Source of the DNA: Stegostoma tigrinum
Taxonomy: Eukaryota
Assembly: GCF_030684315.1 (NCBI RefSeq)
Contig: NC_081366.1
Span: 9,863,410-9,927,409, forward strand
Direction of reading: 5' to 3'
DNA length: 64,000 bases
Both the position numbers and the translations under genes were made by a program. The notes beneath the pieces are model-generated. The model saw only the letters and a list, made by a program, of their open reading frames with translations, was not told where the DNA came from and ran no database searches. Positions 1-64,000 of the stretch are shown here, in pieces (positions within the stretch are counted from its first letter, which is position 1; every line of letters begins with the position of its first letter).

Positions 1-120
1 ATTTATTTCAGAACCCTCTCTGATGAAGGGTCTAGGCCCGAAGCGTCAGCTTTTGTGCTCCTAAGATGCTGCTTGGCCTGCTGTGTTCATCCAGCCTCAC
101 ACTTTGTTATCTCCGATTCT
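1..120 (+). mobile_element. Penelope-like terminal (pLTR) fragment
   Basis: Same sequence as the 3' end of the 6849-7889 element (ctgatgaagggtctaggcccg...catccagcctcacac). Confidence 0.8.
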
Positions 121-461
121 TAACCATGTTGAGGATCACCAGAACAGTGGAGCAGATTCAATAGGCTGAATGGCCTCCTTCTGTTCCTACTGTAATGCTA
201 TTATCCTTTTGTCACTTCAGGTGGATGTTAAAGTTTCCAGGCACTATCTTAAAGAGGAGCAAGGGAGTTCTGCACCGTGTGCTGGCCTGTCTTTAGCCAT
301 TCATCAACATTAGAAAAGCAGACGATCTTGTTGTTATCACATTGTTTCTTGTGGGATCTTAATCCGCGCAAAACCAAAACCTCACCCTCTGGTTAGCCTA
401 CAACACTGGCTTATTAGTAACGCTCTGACAGTTTTAACCTCAGAACCATGTAACACCCTCT

Positions 462-499
462 AGTTCTGAGGAAGGGTCACCGGACCCGAAACGTTAACT
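462..499 (+). ncRNA. Minimal type I hammerhead ribozyme motif in a Penelope terminal fragment
   Basis: AGTT-CTGAGGA-A-GGGTC(ACCG)GACCC-GAAA-CG-TT-AACT: stem I AGTT/AACT, 5-bp stem II, conserved core. Second copy at 21091-21128 has a C>T change after GAAA. Confidence 0.7.
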
Positions 500-979
500 C
501 TGTTTTTTTCCTTCACAGATGATGCCAGACCTGCTGAACTTCTCCAATTACTTCTCTTTTTGTTCCTGAATTACAACATCCTCAGTTATTTCGGTTTTTA
601 TTGAGTATGTAACACCCTTGTGAGTATCAGTTCCTGCTCCAGATGTGCGTAGTAACATTTCTGAACAGGTTGAATTGAAAGTTTCTATCAGAGTGCAAAC
701 TATAGACTGGATGTTACGGTAAATTGGTTCAGTTCTGCAATTGGTGATAATGAGCATGACCAATAGAGGACGTTAAACACAGAACTGGAGTCTGGATGTA
801 TTCAACAATGAAGCAAGTCTTGCAATTAAGATTAATTACAGAATTACTCTGTTTCAAGCACTTATACATGCCAGGCTTTAATGCAGAGAGAGGAGGAATG
901 AAATAAGATTGTATGTTGGAGTTCCATATGTAAATAAAATACCTCATCACGAATTCTTAAAAGCCACAGTAAATCCATG

Positions 980-1031
980 ATTGGCTGTTGTGTGACTCAC
1001 GAGTTGCCAGGCAGAGGTCTCTGCTTGTGAT
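980..1031 (-). promoter_or_regulatory. S-X1-X2-Y-like module 1
   Basis: + strand ATTGG-8nt-TGACTCA-3nt-GTTGCCAGG-14nt-TGTGAT; the - strand reads CCTGGCAACTCG TGAGTCA ... CCAAT. Confidence 0.7.
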
Positions 1032-1544
1032 CATGTTTTGCAGAATCCCGTGAGAGCTGATATACAAAACCCTGGGTCAGAGGTCTAAGCGTGATATCTA
1101 GGTTGATAGCACAATCAGAAGGAGCGCTACACTGCTAAAGATGCCGGCTTCTGGTTGCAAATTTTGCCGGGTGGTCCCATCTGCAGGTGGCTGTGAAAGA
1201 TCCCAATCCCGCAGTTCATGAAAGAACAGATGAATCTCCCTGTTGTCTTGTGACCACTACCATCCAGAAGGACAAGGGCAGCAGATACATGGCAACACCG
1301 CCATCCTAAAGATCCCGTTGAAGCCACTCACCATCCTGACTTGGAAATATATTGCCATTCCTTCAGTGTCACTGAGTCAAAATTCTGGAACTCGCTCACA
1401 AACAGCAATGTGGGTCTTCCTTCAGCACATGGGCTGCAGTGGTTCAAAAAGACAGCTCACCACCACCTTGCCAAGGAGTAACTACCGGTGGACAAATAAC
1501 AGCAAAGCCTTGAGTAAATGAAAATAAAACTTTTAACCAGCATT

Positions 1545-1722
1545 TCTAAAAACAGAATATATCGTCACTGATACCTACCTTGCTGTCTGTGGGAGCTCTC
1601 TGTGTGCTATTTGGTTACTATATTTCCTGTATTACAATAATTCAGTCATTCAAAAGCAACTCACTGTAAAGTGCTTTGGAGCACCTTAGGGTGGGGAAAG
1701 GTATTATATAAATGTAAGTTCC
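1545..1722 (+). mobile_element. Ancient Deu-domain SINE relic (SacSINE1/AmnSINE-like)
   Basis: tgtgggagctctctgtgtgc...gtaaagtgctttgga...gaaaggtattatataaatgtaagt; similar relics at ~215-372, 18843-19005 (-), 26520-27105 (split by an insertion) and 54700-55040. Family assigned from memory. Confidence 0.55.
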
Positions 1723-1986
1723 CTTGTACAATCGCTGAAAGGTGAAATAACCTGAAATATAGATGCATTCAGCTTGAAGATAAATAGTGCTGTTTGCTAC
1801 AGGAAGGGGTTAGATAATCAAATTGCTAAAAAAAAATTAGTACTCTATTTTAAACAATGCCTTTCTGGCTGGTTCCCATCTCACACAATCCCTTGTGTGC
1901 TTGAAGTCCTTCCAAATTCTAAATCTGCTGCCCAAACTCTAACATGAATTGAGCCCCTTTTGCACTCCCCAGTGTTTTCTAAGCTA

Positions 1987-2172
1987 ATAAAATGTGAGGC
2001 CGGATGAACACTGCAGGCCAAGCAGCATCCCAGGAGCACAAAAGCTGACGTTTCGGGCCTAGACCCTTCATCTGATGAAGGTGCTCCTGGGATGCTGCTT
2101 GGCCTGCTGTGTTCATCCGGCCTCACATTTTATTGTCTTGGATTCTCCAGCATCTGCAGTTCCTATTATCTC
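1987..2172. mobile_element. Fold-back mini-Penelope with 12-bp TSD
   Basis: Inverted arms of the Penelope terminus; TTTTCTAAGCTA at 1975-1986 and 2173-2184. Confidence 0.85.
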
Positions 2173-2570
2173 TTTTCTAAGCTATACTGGTTTCCTGTCC
2201 AGCGATGCTGCAATTTTGATTTGCTCATCTTTGTTTTCTAGTCCCTCCATGACCTTGCCCCTCCCAATTTTTCTAACCTCCCCAGCCCCAGTCTCTCCAA
2301 CAGAGCTAACTTGTAAGCCCTGATTTGAATCATTCCACCAGCAGCTGGCCAAACCATTAGCAGCATGTGCCATAAGCTCTAAGATGTACCTCCTGTGGGT
2401 CGTCCCCCTCTCTATGTCCCTCTCCATTCCTTTAAGACACTCCTTAAAACCAAACACACTTTCTGACCAAGCTTTTGATCACCCGTTCTAATGTCTCATT
2501 TCCAACTGTGTCAAAGTTTGCTCTTGTGGTCCAATTTGAGATGTGTTAAAACATAAAAGATGTTCAGATT

Positions 2571-5500
2571 AAAGGGGTTCAGAATTTTAGGACATTGGGA
2601 CTGGTTCTGGGGGAGGTGGGACTATTGGAGATCAGACTGGCTACACCTGGGCAGGACTAGAACCAATGACCTAGGGGCTGCTTTTGCTACTGCTGTTGGG
2701 GAGGGTTTAAGCTAATGTAGGAGGGGTTGGGAACCAAATGAGGAGGTTAGTGGGCAGTAAGGAGGTAGTAACTAAAGCCTTTAAGGAACTAGATAATAGA
2801 ACATAGAACATAGAACATAGAACATAGAACAGTACAGCACAGAACAGGCCCTTCAGCCCACGATGTTGTGCCGACCATTGATCCTCATGTATGCACCCTC
2901 AAATTTCTGTGACCATATGCATGTCTAGTAGTCTCTTAAATGACCCCAATGACCTTGCATCCACTACTGCTGCTGGCAACGCATTCCATGCTCTCATAAC
3001 TCTGTGTAAAGAACCCGCCTCTGACATCCGCTCTATACTTTCCTCCAACCAGCTTAAAACTATGACCCCTTGTGTTAGCCATTTCTGCCCTGGGAAATAG
3101 TCTCTGGCTATCAACTCTATCTATGCCTCTCATTATCTTGTGTACCTCAATTAGGTTCCCACTCCTCCTCCTTTTCTCCAATGAAAAAAGTCCGAGCTCA
3201 GTCAACCTCTCTTCACAAGAAAAGCCCTCCAGTCCAGGCAGCATCGTGGTAAACCTCCTCTGAACCCTCTCCAAAGCATCCACATCTTTCCGATAATAGG
3301 GTGACCAGAACTGGACGCAGTATTCGAAGTGCGGTCTAACCAAAGTTTTATGGAGCTGCAACAAGATCTCACGACTCTTAAACTCAATCCCTCTGTTAAT
3401 GAAAGCCAAAACACCATATGCTTTCTTAACAACTCTGGTCCTCTTGGGTGGCCATTTTAAGGGATCTATGTATCTGCACACCAAGATCCCTCTGTTCCTC
3501 CACACTGCCAAGAATCCTATCCTTAATCCTGTACTCAGCTTTCAAATTCGTCCTTCCAAAATGCATCACCTCGCATTTATCCAGGTTGAACTCCATCTGC
3601 CACCTCTCAGCCCGTCTCTGCATCCTGTCAATGTCCCACTGCAGCCTACAACAGCTCTCTATACTGTCAACGACACCTCCAACCTTTGTGTCGTCTGCAA
3701 ACTTGCTGACCCATCCTTCAATCCCCTCATCCAAGTCATTAATAAAAATTACAAACAGTAGAGGCCCAAGGACAGAGCCCTGTGGAACACCACTCACCAC
3801 TGACTTCCAGGCAGAATATTTTGCTTCTACTACCACTCGCTGTCTTCAGATGACTAAGGGGAAGAGGAGGCAGAGAGCAGATGATGAATACAAAGGGACA
3901 GGTGGTCTGAGGTGCATTTGTTTTAATGCAAGAAGTGTAGGAGGGAAGGCAGATGAACTTGGGGCTTGGATTAGTACCTGGGAGTATGATGTTATTGCTA
4001 TTATTGAGAATTGGTTGAGGGAAGGGCAGGATTGGCAACTAAATCCCAGGATATAGATGCTTCAGGCCGGATAGACAGGGAGGTAAAAGGGGTGGAGGAG
4101 TTGCATTACTGGTCAAAGAGGATATCACTGATGTGACATCACAGGATGTGCTGAAGGAGGGCACTTTGGAGGACTCAAGCAGTGAGTCAATTTGGACAGA
4201 GTTCAGAAATAGGAAGGGTATGGTAACAATGTTGGGGCTGTACTACAGGCCTTCCAACAGCGAGGTGTGAGATAGAGGCACAAATATGTAGACAGATTAT
4301 GGAAAGATGTAGGAGCAACAGGGTGGTGGTGATGGGAGATTTTAATTTTCCCAACATTGACTGGGATTCACTCAGTGTGAGGGGTTTAGATGGAGCAGAA
4401 TTTGTAAGGAGCATCCAGGAGGGTTTTCTAGAGCAGTATGTAAATAGCCCAACTTGGGAAGGGGCCATACCGGACCTGGTATTGGGGGATGAGCCCGGCC
4501 AGGTGGTTGAAGTTTCAGTTGGGGATTACTTTGGGAATACCAATCACAATTCCATAAGTTTTAGAATACTGATGGACAAAGACAAGAGTGGTCGTAAAGG
4601 AAGAGTGCTGAATTGGGGGAAGGCCAACTTTAGCAAAATTCGGCAGGAGCTCTGAAATGTGGATTGGGAACAGCTATTTGAGGGTAAATCCACATTTGAT
4701 ATGTGGGACGCTTTTAAAGAGAGGTTGATGAGTGTGTAGGACTGACATGTCCCTGTGAAAATGAGGGATAGAATGGGCATGTTTAGGCAACCATGGATGA
4801 CCGGTGAAATTGTGAGACTAACAAAGAGGATAAAGGAAGCATACATAAGGTCTAGGCGACTGAAAACAGACAAAGCTGTGGAAGAATATTGGAAAAATAG
4901 GACCAATCTGAAACAATGAATTAAGAGGGCTAAAAGGGGTCATGAAATATCTTTAGCAACGAGGATTAAGAAAAATCCCAAAGCCTTTTATTCATACATA
5001 AGGAACAAGAGGGTAACTAGAGAAAGGGTCCTCTTTCTCTAGTTGGCCCACTCAAGGACAAAGGAGGGAAGTTATGTGAGGAGTCAGGGTAAGTAAGTGA
5101 CATTCTTAATGAGCACCTTGCATCGGTATTCACCGAGGAGAGGGACATGATGGATATTGAGGTTAGGGATAGATATTTGATTGCTCTAGGCCAAGTCAGC
5201 ATAAGGAGGGAGGAAGTGTTGGGTAGTCTAAAAGGCATTAGGATGAAGAAGTCCCCAGGTCTGGATGGGATCTATCCCAGGTTACTGAGGGAAGCGAGAG
5301 AGGAAATAGCTGGGGCCTTAACAGATATCTTTGCAGCATCCTTGAGCACAGGTGAGGCCCTGGAGGAGTGGAGAATTGTTAATGTTGTCCCCTTGTTTAA
5401 GAAGTGTAGCAAGGATACTCGATGTAACTATAGACCGGTGAGTCTGACATCAGTGGTGGGGAAGCTGCTGGAGTAGATACTGAGGGAGGATCTATTCACA

Positions 5501-6765
5501 TTTGGAAGAAATAGGTCGCATGGTTTTGTGCAGGAAAGGTCATGTCTTACCAACTTAATAGAATTCTTTGAGGAAGTGACAAAGTTGATAGATGAGGGAG
5601 GGGCTGTAGATGTCATATGCATGGACTTCAGTAAGGAGTTTGATAAGGATTCCAATGGTAGGCTGATGGACAAAGTGAAGTTGCACAGGGTCCAGGGTGC
5701 CATAGCTAGATGGATGGAGAACTGGCTGGGCAAGAGGAGACAGAGAGTTGTCATGGAAGGCAGTTCCTCAAAATGGAGAACTATGACCAGTGGTGTTCCA
5801 CAGGGATCTGTGTTGAGACCACTGGTGTTTGTGATGTACGTAAATGATCTGGAGGAAGGTATAGATGATCTGATTAGCAAGTTTGCAGATGACACTATGA
5901 TTAGTGGAGTAGCAGATGGTGAAAGGGACTGTTAGAGAACGCAGCAGAATATGGATAGATTGGAGAGTTGGGCAGAGAAATGGCAGATGGAGTTCAATCC
6001 AGGCAAATGTGAAGTGATGCATTTTGGAAGATCCAATTCAAGAGCTAGCTATATGGAAAAGCCCTGGTGAAAATTGATGCACAGAGAGATCTGGATGTTC
6101 AGGTCCATTGTACCCTGAAGATGGCAAGGCAGGTCGATAGAGTGGTCAAGAAGGCATATGATATGCTTTCATTCATTGGACGGGGTATTGAGTACAAAAG
6201 TTAGCAGGTCATGTTACAGTTGTATAGGGCTTTGGTTCGACCACATTTGGAATACTGAGTACAGTTCTGGTCGCCACATTACCAAAAGGATGTGGATGCT
6301 TTGGAGAGGGTGCTGAGGAGGTTCACCAGGATGTTGCCTAGTGTGGGGCATGCTAGCTATGAAGAGAGGTTGAGTAGATTAGGATTATTTACATTAGAAA
6401 GATGGAGGTTGAGGGGCGACCTGATTGAGGTCAACAAAATCATGAGGGTTGTAGACAGGATGGATAGCAAGAAGCTTTTTCCCAGAGTGGGGGATTCAGT
6501 TATGAGGGGTCATGATTTCAAGGTGAGAGGGGAAAAGTTTAAGGGTGGTGGGTACCTGGAATGTGTTGCCAGAGGAGGTGGTAGAGGTGGGCACGATAGC
6601 ATCATTTAAGATGTACCTAGACAGATACATGAGTGGGCAGGGAGCAGAGGGATAGAGGTCCCTGGAAAATAGGTGATAGGTTTAGATAGCGGATCTGGAT
6701 TGGCGCAGGCTTGGAGGGCCAAAGAGCCTGTTCCTGTGCTGTAATTTTCTTTGTTCTTTGTTCTT
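2571..6765 (+). mobile_element. Degraded CR1 LINE (end of ORF1, APE endonuclease and RT of ORF2), interrupted by an inverted CR1
   Basis: Frameshifted ORFs with FNARS, MGDFNFP, KSPGLDG, NYRPVSLTS, GVPQGSVL, KFADDT and ERVLRRFTRMLP; (ttcttg/ttctttg)n tail near 6746-6765. Confidence 0.92.
2797..3847 (-). mobile_element. 5'-truncated CR1 LINE nested in the opposite orientation
   Basis: ORFs 3426..3836 (GVPQGSVLGP, KFADDTK) and 2936..3511; (TAGAACA)n tail at 2797-2830. Confidence 0.93.
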
Positions 6766-6848
6766 TATTTTGTACAGTTTTAGGATGTTGCTGTTTGTCT
6801 TTGTTTGCAGTGCTGCCAACTACAGGCAGGTGGCACCAACATAAAATC

Positions 6849-7889
6849 CATCCCACCAACCTCCGGATACAACACATCATCCTCCGACACTTCCGCCATT
6901 TACAATCCGACCCCACCACCCAAGACATTTTTCCATCCCCACCCCTGTCTGCTTTCCGGAGAGACCACTCTCTCCATGACTCCCTTGTTCGCTCCACACT
7001 GCCCTCCAACCCCACTACACCCGGCACCTTCCCCTGCAACTGCAGGAAATGCTACACTTGCCCCCACACCTCCTCCCTCACCCCTATCCCAGGCCCCAAG
7101 ATGACATTCCACATTAAGCAGAGGTTCACCTGCACATCTGCCAATGTGGTATACTGCATCCACTGTACCCGGTGTGGCTTCCTCTACATTGGGGAAACCA
7201 AGCGGAGGCTTGGAGACCGCTTTGCAGAACACCTCCGCTCGGTTCGCAATAAACAACTGCACCTCCCAGTCGCAAACCATTTCCACTCCCCCTCCCATTC
7301 TTTAGATGACATGTCCATCATGGGCCTCCTGCACTGCCACAATGATGCCACCCGAAGGTTGCAGGAACAGCAACTCATATTCCGCCTGGGAACCCTGCAG
7401 CCTAATGGTATCAATGTGGACTTCACCAGTTTCAAAATCTCCCCTTCCCCTACTGCATCCCTAAACCAGCCCAGTTCATCCCCTCCCCCCACTGCACCAC
7501 ACAACCAGCCCAGCTCTTCCCCCCCCACCCACTGCATCCCAAAACCAGTCCAACCTGTCTCTGCCTCCCTAACCGGTTCTTCCTCTCACCCATCCCTTCC
7601 TCCCACCCCAAGCCGCACCCCCATCTACCTACTAACCTCATCCCACCTCCTTGACCTGTCCGTCTTCCCTGGACTGACCTATCCCCTCCCTACCTCCCCA
7701 CTTATACTCTCTCCACCTATCTTCTTTTCTCTCCATCTTCGGTCCGCCTCCCCCTCTCTCCCTATTTATTCCAGTTCCCTCTCCCCATCCCCCTCTCTGA
7801 TGAAGGGTCTAGGCCCGAAACGTCAGCTTTTGTGCTCCTGAGATGCTGCTTGGCCTGCTGTGTTCATCCAGCCTCACATTTTATTATCT
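6849..7889 (+). mobile_element. Young 5'-truncated Penelope-like element (GIY-YIG endonuclease)
   Basis: NVVYCIHCTRCGFLYIGETKRRLGDRFAEH...GIN; flanked by TAAAATCC at 6842-6849 and 7890-7897. Confidence 0.92.
7795..7826 (+). ncRNA. Minimal hammerhead motif in the young Penelope family terminus
   Basis: CTGATGA-A-GGGT(CTAG)GCCC-GAAA-CG-TC-AG; stem I is only 2 bp; the same motif occurs on the - strand near 29281-29312 and 57498-57529. Confidence 0.55.
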
Positions 7890-7929
7890 TAAAATCCCAG
7901 AAAGCCAACTTTCCAACTGGTCGATACTG

Positions 7930-7981
7930 ATTGGCTGTTGAGTGACTCAGTAGTTGCCAGGGAGAAGTCTCTACTTGAGAT
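7930..7981 (-). promoter_or_regulatory. S-X1-X2-Y-like module 2
   Basis: ATTGG-8-TGACTCA-3-GTTGCCAGG-14-TGAGAT; spacing identical to module 1. Confidence 0.7.
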
Positions 7982-10029
7982 TGTGTTTTGAAGTGTCAAG
8001 TGACAGAAGTTAAGCCAACATTCAACATGTAATCAGAGTATGTCCTGCTCTTTGTCATCACTCTCAACTCTTATTTGTCACATATTGTTTATCCAACATC
8101 CAGTATCAGATGAGCAGTAATTCCTTAAAATTAAACATTAGGAAGACTGAAGCCGTTATTCTCATTCTCCATAATAAATTTTGCTCCATTGCCTGACAAC
8201 TGTCTAATAATCTAAACTACTGCAATTGCGTGCCATACTTCCTCCCAAGGTGAGATGATCCACATTACTGTCACTACTAGGGCCACAATTCCTACTTCCC
8301 TCCATATGCCAACCCTCCAATACCCAGCTTTAGCACTATAGAAACTTTTAATTCTTGCCTTTTTTAGCTCTACCTTCCAAAATATTTCCTGGTTGGAATC
8401 TCACATAGACCTCAACAGAATAGATCACCATGCAATACTCGCCACCCTGGGAGAGGACACTGAGGATAGTCAGTGCAGCTGTGCCAGCATTTATTGTCTA
8501 TCTCTAATTGCCCTTGAGAAGGTGAGCTGCCTTCATGAACCGCTGCAGCCCATCTGAAGGGTTTGGCACAGAAGGCATTTAAGAGTCCAACAACGTCACT
8601 ATGGGCCTGACACATTTTTCATGGCTGTTAAGTATCACCTGAGAGAGGGGAATTGGCTTTGAAGAGCGATAGCTGGTAAAAACCTGCTCCTCCCCAGTCA
8701 CAGGTGGCATAGTAGGCAAATGTCACTGGGCTAATGATCCATACGCCCAGGCTACAGCTGATGCAAATCCTGGCACAGCAACTGGTGGAATTTGGAATTC
8801 ACAACAAAATCTGGAAGCCAGTGTCAATAATGTTGACCATAACAGCCACCATGGACTGTGAGTAAAACCCCCCTGGTTCATTAATGTCCTTTAGACAACA
8901 AAATCTAGCACCCTACCCTGTCTGGCCTACATGTGACTCTAGACTCAGAGCAATGTGGTTGGCTCTTAACAGCCCTGTGAAAGGGCCAAGAAATTATTCG
9001 GTTCAAGGACCAAGTAGGGATGGGTGACAAATACTGACCATGCCAGCAATGCCTACAGATCTCAAGGCAGGAACATCTCATCTGTTTCACTACCTGTGGA
9101 ATTGCACCCCAACGTGGAATCAGCACCTTTTGAGTACCTAAAGAGGAACTGATGTTCCTTCCCTAGTTTCACATCCACAGGATGTCCCAAAGTGGTTTGC
9201 CATGTTTGGCTTCCCAAAGTGTGAAGTTTGTAAATAACACGAACTTGATGTCATCCAAACTCTGCTACCCAACTCACTTTGAATTCCATTCCACCGCCAC
9301 CCTACCCTGCCCTTACCAACCTGCTTTGGCGGTCAACCAAACCATAAATTGGTTTCAAAATTCTCATTCTCGTTTCCAAATTCCTTCACGGCTTCACCTT
9401 TGCTTTTTCATCTGGAATACCTCCTAGCCCCACCTCCTTCCAAGGAATCTACTTCTGGCTTCTACAACATCTCTGACTTTCCTCATTCACCCATTGGTCA
9501 TCTTGACATCTACTGCCTCTCAATCTTGCTCTCCTCCATAACACTGACCTTGACCGTGCTTTGCAATCTAACCTAGCATTCCCTCGCTTTGCTCAGTGGC
9601 CATATAGAGGTTGATAATGCTCCTGCAAATTGCCCTTGCGTGATTTACTAACAGCTCTGTGAATGCAATTTGTTGGAGTAATTGTGACCACGTTTTCTTC
9701 ACAAAAGTGCAGGACCAGCGTTTTGAGAGTAAATGTAAGTAAACCATTTGTGGCAAGCCACTTTGGGACATCCTGCGGATGTGAAAGTTGGGAAGGAACT
9801 GTTGTTCCTCTTTCAGTATCTGAAGATCCTGGTTGTATGTTGGGATGCAAATCCAATCTCTACACCAAATGTTGTGGCAATGCTTCAGATCTGTGACCCA
9901 AGGTCAGTGAATATTTACCTACTATTAGGATATAGGAGCTCCTTTGGTCCCATACTAATCAAGAACCTATCTCTGGTTTAACTCTGACTTGGGCAATGCA
10001 GCCTTCTGTGGCAATGACTCACACAGATT

Positions 10030-10335
10030 AAGTGGCATGGTATCTCACAGTGCCAGTGATCTGTGTTCTATTCTACCCTCAGGTGACTATCTGTGTGGAG
10101 TTGGCACGTTCTCCCTGTGTCTAAGGGAGTTTCGGCTAGGTGCCCTAGGTTCTTCCCACAGTCCAAAAATATGCAGATTAGGTGGATTGGCCATGCTAAA
10201 TTGGCCATAGGATCTAGGGGTATGTAGATTAGGTGGATTAGCCATGGGGATAGAGTGGGTCTGGGTGGGATGTTCTTCAGTAGGTTGGTGTGGTCTTGTT
10301 GGGCTGAATGGCCTGTTTCCATACTGAAGGGATTT
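10030..10335 (+). mobile_element. HE1-like tRNA-derived SINE
   Basis: gactatctgtgtggagttggcacgttctccctgtgtc...cccacagtccaaa...ggattggccatgctaaatt core; related copies elsewhere in the window. Confidence 0.75.
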
Positions 10336-10834
10336 TATTCCATGGAAATTCACCATCCTCTGGCTGAAGAAATTCCTCTTCATCATGAGGCTGTGCCCTC
10401 AGGTCCTAGCCTCTCCTTCTAGTGGAAATGTCCACATACACTCTATCCAGGCCTCTCAGTATTCTGTTTCAGCACGTTTCAATCAGACCCCTCCCTTCAT
10501 CCTCCTTAATTCCATCAAGCACAGACCCAGAGTCCTCAATTGCTCCTCATAAGACAAGCCCTTCATCCCTTGGATCATTGTTATGAACATTGAGCAAGTC
10601 ACAAAATAAAGCTGCATTAAGTTCAATTGAATTATTTATTGTCACATTTTACAGTGAGTAAAACAGTAAAATACACAGTGAAAAGCTTCAACAGTCATCA
10701 CAATCCAGTGCCATTTTGAATAGCTTAAGAACAAAAAGAGTTAAAAAATGTAGCTGAAAGAGAGCCTGTCTTCCTTCTATTGTCGCTACCAGGGGTCCTG
10801 AGGCTGTTCACCAGCAACACCTACACTGCCAACC

Positions 10835-11128
10835 CTTCCAATCCCTACGGTGTGGAAACAAGCCCTTCGGCCCAACAAGGCCACACTGACCCACACAGCA
10901 TGCCTCCCAGACCCATTCCCCTATAACCCACCTAATTTACACATCCCTGAATGCTATGTGCGATTTAGCATGGCCAATCCACCTAGCCAGCACACCTTTG
11001 TACCGTGGGAGGAGACCCACGCAGACACAGGGAGAATGTGCAAACTCCACACAGTTGCCCGAGGGTGGAATTGAACCTGGGTCCCTGTTGTAGTGAGGCA
11101 GCAGTGCTAACCACTGAGACACCATGCC
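10835..11128 (-). mobile_element. HE1-like SINE
   Basis: Reverse complement begins ggcatggtgtctcagtggttagcactgctgcctcac with A- and B-box-like segments. Confidence 0.8.
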
Positions 11129-11159
11129 ACACATAAACCTGATCAGCGTGCACTCGTTT

Positions 11160-11232
11160 TGCCAAAAGCTGGGTTTGAACCAGGGACCTTTAGTTCTTCA
11201 GTCTAATGCTCTCCCAACTGATCTACTTTGGC
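11160..11232 (-). pseudogene. tRNA-Phe(GAA) pseudogene
   Basis: Reverse complement GCCAAAGTAGATCAGTTGGGAGAGCATTAGACTGAAGAACTAAAGGTCCCTGGTTCAAACCCAGCTTTTGGCA, 73 nt, ~10 differences from vertebrate tRNA-Phe; one mismatch in each of the D, anticodon and T stems. Confidence 0.85.
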
Positions 11233-11994
11233 TGCCAAATGCCAACACCAGATCCTCCAGTGTAAGAGTTACGGCTCCTCAGGTGCCATCTCTTTGCCAC
11301 TGGGCGCACCTCGCTGACACCGTCGTGCTATCACCATATTGAACCCGTGCACGCCCTGCAACCAGGTGTCCCTGGCCCCGCTGCCAGACCAGGCCGCCAC
11401 CGTGCCAAGAGTCCCGCTCTGCCTGCCCTCCTCTGAGATACTGCCTCACTGGCGCCGCCATCTTGAAACGCCCCACTACCCCCTGGCCCAGAGCACTAGG
11501 AGGATGGCCTTGCAGCCGCCATCTCTAATTACTGGGAGGAGCTATGTCATCTGCCGATGCCTCCAACTGCCAGGAGAATGCCACCGGTCCGCGGGCACAC
11601 CGATGCTGCCAACTAACCCACCAAAAGAAAATAAAGAAAGAAAAAGAGCATAATTTAGAAAAAACACAGAGTCCCAAGAGAGGCTCTCGCTGGGGTCCCA
11701 CCATCTACAGTTGGCAGATCATGGTTACTCCTGGGAGTGCAAGGGCCTAGTTTTATATTCCACATTTATTAATTGAATTTAAACTCTGCCGGCTACTCTG
11801 TTGGGATTTCTTTTGTCGTTCGTGGGATCTTAGGCATCGTTGGTGAGGCCAGCGTTTATTATCCATCCCTGATTGGCCTGGAGAAGGTGGTGATGAGCTG
11901 CCCTCCATGTGGCGTAGGGACACTGACCCTGATGAACCCATGCCTCCAGAGCATTGCCTGTGCCTCTGGGTTGCTGGTCCAGCGACCAGAATAC

Positions 11995-12405
11995 AACCAT
12001 AAGGAGCTGAGGTAGACCATTCAGTCCATCGAGTCTGCTCTGCCTTTCAATGAGATCATAGCTAATCTGATAATCTTCAACTCCACTTTCCTGCCTATTC
12101 CCCATGCCCCTTCATTCCATCCTTGGGTAAAAAAAAATTGTCTCTCTAAACCTTGTGTATCATGAATGACCCAGCCTGGACAGCCCTCTGCAGTAAACAA
12201 TTCCACAGATTCATTACCTCCTGATAAAAGAAATTCCTTCTCATTTCTGTCTTAAAAGGACAGCCCCTTATTCTGAAGTAATGCCTTCTGGTCTTAGAAT
12301 CTCCCACAAGGGGAAACAACCTTTCCACATTGACCTTGTCAAGAACCTCCCCCACCCCCGCTAAGATTCCTATAAGTTTCAATAAGAATTTCCTACTCCC
12401 ATAAA
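11995..12405 (-). mobile_element. CR1 3' fragment
   Basis: ORF 12146..12409 (LFPLVGDSKTRRH...RRNFFYQEVMNLWN) plus 3' UTR. Confidence 0.8.
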
Positions 12406-12576
12406 TCACTACCTTTAATTGGAACCAGTTTTATTGAACAGGTGACAGAATGTTCCAGACAAATGCAGAGCAAAATATTGATGCAGACAAGGAACACAGT
12501 CCTGACCTCTTCCTGCACACTGCCAGCTTCACATCCGCAATGAGTTACACCCGGCCAAGACTCATGGAGAATATTT

Positions 12577-12628
12577 ATTGGCTGTTCAATGACTCACTAG
12601 TTGTTAGGGAAAGACTTTCAGCTGAGAT
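12577..12628 (-). promoter_or_regulatory. S-X1-X2-Y-like module 3
   Basis: ATTGG-8-TGACTCA-3-GTTGTTAGG-14-TGAGAT; - strand X1 CCTAACAACTAGTG versus HLA-DRA CCTAGCAACAGATG. Confidence 0.7.
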
Positions 12629-12902
12629 TTTTTTTTGGAGTGACATGGCGGTGAGAGGTGAGCCGTTTCCTCTGGATTGCACAGACTTGCCAGCAACACA
12701 GCAGCCTACTGCATCTGTTTCACTTTTGGCTCAGTGGTGTTATTGCCAGGCTATGAAATCAAAGACCCAGGTAATGTTCAGCCTGAGACCCTGAGTTCAA
12801 ATCTTGTGCTGATAGAGTTTGAATCCAACAATAAACTGGAATTAAGAATCTAATGATGACCAAGAATCTATTGTCAGGAAAAACAAATCTGTTCTCTAAT
12901 AA

Positions 12903-13085
12903 GAGATAGTAGGAACTGCCAATGCTAGAGAATCTGAGATAACAAGGTGTACAGCTGGATGAACACAGCAGGCCAAGCAGCATTTCTTTTCTGAAGAAGG
13001 GTCCAGACCCAAAACGTCAGCTTTCCTGCTCCTCTGATGCTGCCTAGCCTGCTGTGTTCATTCAGCTCTACACTTTGTTATCTCT
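12903..13085. mobile_element. Fold-back mini-Penelope
   Basis: Inverted terminal arms; gttctcta repeated on both flanks. Confidence 0.75.
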
Positions 13086-13159
13086 AGTTCTCTACTGCCC
13101 TTTAGAGAAGGAAATCTGCCATCCTTACCTAGTCTGGACTACGCATGACCCCAGACTCA

Positions 13160-13640
13160 CAGCAATGTGGTCTGTCAACCACAACTAACAGAACCAACAT
13201 TATTTACAGGATACCACGCAAAGACGGCCAAAAGCATTACATATGGCAATCTGGAAGGAAACTAGCCACGAGGATTCATGAACACCAACTAGTTACCAAG
13301 AGACATGACCAACTATCACTCATTTCAATACATATGGACACAGAGGGACATCAATTCGACTGGGACAATGTAGACATCCTAGGACAAGCTAAGCAAAGGC
13401 AAGCACGAGAATTCCTGGAGGCCTGGCACTCAAACTGGAACTCCATTAACAAGCCTAGCAACCACTAAGAAACAAATCTGGAAGTGATGCCAACCATCCC
13501 AGCAAACCGAGACAAATAACAAGCAGGACAGAAAACCCATGCTTCACCGGATGTGGATTGCGGGGGGGGCGCACACCAATGATGTTACCTAGTACGGTGA
13601 TGAGTGATAGTTGGTCATTGTTGAGCAAGTCAACAACTAC
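13160..13640 (+). mobile_element. Old Penelope-like GIY-YIG fragment of a different family
   Basis: ORF 13145..13468 NIIYRIP...HYIWQSGRKLATRIHEH...AREFLEAWHS is a degenerate GIY-YIG domain. Confidence 0.75.
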
Positions 13641-13789
13641 AATGTGGTTGACTCTTAACTGCCCTCTGGCCAGTTAGAGATGGGCAATAAATACTGGCTT
13701 AACCAGCGATGCCCACATTCCATGAATAAATCAGGAAAGGAAAGCTCTATATACTTGAGCCCTCAAATCTAGGGCTGACACTCAGTGCA

Positions 13790-16700
13790 GGACTGAGCCT
13801 GGCCAGGTGATCAAAGTTTCAGTGGGTGAACATTTTGGAATTAGTGACTATAAATCAGTAAGGTTTAAGATAATTGCAGATAAGTCAAAAACTGGTTCTC
13901 AGGTGAAAGTGTTAAAGTGGGGGATGTTAATTACAACACAATTAGGCAGGAACTGGAGATATTAGATTGGGGCAGAAGATTAAGGGTAAACGCATACCTG
14001 ATATGTGGGAATCTTGTAAAGACCAGTTGATCAGAGTTCAGGACCAGCATGCTCCTATGAGGGTGACAGGTAAGGATGGTAGGAACCTTGAATGACAAGC
14101 AATATTGAAAGTTTAGTCAAAAAGTAAAAGGAAGCATCTGTAAGGTTCAGGAAACTGTAATCAGAAAAAAAAGCCAAAAGAACTGTGGATGCTGTAAATC
14201 AGGAACAAAGACAGAGTTGCTGAAAAAGCTCAGCAGGTCTGGCAGCATCTGTGAAGGAAAAAAACAGTTAATGTTTCAGGTCCGGTGACCCTTCCTCAGA
14301 ACTGAGGTAATAAAAAAGGCCCTTTGATGAATATAAAGGAAGCAGGAAGGAACTTAAATAAGGAATTAAGAGGGCAAAATGTGGCCATGAAATGTCCTTG
14401 GCAAGTAGGATTAATAAGGTTCCCAAGGCATTTCATACACATATTAGGAGCAAGAGGGTAGATACAGAAACAGTAGGTCCACTGGAGGACGAAGGAAGGA
14501 ATTAATGCATGGACGCAGGGCAAATAGGCAAGGTCCTTAATGAGTACTTCGCATTGGTTTTCACCAGTGGGAAGGACATGGATAACAGTGAGATTAGGGA
14601 GGATTATAAAAACCAAAAGAACTGCAGATGCTTTGAATCAGAAACAAAAACAAAGTTGCTGGAAATGCTCAGCAGGTCTGGCAGCATCTGTGGAGAGAAA
14701 TCAGATTTAACGGGTTGAGTGACTCTTCCTGAGAACTGATGGTAGCCAGGAAAGAGTTGTCTTTTATGCTGAAGGTAGGGTGTGGGGAGACACTAAGGAT
14801 TTAACAATGGATGGCGAAGAAGAGAACAGTTGGACAGACAAACAAGCAGATAATGATCAGCCTAGGAGAATGGGGAAGTGTTCTGAGGAAGGGTCACCAG
14901 ACCCAAAACGTTAACTTTGATTTTTTTTCCTTCACAGATGCTGCCAGACCTGCTGATCTTTTCTAGCAACTTTATGTTCCTGATTTGCAGCGTCTGCAGT
15001 TCTTTCGGGGTTTTATTTAGAACATGTCTCAAGCCCTAAAACTGTTGAGGTTGATATTGAGCCTAGAAGGCTGTAGAGTTCCCAGCAGAAAGTGAGGTGT
15101 TGTTCTTTCAGCTTATGCGGAGCACTGCTGAAGGGTAATGTTGCTGTTCTAGGGCATGTTGATGTCAAGAAGTATGAGGTGTTGGGTGCCTTGAAAAACA
15201 AGAGGTAAATAAGTTCTTAAGGCTTGATTGGATCTATCCCAGGATACTGAGGGAGGCAAAGAAGAGATATGCCTGGAGGTAGTAGGAACTGCCGATGCTG
15301 GAGAATCTGAGAGAACAAGGTGTAGAGCTGGATGAATGCAGCAGGCCAAGCAGCATCAGAGGAGCAGGAAAGCTGACATTTCGGGTCTGTTCTGAAGAAG
15401 ATAATTAAAGATAATTAAGGGATTGGACACTCTGGAGGCAGGAAGCAGGTTTCCGTTGATGGGTGAGCCCAGAACCAGAGGACACAGTTTAAAAATAAGG
15501 GCTAGGCCATTTAGAGCAGAGTTGAGGAAAAACTTCTTCACCCAGAGAGTGGTGGATATATGGAATGCTCTGCCCCAGAAGGCAGCGGAGGCCAAGTCTC
15601 TGGATACTTACAAGAAAGAGATAGATAGAGCTCTTAAAGATAGTGGAATCAAGGGTTATGGGGATAAGCCAGGAATCAGGATACTGATTGTGGCTGATCA
15701 GCCATGATCATAATGAATGGTGGTGCTGGCTCGAACGCCGAATGGCCTACTCCAGCACCTATTGTCTATCGTCTATTGTCTCTGATTCTGCTTGGCCTGC
15801 TGTGTTCCTCCAGCTCCACACTGTGTTATCTCAAGTGATTGCCAGGTTTTGATAGACATCTTTGTATTTTCTTTCACTGTGGACAAGGTACCAGAGGACT
15901 GGAGAATAGTCAGTACAGTTCCTTTGTAGACAGTGGTTTTCTGCATGGATCAGTGCTGGAACATCTGTTGCTTGTAATATTTATAAATGTTTGGGTTAAA
16001 AAGTCAGTGATCTGAATGGGATGGCAAGGACTGCAAATGCTGGAGTCAGGGATTAAACAGTATGGAGCTGGAGGAACACAGCAGGCCAGGCAGCATCAGA
16101 GGAGCGGGAAAGCTGACGTTTCGGTCGGCACCTTTCTTCACGAATAGGATTTCCGAAGAAGGGTCCTGTCTGGAAATGTTAGCTTTCCTGTTCCTCTGAT
16201 GCTGCCTGGCCTGGTTTGTTCATCCAGCCCCTCACTTTGGTGTGCTGACTGGTAAGTTTGCAGACAACATGAAAATTGGTGGAGTTGTGGATTGTTAGGA
16301 AGGTTGGAAATGGATCAGTTGGAAAGTTGAGTGGAGAAATGGCAGAGATGATGCATTTTTGGGAGGTCAAATGAAAGAGGAAAGTATACGGTAAAAGGCA
16401 GGACCCTGAGGAGCATTGACTTACAGAGGGATCTTGGGGTGCGAGCCTGTAGCTCCCTGCAAGTGGCTACCCAAGTGGGTAAAGAAAGTGATAAAGGAGG
16501 TGTACAGTGTGCTTGCTTTCATCGGTCGGGACATTGTATATAAAAACAGGCAAATCATCTTGCAGCTGCATAAAAGTTTAATTCGGCCACGTTAGAGTTT
16601 TGTGTGCAATTCTGGTCACGACGTTACAGAAAGGTGTCGAGACTTTGGGGAGGGTGCAAAAACAGTTTATCAGGATGCTGCCTGGATTGAAGTGTGTTAG

Positions 16701-17950
16701 CTGTAAGGAGAGGCCTGGCAAAGTTGGATTGTTTTTGCTGGTGACGAAGGATGCTGTAGGTTGCAGAGAGACATAGATAAGCTGCAGAGCTGGGCTGAGA
16801 GGTGGCTAATGGAGTTTAATGCAGACAAGTGTGAGGTGATGCACTTTGGTAGGAGTAACCAGAAGGCAAAGTACTGGGCTAATGGTAAGATTCTTGGTAG
16901 TGTAGATGAGCAGAGAGATCTCAGTGTCCATGTACACAGATCCTTGAAAGTTGCCACCCAGGTTGACAGGACTGTTAAGAAGGCATACAGTGTTTTAGCT
17001 TTTATTAACAGAGGGATCGAGTTCCGGAACCAAGAGGTTATGCTGCAGCTGTACAAAACTCTGGTGCGGCCGCACTTGGAGTATTGCATACAGTTCTGGT
17101 CACCGCATTATAAGAAGGATGTGGAAGCTTTGGAAAGGGTGCAGAGGAGATTTACTAGGATGTTGCCTGGTATGGAGGGAAGGTCTTACGAGGAAAGGCT
17201 GAGGGACTTGAGGCTGTTTTCATTAGAGAGAAGAAGGTTGAGAGGTGACTTAAAATAATCAGAGGGTTAGATAGGGTGGATAGGGAGAGCCTTTTTCCTA
17301 GGATGGTGACGGCGAGCACGAGGGGGCATAGCTTTAAATTGAGGGGTGAAAGATAGAGGACAGATGTCAGAGGTAGTTTCTTTACTCAGAGAGTAGTCAG
17401 GGAATGGAACGCTTTGCCTGCAATGGTAGTAGATTCACCAACTTTAGGTACATTTAAGCCCTCATTGGACAAGCATATGGACGTACATGGAATAGTGTAG
17501 GTTAGATGGGCTTGAGATCGGTATGACAGGTCGGCACAACATCGAGGGCCAAAGGGCCTGTACTGTGCTATAATGTTCTATGTTCTATGCTGGACCATTG
17601 AAGGCTGAGGAGTGGCCTGATAATAAATTACAAGAGGCATGGATAAGGTGGATAGTTGGCATCTTTTCCCCAGGGTGGAAATGTCACGTACTGGGGTGTT
17701 TAAGGTGAGCGAGGAAGGTTTAAAAGGAGATGCGTGAGGTAAGGTCTTTTACACAGAGAGTGGTAGGTGCCTGGAATGCACTGTTAGGAGAAGTGGCAGA
17801 AGCAAAATGATAGCAATGTTTAAGACACATGAGCAGGCAGAGAGCGGAGGAGTATGGACCATGTGCGTCAGATGGGATTAGTTTAGAATGGCATCAGGGT
17901 TGGCACAGATATGGTGGGCTGAAGGGCCATGCTGTACTGTTCCATGTTCT
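13790..17950 (+). mobile_element. Old degraded CR1 with several nested Penelope and CR1 insertions
   Basis: Colinear CR1 ORF2 pieces split by Penelope terminal fragments (~14170-14300, 14610-15130, 15279-15832, 16027-16240) and CR1 3' pieces (~15410-15780, 16742-17587). Confidence 0.8.
16742..17587 (+). mobile_element. Young 5'-truncated CR1
   Basis: ORF 16761..17258 (KCEVMHFG, LVRPHLEYC, ERVQRRFTRMLP); (TGTTCTA)n tail; TGCTGG at 16736-16741 and 17588-17593; near-identical to 60998-61666. Confidence 0.92.
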
Positions 17951-18642
17951 ATTTGTTTCAAAATATTTTGAGGTATGTAGAAATGTACAAAGAAAAGAGT
18001 AAGTAAAAAATAGAGATAGCAGGAACTGCCGATGCTGGAAAATCTGAGATAACAAGGTACAGAGCTGGATGAACACAGCAGGCCTAGACCCTTCTTCAGA
18101 AAGCAAAACATCAGCTTTCCTGCTCCTCTGATGCTGCTTTGCCTGCTGTGTTCATCCAGCTCTACACCTTGTTATCTCAAATAAAAAAATAGAGTTCTGT
18201 TTTAACGTTCCTCTGATTTTTCTCCAAGGTATCACATGGTAATTTCCTGGAAATTGATCATTAATTCCTGGAGATTCCAGCCTGAGGACCGTATTTACCT
18301 CTAAGCTTATCATCTTGAATGGTAGAACAGGCTCAAAGGGCTGAATGGCCTACTCAGGCTCCCATTTTCTATTTTTGTTGGAAAGGACAGACCAAGCCTG
18401 GTACCCTCCCCCCACACGTCTTAAAAGGTGAGTTGAACAACCGACCTTCAGAGCTTCCAACCCCACCCCCCAGCCAAGCAGAGCGCCGCTCCTAAGTGGC
18501 AGAGAAACAAAATCTCCTTCAAATATTTCCTGCTCGCAGCCACAAAAGATTTTAAAAAAAGCTCTGCTGACTAGTTAAAACATCGGAGTTGTGAAAAGGG
18601 GGGTGGAGGATTAGGAGGAGAAGACACAGTGGCTGGGCACTG

Positions 18643-18697
18643 GTTGGTCAGCCGTGAGTGAGTCACCTGTTTCCAAGGAAAGGTTCCTCTGTGAGGC
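18643..18697 (-). promoter_or_regulatory. S-X1-X2-Y-like module 4 (degenerate Y)
   Basis: GTTGG-11-TGAGTCA-3-GTTTCCAAG-14-TGAGGC; - strand X1 CTTGGAAACAGGTG; shares a downstream gat(T)nggag with module 3. Confidence 0.55.
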
Positions 18698-19007
18698 TCG
18701 ATTTTTTTTGGAGCTTCACTCAACTGCTAATGGATTTCCATTTGTCATAACAACACGCTATGGTTTGCGTTATTGTAACTGACCAGAGTGTGGTTGAATA
18801 GGGACAGACCCGGCCCATTTGGCTCGGCTGGTCTAAAGGCAGGCTTGCCTTTGTATAGCACCTTCCCCATCTCAAAGCACTTTGACGCCAGCAAAGTAGT
18901 GGGGGTCGTCGCTTCGGTGAGCAGCTGTCCCTTTGCACACAGCAAGCTCCCACAGTGGGGGGTCGATCGAGGGGAAAGCATCTGCCCGGTACATTAGGGA
19001 GAACTAG

Positions 19008-19335
19008 GGGTGGCACAGTGGCTCAGTGGTTCGCACTGCTGCCTCACAGAGCCACGGACCCGGGTTCAATGCCCCACTGCTCCCTCCCCCCGTCAGGTGA
19101 CTGTCTGTATGGAGTTTGCACATTCTCCCTGTGTTTCCTCCCACAGCCCAAAGATTAGAGTGGATTGGCAGTGGGAAATTGTCCGGGGGTGTTCAGGCTA
19201 GATGGATTGGCCATGGGAAATGCAAGGTTACCTGGGTAGGATAGGGGAGCAGGTTTGGGTGGGCTGCTCTTGAGTGTGTCAGTATGGACTCAATGGGCTG
19301 AGTAACTTGCTTTAACACTGTGGGGACTCTATGAA
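19008..19335 (+). mobile_element. HE1-like SINE
   Basis: ggcacagtggctcagtggttcgcactgctgcctcacag...cccgggttcaat head. Confidence 0.8.
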
Positions 19336-19937
19336 CTCTGCCACCTTTCTTCAAAAACAGTCACACGGGGATGTTCTACAGCTATCTGTGAGGGTAAATG
19401 GGCCGCACTATCCCAGCCTATGCTCAAATTAAGCTTTATTGCTTTCCTCTTCATTTAACTTTGCCTACAATATCTTTGTCCCTGACTTCCTTCTGCATTT
19501 ATCTAAATTCCCCTTCAATGCAGCTCACCACAAATATTCCCGGTAATACTAAGTTCCACATTCTAAGGGATCTTACTCTGGGCTCTGTGAACCTTGATTA
19601 TTAAGGAAGTATTTCAAAGCAACAAGGAGGATGCAGAAGGAATTCAATAATTACATGCATTTATTTAATGCCATTCATTTAGTAAAAGATTTCCCAAGGT
19701 AATTTAAAATCTGAGGTGATGTTGGAAGGCGATCTTAAGGAGGGGAACTAAGATTGTCATGAGAGATTTAAGGGAGGAAGAAGAGTTACAGGGATTGAAG
19801 TAAATGGTTATGGAGGGTATTCCAAAGTGTGGGGACTTAGTACCGTAAGGCAGGACAACCACTAGTGAGATGTTAGAAAACAGACGTACCGAAGTGACCA
19901 GAATTCAATGAAGGTAAATCTCAGAAGGTAAATCTCC

Positions 19938-21190
19938 GTTGTCGACAGGGCCTCAAACGGGTCCGACCTATCTCCTGCACTTCTGCCCTCACCCCTTCAC
20001 TTCCCTCCCGCAACAGTGACAGGGTTCCCCTTATCCTCACCTACCATCCCACCAGCATCCACATCCGGAAGATCATCAGACTCCACTTCCGCCACCTCCA
20101 GCGAGATGCCACCGCCAGACACATATTCTCCTCCCCTCCCTTGTCCACCTTCTGCAGGGACCGTTCCCTCCGGGACATGCTAGTCCACACTTCCTTCAGC
20201 CCCAACACCTCCCCACAGCCCTATGTCACCTTCCCCTGTAACCAGCGAAGGGACAACACCTGCCCATTTACCTCCTCCCTCCCCAGTGTCCAAGGGCACA
20301 AACATACCTTCCAGGTGAGGCAACACTTCACCTGCACTTCCCACAATCTAGTCTACTGCATTCACTGCTCACAATGTGGTCTCCTCTACATTAGGGAAAC
20401 GAAGCGTAGACTTGGGACTGCTTCGCAGAACATCTACGTTCTGCTCGCAAAAAAGACCCTGTTGCCTGCCACTTCAACGCACCACCCTGTTCCCTGGCCA
20501 ACATCTGTGGTTCTGGCTTGCTGTATTGTTCCAGTGAAGCCCAGCACAAGCTGGAGGGAACAACACCTCATTTTCCGCTTGGGGACCCTACAGCCCTCCA
20601 GACTGAATACTGAGTTCAATAATATTAGGGCCTAAGCTCTCCCATGTCCCAGTCCCCCACCCCACACACCAGGCCTTGTTACCACATAGCCTGCCATTAC
20701 ACACCCTCTAGTGTTAGTCACTAACAGTCCCCATTAACAATTACTCACCCTCCCAGCCTAATCGTTAGCAACTCCTTTGTCTGTCCAACTGTCTTTCTCT
20801 GTCTTTGGGGTCTATCTTATCATTTACTCTTTACACAGAGAGTTGTGAGAGCATGGAATGCGTTGCCAGCAGCAGTTATGGAAGCAAGGTCATTGGGTTC
20901 ATTTAAGAGACTGCTGGACATGCATATGGTCACAGAAATTTGAGGGTGCATACATGAGGATCAATGGTCGGCACAACATCGTGCGCTGAAGGGCCTGTTC
21001 TGTGCTGTACTGTTCTATGTTCTATTTACTCCCTACCCCACCCACCTCCTTATTTTCTTCATATAAACTGACATTTTCCCAGCCACCATCAGTTCTGAGG
21101 AAGGGTCACCGGACCCGAAATGTTAACTCTGTTTTCTCCTCCACAGATGCTGCCAGACCTGCCGAGCTTTTCCAGCAACTTCTGTTTTTG
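19938..21190 (+). mobile_element. Older Penelope-like element with a nested CR1 3' fragment (~20829-21024)
   Basis: ORF 20141..20635 NLVYCIHCSQCGLLYIRETKRRL; hammerhead-type terminus at 21091. Confidence 0.85.
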
Positions 21191-22076
21191 TAAATCTCAG
21201 TACGTTGGTCTTTATTATTGGATAGGTCACTGGCATGGCTTGACTTGAAGCCCATCCCTAATTTCCCCTCTATTGAATGGCATTTCTAAGGGCAATTGAG
21301 AGTCAATCATATTGAATTAGGGTTGGAGTCACATAGAGGTCAGACTGGGCAAGGGCAACTGATTTCCTTCCTCTATTTTGAACCAGATGGGTCTTTACAA
21401 TTAATCATTGATATACTCATTTAGGAAAACCTCCATTTTTCAAATTAGTCAACTAATCTCACCATGTCACACAGTGTTTACCTGTAATCCCTGTAGCCTG
21501 GGTCTCTGGGTTACTAGTTTGGATATTTTATAACTCTTGTTGTGGGATTGGAGGAGATTATGGAGATATGCAAAGGCCTGTCTGTGGTCCTGAAGACTGT
21601 GCCAACTGAACAATGAGACCAAATCAGAGTCTCTAGTATCTCATGAATAAATTTGTTTTTAAAAAGCAACTTGCTCAAGGCCAGTAATGTTGAGAGCAGC
21701 ATTTGACTCCTGAGATTCTATATGGGTCCTGGCAGGATGAGCAAAGGCATCACAAAGCCATAACACCCCAGTAATGTCCACACACGTAATATTTACAATT
21801 GGATGCACAAATCAAGACTTGATTTTCCATTGTGAATAGGATGATGCTTACCTCAACCATGACCAAGTGAATTTTTTGCTGAATACTCATCCATCAAAGC
21901 AACAAAACAATACATTCCCATACAATATTATGTGTTTAAATTCTGCCTCCCTATGTCTTGGAACGATCATTAACAGATATTTTTCTTGACTTCTCTTGTT
22001 GTCCTCCTTCATGGCTTAGTGGACTAATGTCTATTAACCATCCAGCGCACTCACACAGCAGCTCCTGCCATTAGTT

Positions 22077-22385
22077 ATGGTGGCTCAATGGTTAGCACTG
22101 CTACCTCACACAGCTCCAGGAACTTGCGTTCGATTCCAGCCTCGGGTGACTGTCTGCGTGGAGTTTGCATGTTCTCCCCGTGTCTGCGTAGGTTTCCTCC
22201 CACAGTCTGAAAATGTATAGGTTAAGTGGATTGGCCAAGCTAAATTTCCCATAATGTCCAAGGATGTGTAGGTTAGGTGGATTAGCCAAGGGGAATGCAG
22301 GGTTAGTTTTGGGTGGGATGTTCTTGAGAAGGTCAATGAAGGCTTGATGGGCTGAAAGGCCTTCTCCTACACTGTAGGGATCCTT
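22077..22385 (+). mobile_element. HE1-like SINE
   Basis: ggtggctcaatggttagcactgctacctcacacagc...gttcgattccagcctcgggtgactgtctg. Confidence 0.8.
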
Positions 22386-24750
22386 TGATACTATAAAGTG
22401 GAGAGATTGAGTGAATCTGGCCCTCACATTGCCTCAGGTTTAGAGATCATTGAGACCTGATCTCCTCGGAAATGTATAACGTTCTTAGGGTAGATACTGA
22501 GTAAAATGCCCCCCTCTGGCAGAGATATCACACATGTGGGCTCACACCCTCAGGATAAGGGGATGGCATTTAGGATCTGGATGGATGGGATTGTAATTAC
22601 TTCACTCAAAGGGTTGTGAATCTTTGGAATTCTTTTGTGAACTGCTCAGTCATTGAGTTTGTTCAAGATACAAGGCAACAGATTTTTGAACACTAATAGA
22701 ATGGAGGAAAATGGGGATAATGCAGGAAAGTGGATCAACCCTGATCCTATTGAATGATGGAGCAGGCCCAAGGGGCTGAACAGCCTATTTCCAACTCCTT
22801 CATAATCTGTGCTTTATTCTAACAGAGCAGAAACAAAACAGGGCTAGACAGGGAAATGAGACTTACTTGAAATAGAACACACACAAGCCACTGCCTTGAC
22901 TGTTCTTTTGTGCTTATTGGCTCAACAAGACTTTGAAAGAAGGTGGGGGAGGGTATGGGGGTGTTTACTTGTTAAGATTGTCAGTGCTATTCTCTGGTGG
23001 GAAGGGGATGGAAGTCAGATGAGTTGCTAGTGCAATGGTGCAGCCTCTCTGGCCAGGATACAGCGATACAGAATATTTTTACTTCACCACAGTCCCCTCG
23101 GCTACTTGCTCTTCTTTAGCGTAGCATCAAACTTACCCTGCACTGTTAAAGCAGTGTCGGTGTTACCAGAAGCACAGAGATTGGTGCATGCCTATCAATG
23201 TGCATAAAAACTGAAAGCGGAAGCTATAAATCAGGAACAAAAACAGAAGTTTCTGGAAATGCTGATCAAGTCTGGCAGCATCTGTGAAGAAAAAAAATGA
23301 GAGCTAATGCTTCGGGTCTGGTGACTGAGGAAGGGTCACCGGTCCTGAGACGTTAAATATAAATCTTCACTGTGTGTTGTCAAACTGAAAGCAGCTCCTC
23401 TTTCTTCAATCTGAAAGGCTGCCACTCCTCTGTTCTCCCCTGGAACCTCCTGAAAATTCAATGCCTACAGTCTAAAATGAGATCATGCCTGATGTGTGAC
23501 CAAATGGAGCCTTTGCTTCAGATCGCTAATCAGGTTAGAAAAAGATACATAGAGAATAGTAGCAGCAGTAGGCCAACTGGCCCTTTCAGTCTGTACTGCC
23601 ATTCAATATGAACATGGCTAAACATCCAACTCAGTCCCTTGTTTCTGCTTTCTCCGCATATCCTTTGATCCCTTTGGCTCTGAAAACTATATCTAACATC
23701 TTCTTGAAAACATTCAATGTTTCGGCCTCAGCTGAGGAGAAGTTTCTTCTCATGTCGGTCCGAGATGGTCTGCCTCATATCTTTACCCCTGGGCCCAGAC
23801 TCCCTGGTCATCTGCCACATCCTTCCAGTGTTTTCCCTGCTAGAATTTTCTTGATTTCTATGAGATTCCCCCTCATTCTTCTAAACTCCACTGAATATAG
23901 TCTCAAATGATCCAATGCCTCTCTATACATCAGTCCTGGCACCCCAGGAATCAGTCTTGTTAAAAAAAGCCCATCAAACTCAGATTCAAAATCAACCATT
24001 GGTAGACATCAATTGCTGTTTGTCTTTGAGATTTCCAAATTTCTACCTTTCTTTGTGTGCAGATGTATGCCCTGGCTTGCCTTCTGAAATTTCTGGCTCT
24101 AAGGTTTTCCTCTATGTTCTCAGGACCTGATACATCAACCGACAGAATGAATTCTCATCTAATCAACCCTCTGTGTTCCCCTCGATAATGAGATCGCTAT
24201 CCCCTTCTCTTCTGTGGAGTTCGTATCCTTTCTGGAAATAGGACACCAAGTTTGATCTGAACTGCTGTCAATTTCTCTAACCCTGGTTCCCCTTGGGCTG
24301 AGGTTCCCCCTTCTTCTGAATTTACCCCAATTACATTGACCCCAGGGACTGAGACTCCTCCAATCTCACAGTGTGAAGCCGTCTGTCACTGGATACAGTA
24401 CCAAGCCTCAGCGCACAGACTTCCCTCCTGGTATACTCAGTGAGGGCAGTGGAGAGTGGAGGGAAGGGGATTCATGGGGACGGAACGGCAAAGGGACAGG
24501 TAGGAGCAATAGGTTTGGAGAAGACTGGAGACTAGAAGAGAGGCTGTGGGATGTGGGCATGGGCTTGGGGAGGTGAGTGATTGTAAAAGAGGATGTGCAA
24601 GAGGCTGGAGGGGGGAGGCTGTAGTGATGGGATGTACATAGAATCAAACCTAGAATCCTGCTCCTGCTATCCAGTGTTTCAAAAGAAAATGCGATCATGG
24701 GGGACCAGCTTGTACATGTTTAATTGCCTTGGGGTCCTGTATGGAAGACA

Positions 24751-25709
24751 GGGGTACGCAAGGTGTAGAGCTGGATGAACACAACAGGCCAAGCAGCGTA
24801 GAGGAACAGGAAGGCTAATATTTCAAGCCTACACCCTTCTTCAGAAATTGGGGAGGGGAAGGGGGTTCTGAAGTGAATAGGGAGAGATGGGGAGGTGGAT
24901 AGAAGATGGATAGCGGAGAAGATAGGTGGAGAGGAGACAGACAGGCCAAAGAGGCGGGGACGGACCAAGTAAAGATGAGTGTGGGTGGGGAGGTGGGGAG
25001 GAGATAGGTCAGTCCAGGGAGGATGGGCAGGTCACGGGGATGGGATAAGGTTAGTCGGTAGGAGATGGGGGGTAGGGCTTGAGGTGGGAGGAGGGGATAG
25101 GTGGGAGGAAGGACAGGTTAGGGAGGCAGGGATGAGCTGGGCTGGTTTTGGGATGCAGTGGGGGAAGGGGAGATTTTGAAGCTTATGAAGTCCACATTGA
25201 TACCATTGGGCTGCAGGGTTCCCAAGCGGAATATGAGTTGCTGTTCCTGCAACCTTCGGGTGGCATCATTGTGGCACTGCAGGAGGCCCAGGATGGACAT
25301 GTTGTCTGAGGAATGGGAGGGGGAGTGGAAATGGTTCGCGACTGGGAGGTGCAGTTGTTTGTTGCGAACTGAGCGGAGGTGTTCTGCAAAGCGGTCCCCA
25401 AGCCTCCGCTTGGTTTCCCCAATGTAGAGGAAGCCACACCATGTACAGCGGATACAGTATACCACATTGGCAGATGTGCAGGTGAGCATCTGCTTGATGT
25501 GGAAAGTCTTCTTGGGGCCTGTGATGGGGGTGAGGGAGGAGGTGTGGGGGCAAGTGTAGCACTTCCTGCGGTTGCAGGGAAAAGTGCCGGGTGTGGTGGG
25601 GCTGGAGGGGACTGTGGAGCGGACAAGGGAGTCACGGAGAGAGTGGTTCCCTCCAAAAAGCAGACTGGGGGCTATCTCAGATTCTCCCGCATCTGCAGTT
25701 CCTACTATC
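24751..25709 (-). mobile_element. Penelope-like element, 5'-truncated, with inverted terminal piece and 11-bp TSD
   Basis: GIY-YIG ORF 25118..25489; inverted tail at ~25672-25709; TATGGAAGACA at 24740-24750 and 25710-25720. Confidence 0.9.
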
Positions 25710-25899
25710 TATGGAAGACAATTTTCTTGACAGGGAAACCAGAGGGATTTTGGTGAGTGGGTAACTGTTGCCAGTCAGTGCCTAGAGAGAGCTGGGCACA
25801 AACAAAAACAGGTTACACAAGGTCTTATTGTGCCAGAGCCATTGAGAATAAGAGTGCACCCTCCCCCTGTGGTAAACTAAGTTTTAAAACAAGCTTATT

Positions 25900-26495
25900 A
25901 TTAGGATGTGGCCATTGTTGGCTGGGCTGGCATTTATTCCACATCTTTAATTGTCCCTTGAAAAAGTGGCAATGAGCTCCTGTTGTGAACTCTGGCTGTC
26001 CATATGGCGTGGTTGGACCCACAACACCATCAGCGAGGGAGTTCCAGGATTTTGGCCCCATGACATTGAAGGAACAGTGACATATGTCTTAGGATGGTGG
26101 GTGGCTTGAGAAGGATATTTCAGGCCGTGGTATTCTGTTTGTCTCCTGCCCTCGTCCTTCTGGATGGCAGAAGGGTTTGGAAAATGCTGTCCGTGGAGCT
26201 TTGGTGATCTGCTGCAATGCATCTTGTAGATGGTACACACTGCTGATATTGAACATCGGGGGTGGATGGAGCGGATGGCGAAGGGAGACAGACTGAGACC
26301 TGCTCAGACTGTGCTGAGCTTCTTGCATGTTGCAGGGCTCGCCTTCATTCAGCGTATTCCATCACACTCAGGACAGTGCTGAGAGGGCAGACAGATTTTT
26401 GGGAGTCAGGAGTCAACGTTACTCGCGTCAGGATTGCCAGCCTCCGATCTGCTCTTGCAGCCACAGATTTTATTTGGCTAGTCCAACGCAGTTGA
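25900..26495 (-). mobile_element. Old CR1/L2-clade LINE 3' fragment
   Basis: Reverse complement matches the repeat at ~1250-1525, 48216-48790 and 61950-62500. Confidence 0.65.
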
Positions 26496-28629
26496 TGAAA
26501 CCTTGAGAAACACATTCCCAGTTAGAGTTAACAACACTGTGGAAGGCATGCTGTGCTATCAGAGGTGCTGTCTTTTGGATGAAACCAAGGGTTCTGTTTA
26601 CCTTTTCAGATGTTGTGAACACAGTTTGAAGAAGAACAGGGGAAGTATCCCCACCACTGTGATCAATATTACCCTTCTGTCAACATTAGTAAAGCACAAA
26701 TTAACACATTGTTATTTAATTTTGGGAGTTCTCTGTCTGCAAAATTGGCCAATATGCTTCCATCGATTGTAACAGAATCTACTTCATTGGCCGTGGAAAA
26801 GAAAAAAATTGAACGAACTACAGATTATGGAAACTGAAATTATTGGAAAAACTCAACAGGTCTGGCAGCATCTGTGGGGAGAGAAGTCAGTCAACGTTTC
26901 GGGTCCAGTGACCCTTCAAAACAAGGGTTGCATTCTGAAGAAGGTTCAACCTTAACTGTTTAACTTTAAACGTTAACTGATTCCTCTCCACAGATGCTGC
27001 CAGGCCTGTTGACTGTTTCCAGCAATTTCTGTTTTAGTTTGATTGGTTGTGAAAGGCTTTAGGAGGTCTTGAAAAGTTGGAAGGTACTAAAGCAATGCAC
27101 TCTCTTTCTTTTTATTCCTTTGATCTTTACAACTGGAAAGTCACCCAGCAGACAACTAGATGAACAGGTTTATATCTCCTTGAAAAATGAACCAGACATC
27201 TGTTAAACCAGAAGCACAGAGACTATGAGTATTGATGTTCATTGTAACACAGTGTGGAGCTGGGGGAACACTGAAATTCTGAAGAAGGGTCTTGACCCAA
27301 AGCGTCAGCTTTCCTGCTCCTCTGATGCTGCCTGACCTGCTGTGTTCTTCCATCTCCACACTGTGTTATCTCAGACTCCAGTATCAGCAGTTTTTACTAA
27401 CTCTATGTTCATTGTGTATTGTAAAACTGAAAGCTGCTCCTCTCTGAAACCTGTCTCTGGCTTTTGCCAATTTGAAACGCTGGCACCTCTCCCTCCTCCC
27501 CTGAAACCATTGCCTCTTCCTCAAAATATACTCACTCATTGAATATTGTTGACTCTGGCTGGGCCAACATTTATTGCCCATCTGTAATTGTCCTGGAGAA
27601 GGTGGTGGTGAGGTGCCTTCTTGAACCGTTGCAGTCCATGGGGTGTAGGAAGACCACAATGCCATCAGGAGGGGAGTTCCAGGACTAACCCAGCAACACT
27701 GAAGGAATGGTGATATATTTCCAAGTTAGGATGGTGCAAGGGTTGGGGAAAGATCTTGTAGGGAGTGGTGTTCCCACGCACCTGCATGGTAGTGGCATGG
27801 TGGTAATGGCAATGGATGAGATATCTAGGACCTCCTGCCAATGGTTGGGGGCATGCACAGGACAGATAGTTCCTTTTAGTTGAGGGGTGAAAAGTGAAGG
27901 GGCATGATTTTAATGTGTTGGGCAGGAGGTTGAGAACAGATTTGAGGAATTTCTTCTTCGCCCAGACCATGATCTGGGATGCACTGCCTGGGAGAGTAGT
28001 TAACCTCACAATCTTTAAAAAGTACATGGATGAGTACTTGAAGTGTCATAACATTCAAACGTATGAACCTCGTGCTGGAGAGTGGGATTAGATGAGATAG
28101 TTCAGCATAGATTCAATGGTCTGAAGGGCCTCTTCTGTGTTGTATTTATGGCTCAATGGATTCAAGTCCCATCATGGCAAATAAAATCTGGAATTATATG
28201 GTCACCATTTGTTGAAAAGACCCATCTGGTTCACAAATGTCCTTCAGGGAAGGAAATTGGCCATCCCTATGTGGTCTGACCTACATGTGACTGCAGACCA
28301 ACAGCAATGTAGCTGACTCTGAAATATCTGAGCAAACCTCTCAGTGGCACTGAACTCCCACACTCCCTTTTTAATGATCTGATGTAAGTGATTGATCTCA
28401 GAGGGGAGCTCAGTTGTGAGGGTTAATTTCAGAGCTCAATGGAGATGAGAGGAGGTGAATTCACTTCAAAAATACCTGTCAAAATTTAGCTTCAAGTACT
28501 GTGAGGTCTAGAAAATTCGCGTGAATTTACATAGAAAAGAAGTTTGATAACCATTGGGAATATCATTTAATTCTTCTACTTCTGCTGCTGGGAGTCCAAA
28601 TACTCAATAGATCCATGTAAAGTCTAGAA

Positions 28630-28892
28630 GATCCTAGAACGCCTACAGTGTGGAAACAGGCCATTTGGCTCCACACTACAACAATGAAGAGCATCCCACC
28701 CAACCCATCGTTGCAACACTGCCTTTCCCATGGCTCATCCAGCTAACCTGCACATCTTTGGACTGTAGGAGGAAACCCACACAGATACAGCAAGAATGGA
28801 CAAACTCCACACAGACAGTTCCCCCGAGGCTGGAATCCAGGTCCCTGGGGCTGTGAGGCAGCAGTGCTAACCACTGAGCCACTGTGCTGCCC
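28630..28892 (-). mobile_element. HE1-like SINE
   Basis: gtgaggcagcagtgctaaccactgagccactgtgctgccc is the reverse-complemented SINE head. Confidence 0.8.
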
Positions 28893-29216
28893 CAGATACT
28901 GATATAGTACGTGACTAAATCACCTAATAAAGACCATCCATAAGAAATAGGAGCAGGAGCAGGCCTTTCAGCCCTTGAGCCTGGTCCGTTATTTAATAGG
29001 ATTGCAGCTGCTCCAGTACTCCCACTTTTCCTGCCTATCCCTGTCAACGCTCTAAAGGAGTTCATGACACTGAAAAATAATTCCTTGAAAACCAAATAAA
29101 ACAGTAGCCCCAATATTCAAAAATATCCCTTAGGAACATCTCAAGAAAAACTTGATTAAAAGCAAAACATTTGTGTGCCCCGATCAGCCATTTAATCTGA
29201 GCAGGGAGAGAGATAT

Positions 29217-30530
29217 TAAGATAATAAAATGTGAGGCTGGATGAACACAGCAGGCCAAGCAGCATCTCAGGAGCACAAAAGCTGACGTTTCGGGCCTAGA
29301 CCCTTCATCAGAGAGGGGGATGGGGGGAGGGAACTGGAATAAATAGGGAGAGAGGGGGAGGCGGACCGAAGATGGAGAGCAAAGAAGATAGGTGGAGAGG
29401 GTGTAGGTGGGGAGGTAGGGAGGGGATAGGTCAGTCCAGGGAAGACGGACAGGTCAAGGAGGTGGGATGAGGTTAGTAGGTAGCTGGGGGTGCGGCTGGG
29501 GGTGGGAGGAAGGGATGGGTGAGAGGAAGAACCGGTTAGGGAGGCAGAGACAGGTTGGACTGGTTTTGGGATGCAGTGGGTGGGGGGGAAGAGCTGGGCT
29601 GGTTGTGTGGTGCAGTGGGGGGAGGGGATGAACTGGGCTGGTTTAGGGATGCAGTGGGGGAAGGGGAGATTTTGAAACTGGTGAAGTCCACATTGATACC
29701 ATATGGCTGCAGGGTTCCCAGGCGGAATATGAGTTGCTGTTCCTGCAACCTTCGGGTGGCATCATTGTGGCAGTGCAGGAGGCCCATGATGGACATGTCA
29801 TCAAGAGAATGGGAGGGGGAGTGGAAATGGTTTGCGACTGGGAGGTGCAGTTGTTTGTTGCGAACTGAGCGGAGGTGTTCTGCAAAGCGGTCCCCAAGCC
29901 TCCGCTTGGTTTCCCCAATGTAGAGAAAGCCGCACCGGGTACAGTGGATGCAGTATACCACATTGGCAGATGTGCAGGTGAACCTCTGCTTAATGTGGAA
30001 TGTCATCTTGGGGCCTGGGATGGGGGTGAGGGAGGAGGTGTGGGGACAAGTGTAGCATTTCCTGCGGTTGCAGGGGAAGGTGCCGGGTGTGGTGGGGTTG
30101 GAGGGCAGTGTGGAGCGAACAAGGGAGTCACGGAGAGAGTGGTCTCTCCGGAAAGCAGACAGGGGTGGGGATGGAAAAATGTCTTGGGTGGTGGGGTCGG
30201 ATTGTAAATGGCGGAAGTGTCGGAGGATAATGCGTTGTATCCGGAGGTTGGTAGGGTGGTGTGTGAGAACGAGGGGGATCCTCTTGGGGCGGTTGTGGCG
30301 GGGGCGGGGTGTGAGGGATGTGTCGCGGGAAATGCGGGAGACGCGGTCAAGGGCGTTCTCAATCACCGTTGGGGGGAAGTTGCGGTCCTTAAAGAACTTG
30401 GACATCTGGGATGTGCGGGAGTGGAATGTCTTATCGTGGGAGCAGATGCGGCGGAGGCGGAGGAATTGGGAATAGGGGATGGAGTTTTTGCAGGAGGGTG
30501 GGTGGGAGGAGGTGTATTCTAGGTAGCTGT
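29217..30530 (-). mobile_element. Young Penelope-like element with 13-bp TSD, ~770 bp upstream of the CD74 ATG
   Basis: Uninterrupted 289-aa ORF 29536..30405 (linker plus GIY-YIG); GGGAGAGAGATAT at 29204-29216 and 30531-30543. Confidence 0.93.
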
Positions 30531-30717
30531 GGGAGAGAGATATGGCAACATCACTGGAGGTATAATCTAGAATTCCTAGCTAATGCTCTGTGATACATGC
30601 TTAAATTTCACCAATGACATTTATTTTCAATGAGCAAAATCTGGAATCAAACGGTTGTGTCATTTGGAAACTGTGACTGTTTAATAAAAACATTTGATTT
30701 TCACCAGAGAGAACAAT

Positions 30718-30903
30718 CTGTGGAGCTGGATGAACACAGGAGGCCGGGCAGCATCAAAGGAGCAAGAAAGCTGATGTTTCAGGTCTGGACCATCCTTCAG
30801 AGAAGCTTTCCTGCTCCTCTGATGCTGCTTGGCCTGCTGTGTTCATCCAGCTCCACACCTTGTTATCTCGGATTCTCCAGCATCTGCAGTTCCTATTATC
30901 TCT
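30718..30903. mobile_element. Fold-back mini-Penelope
   Basis: gtggagctggatgaacac...gtgttcatccagctccac inverted arms plus tail. Confidence 0.8.
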
Positions 30904-31127
30904 GATCTCAATGGGCCACTGTTTGATTGTAAGGCTTATCATGGATTCACGCTTTCCCCTTGGGTCTTTCCTCTCTGAATACTGCATGGGAAGAGGCTGG
31001 TGAGGGAGTGTCAGCTGCATGCTTGAGGTCTTGAGCAAGCTCACAGTCTTCTGCCTGAGGGACGAGCTAGTGGAGCAGCGCCGACTACTTATATTTGAGA
31101 TCGACTCGTGTTCGGTGGAATACGGTA

Positions 31128-31176
31128 GGGACTTTCCAAGCCGTCTGAGCACGAACTTCCTCCTCAGCATTGGCTG
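31128..31176 (+). promoter_or_regulatory. CD74 proximal promoter: NF-kB site, PU.1/Ets site, inverted CCAAT
   Basis: GGGACTTTCC at 31128-31137 (canonical kB); ACTTCCTCCT at 31155-31164 (GAGGAAGT on - strand); ATTGG at 31169-31173; 125-170 bp upstream of the ATG. Confidence 0.7.
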
Positions 31177-31298
31177 AGCGGCAATTAAAAAAAAACCCAG
31201 ATCAACCTGCACATATCGCTCTGTCTCAGCTCTGGAGTGAAGTCTCTTGTGTTGTAGGTAGCTCTGTCTCAGTTCAGCTTAGTGGAGACTGTCTCATC

Positions 31299-31399
31299 AT
31301 GTCAGCCGACGAGCAGCAGAATGCTTTGCTGAACAATTCGCAGCAGGATATCGCTAGCCAGACTAGTGTGGAAACGAGGACTACTGTCGCCAGCCAGAG
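31299..31399 (+). CDS. CD74: CD74 exon 1 coding part (cytoplasmic tail MSADEQQNALLNNSQQDIASQTSVETRTTVASQ)
   Basis: ATG at 31299 (atcATGt); acidic residues plus Leu-Leu as in Ii sorting signals; donor AG|GTGAGA at 31400, phase 2, compatible with exon 2; kB/PU.1/CCAAT sites just upstream. Confidence 0.85.
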
Positions 31400-34300
31400 G
31401 TGAGATTCAGATCGTGATCAGCCCTTCTGTTTTAGCATCTACAAGAAAATCTTTGTGGAATTGTTTGCTGGGATTGAAAGGATATGCTTTCTGGAGGGAC
31501 TCTAGCTATGCAGAGAGAAGTAGAGTTAATATTTCTAGTCTGGTGTAACTTCATAACTCAGTTCTAGGTACTAGAAAAAGAATTAAATCAGGCTGGAAAT
31601 ATTAACTCTCTCTGTCTCTCATGATGTCATAGGTATCTCCAGCATTTTCTGCATCTTTTTTTCAGATTTCCACCCTCTGGAGTGTTTTGCCATTTTATTT
31701 GCTGCTTGCTTAGTGGAGTCTCATGCGTGAGCGGTGCCTTAGCTTTATTTTCTTTGCGGGGAATTGTCTATTTCTTAAAACTCTCAGGCTTTGTCAGCAT
31801 TTGCTGGTCGTCCCTAATTGTCACTTGAGCTGCCTTCTTGAAGCACCGCAGTCCTGGGGATAGAGGTGAACGGGGGGAATTCCACGATTTTGACCCAGTG
31901 ACAGCGTGGAATTGCAATATAGTTCCAAGTCGGGATGGTGTGTTCCACTGCAGAAGATTAAGGCATTTTAGAACAAAACTCTGCCTTCTGTGGTAAATGT
32001 AGCTGATCATTAAAGGAACCGGAGAGTGGTTCCCTCAGTGAGGAAATTAGAAGTTGCTGAAAAGCTCAGCGGGTTTGGCAAAATCTGTGGAGAGAAAGCA
32101 GAGATAATATTTCGGGTTGAGTGACCCATCCTCAGGATTGTGACATTTTGTGCGAAATGAACCATTTTCTCTTTAATATCACTATGTGGGACGTGTAACA
32201 GTTGCTCAGATCCAGAATCTCAATAGTTCTAGCTACATTTTATTTTGTATTTTAGAGACCTGGTCAAATTATCACTCAACCAACATCGCACACAATTTGG
32301 GGAAAAAAAATGCGTGATTTGGTCATTTTATTACATCATTGTTTGTGGAATCTTGCTGTGCAATTTTTGGCTGTATTTTCTACATTACTAACTTTAAAGG
32401 ACTTCATAAAATTCATTGTACGTTTGCAAATATTTCTCCTCTAACCATTTTTAATTCTTGTACCTTTTATATATTGCAAAACCAGAGAAGTTTTGCCAGA
32501 TTCTGGGAGCAAGCGTCAGTTTTCTTCGGATGGTTCAGTCTCTACACAAAGGGAGCTCGACTCTGTGTGAAATGAATCATTATCTCTGTTTAATGTCTGT
32601 ACATGGGACTTAGCAGCAGCTCGATCAGAATCTAAACAGTTCTATCTGGGATCTGAGTTTAGATTTTTGTTTTGTTTGTTTTCCTTAGGCAACTGTATAT
32701 TTCTTTTATTGTATTTTAAACTTTGAAGCCTGTCAGATCTTACTCTGTTTCCTGAAGCTAGATCTCTGCCTTTCAAAAACATCAAACCAGCCAAGTAGAA
32801 AAGAGTCTCTTAAATGTTGATGCGGCTCTGTGCTCTCTGTCATTATTTGCCAAGTTTAAACAGGACTGACAACGTCACTCAACTACACTCAGATCCACAA
32901 ACAATTACCCCACCAGGAGTCGCTACTGAGCCATGAATTGCTGCTGATTTAGTGCAGATCCAAGTGAAAGTGAGCAGGAGGAACAAAATGTGAATCTTTT
33001 CCAGAGGGGGAAAAGCCAGTTTTAAAATCCTAGCAATCAAGTATTTGCTCCTTAGTTCCTGACTGCTGGCCTCCTGCACTCTTGTGTGTTTGTACCGAAG
33101 CTCCATTCTGAACTGCAGAAGCCAGTCAGAGCAGTCTGTCCTGTCCACCACAATTTTTTTTGGCTTTTCTTTCTAAAATGACTAGTTTTGGTTCGGATCT
33201 CGACTATGTATACCTTCAGCTGACACTCCATTTGGTACATGCCATAACCAGTGCACTCACCACACTCGCACACACTAACGCTCGGAGACATAGGCATTCA
33301 CGCACACAGATGAATACGTACTTGCCCATTGCACATGCAGAAACAGTTGTGCAGAAATACACAGATGCCTACTCGGATACAGAACACCCACACACAAAGC
33401 ACATGCCTTGTGGGCATTGGCCAGGAACAAGATCTTTAGCTATATTTGAATTTTTCTCCTAACTCCAGAGTATCACTGAGCCCTTTTTTTGTTTTTTTTA
33501 ATTTTCTGGGTGTGAGACACTTTCAGTCATGTTTTAAGCTGCTATCCGTTTGAACCAGGCATTAAGGATAATGTCTGGGTTCAACTGATGTTGAAAAGTT
33601 TACATGTTTAAACGTGTCCTTCCTTTGAAGGAGTCATTGTCAAACAAGATCTGGATGGATCTTGGTACATACATTCACCATTGTCTAGAAAGGGAGTTAC
33701 ATTGCAGTGTTATGTTATTAGATTATTAGACGTGGATCATGTGTATTGGGATGTCACAATCCTGTAACTGTAATTGACTTTGGAGGGTGAATCTTTGGTC
33801 ATAAGTACCTTTTATATTGAGTTTGTATTCTCACAGGTTAGAATGTGATTTGCAGCTCACCTCTTTCCTGAGACTCTCTAGCTGAAGCCTAAAAGAGAAA
33901 ATAATGTTTTAAAATAAAATCAGGGATTCAGCAATTAACACGAACACCGGTAGTAAAACAAAGAGGAGTTAATGGGAGCACATACGTTTCTTTTACCAGG
34001 TTTGCTCCCTCTCCCAAACAAAATAGCTGCCCTTCTGTTGCCAGAATGTTCTTGTTGAGATATCTCAGCTGAGTTGGAGCTGGGAAGTAGTTCCACAAAA
34101 AAAAACCTGTGGAATAGTCTCGTAATCAGGCATGATCCACAAGTTACATTTTTCATTTGGCTGATCAATAAATGGGCCATTTGTTTGAGGGGAATAATGC
34201 CAAAATGGCATCAAAAATGGCCATTGTTCTACCAGTGGGTGCAACAAAGAATTTGTGAAAACTGAGAGGTATATTTTTGAAACAATTTGGTGAATAATTT

Positions 34301-35725
34301 ATCTAGAGACGGGGAAGGGTGGGGGAAAGGGGACAGAATAAACATCTGTAATGCTTTGAAATGAACATACAGGAACTTGAACTTCAGGTGTACCTGAGGA
34401 TTTTGAGCAAGATGCTCCATTTACTAGCTTTACCGGTTCTTCCTTTTGGCCGTCCGAGTCTAATAAACAAAAAGGTCTCATTTAAATGTTTAAGAGGATG
34501 AACTCACTGAAATCACGAACGCTGTGCAGAAAAACAGATAACACAAACAGCCAAACTTCGACATGCATATACAGGTCACTCTTGAGCTTTATTTTGAAGT
34601 CCCCAAAATGACTTGGACCAGTATACGTCATTTGCAAGTATTATTGATTTTCTTTTTCCCCCAGCTCATTCTATATTTTGAATTCGCATTCTGGCTGCGT
34701 TAATCCCTTCCATTCAATCTCCTTTTAAATGTACAGCAATCAGAACAACAGGGTGATTGCTGGAGGAGCCAGACTGAGGAGCAGCACTGAATTGGCTGGC
34801 TCTTTCAAAGACCCAACACAGCCAATGGGCTGAATGGCCTCTATTCCTGCTGTAAGATTCTGTGAGGATTTGAGAGACTGTTTAAGTATTTTAAAACAAT
34901 TTTGTGAACCAATTGCGCTGGAGTAAATCCTCAGTTTCTGCCTCGAGTGGACTGTAGATCTAATTATCCCACCTCAAGCTGCACCCCCATTTCCTACCTA
35001 CTATTTTCTACTAAGCTCATCCCGCCCCCATGACCTGTCCGTCCTCCCTGGACTGACCTATCCCCTCCCTACCTACACTCACCTCTAGTGGCTTCATCCC
35101 TGCCTCTTTGACTGGTCTGTCTCCTCTCCACCTATCTTCTCGTTTATCCATCTTCTATCCACCTCCCCCTCTCTCCCTATTTATTTCAGAATGCCCTTCC
35201 GTTGCCCCATTTCTGATTAAGGGTCTAGGCCTGAAATGTCAGCTTTTCTGCTCCTCTGATGCTGCTTGGCCTGCTGTGTTCGTCCAGCTCTACACTTTGT
35301 TATCTCGGATTCTCCAGCATCTGCGGTTCCTACTATCTCGGGTCATAAAACCTGCTCAGTTTTCACTTCAGTTTATCATGCTGCAATGCCATACTCTATA
35401 ATGGAGTGATCCACTGGCAGATTACTGCCTGTTGCTGGTGAGCGCTGGCTAGTTAATTCAACACTTATCGCACTAGATTTCATTTGTAGCCCAGGGTAGT
35501 TCATCAAGACGGAATTATTTTGTTGCCCTTGCCGGCTTCAGATGCGCCTCTCGCGTGGTCTCTCTCCAACAAATAGAGAAGAAGTCATTTTTGACTGGAA
35601 TATAGGAGCAGAAGCAGGCTAGTCAGCCCATTGAGTCTGCTCAACCCTGAAGCTTTTGGTCAAGGTATCTTGGTGTGTGTCAATAAATATTGAGCAGGAA
35701 ACTGGGTGAGTGTTCTGCTTCCGCA

Positions 35726-35886
35726 AGAAGTGAAACCAACTGGGTGGAAAAAAAATCAGAAACGAACCCTAGAATGATCTGAATCACTCTGAGCGATTGT
35801 TTGCTATAAAGGCCAGTGGAATTTTCCAGAATTCCTGACTCAATGGCAGTTGAGATTGTTTCACTTTCAGGCAGGAGGGATTTTCC
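35726..35886 (+). promoter_or_regulatory. Candidate intron 1 immune enhancer (IRF half-site, kB, AP-1, ISRE, kB)
   Basis: AAGTGAAAC at 35728-35736, GGAATTTTCC at 35818-35827, TGACTCA at 35836-35842, GTTTCACTTTC at 35858-35868 and GGGATTTTCC at 35877-35886, in non-repeat DNA. Confidence 0.55.
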
Positions 35887-36084
35887 ACAGCAACTTGCAA
35901 AAAAAATCTTAGTATAATAAATCCAAGTCATTAGCACAATAGTTCATCCAGAAATGCCATAATGCAGCTCCCTGAATACGTCCCAGTTGCAGAAACATCT
36001 CAAATGAACAATTCTGCCCTCCTAATCCCTCCAGAGGAAAGCCCTAACACACTTACTTTAGTACCACAACTTACCCAGACTTCT

Positions 36085-36378
36085 AGAATCCCAAAATCCC
36101 TACAATGTGAAAGCAGGCCATTCAGCCCCTCACTAATCCTTGGAAGGACATCCCACTCCAGACCCATCCTATCCCTGTATTTCCCATGACCAATCCACTT
36201 AACCTACACATTCCTTGACATTATGGGGAATATCCCATGGGCAATCCATCTAGCCTGCACATCTTTGGACTGTGGGAGGAAACTGGAGCAAACTCCACAC
36301 AGATAGTTACCTAGGGCTGGAATTGAACCTGGGTCCCCAGTGCTGTAAGACAGCAGTGCTAACCACTGAGCCGCTGTC
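36085..36378 (-). mobile_element. HE1-like SINE in CD74 intron 1
   Basis: cagcagtgctaaccactgagccgctgt reverse-complemented head; ctgcacatctttggactgtgggaggaaac core. Confidence 0.78.
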
Positions 36379-36932
36379 CACACTTATCATCTTGACCGCT
36401 GTTCCTTGTTAGGGCAGTGAATGTTGTCTGAGGGAAAAGGTCACCTGGAGTAACACAGGGGGATGATGCACAGCTTAAAGGCAAGAACCTACTGTTATTA
36501 CTATTGAACCTAATATCTACTGTTACCACAAAATGTTGCCCCTCTTAACCATGACCCCTCTTTACCACCATGTCCATTGCCTTTTTTTTTCATCGAGGTG
36601 ATTACTGACTCTTGTTTGCATTAGCTGAGTGGAAAATATTTGGGACTTTCCTGATGCTGTTTGATCTAGAGAAGCCCGAATTCCAGAAACACAACAGGAA
36701 TTGATCAAATTCTCATGAGATTCACAAATTAGGGTGGGTCATGTTGAAATCTTCAAACTTGGACAACAGTAATATTTGACAGAATGGGTTCAGTAATGAA
36801 CGTTTAATGCACTGGGTAGGAGAACAAAGCCCTGCAGCTCTTCACCAAACATCGATGGAGAAACGGGGAGAGATTGTGATCTCGAGATGTGAGTAAACCC
36901 GTGGATGGTAGGCAATATTAACACAAATGGAG

Positions 36933-37146
36933 ATAACAAAGTGTGAAGCTGGATGAACACAGCAGGCCAAGCAGCATCTCAGGAGCACAAAAGCTGACAT
37001 TTCGGGCCTAGACCCTTCATCAGACTAGGTCTAGGCCTGAAACGTCAGCTTTTGTGCTCCTGAGGTGCTGCTTGGCCTGCCGTGTTCATCCAGCTCCACA
37101 CTTTGTTATCTTGGATTCTCCAACATCTGCAGTTCCCATTATCACG
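36933..37146. mobile_element. Fold-back mini-Penelope with 15-bp TSD in CD74 intron 1
   Basis: ~85-bp inverted arms; TTAACACAAATGGAG at 36918-36932 and 37147-37161. Confidence 0.9.
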
Positions 37147-37614
37147 TTAACACAAATGGAGCTAAGTTACATCGTCTGGTTCGCTGAAACAAGCCCATCA
37201 CCTGATCAGATGTGGTGGACTCTGTTATACCAAAGCACAGAACAGGCCCTTCAGTCCAACCAGTGAACTGGGAGACATGGCCTCACTGAATGGTGGACCA
37301 GATTGATGGGCTCGATGGCCTACTCCTGCCAAAACAAGCCTTTTACTGAGCAGTTAAACGAATGTCATGAGATTTAAGGGTATTGGAGTGGGAGGGATAG
37401 TTATGGTGAGGGAGATTCAAAGACAGTTTGGTCAACAATTAAGAGCTAACCAATCCAGCAAGAATGTACCTGTTGACTGGCTGTGAGAAGAATGGGGTTG
37501 TGGGAAGAGTTGGAAGGTCACATGGTAAAAACACCCAGCATGCACCTGGACAGAGTTATGGCAACTGCTTTGAACTTAGCATTAATGGTATTCGTTCATT
37601 GTTCTTCGTTACAG

Positions 37615-37793
37615 CAGCCGCACCCGCTCCAAGGGCCTTCTCTGGGGTGGTGTGACCGTGTTGGCGGCCATACTGATCGCCGGGCAAGTTGCCAGCGTTG
37701 TTTTTTTGGTGAAGCAGCAGGGCACGATAACCCGCCTGCAGCAGACGACCAATCTCATCCAGCAGAAGTACACCTCAAGCCAGAACCGACTCC
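37615..37793 (+). CDS. CD74: CD74 exon 2 (type II transmembrane segment; SRTRSKGLLWGGVTVLAAILIAGQVASVVFLVKQQGTITRLQQTTNLIQQKYTSSQNRL)
   Basis: Pyrimidine tract plus acag|cag| acceptor; TM helix with the Ii-diagnostic AGQ followed by QQG (human LLLAGQATTAYFLYQQQG); donor C|GTACGT, phase 2 to 1. Confidence 0.93.
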
Positions 37794-40260
37794 GTACGTA
37801 CACCGTGTCCCCTTCCCCAACGAACTGTTATCGTCTAAACCAATCTGAGGGCTGGGGCTGGGTGTGGGTGTGAGCAGAGCAACAAAGAACCAGTCGGTGA
37901 ATGGATTGAGGAAGACGGCATCAGCAATTGTAATTTGAATTCTGCCACCAGAATGGTTCACAAGTCTGAGTTAAACACCAGCTCCAGATGATTCCACCGG
38001 GAACTCCCATTTATGTTCCATCAGTCACCGTGGAGGGTGGGATGGTTTGTGGTGATTGTGATGAGTTGGACTATTCTCTTTTGGAGTAGTTAGTGGTGAG
38101 GAGAGATTTAGTAGGGTTACTGATTGCTACATTACTTTTCATGCTGTAACTGGGAAAAAACATTAAGTGCTTTGATATTACATGGTGGCCTAGTCTTTAA
38201 AACAGGCCATTCATCCCAATATTCATGCTGAACATCAGCTTCTTCCTGGTTTTCTTCATCTAGCCCCATCAAAGTATCCCTCTATTCCTTTATCCATCAT
38301 TTCCTATCAAATGCACCAACGCCATGGACCCAATCACTCCATACAGCAACGTATTCTACATTCTCACTGTTCTCTGGGTAAAGTATTCCTTCCTCTTTTC
38401 AGAGGAGAAAAAAGCTCTCCTGATTTTTCTGACTTGTTTTTAATTGTGACTTCCTCACGTTTGTGATGCCCCAACACCCCTTCTGATGAGTTGAACTAAC
38501 TTTTTGTCTACCCCACCAAACATTTTCATAATCTTCAAAACTTCCATTGAGTTGTTCCTCAGTTTCTCCCTTCTGGCTGGCAGATAGGCACAGGATATAA
38601 ACTAGCTACCAAAAACGCTATGGGGAGTGTGAGGAGTTGATACGACCTTGAACTCATAATCGGCAACGGTGGTGGAGTCAGATTAAGTCAGAAATTTCAA
38701 AAACCAAATGGATTTGGAGAGGAATAATTTGCAAGCTTCTGAGATTAAAGTCAGAAGTCACATGAAACCAAACTTATATTTCTGATGAAGGGTCTAGGCC
38801 CAAAACGTCAGTCCAATTGCTTCTCTGATACTGCTTGGTCTGCTGTGTTCATCCAGCTCTACTCCTTGTTATCTCAGATTTATATTGCAATGGGTTTACC
38901 TGAAATCGCTAGGTTTTGGAGTGCTGTGATTTAAAATAAACCTGTTAGACTCTAACCTGGTGTCATGTGATTTCTGACTTTGTCCACCCCGGTCAAACAG
39001 CAGCACCAACCCATTGGAGTTTAAAGCTGGGTGTGAGACTAGATTAGATATTTCCCAATGGACAGAATGGGCTGCACAGCCTCTTTCTGTTGTAAGGTTT
39101 TAGATTTTTATAATTCAAGGCTAGAATTATTGCCTGCTGTATTGTTCAATGAGATGATCGCTAACCTTTGTCCTTCCCTACTCTATCCACATTGGCTCCA
39201 TAAGTCTTTCGTAATCCGTCTAAAGATTGGATTTTCAAGCTTGTGACTGTGCTGGAATTTGAATTAAAAATGTGGGACATGATTAGAATCTGCGATTCAG
39301 AATGATGACAGCCATTATAATGTTAGCATCCTCGCTCTGAAGTCTGATATGGAAAGAATAGATTGTTTCATCTGCTTTTCTGTCAATTTAAGGACAGGAA
39401 GGAGATCTTTAGAATATTCTTCACAGTCAGAGATGTTTGTACATTTAAAGAGCATCAGAGGAGCAAGAAGGCTGACGTTTCGTCTTCAGAAAGGTCTAGG
39501 CCCGAAATGTCAGCCTTCCCGCTCCTCTGATGCTGCTTGGCCTGCTGTGTTCATCCAGCTCCACACCTTGTTATCTCAGATTCTCCAGCATCTGTAGCTC
39601 CTACTGTCTCTGTGCATTTAAATCCCACTGCCAATTAAGGGGAGGATTTTCCACATGTCTTTCCACAGCTTAAATGCATTAGGGCACTTTGCCCATTTTG
39701 AGGAAAAAAATGCTTGAATGCAGGTCAATACTTGTACACTGGTGACCAAGATTGTGGGGTGTTCACCTTTTGTGGAATAGACCCCGTTAATAGTGCATCA
39801 GTATTATAGCATGACATCTAATAGTGAATTTGGATATATGAAAATATTTAAAGTCTAGCTGCCAGCATGTCCTGGATTCCTTGGCAGTCTTTCTCCAATG
39901 TTCATAAAGTTTCCAAGGAGAATTGTTCATGGGGGATGATTGAAATGAAAGTAGTGTGTGGGAGATGATTCAGTTTTTCTCTGGTCTTCACAGTAGCACA
40001 ACAGGCTCATGCAGAAGGATTGTTTCTGTTTTGTATCTGAAGTCCTCTTGACCTATGAGAAGGCCATGTGAAAATAGTGCGGAGTTGGGCAAGTACTGGA
40101 AAATTGATTTTCCTGCTCAAAGAAAGCAGGGTTCATCATTGTCCTTCTGAACCCAGTTTGCACCCCTATCGGGAGACCAATGTCCAACCCCCGATCTTCC
40201 TTTCATGTTGCCACTAAGTCATACTCATAAAAATGCCACTCTCTTCTTTTTCTTTTTCAG

Positions 40261-40343
40261 CATCTAAGCCAATGATGCATGTCAAACCTATGATTTTAGA
40301 CATGCCCATGGCCTACATTGACCCAAATGCAGAACATCCAAAG
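40261..40343 (+). CDS. CD74: CD74 exon 3 (CLIP region; PSKPMMHVKPMILDMPMAYIDPNAEHPK)
   Basis: Long pyrimidine tract plus tttcag| acceptor; AAG|GTAATG donor; phase 1 to 0; MMHVKPMIL aligns with CLIP core MRMATPLLM (hydrophobic P1 and P9, Pro at P6). Confidence 0.9.
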
Positions 40344-41147
40344 GTAATGTCCAACTTCTAGAAAACCTAGAACTAGCACTCGCGGTTATCTCATGTGCAG
40401 TTTTTTAAATTGGATTTTGCTGGGCGCAACATTGACTTTTGCTTTCGTCTTGGTCAAATGCAGAGATTGATCTCCAAAACCAACTTGTTGGATGAAGAGA
40501 TCTTAGAATTCCAGTTAGCTGTTGATACTTGTCTCACTAAGCTGGGGGGATGGGAGAGAGGATGGGCGCCTCGCTTCCCATTCTGTCTCCCTCACTATGC
40601 CCAGGAACCTATCATGTTTCTTAGCTATAAAAACCTCGCCACATCATGGGCAGTGAAAGCTCCCAAATTCAGAGGCTGAGGTTACCTCCGTTTAAAATCA
40701 CTTTTGGCTTTAATTCCACCAAGTTGATGCTCTCCGTCCCATCTTTGATATTCAAGATTTTTGGATTGTCTCTTTACTAATCTTGATGGTGATCGCGTTG
40801 ACCTGGCTGAGTCTTTTTCATGACCAGCTGAGGATTAAACCGGGAACAGCTCTGCAGTATGTACAATAGATACAGTAGGAGCTTCTGCACCTAGCTGAGA
40901 GGGCCTGGATTCAGCCTGTCTCCTGCAAGGTAGCAGCTCTAGTACTTCCTCAGGACCTGAAGCAGCAACCTGAGAAAATTACTCTGTGCCACTTAACCTT
41001 GCAGAGCCTAAAATTGACTGTAATCATGTGGTCAGGACCGGAGCAAGGCATTGTGGTGCATTTTGATTTAAAAGTGCTTTATAATGGTTAGTTAAAAGTG
41101 GAAGTGAACAGTCACTTTGTTTATTGTTAATATTTATTTTCTAACAG

Positions 41148-41210
41148 TCTCCGAAACCCACTCCTGCCAAACCCCTGACTGTGCTGGAACAAGTGCGGGA
41201 ACTGCTGAAG
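41148..41210 (+). CDS. CD74: CD74 exon 4 (SPKPTPAKPLTVLEQVRELLK)
   Basis: ctaacag| acceptor and AAG|GTATTG donor; 63 nt, phase 0-0; EQVRELLK matches human DHVMHLLQ at the start of the trimerisation domain. Confidence 0.9.
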
Positions 41211-42624
41211 GTATTGTTGAAGGGGAATCTTTTCAAAGCTGTTGTGAACCAATAAAATGTTGTTTGTAGCAGAATGGGAGACCATTCAGTCCATCATGCC
41301 CGTGCCAGCTCCTGGAAAGAGCTATCTATTTAGTCCCATTCCACCAACTGCCCGCACCTAGAATGGCTGGCGCTTCAGATACATGGGATCACCATCCCTC
41401 TGCAAGTTCCATCATCCCCCTGATGTGGAGATGCATTGTTTTTCCTTCAGTATTGATGGGCCAATCTGTTGGAGTTCTGTCAGCACTTGGGACGTCTCTA
41501 TGGGGATGGTAGCAGCTGAAGAAGGCACCTTATCACCAACTTCTCTAGGTTATTTCAGGATAGGTAACAAAAATAGTGGCTTAGCTCCCAGCCCATCAAT
41601 GTATTGCATAAAAAGGCAAATTGAGTGTTTATGCAAAATATTTTGAGCGTTTACCATTTAATGTGCCACCACCTATTTCTAGCCATGCATTCCAGCAAGT
41701 CACTGCGTGATAACCTCCTGTGGTCAGAGGAGACCATCCCCTGCTCTCCCATTATTTCACATTACCTGAAGCTCTTCCCCTCTGACACCGTACGGAACTG
41801 GCCGCAGTGTCCCAACTGGAGCTGATCTACTGATTTAAAGATTGCTGAATGAGATTGTAAATGCCAAGGACTGTCAGGACTGTGTGGAAAATGAATGGTT
41901 AGTCCACAGGGGTAACAAATTGGGGAGCTCCTTCAAAGAGCTGGCCTAGGCTCAATAGACTGATTTGGTTCTGCAGCATCAATTCACTCTCACATTGTGA
42001 CCTAAATAGAGCACTGTTGCCTCGCAGCGCAAGGGGCATAAGAAAGATCATGGCCAATTTTCTCACGGATTCCAGTCCACTTACCTGCCTCTTCTCTATA
42101 ACTCTTAAGTCCTTTGCTGTTCAAAAATCCATGCATCTTGCCAGAAACCAAGTTTGATTCCAGCCTTGGGTGACATTTTTTTGTGGAATTGCACATTATC
42201 TACTGCCTAACCTTTCAAGGTGCTCCAATTTCCTCCCACAGTCCAAACATGTGCAGCTTGGGAGAATCAGGCAGCTTAGCATGGCCATGGTCCCCAGGGA
42301 TGTGCAGGCTAGGTGAATTGGCCATGGGGAAATGCAGGGTTACAGGGATAAGGTGAATCTGGATGGGATGCTGTTCGGAGGCTCAGTGCGGACTCAGTGG
42401 GCCCTGGCTTGCAGTGCAGGAATTCTGGAATTCTAGAAAAAGGGCACAAATTATCAAAGGCTTTGACAACTCAACTTTGCCATCCATGGTAAAAAGGCAG
42501 CTCATGAATACTAGAGCTATTTGGGTGTGGCCTGTCCTTGGCTTAGTATAACTGGAATGAAGAGTTGACTGATGGGAAAATGGTCAGCCAAATGATGACA
42601 TTGTCTTTGACTTTTCATTGGCAG

Positions 42625-42720
42625 AAAGAGAATGTAACCAACGAGATTCCAGAATTTAACAGCACTTTCTCTGCCAACCTCGACCTGCTGCGAAGCAGCA
42701 TGACGGAATCTGAATGGCAG
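42625..42720 (+). CDS. CD74: CD74 exon 5 (trimerisation domain; KENVTNEIPEFNSTFSANLDLLRSSMTESEWQ)
   Basis: 96 nt, phase 0-0; P-x5-F-x2-NL-x2-L-x3-M-x4-W pattern as in human [25 protein letters not shown]; sequons NVT and NST; donor CAG|GTTAGT. Confidence 0.93.
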
Positions 42721-43818
42721 GTTAGTGTTCATGGTACTGAATTATAGCACAGATACAGGCCATTTGGTCCATTTGCTCCATACTGGCTTCTACACGCTAA
42801 AAATAACTACCTGCTGTCAAACATCCCTTCAACCTACTCACCCAAACCTTCTATTCCTTTCTCCCATGTGATACCAATAAATATTGTGCATCTATTAAAA
42901 TAAATTAACAGGCATTCATTGGGTGTCTGCCTGGCTTACTTTCTGTAATTTTCATCCCAAATACTCCCAGTGGTAGTGAATTCCAGATTTGCAACACACT
43001 TTCTCTGGTGAACATAATAAATCCAATAAGCAGGAGAAATTTAACATGTTACACATTCACTCCTCACTTTGAATTCCTCTACAAAGTAGGAACTGGAAGT
43101 GTCCATTCAGCGCATTGGGGGCTTACCACACAAATAAGTGATGTTATATGGATTGGAGTGGCTGTGTGACGTCAGGTATATAGGCTGATATCCCAGGGAC
43201 TGTTGGATGATATCAAACAGCGCATCCCTTTGCTGCTCAAAATAGACTGATGACTGTATCCAACCAGCCCATTTATTGCAAAACTCCGAACTTAATGTTA
43301 AATGTGGTTCTGCAATTGTGCAGCACTTACTGAACAAGTCTGAGTGTATTACAAATTATACCCTCAACAAATTTAACACTACCAGTCAAACTCTTAATGT
43401 GGCTTCCTTATGCTTGCCAGAAGGTACACATATTCAGACACAGGGACTTGTCCTCCCCAGGAGAAAGGAACATCTCCAAGTATCGTCCCTCTTTAAAATT
43501 AAATACAACTGCCTAGGACATTAATTCCATAGTGTGTTCTTCACTTGCTAGTCAATAAATGCCTTCTTTTTTCAAATTGTATAAATTGATGTTCCCTTTG
43601 AAATTTAGCATTCTTGCATTTGTGCCGATGAGCGCAGGACAGAAAGTTTAGGCGCCATTCGGTTTTTGTTTCAGTTGCACTAAAATTTAATTCCCTCACT
43701 TGGCTGGGGTGGGGGGGGGGGGGGGGGGGCGTTGTGGGTGAAATCCCACAAACCAGTTCTAATGACCCATGCCCAATTCACAAAAGCTGGCAGTTGATAT
43801 TATCTTTTCTGTTTACAG

Positions 43819-43939
43819 GGCTTCGAAACTTGGCTCCGAAACTGGCTCTTCTTCCAGCTCATTCAAGAGAAGAAGCCTGCTCCAACAACCAGTGCACCCC
43901 GATTCGACCCTATGCCTGAACCTAAACCTAAACCAAGTG
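43819..43939 (+). CDS. CD74: CD74 exon 6 (GFETWLRNWLFFQLIQEKKPAPTTSAPRFDPMPEPKPKPS)
   Basis: tttacag| acceptor; FETWLRNWLFFQL matches human FESWMHHWLLFEM; donor G|GTACGT, phase 0 to 1. Confidence 0.93.
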
Positions 43940-45584
43940 GTACGTGACTGCCTTGTATTTCATTCCTTGTCCTGAAGGAGGTGATCTCACAGTGCTGGCT
44001 CGCCTTCACCGTACATTGGAAAGAATGAGGGTCTTGCATTTATTTGTTTCACGTTCTAAGGGCATGCCAATGCATGTTTTAGGCAATGGACATCATCCGA
44101 AGTACAATCACTGTTGGTCTGCAATATTGACCAATGATTGTAGCCTACATCAGTGACCAACCTGTTTGACAAATGGAAACTGTGATCGGAGAGCACAGGT
44201 TTCGTCTACGGGATCACCGCTACAACAACGGGTTAGCATTGAAATGGCACGTGTTGCGATGGAGTGGTAATGTCACAAAATTAACAATTCTGAGATCCAG
44301 GCTTGTACCCTGGGAACATTGGTGGGATTTCAATTCACTTGAAACACCTGGAATTGAAAACTAGTCATGATAAGGGTCAGGTGCAGTGTACACCTATCAT
44401 CTTCTCTCGTGTCCTTTTCAGGCAGGAATGTTGCCATCCTACCCTGGTCTGGTCTACATGTGACTCCAGACTCTCAGCAATGTGATTAGCTCTTAACTGC
44501 TTCCCCCAACTATTCAAATCAAAGGGCTGTTAGGGATGGGCAACAAATGCTCACTTTGGTAAAGATCACCTGAAGAAACAAATACAGGAATTTGAAGAGG
44601 CCCCAAAGACCTGTACAGTTAGTGAAGTACATCTCGAGTGGTCTCCATGGAGACTATTAAAAATCTCAAATAGAAAGGGGAGGCCAATATTTGTCCCTTA
44701 ACCAACTTTACTTGGGAGGAAAAAAAACAAATTATCTGCTTACTTTCTCATTTACTGTATGGCCTTTTCTTCATTGGTTGTACATTTGAAAGGGAAACAT
44801 TCATAGAACATAGAACTGGAGAAAAGATATGGTACAGAAGGGGGTCCATTCAACCCCATCACATCAGCAGGGGCTAGTCCATTGTAATCCCACTGTCCAG
44901 CACCTGGTGTGTTGCTTTGCTGGTTCCAACTTCAGGGCATGTTCCTCACCTCTGTGAATAAGGTGAGGGTCTCTGCCTCAACCACCAAACTGGGCAGTGG
45001 ATTCCAGTCACCCACCCAACATGTTCCTCCTGTCCACTCCAATCCTTCTACCAGTCATCTTCAATATGTGTCCCTGCTAGGGAAAACAGGAGGAGCGAGA
45101 AGGAAAGGTAGAGGTGATGGACGTTTAGGGAGCCTGTTCCAGAATTTTGGTCCGGGAAGGTCAAAGTCAATCGTGGAAGGGAATAAAAATCAAAGATTTG
45201 CGCAAAACTAGAATCAGAACATGGCAGTTAGATCCGGAGGGCCATAGAGCTAGGGGTTCATAGAGGCAGGGGCGAAGGCATGGAGGGCTGGAGAGGAAGG
45301 GGTGAGGAGATTGAGGACTGGGGTTGGAGAAGGGGGTGGGCACAGAGGGCCAGAGAAGGAGGGTTGAGGGCACTGAGCAGGGGTGGTGAGGGGGCATTTG
45401 AAATCAAATCTGAGGATCTTCAAGTGAGACTCTACTAAGCGCCTTTAAAATTGCATGCACTGTGGGAGGGACAGGATGTGAATCCCATTGGTACCAAGCT
45501 GCGCTCTTCTACCAGTGATGAAAGAAAGACGTTAGAATGATTTTGGTGTGTTTGAAACCCCTTCTTTGTTCCTGTTTACGACAG

Positions 45585-45668
45585 AGAGAAAGATTTTCTC
45601 CAGTGTTGTGGTGAAGCCAATGATGGTTAACCTTCCAGAACCTGAAAAAGCTCCTGTATCAAAGAAAG
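45585..45668 (+). CDS. CD74: CD74 extra linker exon (ERKIFSSVVVKPMMVNLPEPEKAPVSKK), symmetric phase 1-1
   Basis: Pyrimidine tract plus acag| acceptor; AAAG|GTAACT donor; 84 nt, open in the frame required between exon 6 and the Tg exon; non-repetitive. No transcript evidence. Confidence 0.72.
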
Positions 45669-48600
45669 GTAACTTTTTAAAAAATCCACTGTTCAGTCCA
45701 GAGCAAATATTGGTTTGGAAGGGGCTGGCCTGGGTGCAGTGAGAGTAGACCCATGCCCCATCCCATTGTGGAGATCACAGACTCAAATGGATGGGCGAGA
45801 AAGTCAGGATTGGCATCATGATGTTTTGCACTTGTTCACAATCACATTGTCCAGAACCAGGGAGTGCCACACACAAAGGCAGAGGTTCACAACTAATCTG
45901 TGGGAGCAATATTGAACTTGCTTTTGGCTCCCGAGGAAGTGAATAGATTGTGAGACTTGATGACTGAATGAATATCTGATCTGTGGGACAGGCTAAGGAG
46001 CCCGTATGGTTTATTGAAATGCAATTGCAGTCGGTTTCATTCAGAAGAGTTTTCAAATACAGTCTCTGGGTGACTCTGAGTCATGTGTATGGGTGAGGCT
46101 GACAAGCTGGGAGGAACAGATGACTTTGTCTCCCTCATGTAGGTCTCATATAGCAGATGCATTGTCACCGGTTACAACATGCACACAATGTTAGAGATAA
46201 CAGTGTGGAGCTTGAAGAAACACAGCAGGCCAGGCAGCACCAGAGGAACAGGAGAGTTGACGTTTCAGGTCAGGTCCCTTCTTCAGAAATGCGGAAGGGG
46301 AAGAGAGCTGAAAAATAAATAGTGAGGCGAGGTTGGGCTGGGAAAGATCGGTGGGATGGCGATAGGCAAGTACAGGTAGGGAGTGGTCAGTGGGACGGGA
46401 GGGGTGGATAGATGGGAGAGAAGATGGACAGGCTGTGTCAGGTCAAGGAAGCAGAGATGAGAAAGAGGGTTAGTCATGGGATGAGGCTGGGGGTGGGGAG
46501 ATTTTAACTGGTAAAATTCACATTTAGGCCATTGGCCTGTAGGCTCCCAAGGTGGAATATGAGGTGCTGTTCCTCCAGTTTGTGGGTGTGTTCATGTAAG
46601 TGCGACTTTGAACCAAAGCTCATAATGTGTACAGGGTTGAATTCACCTGAATAGTGCAAGGGATAAGTCATGTTATGCGGACAGACTTATGACATTGGAA
46701 TTGCCTGCATTAGAGACAGAAGTCTTAGATGAGATTTGCCTTTGATTAAGGAGTCAATTTAAAGGAAAGATTGACTTACCAGTCATAGGAAACAATCATA
46801 ATGGTGTTAAGAGAAACATTTTTATCTTGAGGTAGGGAGAATTTTTACCACTGGGAATTTTTTTGAGGCTGGGTTGATCTTGCATCTAAGGAAGAGACAG
46901 GCAAGTACTGATAATGCCGGGAGTAAAACTGGCTGTTGGGCCGCTTTAGTTTGATGAACCAGAGGACAGACAGATGGGCAGAACAGTCTCCTGTCCTTAG
47001 AGGTCAAGGCTCAACTATGAGGTTGTACAACTGCAGAGCCCAGCTGATACGAAAGGCCCTGAATCATTATTGCTGAATCGGGAAAGACAACCTGGTTCCA
47101 AACAAACTCGGTCACAAACAGTAATAGCCGTTTTTTATTTTTGGAGAGAGATGATGATTAGTTGTTGATTGATGGCAAGAGCGATCGATGAGGGTAATGG
47201 TGGGGTCCTTTTGCTTTTGAATCCCTGCACTCTGTGAGAAATTAAGGTTTTGCTGAGCTACTTTCTGAGAACAGCTCCGAGTCACTCCCGGTGGCATAAT
47301 GTGTCAGCTCAGACCAGGTAAGCACAGCAGGTTTCGCTGTTTTATGGACAACACAACAACTTCTTGGTCACTTTCACTGATAGCGTTGCTTCCACTTCAG
47401 AGTCATATTTTTGAATTGCACTCCCAACCTACAGGCTGCCATGGTAGGACTGCAAGTAGAGTTGCTGACATTATCCAGAGGTTTGTAAAACTAAAGGGTC
47501 CAGCCAAAAATACAACACAATGGTTTAATATGCAATCCTACAAACATTAGTGAAACAATTAACCATGAACTGCCTCTCACAGCCTGTGAACTGTCTCCTA
47601 TATCATTGACCCTTCCCAACCTTTTGATCTCCCTCAGTTAATGTGCACCCAGACTGATCACTTGAAAGACACATTCCATATCAAAATTCTCAAATAATCT
47701 TCTAAGGTGCAAATTCAAGCTGAATTCACATTATTCAACACTGGACTTTCATGGATTTGCAAACTATGGATTTGAAGAGCTGGCTGCAAGCTGATCTCAG
47801 AGCCAAAGTGAGTGTTGGATGTTCCGTTTCACCCCAGAGGCCTCTGCCTTTCTCTGTTGTTAAATCCAGGACTGATCTACTCATCCTGTACAGGGCGACA
47901 ATTTCCAAAGAGTTGAGTTCCTTCAGGTTCTTTTGAGTGATAAAGATACAGCTTTTCACTCGTACACCGTCACAACAGAGACAAGGTCAGAAACCACACG
48001 ACCCCCGGTTACGGTCCAACAGGTTTATTTGAAAACACAAGCTTTCGGACCACTGCTCCTTTGTCACGTGATGAAGGAGCAAGTGCTCCGAAAGCTTGTG
48101 ATATCAAATAAATCTGTTGGACTATCACCTGGGTTGTGTGGTTTCTGACCGTGTCCACCCTAATCAAACAGCAGCACGGGCACTTACAGGAATGATCCTG
48201 TTAGTACAGTGACTGCAAGAACAAGTCAGAAACTGGGAATCCTGTGCTGAGTAACTCACTTCCTGACTCCCCTAAGTCTGTTACGGTCTACAAGTCAGGA
48301 GTGGGATGGAATACTCCTTCCCCACTTGCCTGGATGGGTGCAGCTCCAACGACACTAAAGAAGCTCGGCAGCACCTAGGCTGATGCAAGACACTTCAACG
48401 ATATGACATGCACTAACATTCAGTCTCTGCACCACCGATGCACAGTCGCAGTAGTGTGTACCATCTACAAGATGTACTTCAGCAACTTGCCAATATATTT
48501 TTGATAATCTCCCAAACTGACAAGATCATCTGGTTGGAAGGATAAGGACAACAGGCACATGGGAACACCACCATCAGCAAGTTCCTCTCCAAGCCACACA

Positions 48601-49496
48601 TCATTCTAATATGGGAATATATCACTATACCTCCACTTCCGGCTCAAAATCCTGAACTTCCCTCTCTAACAGCATTGTCGGTTTTACTTGCATGCCAAAG
48701 CCTGCGGTAGCGTAAGGAAGCGTGTTCTCTCCCTCCCTCAGGGACAGGCAATGACTACTGGCCTAGGCAGCAATGCTAACATTAATGAATAAAACAAGTC
48801 GAGGAAGCAGCCCATTTGGAGCCTGCCCAGATTTCCTGATAACCTTCTCAACAGGGAGGTCTTATGCTGAATGTTTGATCTCGTTTCTCAATGTCCCATT
48901 TACCAACCTCTCACTCCTCCTTCAAATCCCTTCTTTTACTGGAGAACATCCATGAGTTAACAGGGTTGCAAATCACATCTCCAATAACACCATCCAATTA
49001 GACAGGCCTTGGACAGAAACTTGGCAGCATCAAGTTGAACAAGGAGAATAAAAGTGGCAACAATAAAGTGCATTTACTTAGTGCCTTTCACATTGTAATG
49101 TACTTCGCTGGACTGATTGACACCAAGACACGCAAGGAGAGAACAGAACAAACATGTTCGAAGAAGTAGCTTTTTCAGGAGAAAGTTGGGGTGAGAGCTG
49201 TAGAGGTTTGGAAGAGGAATTCCAGAGTTGAGGACCTAAGGCAATTGAAGGAATGGCTGACAGTATCGATGTAACTAAGTGTACACAAGAGGTCAGACTG
49301 AGCAGGGGGTAGCAGCCTTGGCACATTTGGAGGTTACGCAGACCGGCGGCGGGGGGGCGCGGGGAGCAGACAGACCACGATGGGGTTAAACACGAGAGGT
49401 GAGGATCGTAAAATCCTGAAAGTGGGCTCCAGGCAGTGGAATGTGGGGGAAGAAAAGCATCATTTGTGATGTCAACCACTATCTTCCCTCGTTCAG

Positions 49497-49691
49497 TGCG
49501 CAGCGTGGACACCGAGTGTGAGAGACGTCGCCAAGCGAAGATTGTTCCTGGAGTTTACCGCCCCACTTGTGATGAGATGGGAAATTATGAGGCAAAGCAA
49601 TGTTGGCCGAGCACAGGCTTCTGCTGGTGCTCCTATCCGAATGGAACAGAGATCTCAGGAACATCCACACGCGGGCATTTAAGCTGCGAAC
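49497..49691 (+). CDS. CD74: CD74 thyroglobulin type-1 exon (p41-type, exon 6b), copy 1
   Basis: Six Cys, QC and CWC motifs (YRPTCDEMGNYEAKQCWPSTGFCWCSYPNGTEISGT, cf. human p41 [36 protein letters not shown]); 195 nt, phase 1-1; ttcag| and |GTACGT sites. Confidence 0.95.
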
Positions 49692-51272
49692 GTACGTTTC
49701 CGTTTTCTTCATCTACGTGATAGTGTGAATGTGATTTAAAAGTCCTCCATGTTATGGGAAATGGATTCTCAGACACAGGTGGATCCTTTTGCCCGTACAC
49801 CTCAAGACCTGGGCAACATCCAGGGGTTAGTAACGCTCAGACTATACAAGAACATTGAAAATAAGAGAAGCTGGGCTTCAGTCCTCCACATTCAGTAGCA
49901 ATATCATCAATAAATCCCCCACTGACAACATCATAAATGTCACCAATAACCTCAAACTTAACAGGATCGTTCATGTAAGTACAATGGCTACAAGAGCAAG
50001 TCAGAAACTGGGAGTCCTGTGCTGAGTAACTCACTTCCTGACTCCCCTAAGTCTGTTACGGTCTACAAGTCAGGAGTGGGATGGAATACTCCTTCCCCAC
50101 TTGCCTGGATGGGTGCAGCTCCAACGACACTAAAGAAACTCGGCAGCACCTAGGCTGATGCAAGACACTTCAACGATATGACATGCACTAACATTCAGTC
50201 TCTGCACCACCGATGCACAGTCGCAGTAGTGTGTACCATCTACATGATGTACTTCAGCAACTTGCCAATATATTTTTGATAATCTCCCAAACTGACAAGA
50301 TCATCTGGTTGGAAGGATAAGGACAACAGGCACATGGGAACACCACCATCAGCAAGTTCCTCTCCAAGCCACACATCATTCTAATATGGGAATATATCAC
50401 TATACCTCCACTTCCGGCTCAAAATCCTGAACTTCCCTCTCTAACAGCATTGTCGGTTTTACCTGCATGCCAAAGCCTGCGGTAGCGTAAGGAAGCGTGT
50501 TCTCTCCCTCCCTCAGGGACTGGCAATGACTACTGGCCTAGGCAGCAATGCTAACATTAATGAATAAAACAAGTCGAGGAAGCAGCCCATTTGGAGCCTG
50601 CCCAGATTTCCTGATAACCTTCTCAACAGGGAGGTCTTAAGCTGAATGTTTGATCTCGTTTCTCAATGTCCCATTTACCAACCTCTCACTCCTCCTTCAA
50701 ATCCCTTCTTTTACTGGAGAACATCCATGAGTTAACAGGGTTCGCAAATCACATCTCCAATAACACCATCCAATTAGACAGGCCTTGGACAGAAACTTGG
50801 CAGCATCAAGTTGAACAAGGAGAATAAAAGTGGCAACAATAAAGTGCATTTACTTAGTGCCTTTCACATTGTAATGTACTTCGCTGGACTGATTGACACC
50901 AAGACACGCAAGGAGAGAACAGAACAAACATGTTCGAAGAAGTAGCTTTTTCAGGAGAAAGTTGGGGTGAGAGCTGTAGAGGTTTGGAAGAGGAATTCCA
51001 GAGTTGAGGACCTAAGGCAATTGAAGGAATGGCTGACAGTATCGATGTAACTAAGTGTACACAAGAGGTCAGACTGAGCAGGGGGTAGCAGCCTTGGCAC
51101 ATTTGGAGGTTACGCAGACCGGCGGCGGGGGGGCGCGGGGAGCAGACAGACCACGATGGGGTTAAACACGAGAGGTGAGGATCGTAAAATCCTGAAAGTG
51201 GGCTCCAGGCAGTGGAATGTGGGGGAAGAAAAGCATCATTTGTGATGTCAACCACTATCTTCCCTCGTTCAG

Positions 51273-51467
51273 TGCGCAGCGTGGACACCGAGTGTGAGAG
51301 ACGTCGCCAAGCGAAGATTGTTCCTGGAGTTTACCGCCCCACTTGTGATGAGATGGGAAATTATGAGGCAAAGCAATGTTGGCCGAGCACAGGCTTCTGC
51401 TGGTGCTCCTATCCGAATGGAACAGAGATCTCAGGAACATCCACACGCGGGCATTTAAGCTGCGAAC
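51273..51467 (+). CDS. CD74: CD74 thyroglobulin type-1 exon, copy 2 (identical, 1776 bp downstream)
   Basis: Same exon sequence and splice sites as copy 1; ORF 51212..51496 translates identically to ORF 49436..49720. Confidence 0.8.
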
Positions 51468-53872
51468 GTACGTTTCCGTTTTCTTCATCTACGTGATAGT
51501 GTGAATGTGATTTAAAAGTCCTCCATGTTATGGGAAATGGATTCTCAGACACAGGTGGATCCTTTTGCCCGTACACCTCAAGACCTGGGCAACATCCACG
51601 GGTTAGTAACACTCAGACTGTACAAGAACATTGAAAATAAGAGAAGCTGGGCTTCAGTCCTCCACATTCAGTAGCAATATCATCAATAAATCCCCCACTG
51701 ACAACATCATAAATGTCACCAATAACCTCAAACTTAACAGGATCGTTCATGTAAGTACAATGGCTACAAGAGCAAGTCAGAAACTGGGAGTCCTGTGCTG
51801 AGTAACTCACTTCCTGACTCCCCTAAGTCTGTTACGGTCTACAAGTCAGGAGTGGGATGGAATACTCCTTCCCCACTTGCCTGGATGGGTGCAGCTCCAA
51901 CGACACTAAAGAAACTCGGCAGCACCTAGGCTGATGCAAGACACTTCAATGATATGACATGCACTAACATTCAGTCTCTGCACCACCGATGCACAGTCGC
52001 AGTAGTGTGTACCATCTACAAGATGTACTTCAGCAACTTGCCAATATATTTTTGATAATCTCCCAAACTGACAAGATCATCTGGTTGGAAGGATAAAGGC
52101 AACAGGCACATGGGAACACCACCATCAGCAAGTTCCTCTCCAAGCCACACATCATTCTAATATGGGAATATATCACTATACCTCCACTTCCGGCTCAAAA
52201 TCCTGAACTTCCCTCTCTAACAGCATTGTCGGTTTTACCTGCATGCCAAAGCCTGCGGTAGCGTAAGGAAGCGTGTTCTCTCCCTCCCTCAGGGACAGGC
52301 AATGACTACTGGCCTAGGCAGCAATGCTAACATTAATGAATAAAACAAGTCGAGGAAGCAGCCCATTTGGAGCCTGCCCAGATTTCTTGATCACCTGTTC
52401 ATAAAAGCCATCTAGATTCGGCCTCACTGATCCAATGGATCACCATCATCCAAAACTTTCTCAGGGTGTTCCCAATTTCTGTAACCTTTTTGTGAAGACC
52501 TTCTGCCTGATTTCACTATGAAATGTGTCTTTGTCCAATTTACAGGCTAGGTTCTCTCATCTGGATGTCCCCCACTCCACCACCCACACCCCCAACATCA
52601 GCATTAAGTCTTTATCTTTCTTTAGCGTAACATAAGAACATAAGAAATAGGAGCAGGAGTAGGCTATCTGGCCCATTAAGCCTGCTCCACCATTCAATAA
52701 GATTATGGCTGGCTTTTCCATGGACTCAGTTTCATATACCCACCTGCTCACTGTGACCCTTAATTCCTTCACTGTACTAAAACCTATCTATCTTTGGCTT
52801 AAAAACATTCAAGGAAGGAGCCTCCCTGGCAGGGAATTCTACAGATTCACAACCTTTCGGGTGAAGAAATTCCTCCTAAATCAGCTTCCCCCTTTATTGT
52901 GAGGCTATGCCCTCTTGTTCTAATTTCACTCACGAATGGAAACCATGTCCCTGCCTCTAGCTTATCTATTCCCTTCATAATTTTCAATGTTTCTATAGGA
53001 TCTCCCCACCCCCTCATTCTTCTGAATCATTTTTAAACATTTCGTTCATTATCAGGCCTCAGGGGAAATACAAGTTCAGCAAAGTCCAAGGGCAGGATTG
53101 CACAAGACCCAAGTATTGGGATCTGCAGGTAGCAGGAGTGAGAGCTCTTGGGTATTGAGATCAGTAATTGTTCATTAGAGTCATAAATGCCATTCCAGCA
53201 TTGATAACCAATGCAGCACACCTTGAGGAAGACTTTTTAAGATGATTTGGATCTTGAAAAGAATTGGATTGTCAATTCCTTTGATGTTCGTATTCAGGTC
53301 GCTGAATTGTAGTAATATTCTATCCCTTCAGATTAGAGAGGCCTGTGTGCATGTACAAGCAATATCCTGTGAACCTAAAGAATTGCAAGCGTGTTATAAT
53401 GTGCAAGGAGGCCCTTTGGCCCATTGTGCCTACACTGGTTCTTCAAAGAGCAAATTAATAAAGCAGGAGCTGACAGAAAACCAGCCAAACTATTGCAACT
53501 ACACAAAGGCTGTACACTATATGTACTATAGTGTAATATACCTTGCCTAACCTATTTAACTTCCTCCTACATACATGCTCCCCATCGGAATCTACCTGTC
53601 AGTGTAATTTGCTCTGTACTCTGTGTCCTTTTGAGGATTTTACCTGTTCATCTATATTCATGAGGGAAACTTCATAAGCAATGTTCCTGGAATTCCAGAC
53701 AGATTCAACTCAAACATCCAACCCTCCTTCACTATCAAAGATTAATCTGCTTAGATTATACAAAGAAATGCCTTCAACAGGCTGGATTTTATTGAAGGTA
53801 TAATTAATTGTCACTTTTTTTAAAAACTATTTCGTCTGCCTGTCTTTAATTGAGGTTCATTTCGATCTTTAG

Positions 53873-53917
53873 GCTTTATAAACTAAGATGATCTGAGCGT
53901 GTCTGGCTTGGCAGCAA
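53873..53917 (+). CDS. CD74: CD74 penultimate exon, (R/G)FIN*DDLSVSGLAA, with in-frame TAA at 53884-53886
   Basis: ctttag| acceptor and A|GTAAGT donor; 45 nt, phase 1-1; acidic...SGL resembles human ESLELEDPSSGLGV. The CDS would end at 53886: 246 aa with no Tg exon, 311 aa with one, 376 aa with two. Confidence 0.7.
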
Positions 53918-55973
53918 GTAAGTAAGAGATTTTGTTTTAAATCAAGTTCATGAAATCAGAATTTGAACAGAACTTTCTCACATAGACACACCACACCAAG
54001 CAGTTTCATTGTGTACAGGCTCCTCATAAACCTTCTGACCTTATCCCCTTGTCCAAAACTCTGCTGCCCACACCTCAACTGGCTCCAAGGTCCCCCTCTC
54101 AATGTCCTGTCCAACCTACATTTATTCCTGTTTAGACAATGACCTAATTTAACACCCTTAGTCCAGTCAATTCCACCTGCCCTTACGTGCGGCTGGGATA
54201 GAGAGGTGTGAGCGTGTAGGGAAGGGAATTGTGCTGCTTATAACTGGCGGTTCTGTTTGCAAGTATGGCAGAGACAGTTTAGTGGTGGTAGTATTGCTGA
54301 GCTGGTTGCTGCAAAGCTCGGGGGTCAGAGTGCAAATCTCGCTGTGGGAGTCGCTTAAATTCAATCAAAGACAGTGGAATTAAAAGTGAGCCTCAGTAAA
54401 AGTGACTGTGAAACTGTTGTGCATTACCATAAGGAGCCACCTGGTTCACTAATCATCACTTGTTTTGGCCTGCATGTGACTCCAGATCTAAAGCAGTGTT
54501 CTCTGAAACGGCTTAGTGTGAAGGCGCATTAACGGGTAAGGAACAAATCATGCTTGAGTCAGCAATGCACACACCCAGGGAAAAATGTCCTCACGAAAGT
54601 TGTGTTCAATGGAAATTAGAATATGTTGCAAACTAAATATTAAAGGGGACAGTTTTACATCAGCTTTTCCTCATTGAGTCACTGCCTTGACCTTGACTGT
54701 GTTCAAATTTCGCTCCTGAGACTTGAACACAAAATGTAAATGGATTCTTTCCATTGCTGTTGGAGGTTCCAGGCACTCTTTCAGGTGAATTTAAAATGTC
54801 CTGTCAGCACTTTTTCATACTGCTGCTGTTATTGCCAATATTTATCTTGAATTAATTCATCAATTTGACCATATCAAAACCAAATTATTTGTTCATTATC
54901 CCTTTGTTGTTAATGCATGTTTTGCCAGCCACAGTGCCTACATTATAATATAAATTGCACTTTGAAGACTTTTCATTGGGTAATGTGCTTTGGGATATCA
55001 TAAGGCCATGAAAGGCACAAATGATGTGAAATACTAGCCTTTCTTTATTTTAAATCTTTGGAAACAAAATCCATTTGAAAGCAACATGAAGAAAATTGTT
55101 GAAATTGCCAAATGTTGCGTGGAATTTTGTAAACTCACGTAAACTTTCTCCTTCATTTCAGTGAATTAAGAGCTCGCGGTGGACAAGCAAGCAAAATCTG
55201 ACTGGCTTCACTCCAGAAATTATACATTAATTGCAACTTCTGATTTTTATTAACCTTGGGTATGATTGCTAACTGTTGAGAGCTGATCTCCTTATCTGGC
55301 TGATGTACTTTCCATTTTTGTTCAAGACTTACCCTCTGATTTTATTTTAAACAGAAAAACAAATTGCCCAAATCTTTGACATCGCTCACGTTACTTCCCT
55401 AAAAAGAGTACTGTTTCCACTAGACATTCCATAGGAATATTTTGGTCCCATTTCCTTGCAGAGTGTGGTTACAACACCTGATTGTGCCCAGCACCCTCAC
55501 CAGAAGTTTGTTCTGTTCTCCTGCCAATTATGGCTGGAGAACTAGAATGACATCCCACAGATTTCAAAGTCCCCTAAGCTTGTCAATGAGTTGCTTTGGA
55601 AATTCAAGAGACCTGGATTTTAAAATGCCACACAGGACCGATGTAATTGTGTGAATCCCAAAGAATTCTAGACTGCTACAAAGGAAAATCAGTAGCCTTG
55701 TAGTGGAACCCCGGAATTAGTAATAGTCTTTCGGTAACACAAAAAACCTGGATGAGATACAAAAGAGGATGATGGTTTTGAAGTTGGCTCTCTTCATTAG
55801 GAGGCGTTCTGCTGATGAGTTCCAACCCTCCTGGCTTGTCCACCTCAATTTGAAATTAAGACCCCAATTCATTCATTTACTCTGGTTTACTACGCTGGAC
55901 TAACTGCAGTGGTGGAATATCACCACATAGACAGCAGAAGAAGATTATCATCCTGCGTCAACTGGGATGCTCC

Positions 55974-56071
55974 GTAAATGTCAGCTTTGACAGCCCCCAC
56001 CCCCACCAAATTTGGGTTTGTCAGTGGGCAGAAACAGTAAATGTTGGCCTTGCCTGCACCACCATCCCCCC

Positions 56072-56129
<58 letters not shown>

Positions 56130-56154
56130 TTGGGTTTGTCAGTGGGCAGAAACA
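55974..56154 (+). repeat. 63-bp tandem duplication whose second copy carries an (AC)~26 microsatellite (56074-56126)
   Basis: ATTTGGGTTTGTCAGTGGGCAGAAACA at 56010-56036 and 56128-56154; both units start GTAAATGT. Confidence 0.9.
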
Positions 56155-56629
56155 CGTTCCTTGATAGTTTTGCTTTTTGAAGTGAAGTGATTTTTGCCCA
56201 CCAGTCCATACTTTCGGAGTTTGAGCCTGTTGGCGAGATATCACTTTATATTCCCAAGCCATCCTTCACCAGATCCCATATTATAACTGTGTAACTGTTT
56301 TGTTTTTGATTATGTAGAACAGAAATAGACCTAACGGCTCAGCCAATCCATGCTGGTGTTCATACTTCACTAGGCTCTTCTCCCTTATTTTCTCACCTAA
56401 ATTGGCCATCGTAATCCTTCTCCCACAAAGGCTTGATGATAAATAACAAGGTGGATATAATCCTGATGAGGGACCATCAGCAGAAGGTCATTATACACAA
56501 TCGCTTTTTTAAAAAGCTGGTATTGTCTGTAAGCTACTTGTGAAAACTGTCATTGCTTCCTGATTTTTTTAATTATTATTTGTAACGCAATGGTGATCGC
56601 TTAACTGTCGATGGGGATAATTATTTTGC

Positions 56630-56635
56630 AATAAA
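56630..56635 (+). terminator. Candidate polyadenylation signal AATAAA
   Basis: AATAAA followed by GT/T-rich ctgttcgtgtgttctattttgg; other AATAAA hexamers occur near 57226 and 57388. Confidence 0.45.
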
Positions 56636-57399
56636 GGGAGGGAATTCTGTTCGTGTGTTCTATTTTGGACAATAGAGGTGTCTAGATCTGGCTTCAAATG
56701 AAAAGTTAAGTCTGTGTCTGGTTCTTGGAGCCCAGAAACAAGGCCTTAATCCTTTTATCAAGGCCGATGAGGGTGAGTAGTGACTGGAAACGATTTAATG
56801 GCAGGGTTGCCAAATTTCTGGGAGCCTTCAAAAATGACCAATCAATTGACAGGACAATGCTAGTGAAGAATCATCATTGGCACATATCAAAATAATTCTG
56901 TGTGTTGTTTCTTTCGAGCCTTTATGGGTGGTAGTGTGGGTAAAAAAGCCACTTTGGTTGACACTGGAGCCTCAGCCTAATCTTCGAGCTACGGGCCTGG
57001 TTATTTGGGATGGGTGTGCAGGTTGGGTGAACATTGGCAGGAATTTCTGGATGAGGAGATGGGGATAGTAGGTCATATGATGAAGCCTCCTGGAATATGA
57101 CAGACTACCATTCAGAACTCAGTTTTTCAGTGCTTTTGTCTTTTTTTTTGTTTCCTGCGCATTCATGTACTCAGGATCAAGGCAACTATTCTAGAAAGAA
57201 AAAGTAAAATCTGAAAGGCCATGAGAATAAAGACTTGACGAAATCTGCTTGATCTTTCTTTTCTCCAACATACCATGGTGCTCCACAGTGAAACTTAAAC
57301 ACCGATGAGACTGGTGGTACAAAAGACCAATGTCTCCTCATGTCTATCACATGCAAGTCCTTAATCTCTCACAAAGACAGTTCCAAAATAAATGTGTCA

Positions 57400-58093
57400 G
57401 AGATAATGGGAACTGCAGATGCTGGAGAATTGCAAGATAATAAAATGTGAGGCTGGATGAACACAGCAGGCCAAGCAGCATCTCAGGAGCACAAAAGCTG
57501 ACGTTTCGGGCCTAGACCCTTCATCAGAGAGGGGGATGGGGAGAGGGAACTGGAATAAATAGGGAGAGAGGGGGAGGCGGACCGAAGATGGAGAGTAAAG
57601 AAGATAGGTGGAGAGAGTGTAGGTGGGGAGGTAGGGAGGGGATAGGTCAGTCCAGGGAAGACGGACAGGTCAAGGAGGTGGGATGAGGTTAGTAGGTAGC
57701 TGGGGGTGCGGCTTGGGGTGGGAGGAAGGGATGGGTGAGAGGAAGAACAGGTTAGGGAGACAGAGACAGGTTGGACTGGTTTTGGGATGCAATGGGTGGG
57801 GGGGAAGAGCTGGGCTGGTTGTGTGGTGCAGTGGGGGGAGGGGACGAACTAGGCTGGTTTAGGGATGCAGTAGGGGAAGGGGAGATTTTGAAACTGGTGA
57901 AGTCCACATTGATACCATATGGCTGCAGGGTTCCCAGGCGGAATATGAGTTGCTGTTCCTGCAACCTTCGGGTGGCATCATTGTGGCAGTGCAGGAGGCC
58001 CAATTATGGACATGTCATCAAGAGAATGGGAGGGGGAGTGGAAATGGTTTGCGACTGGGAGGTGCAGTTGTTTGTTGCGAACTGAGCGGAGGT
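57400..58093 (-). mobile_element. Young Penelope-like element, 3' part
   Basis: Near-identical to 29217-29877; ORF 57752..58003. Confidence 0.9.
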
Positions 58094-59584
58094 ACAGTGT
58101 TAAATCCGTGTTCAGCATTTGGTGGGTTTTACGGATAATTTTGAAACCCATAGGAGCTAAGAGAGTGGACCCTGATTAATGTGATCTGTAAAAGTCAGTG
58201 AAATATTTGGATTTGTTGCAATAACATTTAGAAGGTCAGAGGAGAAGGACATGACAGTCTCTCTTCTGTGTGTGACATTACTGCTCTCACCTTAGTTTGG
58301 TTCCTTGCTGGGATGTTAGTGTCACACGCAAGACCAGGATTTGTTGCCCCATCCCTAACTGCCCTTGGTGTGGGGGTGGGGTTTGGTGAGCTACCATTGT
58401 GGACCATGTGGTCCATTTGTTCCTGAATGCTCGTCTATGCCTTCGTTACACCTAGATTCTAATGGCCCATCAGCTTCCTATCTTGCCCTTTCTGTAAACT
58501 TGATCCAATCCATATCCCTGTGGCTTGTTTCATATTGGCTCCTGTTCACTACCACCCCCTGTGCTCACTGATCACTATTGGCTCTCTGCATGATGACCAC
58601 TCAATTTTAAATTTCTCATCCTTGTTTTGCAAATACTTGCCACGGGTTCACCCTGTCCCTTTCTCTGTAATCTCCTCCAGACCCGCAACCCCTTGAGATC
58701 CCTCCAAATCTGGCCTTTTGCTCATCTCTGAGTATAATCCTTTCTCTGTGCTTTCGGCTGTCTCGGCCACAAACTCTGGAATAATATCCTGAACCACTTG
58801 CTCTCCTGCTCCTCCTTTATCATGCTTTTCAAAACCCTGCAGCTCAGGCCTAAGTCTTTCTCTGGGATTTGTTGGTGGCACGGAATTGCTCCTGGAACCT
58901 GATTTCTAAAAGAGATTGTATTAACGTAGGACGGGGAGGAGTGGTTGGAATCTGTGGAGTGAGTTATGATAGGAGTCAGAGATGGAGACCCATTGTCCCC
59001 ATCTCCTCATGACTATCTCAAAGTCTGCGCCTGGCAGAAAACTAAATTGGAGAGACCACTCTTTTACCAAGAACTCAAAGATTTCTACAGATTTCAACTC
59101 AAATTTTTTTAAAAAATCAGCTATTAAATGACTGCAGTCTCAATTTAAAATCTAACATCTTGAGAACTCCAAGGACTTTGAAACTGTTTGTAACCTTACA
59201 TTTCCTGTCAGTGCATGGGACTTCTCCATTATCTGTTCACTGTCTCATTTTATTATTCTTCTTAAGGTTAGTCAATAATAAGACTCCTCCTTCTTGTACT
59301 CAAGAAAACATAAATATTTACAACTGATTTGTGAAAATTGAAGCGTAATAGCTGCATGCTTAAATAAAAACCTTTGCTGCGATTGATTGAGAGGGAGCAG
59401 AAAAGACCGAGTTGATTTAGCCACACCTACCAAGTCTGACATACATGTGACTCCAGACCCACCTGGCTCTGAAATGGCTGAGCAAACCACTCAGTCACGA
59501 CCATTAGACAGGGACAGAAATAAGCCTATTGTGTCTGTGTTGTCATTCGCGTATGATGTAACCATCCTCCACACTACTTCCCTG

Positions 59585-60435
59585 CATTAGCTCAATTCTC
59601 CTACTGGTTAAAAATCCGTCTGTCTCAGCCTTGAATATTCTCAATGACTCGGCCTTGACAGCCCACTGTGGCAAAGACTTCCACAGATTCACTACCATCT
59701 GAGAGAAGAAATGCCTTCTCCTCTTTGTCTTAAATGAGCGTGCTCTTAGTCTGAGGCTATGCTCTCTGGTCTTAGGCTCTCCCGAGAGGGGAAACGACCT
59801 TTCCACATCTACCTTGTCAAGTTCTCTAAGAATTGTGGATGTTTCAATAAGGTCACCTCTCATTCTATACTCCAATGAGTGCAAGCCCAATCTAGTCAGC
59901 CTCTCCTTGGAAGACAGTCCTTCCATACCTGGTGTCAGCCAAGTGACCGCTCCTCTAGAGTGCCTCCAATACTGGCCTACCTTTCCTCAGATAAGGGGCT
60001 GAAAACTGTTCATGGTATTCTAGCTCTGGGTTGATTAGTGCTGTGTATAGTTTTCATAAGACCTCCCTGTTTTCATATTCCATTCTCATCAAAATAAAGG
60101 CTAAACTTCCATTTGCCTTTCCTGCTATTTGCTGAACTTTGTGATTTATGCTTGAGCCTTTTGTGCTGCAGCTTTCTGCATTCCTTCCACATTTAAATAA
60201 TATCCAATTTTTCAATTCTCCCTGGCAAAGTCACATTTTCCCACATTATATTCCATCTGCCCAGGTTTTGCCACTCACTTGATTTGCCTCTATCCCACTG
60301 AAGACTCAATGCATTATCTTCACCACTGGCCTTCCCACTTATCATTGTGTCTTCCATAAACCTGGCTACAGTACATTCACTCTCCTCATCCAAGCTATTT
60401 CCATGTATTGTCAATAATTGTAACCCCAGCACATT
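59585..60435 (-). mobile_element. Degraded CR1 3' fragment
   Basis: ORFs 59543..59926 (ERLTRLGLHSLE..RGDLIET) and 60193..60453. Confidence 0.8.
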
Positions 60436-60529
60436 GGAGATACTCTCCATCATGGCATTGCCATCATGCTAAATGGGATAGATTTCAAACAAATGTAGAA
60501 GTTGAAGACTGGGTGTCCAAGAGGCACTC

Positions 60530-62500
60530 AAAAAGCAGGACAAATCTAACCCAGCCCATTACTGCCCCATCAGTGTACTATTGATCATCAGTAAAGTGAT
60601 GGAAGGTGTCGGTAACAGCGCTATCAAGCAACACCTGCTCAGTGACGCCCAGCTTGCGTTCCATCAGGGCCACTCAACTCCTGACCTTATTACAGCCTTG
60701 GTTCAAACATGGACAAAAGAGCTAAATTCCAGAGGGGAGGTGGGGGATTGACAGCCCTTGACATCAAGGCTGCATTCAACTGAGCGTGGCATCAAACAGC
60801 CCCAGCAAAAGTGGAATCACTAGTAATCGGGGGCAAACTCTCTGCTAGTTGGAGTCATTCGACACATAGGAAGATGATCGTGATTGTAGGAGGTCTTCAT
60901 CTCAGATCCAGGACATCTCTGCAAGAGTTCCTCAGGGTAGTGTCCTAGGCCCAGCCATCTTCAGCTGCATCATCAATGACCTTCCCTCCATCCCTTTATC
61001 CTTGAAAGTTGCCACCCAGGTTGACAGGGCTGTTAAGAAGACATATGGTGTTTTAGCTTTTATTAATAGAGGGATTGAGTTCCGGAACCAAGAGGTTATG
61101 CTGCAGCTGTACAAAACTCTGGTGCGGCCGCACTTGGATTATTGCGTACAGTTCTGGTCACCGCATTATAAGAAGGATGTGGAAGCTTTGGAAAGGGTGC
61201 AGAGGAGATTTACTCGGATGTTGCCTGGTATGGAGGGAAGGTCTTACGAGGAAAGGCTGAGGGACTTGAGGCTGTTTTCATTAGAGAGAAGAAGGTTGAG
61301 AGGTGACTTAATTGAAACATATAAAATAATCAGAGGGTTAGATAGGGTGGATAGGGAGAGCCTTTTTCCTAGGATGGTGACGGCGAGCACGAGGGGGCAC
61401 AGCTTTAAATTGAGGGGTGAAAGATATAGGACAGATGTCAGAGGTAGTTTCTTTACTCAGAGAGTAGTAAGGGAATGGAACGCTTTGCCTGCAACGGTAG
61501 TAGATTCGCCAACTTTAAGTACATTTAAGTCGTCATTGGACAAGCATATGGACGTACATGGAATAGTGTAGGTTAGATGGGCTTGAGATTGGTATGACAG
61601 GTTGGCACAACATCGAGGGCCAAAGGGCCTGTACTGTGCTGTAATGTTCTATGTTCTATGTTCTATCATAAGGTCAGAAATGGGAATGTTCACTGATGAT
61701 TGCACAATGTTCAGCACCGTTTGCAACTCGTCAGATCTTGAAGCAGTCTGTGTTCACAGTTGAAAGACTTCGTCAACGTTGAGAGTTAGATTATTAAGAG
61801 ACAAGTAACATTCATTCCACACAAGTCCTAGGCCATGACCATCTCCAACAAAGGAGAATCCAACCATCACCTCTTGATATTTGATAACATTATCACTATC
61901 AACATCCTGCGGGTTACCACTGAACTGAACTACAACAGCCATACAGACATTGTGGTTTCAACAGCAGGTCAGAGGTTAAGAATCATGCAGTGGATAACTT
62001 ATCTTCTGACTTCTGAAAGCCAGCCTTTTCTGGAAGACATAAGACAGGTGTGTGATGGAAGAATCCCCACTTACCTGGTGAGTGCAGCCAATAATCAAGA
62101 GGCTCATAAGCATCCACAACAGACCAACCTGTTTGAGCGCACCTCATCTCCAGCAGCACCAATGGTTAATAACAGCAGTTTATACTGTCAACACAATGCA
62201 CCGCAAACAATTCATCAATGTTCTTTAGACAGCAACTTCTAATTCTGTAACCATTACCATCTGGAAGGACAAGGGCAGAAGGTGATTGGGAACACCACCA
62301 CCTGTAAATTCCCCTCCAAGCCACTCACCATTCTGTCTTCTATATCACTGTTCCTTTAATGTCGCTGGATCAAAATCCTGGAACACCTCCCAGACAACAT
62401 TGTGATTGTGCTTGTTCCCCATGGACCATTGTGGTTCAAGAGAGAAACTCACTACCAACTTCTCAAAGACATTTGTGAAAGGATGATAAATGCTGCCTAT
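60530..62500 (+). mobile_element. Old CR1/L2-clade LINE RT fragment with a nested young CR1 (60998-61666)
   Basis: cctcagggtagtgtcctaggccc (PQGSVLGP); the host sequence resumes as atcataaggtcagaa after the (TGTTCTA)n tail; nested ORF 61002..61571. Confidence 0.85.
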
Positions 62501-63128
62501 GTCCTGTGAATCCTGCCATTTTTAATTAGGTAAAATTGGAATTTCCGCTCAGGTTGTTCACGTTAGTTTACATTAGTTTCCAAAACTTTCCTCAATCTGT
62601 ATTCAGGTGACGTCTACAGCCATCCAGGGTCAGTGTTTACCCCTTTAAAGCTGTTTTACTTTATGAAAGGCCTCCAATATTAGAACCACAATGGAAATTG
62701 AAAATTAAAGTTGAAAATCTACATTTTCTATCACTGCTGTGATTCCTCCATACCACAAAGAAGAATTACACACAATATTTCTCCCTTTTGTTTACAATGT
62801 CGACATGAAGCGTGTAAAAACTAAGTCTTCTAGTGATTGTTAAAAGTGTGGACTGAAATAAGAAAGAATTGTTTCAGAACTATTATATTGAAGGAATGTG
62901 TGTATAGTACGTGGAACCAGGGTCAAGTGAATCCTATTGACTGTGAGATCCCTGATTCAGGTTGTTAATCCGGGCCAATCAGGGAGCTCTGGCGGACAGA
63001 TATAAACAGGAGGTACAGAAAGTCTCCTTATCCTAGGGACTGGCTTTGAGCTGGCTGGTCAGGACCATGTGCTGTGTATGTGTAAATGCAGGGTAAATTT
63101 GTTGACAGGATAATGGCCTCTCTGTCAT

Positions 63129-64000
63129 CAGAGAGGGGCATGGGGAGAGGGTTCTGGAATCCCCACCCTTGTCTGCTTTCTGGAGAGACCACTCTCTCCA
63201 TGACTCCCTTGTTCGGTCCACACTGCCCTCCAACCCCACCACACCCGGCAACTTCCCCTGCACCCGCAGGAAATGCTACACTTGCCCCCACACCTCCTCC
63301 CTCACCCCTATCCCAGGCCCCAAGATGACTTTCCATATTAAGCAGAGGTTCACCTGCACATCTGCCAATGTGGTATACTGTATCCATTGTACCCGGTGTG
63401 GCTTCCTCTACATTGGGGAAACCAAGCGGAGGCTTGGGGACCGCTTTGCAGAACACCGCAGCTCGGTTCGCATCAAACAACTGCACCTCCCAGTCACGAA
63501 CCATTTCCACTCCCCCTCCCATTCTTTAGATGACATGTCCATCATGGGCCTCCTGCCGTGCCACAATGATGCCACCCAAAGGTTGCAGGAACAGCACCTC
63601 ATATTCCGCTTGGGAACCCTGCAGCCCAATGGTATCAATGTGGACTTCACCAGCTTCAAAATCTCCCCTTCCCCCACCGCATCCCTAAACCAGCCCAGTT
63701 CGTCCCCTCCCCACACTGCACCACACAACCAGCCCAGCTCTTTCCCTCCCCCCACTGCATCCCAAAGCCAGCCCTGTCTGTCTCTGCTTCCCTAACCTGT
63801 TCTTCCTCTCATCCATCTCTTCCTCCCACCTCAAGCCGCACCTCCATTTCCTACCTACTAACCTCATCCCACCTCCTTGACCTGTCCATCTTCCCTGGAC
63901 TGACCTATCCCCTCCCTACCTCCCCACCTATACTCTCCTCTCCACCTATCTGCTTTTCTCTCCATCTTCGGTCCGCCTCCCCCTCTCTCCCTATTTATTC
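63129..64000 (+). mobile_element. Penelope-like element with a short inverted 5' piece, running off the window
   Basis: GIY-YIG ORF 63169..63795; 63129-63160 is an inverted copy of the element's own 3' region. Confidence 0.9.

Follow-up and report, generated by a model that had tools for sequence, protein, structure and literature searches.

The 64-kb stretch of the genome of the carpet shark Stegostoma tigrinum analysed here, called the window below, contains the gene encoding CD74, the invariant chain. This identification is based on Pfam and on protein matches. The profile PF09307 (CLIP/MHC2-interact) matches positions 37586-37870 with an E value of 2e-13, following a single transmembrane segment, and PF00086 matches both of two thyroglobulin type-1 (Tg) exons with 59 bits, against a cut-off of 20.6. 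When the Tg exon is used as query, six chondrichthyan CD74 proteins are retrieved, that of the whale shark being the top match (86%). The spliced CD74 product is 86.8% identical to that of the whale shark, about 85% to that of the nurse shark and 72-74% to those of the bamboo and epaulette sharks. On the basis of this orthology, S. tigrinum CD74 can be expected to bind MHC class II molecules.

Seven exons located 5' of the Tg pair, from 31299 to 45668 on the forward strand, were placed by tblastn with shark CD74 proteins. Exon 1, whose coding part (31299-31399) specifies the cytoplasmic tail, is followed by exon 2 (37615-37793), which carries the transmembrane segment and the PF09307 match, by exon 3 (40261-40343), which holds the CLIP-like region, and by exon 4 (41148-41210). 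The trimerisation domain is also present: it is encoded by exon 5 (42625-42720) and ends in exon 6 (43819-43939), which continues into a Pro-rich linker, and these two exons match shark CD74 at 80-91%. The matched shark proteins carry PF08831, and their profile matches the structures 1IIE and 8VRW. Exon 7 (45585-45668) is a linker exon of phase 1-1. Contigs of two RNA-like sequencing runs described below, X5 and X6, have a loose end before 43816 that matches exon 5 and join exon 6 to exon 7; in X6, exon 7 is joined in turn to the Tg exon.

Several minor features of these exons can be mentioned. Linker exon 7 is absent from one bamboo shark model (P0002) and may therefore be optional too. An Arg is encoded at 37625-37627, directly before the transmembrane segment, where the whale shark, the nurse shark and most sharks have a Cys and the rays a Trp; the Cys of human CD74 equivalent to this residue is a palmitoylation site. 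At 45628, all four of the runs compared show a C that differs from the window and is silent, in the third position of a Val codon, and at 46884 both DNA-like runs show a T that also differs. Each of these letters represents either another allele or an assembly error.

Two copies of the Tg exon are found downstream of exon 7, at 49497-49691 (copy 1) and 51273-51467 (copy 2), both on the forward strand. As claimed by the original prediction, this 195-nt exon occurs twice, splice sites included, at a distance of 1776 bp, and the copies are letter-for-letter identical. Both are recognised by Pfam and by comparison of the sequences, copy 1 also by alignment and structural modelling. Each contains 65 codons with six Cys and a CWC motif, is preceded by the acceptor cag and followed by the donor gtacgt, and the intron that separates them measures 1581 nt. 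Both exons are in phase 1-1, their junction would create the CTG codon that had been foreseen, and the reading frame is open through the two copies. The three differences previously noted between the intron copies were all found, at 48470/50245, as a C inserted at 50743, and at 49823/51599. The contrast drawn earlier between identical exons and differing introns is correct as to both facts and carries no weight in itself. Indeed, at the divergence of the array the probability of observing no difference in 195 nt is 0.37-0.42, and since chance alone leaves the exon unchanged about four times in ten, its identity is evidence neither of selection nor of an artefact. The identical run around the exon spans 855 bp (48968-49822), which has a probability of 0.03-0.09 under uniform placement, calculated post hoc, and one run, X1, has a variant at 49131, within this stretch. 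Selection on the identity of the Tg exon was considered in the light of these two probabilities and dropped as unsupported.

The repeat carrying these exons exists as had been proposed, its extent having been drawn too narrowly, and the complete array reaches from 48186 to 52396. It comprises 2.37 copies in the order R1-U1-R2-U2-R3, in which R (660 bp) is present three times and U (1115 bp), which contains the Tg exon, twice. The boundaries obtained by self-comparison are 48186-48845 for R1, 48846-49960 for U1, 49961-50620 for R2, 50621-51736 for U2 and 51737-52396 for R3, the likeness of which fades across its last 10 bp. When 48240-50610 is compared with its offset copies, 14 places differ in 2371 bp (13 substitutions and one inserted base), which corresponds to a divergence of about 0.6%. 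R1 shows 10 differences from R2 and R3 within its first 54 bp. In the 595-bp core of R, the three copies have just 2-3 private changes each, those of R2 including the letters at 50245 and 50521, and each Tg exon sits between 595-bp direct repeats that are 99% identical.

R can be considered as a fragment of an interspersed repeat, because sequences elsewhere in the window match it at the DNA and protein levels and because its summed depth is very high. It may be a CR1/HER1-like LINE; the ORFs resembling it elsewhere in the window gave no Pfam match. A palindromic element of very high copy number (47980-48155), recognised by its inverted arms, by a self-match of 84% and by a summed depth of 117,014 in X1, ends 30 bp to the left of the first base of the array; part of it is also found at 38925-39006.

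Four of 23 listed sequencing runs were compared with positions 43700-50020 of the window, which include the left flank, R1 and U1. X1 and X4 are DNA-like and belong to one study, possibly the source of the assembly, and X5 and X6 are RNA-like and belong to one other study. The comparison leaves aside X2, X3, X7 and X8 from the same organism, X9-X20, from two other organisms and with small shares, and X21-X23, which consist of bisulfite reads. X5 and X6 were taken as RNA because the words they contain amount only to the share of the exons (0.38 and 0.36, for an expected 0.40) and because of their GT..AG joints. All four runs are assembled contigs, whose depth is not a copy number and measures expression poorly, and no contig spans the array. 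In X5 and X6 most unique intron bins are without cover, which would fit poly(A) selection and argue against circular RNA; such holes between contigs prove nothing and were not counted.

The RNA-like runs contain joints from Tg exon to Tg exon, from exon 7 to Tg exon, from Tg exon to a downstream cassette and from exon 7 to the terminal exon. The first of these, the junction predicted from the sequence, connects 49691 to 49497 and is present in both RNA-like runs and in neither DNA-like run, with a depth of 191.6 in X5 and 1464.3 in X6. As the compared stretch held one unit, the use of copy 1 is indistinguishable in these data from that of copy 2. In X6, linear entry into the Tg exon from exon 7 (5434.1) and linear exit to the cassette are both present; the exon 7-Tg and Tg-Tg joints add up to 6898, in agreement with the interior of the Tg exon (7090 and 6667), and the Tg-Tg joint reaches about 27% of the exon 7-Tg joint in contig depth. 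In X5, the main contig leads straight from exon 7 into the terminal exon, and the depth of the Tg contig (191.6) is roughly one tenth that of the contig with exons 6 and 7 (1779.5), which shows that most transcripts lack the Tg exons. By a rough estimate, no more than a few per cent of the CD74 mRNA would contain both copies. A local dip was also seen in the Tg contig of X6, where the depth is 5533 over 49530-49589 against 7090 next to it, a gap close to the depth of the Tg-Tg joint (1464). One of the copies might carry a variant here, but the run lists no alternative letter over this interval.

The Tg-Tg joint would result from ordinary linear splicing and give isoforms of 374 or 376 aa. Provided that the duplication is real, we hold this origin of the joint to be likely, and it is the simpler account because two real exons lie in order with no long inverted repeats around them. 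Neither an intron of 1581 nt nor an exon length divisible by 3 raises a barrier that would make the two copies mutually exclusive, and the joint found in both RNA-like runs favours their joint inclusion, unless it is circular. This last possibility has to be weighed. The duplication could be real and the joint mainly due to circular RNA, produced by back-splicing of one or both exons from a lariat, in which case linear mRNAs would never contain more than one Tg exon and a protein with two domains would not be made. In X5 the Tg contig indeed closes on itself as a loop of 225 nt (195+30), and the exon 7-Tg joint is not among the joints listed for that run, which has 36 more joints and 446 loose ends beyond these. 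Tg exons that are mostly skipped (1779.5 vs 191.6 in X5) point in the same direction, as does the share of the joint in X6, which by a rough estimate on contig depth is about ten times that expected if two exons that are seldom used were included independently of each other; because of this excess, either the inclusion of the two exons is coupled or the joint is partly circular. Plain splicing nevertheless suffices to connect two identical exons with canonical sites, placed in order and 1581 nt apart, the longest inverted pair beside either Tg exon is 22 nt, and X6 shows both a linear entry and a linear exit. A mainly circular origin of the joint is thus regarded as unlikely. The reading considered probable is that of a tandem duplication of the Tg exon in CD74, with joining of the two exons in transcripts and a minority of mRNAs in which both copies encode two identical p41-type domains. 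A minor two-domain CD74 protein is likely made, the function of which is a matter of prediction.

The 3' part of the gene model determines the size of these products. The terminal exon (55162-56635, forward strand) contains two codons, the stop and the 3' UTR. Its start is given by X5, in which the main exon 6-7 contig runs on behind 45668 into letters matching the acceptor at 55162, and its end was placed from an AATAAA at 56630. A cassette exon of 45 nt (53873-53917, forward strand), which possesses a donor site of its own, contains an in-frame TAA at 53884-53886; X6 joins the Tg exon to this cassette through a loose end behind 49692. The isoforms of 246, 311 and 376 aa originally predicted for zero, one and two Tg domains are obtained only with this cassette; without it, the products would have 244, 309 and 374 aa. 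The whale shark protein P0001 ends like the cassette with an early TAA, whereas in the bamboo sharks, Heterodontus and Heptranchias the frame continues here for 15 residues. Judging from these sequences, the cassette TAA is a putative loss of the C-terminal tail common to S. tigrinum and the whale shark.

At the protein level, C7, C24, C35, C42, W43, C44 and C63 of the Tg domain, which make up the six Cys and the CWC motif, are invariant across 21 chondrichthyan sequences, and so are the loop residues P17, G18 and P22. The alignment-based model of a single Tg domain has a pLDDT of 89, and the single-sequence model one of 55. For this single domain, the best Foldseek match is 1ICF_I, the p41 fragment in its complex with cathepsin L (TM 0.85, rmsd 1.5, 47% identity), and the next best is saxiphilin. 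Each Tg domain would therefore be predicted to fold like the p41 fragment and to inhibit or chaperone cathepsin L-type proteases in the MHC II compartment, inhibition being suggested by the 47% identity. To our knowledge, many Tg1 domains are not shown inhibitors, and the literature searched yielded no inhibition data for shark Tg domains. Among the mammalian proteins, the human p41 fragment inhibits cathepsin L with a Ki of 1.7 pM (PMC2192513), p41/p43 modulate or chaperone cathepsins (PMC3861868, PMC12731121), and these forms represent 10-40% of the invariant chain in antigen-presenting cells (PMC3861868).

The gene and domain order of S. tigrinum CD74 is that of the p41/p43 isoform (PDB 1ICF, 8VRW). 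The optional phase 1-1 Tg exon of mammals is exon 6b (PMC12731121), the Tg exon is likewise optional in the shark, and the Tg form is minor in both (PMC3861868), with a shared predicted fold (TM 0.85). The two systems differ in that only S. tigrinum has tandem Tg exons joined in RNA. Among 61 other CD74 proteins, 52 have one Tg domain, nine have none and none has two. These comparators were chosen by the N-terminal part of CD74 out of 189 proteins, 39 of them being chondrichthyan and 22 taken from the best 150 representatives, clustered at 50% identity; the annotated CD74 of S. tigrinum itself is not included, so that a gene model with two Tg domains may already exist for it in a database. Owing to this clustering and to the use of the best 150 representatives only, a species-specific CD74 with two Tg domains could be hidden elsewhere. 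None was found in the literature searched, in which subscription papers are mostly outside coverage. A choice between zero and one Tg domain was thus kept across the jawed vertebrates sampled (0/61 with two), and S. tigrinum departs from this norm of at most one domain from an optional exon by its two exons and its Tg-Tg joint. This is a variant feature, which gives no ground to deny CD74 orthology.

The closest relatives in this comparison are the invariant chains of the whale shark (P0001) and of the nurse shark (P0008/P0017), which are 85-87% identical to S. tigrinum CD74; the latter chain was reportedly described by Criscitiello in 2012. Like S. tigrinum, the whale, nurse and bamboo sharks (P0003 cluster) have forms with and without Tg, the extra linker exon and an optional C-terminal cassette. 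Unlike S. tigrinum, all 39 chondrichthyan proteins compared have zero or one Tg domain, a count that concerns annotated proteins and not genomic introns.

Natural inhibitors of cysteine cathepsins with several Tg domains exist in saxiphilin, tick IrThy and equistatin (PMC10889554). These multi-domain thyropins (MEROPS I31) resemble the tandem form of CD74 by their consecutive Tg1 domains in one chain. They are secreted and their domains have diverged, whereas in shark CD74 the domains are identical, optional and carried by a trimeric type II membrane chaperone. The shark duplicate, if transcribed with both exons, would represent thyropin domain multiplication at an early step, with copies not yet diverged. 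In the tandem form, the spacer between the final Cys of domain 1 and the initial Cys of domain 2 is eight residues long. A two-headed cathepsin inhibitor is plausible. The likeliest effect predicted for the tandem form is that each trimer would carry a modestly higher dose of inhibitor, as opposed to a new activity; a raised p41:p31 ratio, as suggested originally, is a possible effect. The gain of a domain by intragenic exon duplication also has a parallel in the cat AIM exon 3 variant, in which a young duplication of one domain-coding exon adds a domain in an immune gene (PMC12125908). The duplication in cats is already known as a polymorphism and has a clinical association; the shark CD74 duplicate concerns an alternatively spliced exon.

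A stronger proposal is that the two-domain form has been selected as a two-headed inhibitor binding two cathepsins, with gene conversion keeping the two copies the same and a single cell type including both of them. The 855-bp identical run (P 0.03-0.09) speaks for it, together with an average of about two units per haplotype in both DNA-like samples, a joint present in both RNA-like samples in a share above the independent expectation, and the natural existence of multi-Tg inhibitors (PMC10889554). The identity of the exon is nevertheless expected by chance (P about 0.4), the X1 variant at 49131 falls inside the identical run, fixation cannot be read from four samples, the spacing of eight residues may hinder double binding, and identical copies allow no selection test. 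Selection of the two-domain form is accordingly judged very unlikely. The most far-reaching reading, in which this would be the first known two-headed invariant chain, with both Tg exons switched on together in cathepsin-rich antigen-presenting cells, two proteases bound simultaneously (a trimer offering up to six sites), antigen processing changed and an exon copy number varying from 0 to 3 between animals, is speculative and seems improbable. If this two-headed, copy-variable reading were true, it would offer a natural dose series for the role of p41. The probable reading, that of a duplicated exon included twice in a minority of mRNAs, would provide a natural two-exon allele transcribed with both exons, in which the control of cathepsins by p41 could be probed for dose dependence. 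Should the two-Tg isoform be rare noise or a circle, the locus would simply be a case of exon duplication by repeats, of an ordinary kind and in a single lineage.

That the duplication itself is real is supported by depth, taken from single contigs and not from summed depth. In X1, the flanks have depths of 14.1, 18.1 and 18.5 (17.5 was used), the U contig 35.9, or 2.05x, and the R core 59.1, or 3.38x. In X4, six flank contigs range from 3.07 to 6.2 (4.9 was used), U is at 9.39, or 1.92x, and the R core at 17.3, or 3.53x. From 31-mer counts in the window, the expected ratios are 1.9 for U and 2.6 for R with two units, and 1.0 and 1.6-1.9 with one unit. When contigs from other loci serve as reference, the ratios become 1.62 for U and 2.67 for R in X1 (21 values), which is lower, and 1.82 and 3.36 in X4 (10 values), which is similar; both sets are far from the one-unit values. 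The depth thus does not halve over the unit, and its value of about twice the flank in both DNA-like runs matches two units. The excess of R above the expected 2.6-3 likely comes from other copies of the repeat. The runs also contain letters that mark the copies: 48363 (R2/R3) in X1 and X4, 48546/48548 (R3) in X4, the inserted C of U2 in X1 and, in X4 and the RNA-like X5, a letter private to the middle copy R2 (48746 A>T, corresponding to 50521). The two intact, identical, phase 1-1 Tg exons therefore form a tandem duplication, present at about 2x depth for U and 3x for R.

The artefact that the original prediction had kept as an alternative, an assembler linking two haplotypes via the near-identical R repeats, is largely rejected and appears extremely improbable: no contig spans the array, a chimeric middle copy would look alike whether it came from a crossover or from the assembler, and a divergence of about 0.6% is not far above the mean pi of 0.002 given for the epaulette shark in PMC10587355, but U stands at 2.05x and 1.92x instead of 1.0, R at about 3.4x instead of 1.6-1.9, X4 and X5 each contain the letter private to R2, and both RNA-like runs contain the Tg-Tg joint. 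The tandem Tg copy should consequently stay in the assembly and not be purged as a haplotype duplicate.

The duplication had also been called recent, a description that is correct only as regards sequence divergence. The mutation rate of sharks is low, 7e-10 per generation in the epaulette shark (PMC10587355), and at this rate 0.6% amounts to about 4 million generations, with a wide interval and with a part that may be allelic diversity predating the event. Given this slow rate, recent need not mean young in years. The array may have arisen by misaligned recombination, or by repeated template switching, between short stretches of the R repeat flanking the exon. These stretches, one to each side of the Tg exon, would come from one kind of interspersed repeat, measure about 54 bp and be 81% alike. 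In the simplest course, the jump was repeated once and left at weak homology; a quick series of unequal crossovers is the other possibility. One event or a quick series is indicated because the private changes in R1, R2 and R3 number only 2-3 per copy. Since each exon lies between 99% identical direct repeats, other Tg copy numbers can be predicted, and unequal crossing-over between these repeats may yield alleles with zero, one and three exons.

Other repeated elements are present in the window. Weak GIY-YIG matches were obtained in ORFs at 6690-7838 (+), 25121-25708 (-), 29539-30579 (-) and 63106-63792 (+), which we assume to be likely Penelope-like retroelements. Three of these four ORFs lie at or near 39-bp tandem arrays (7440-7552, 29556-29667 and 63664-63774), and a fourth array of this type is found at 57772-57883.
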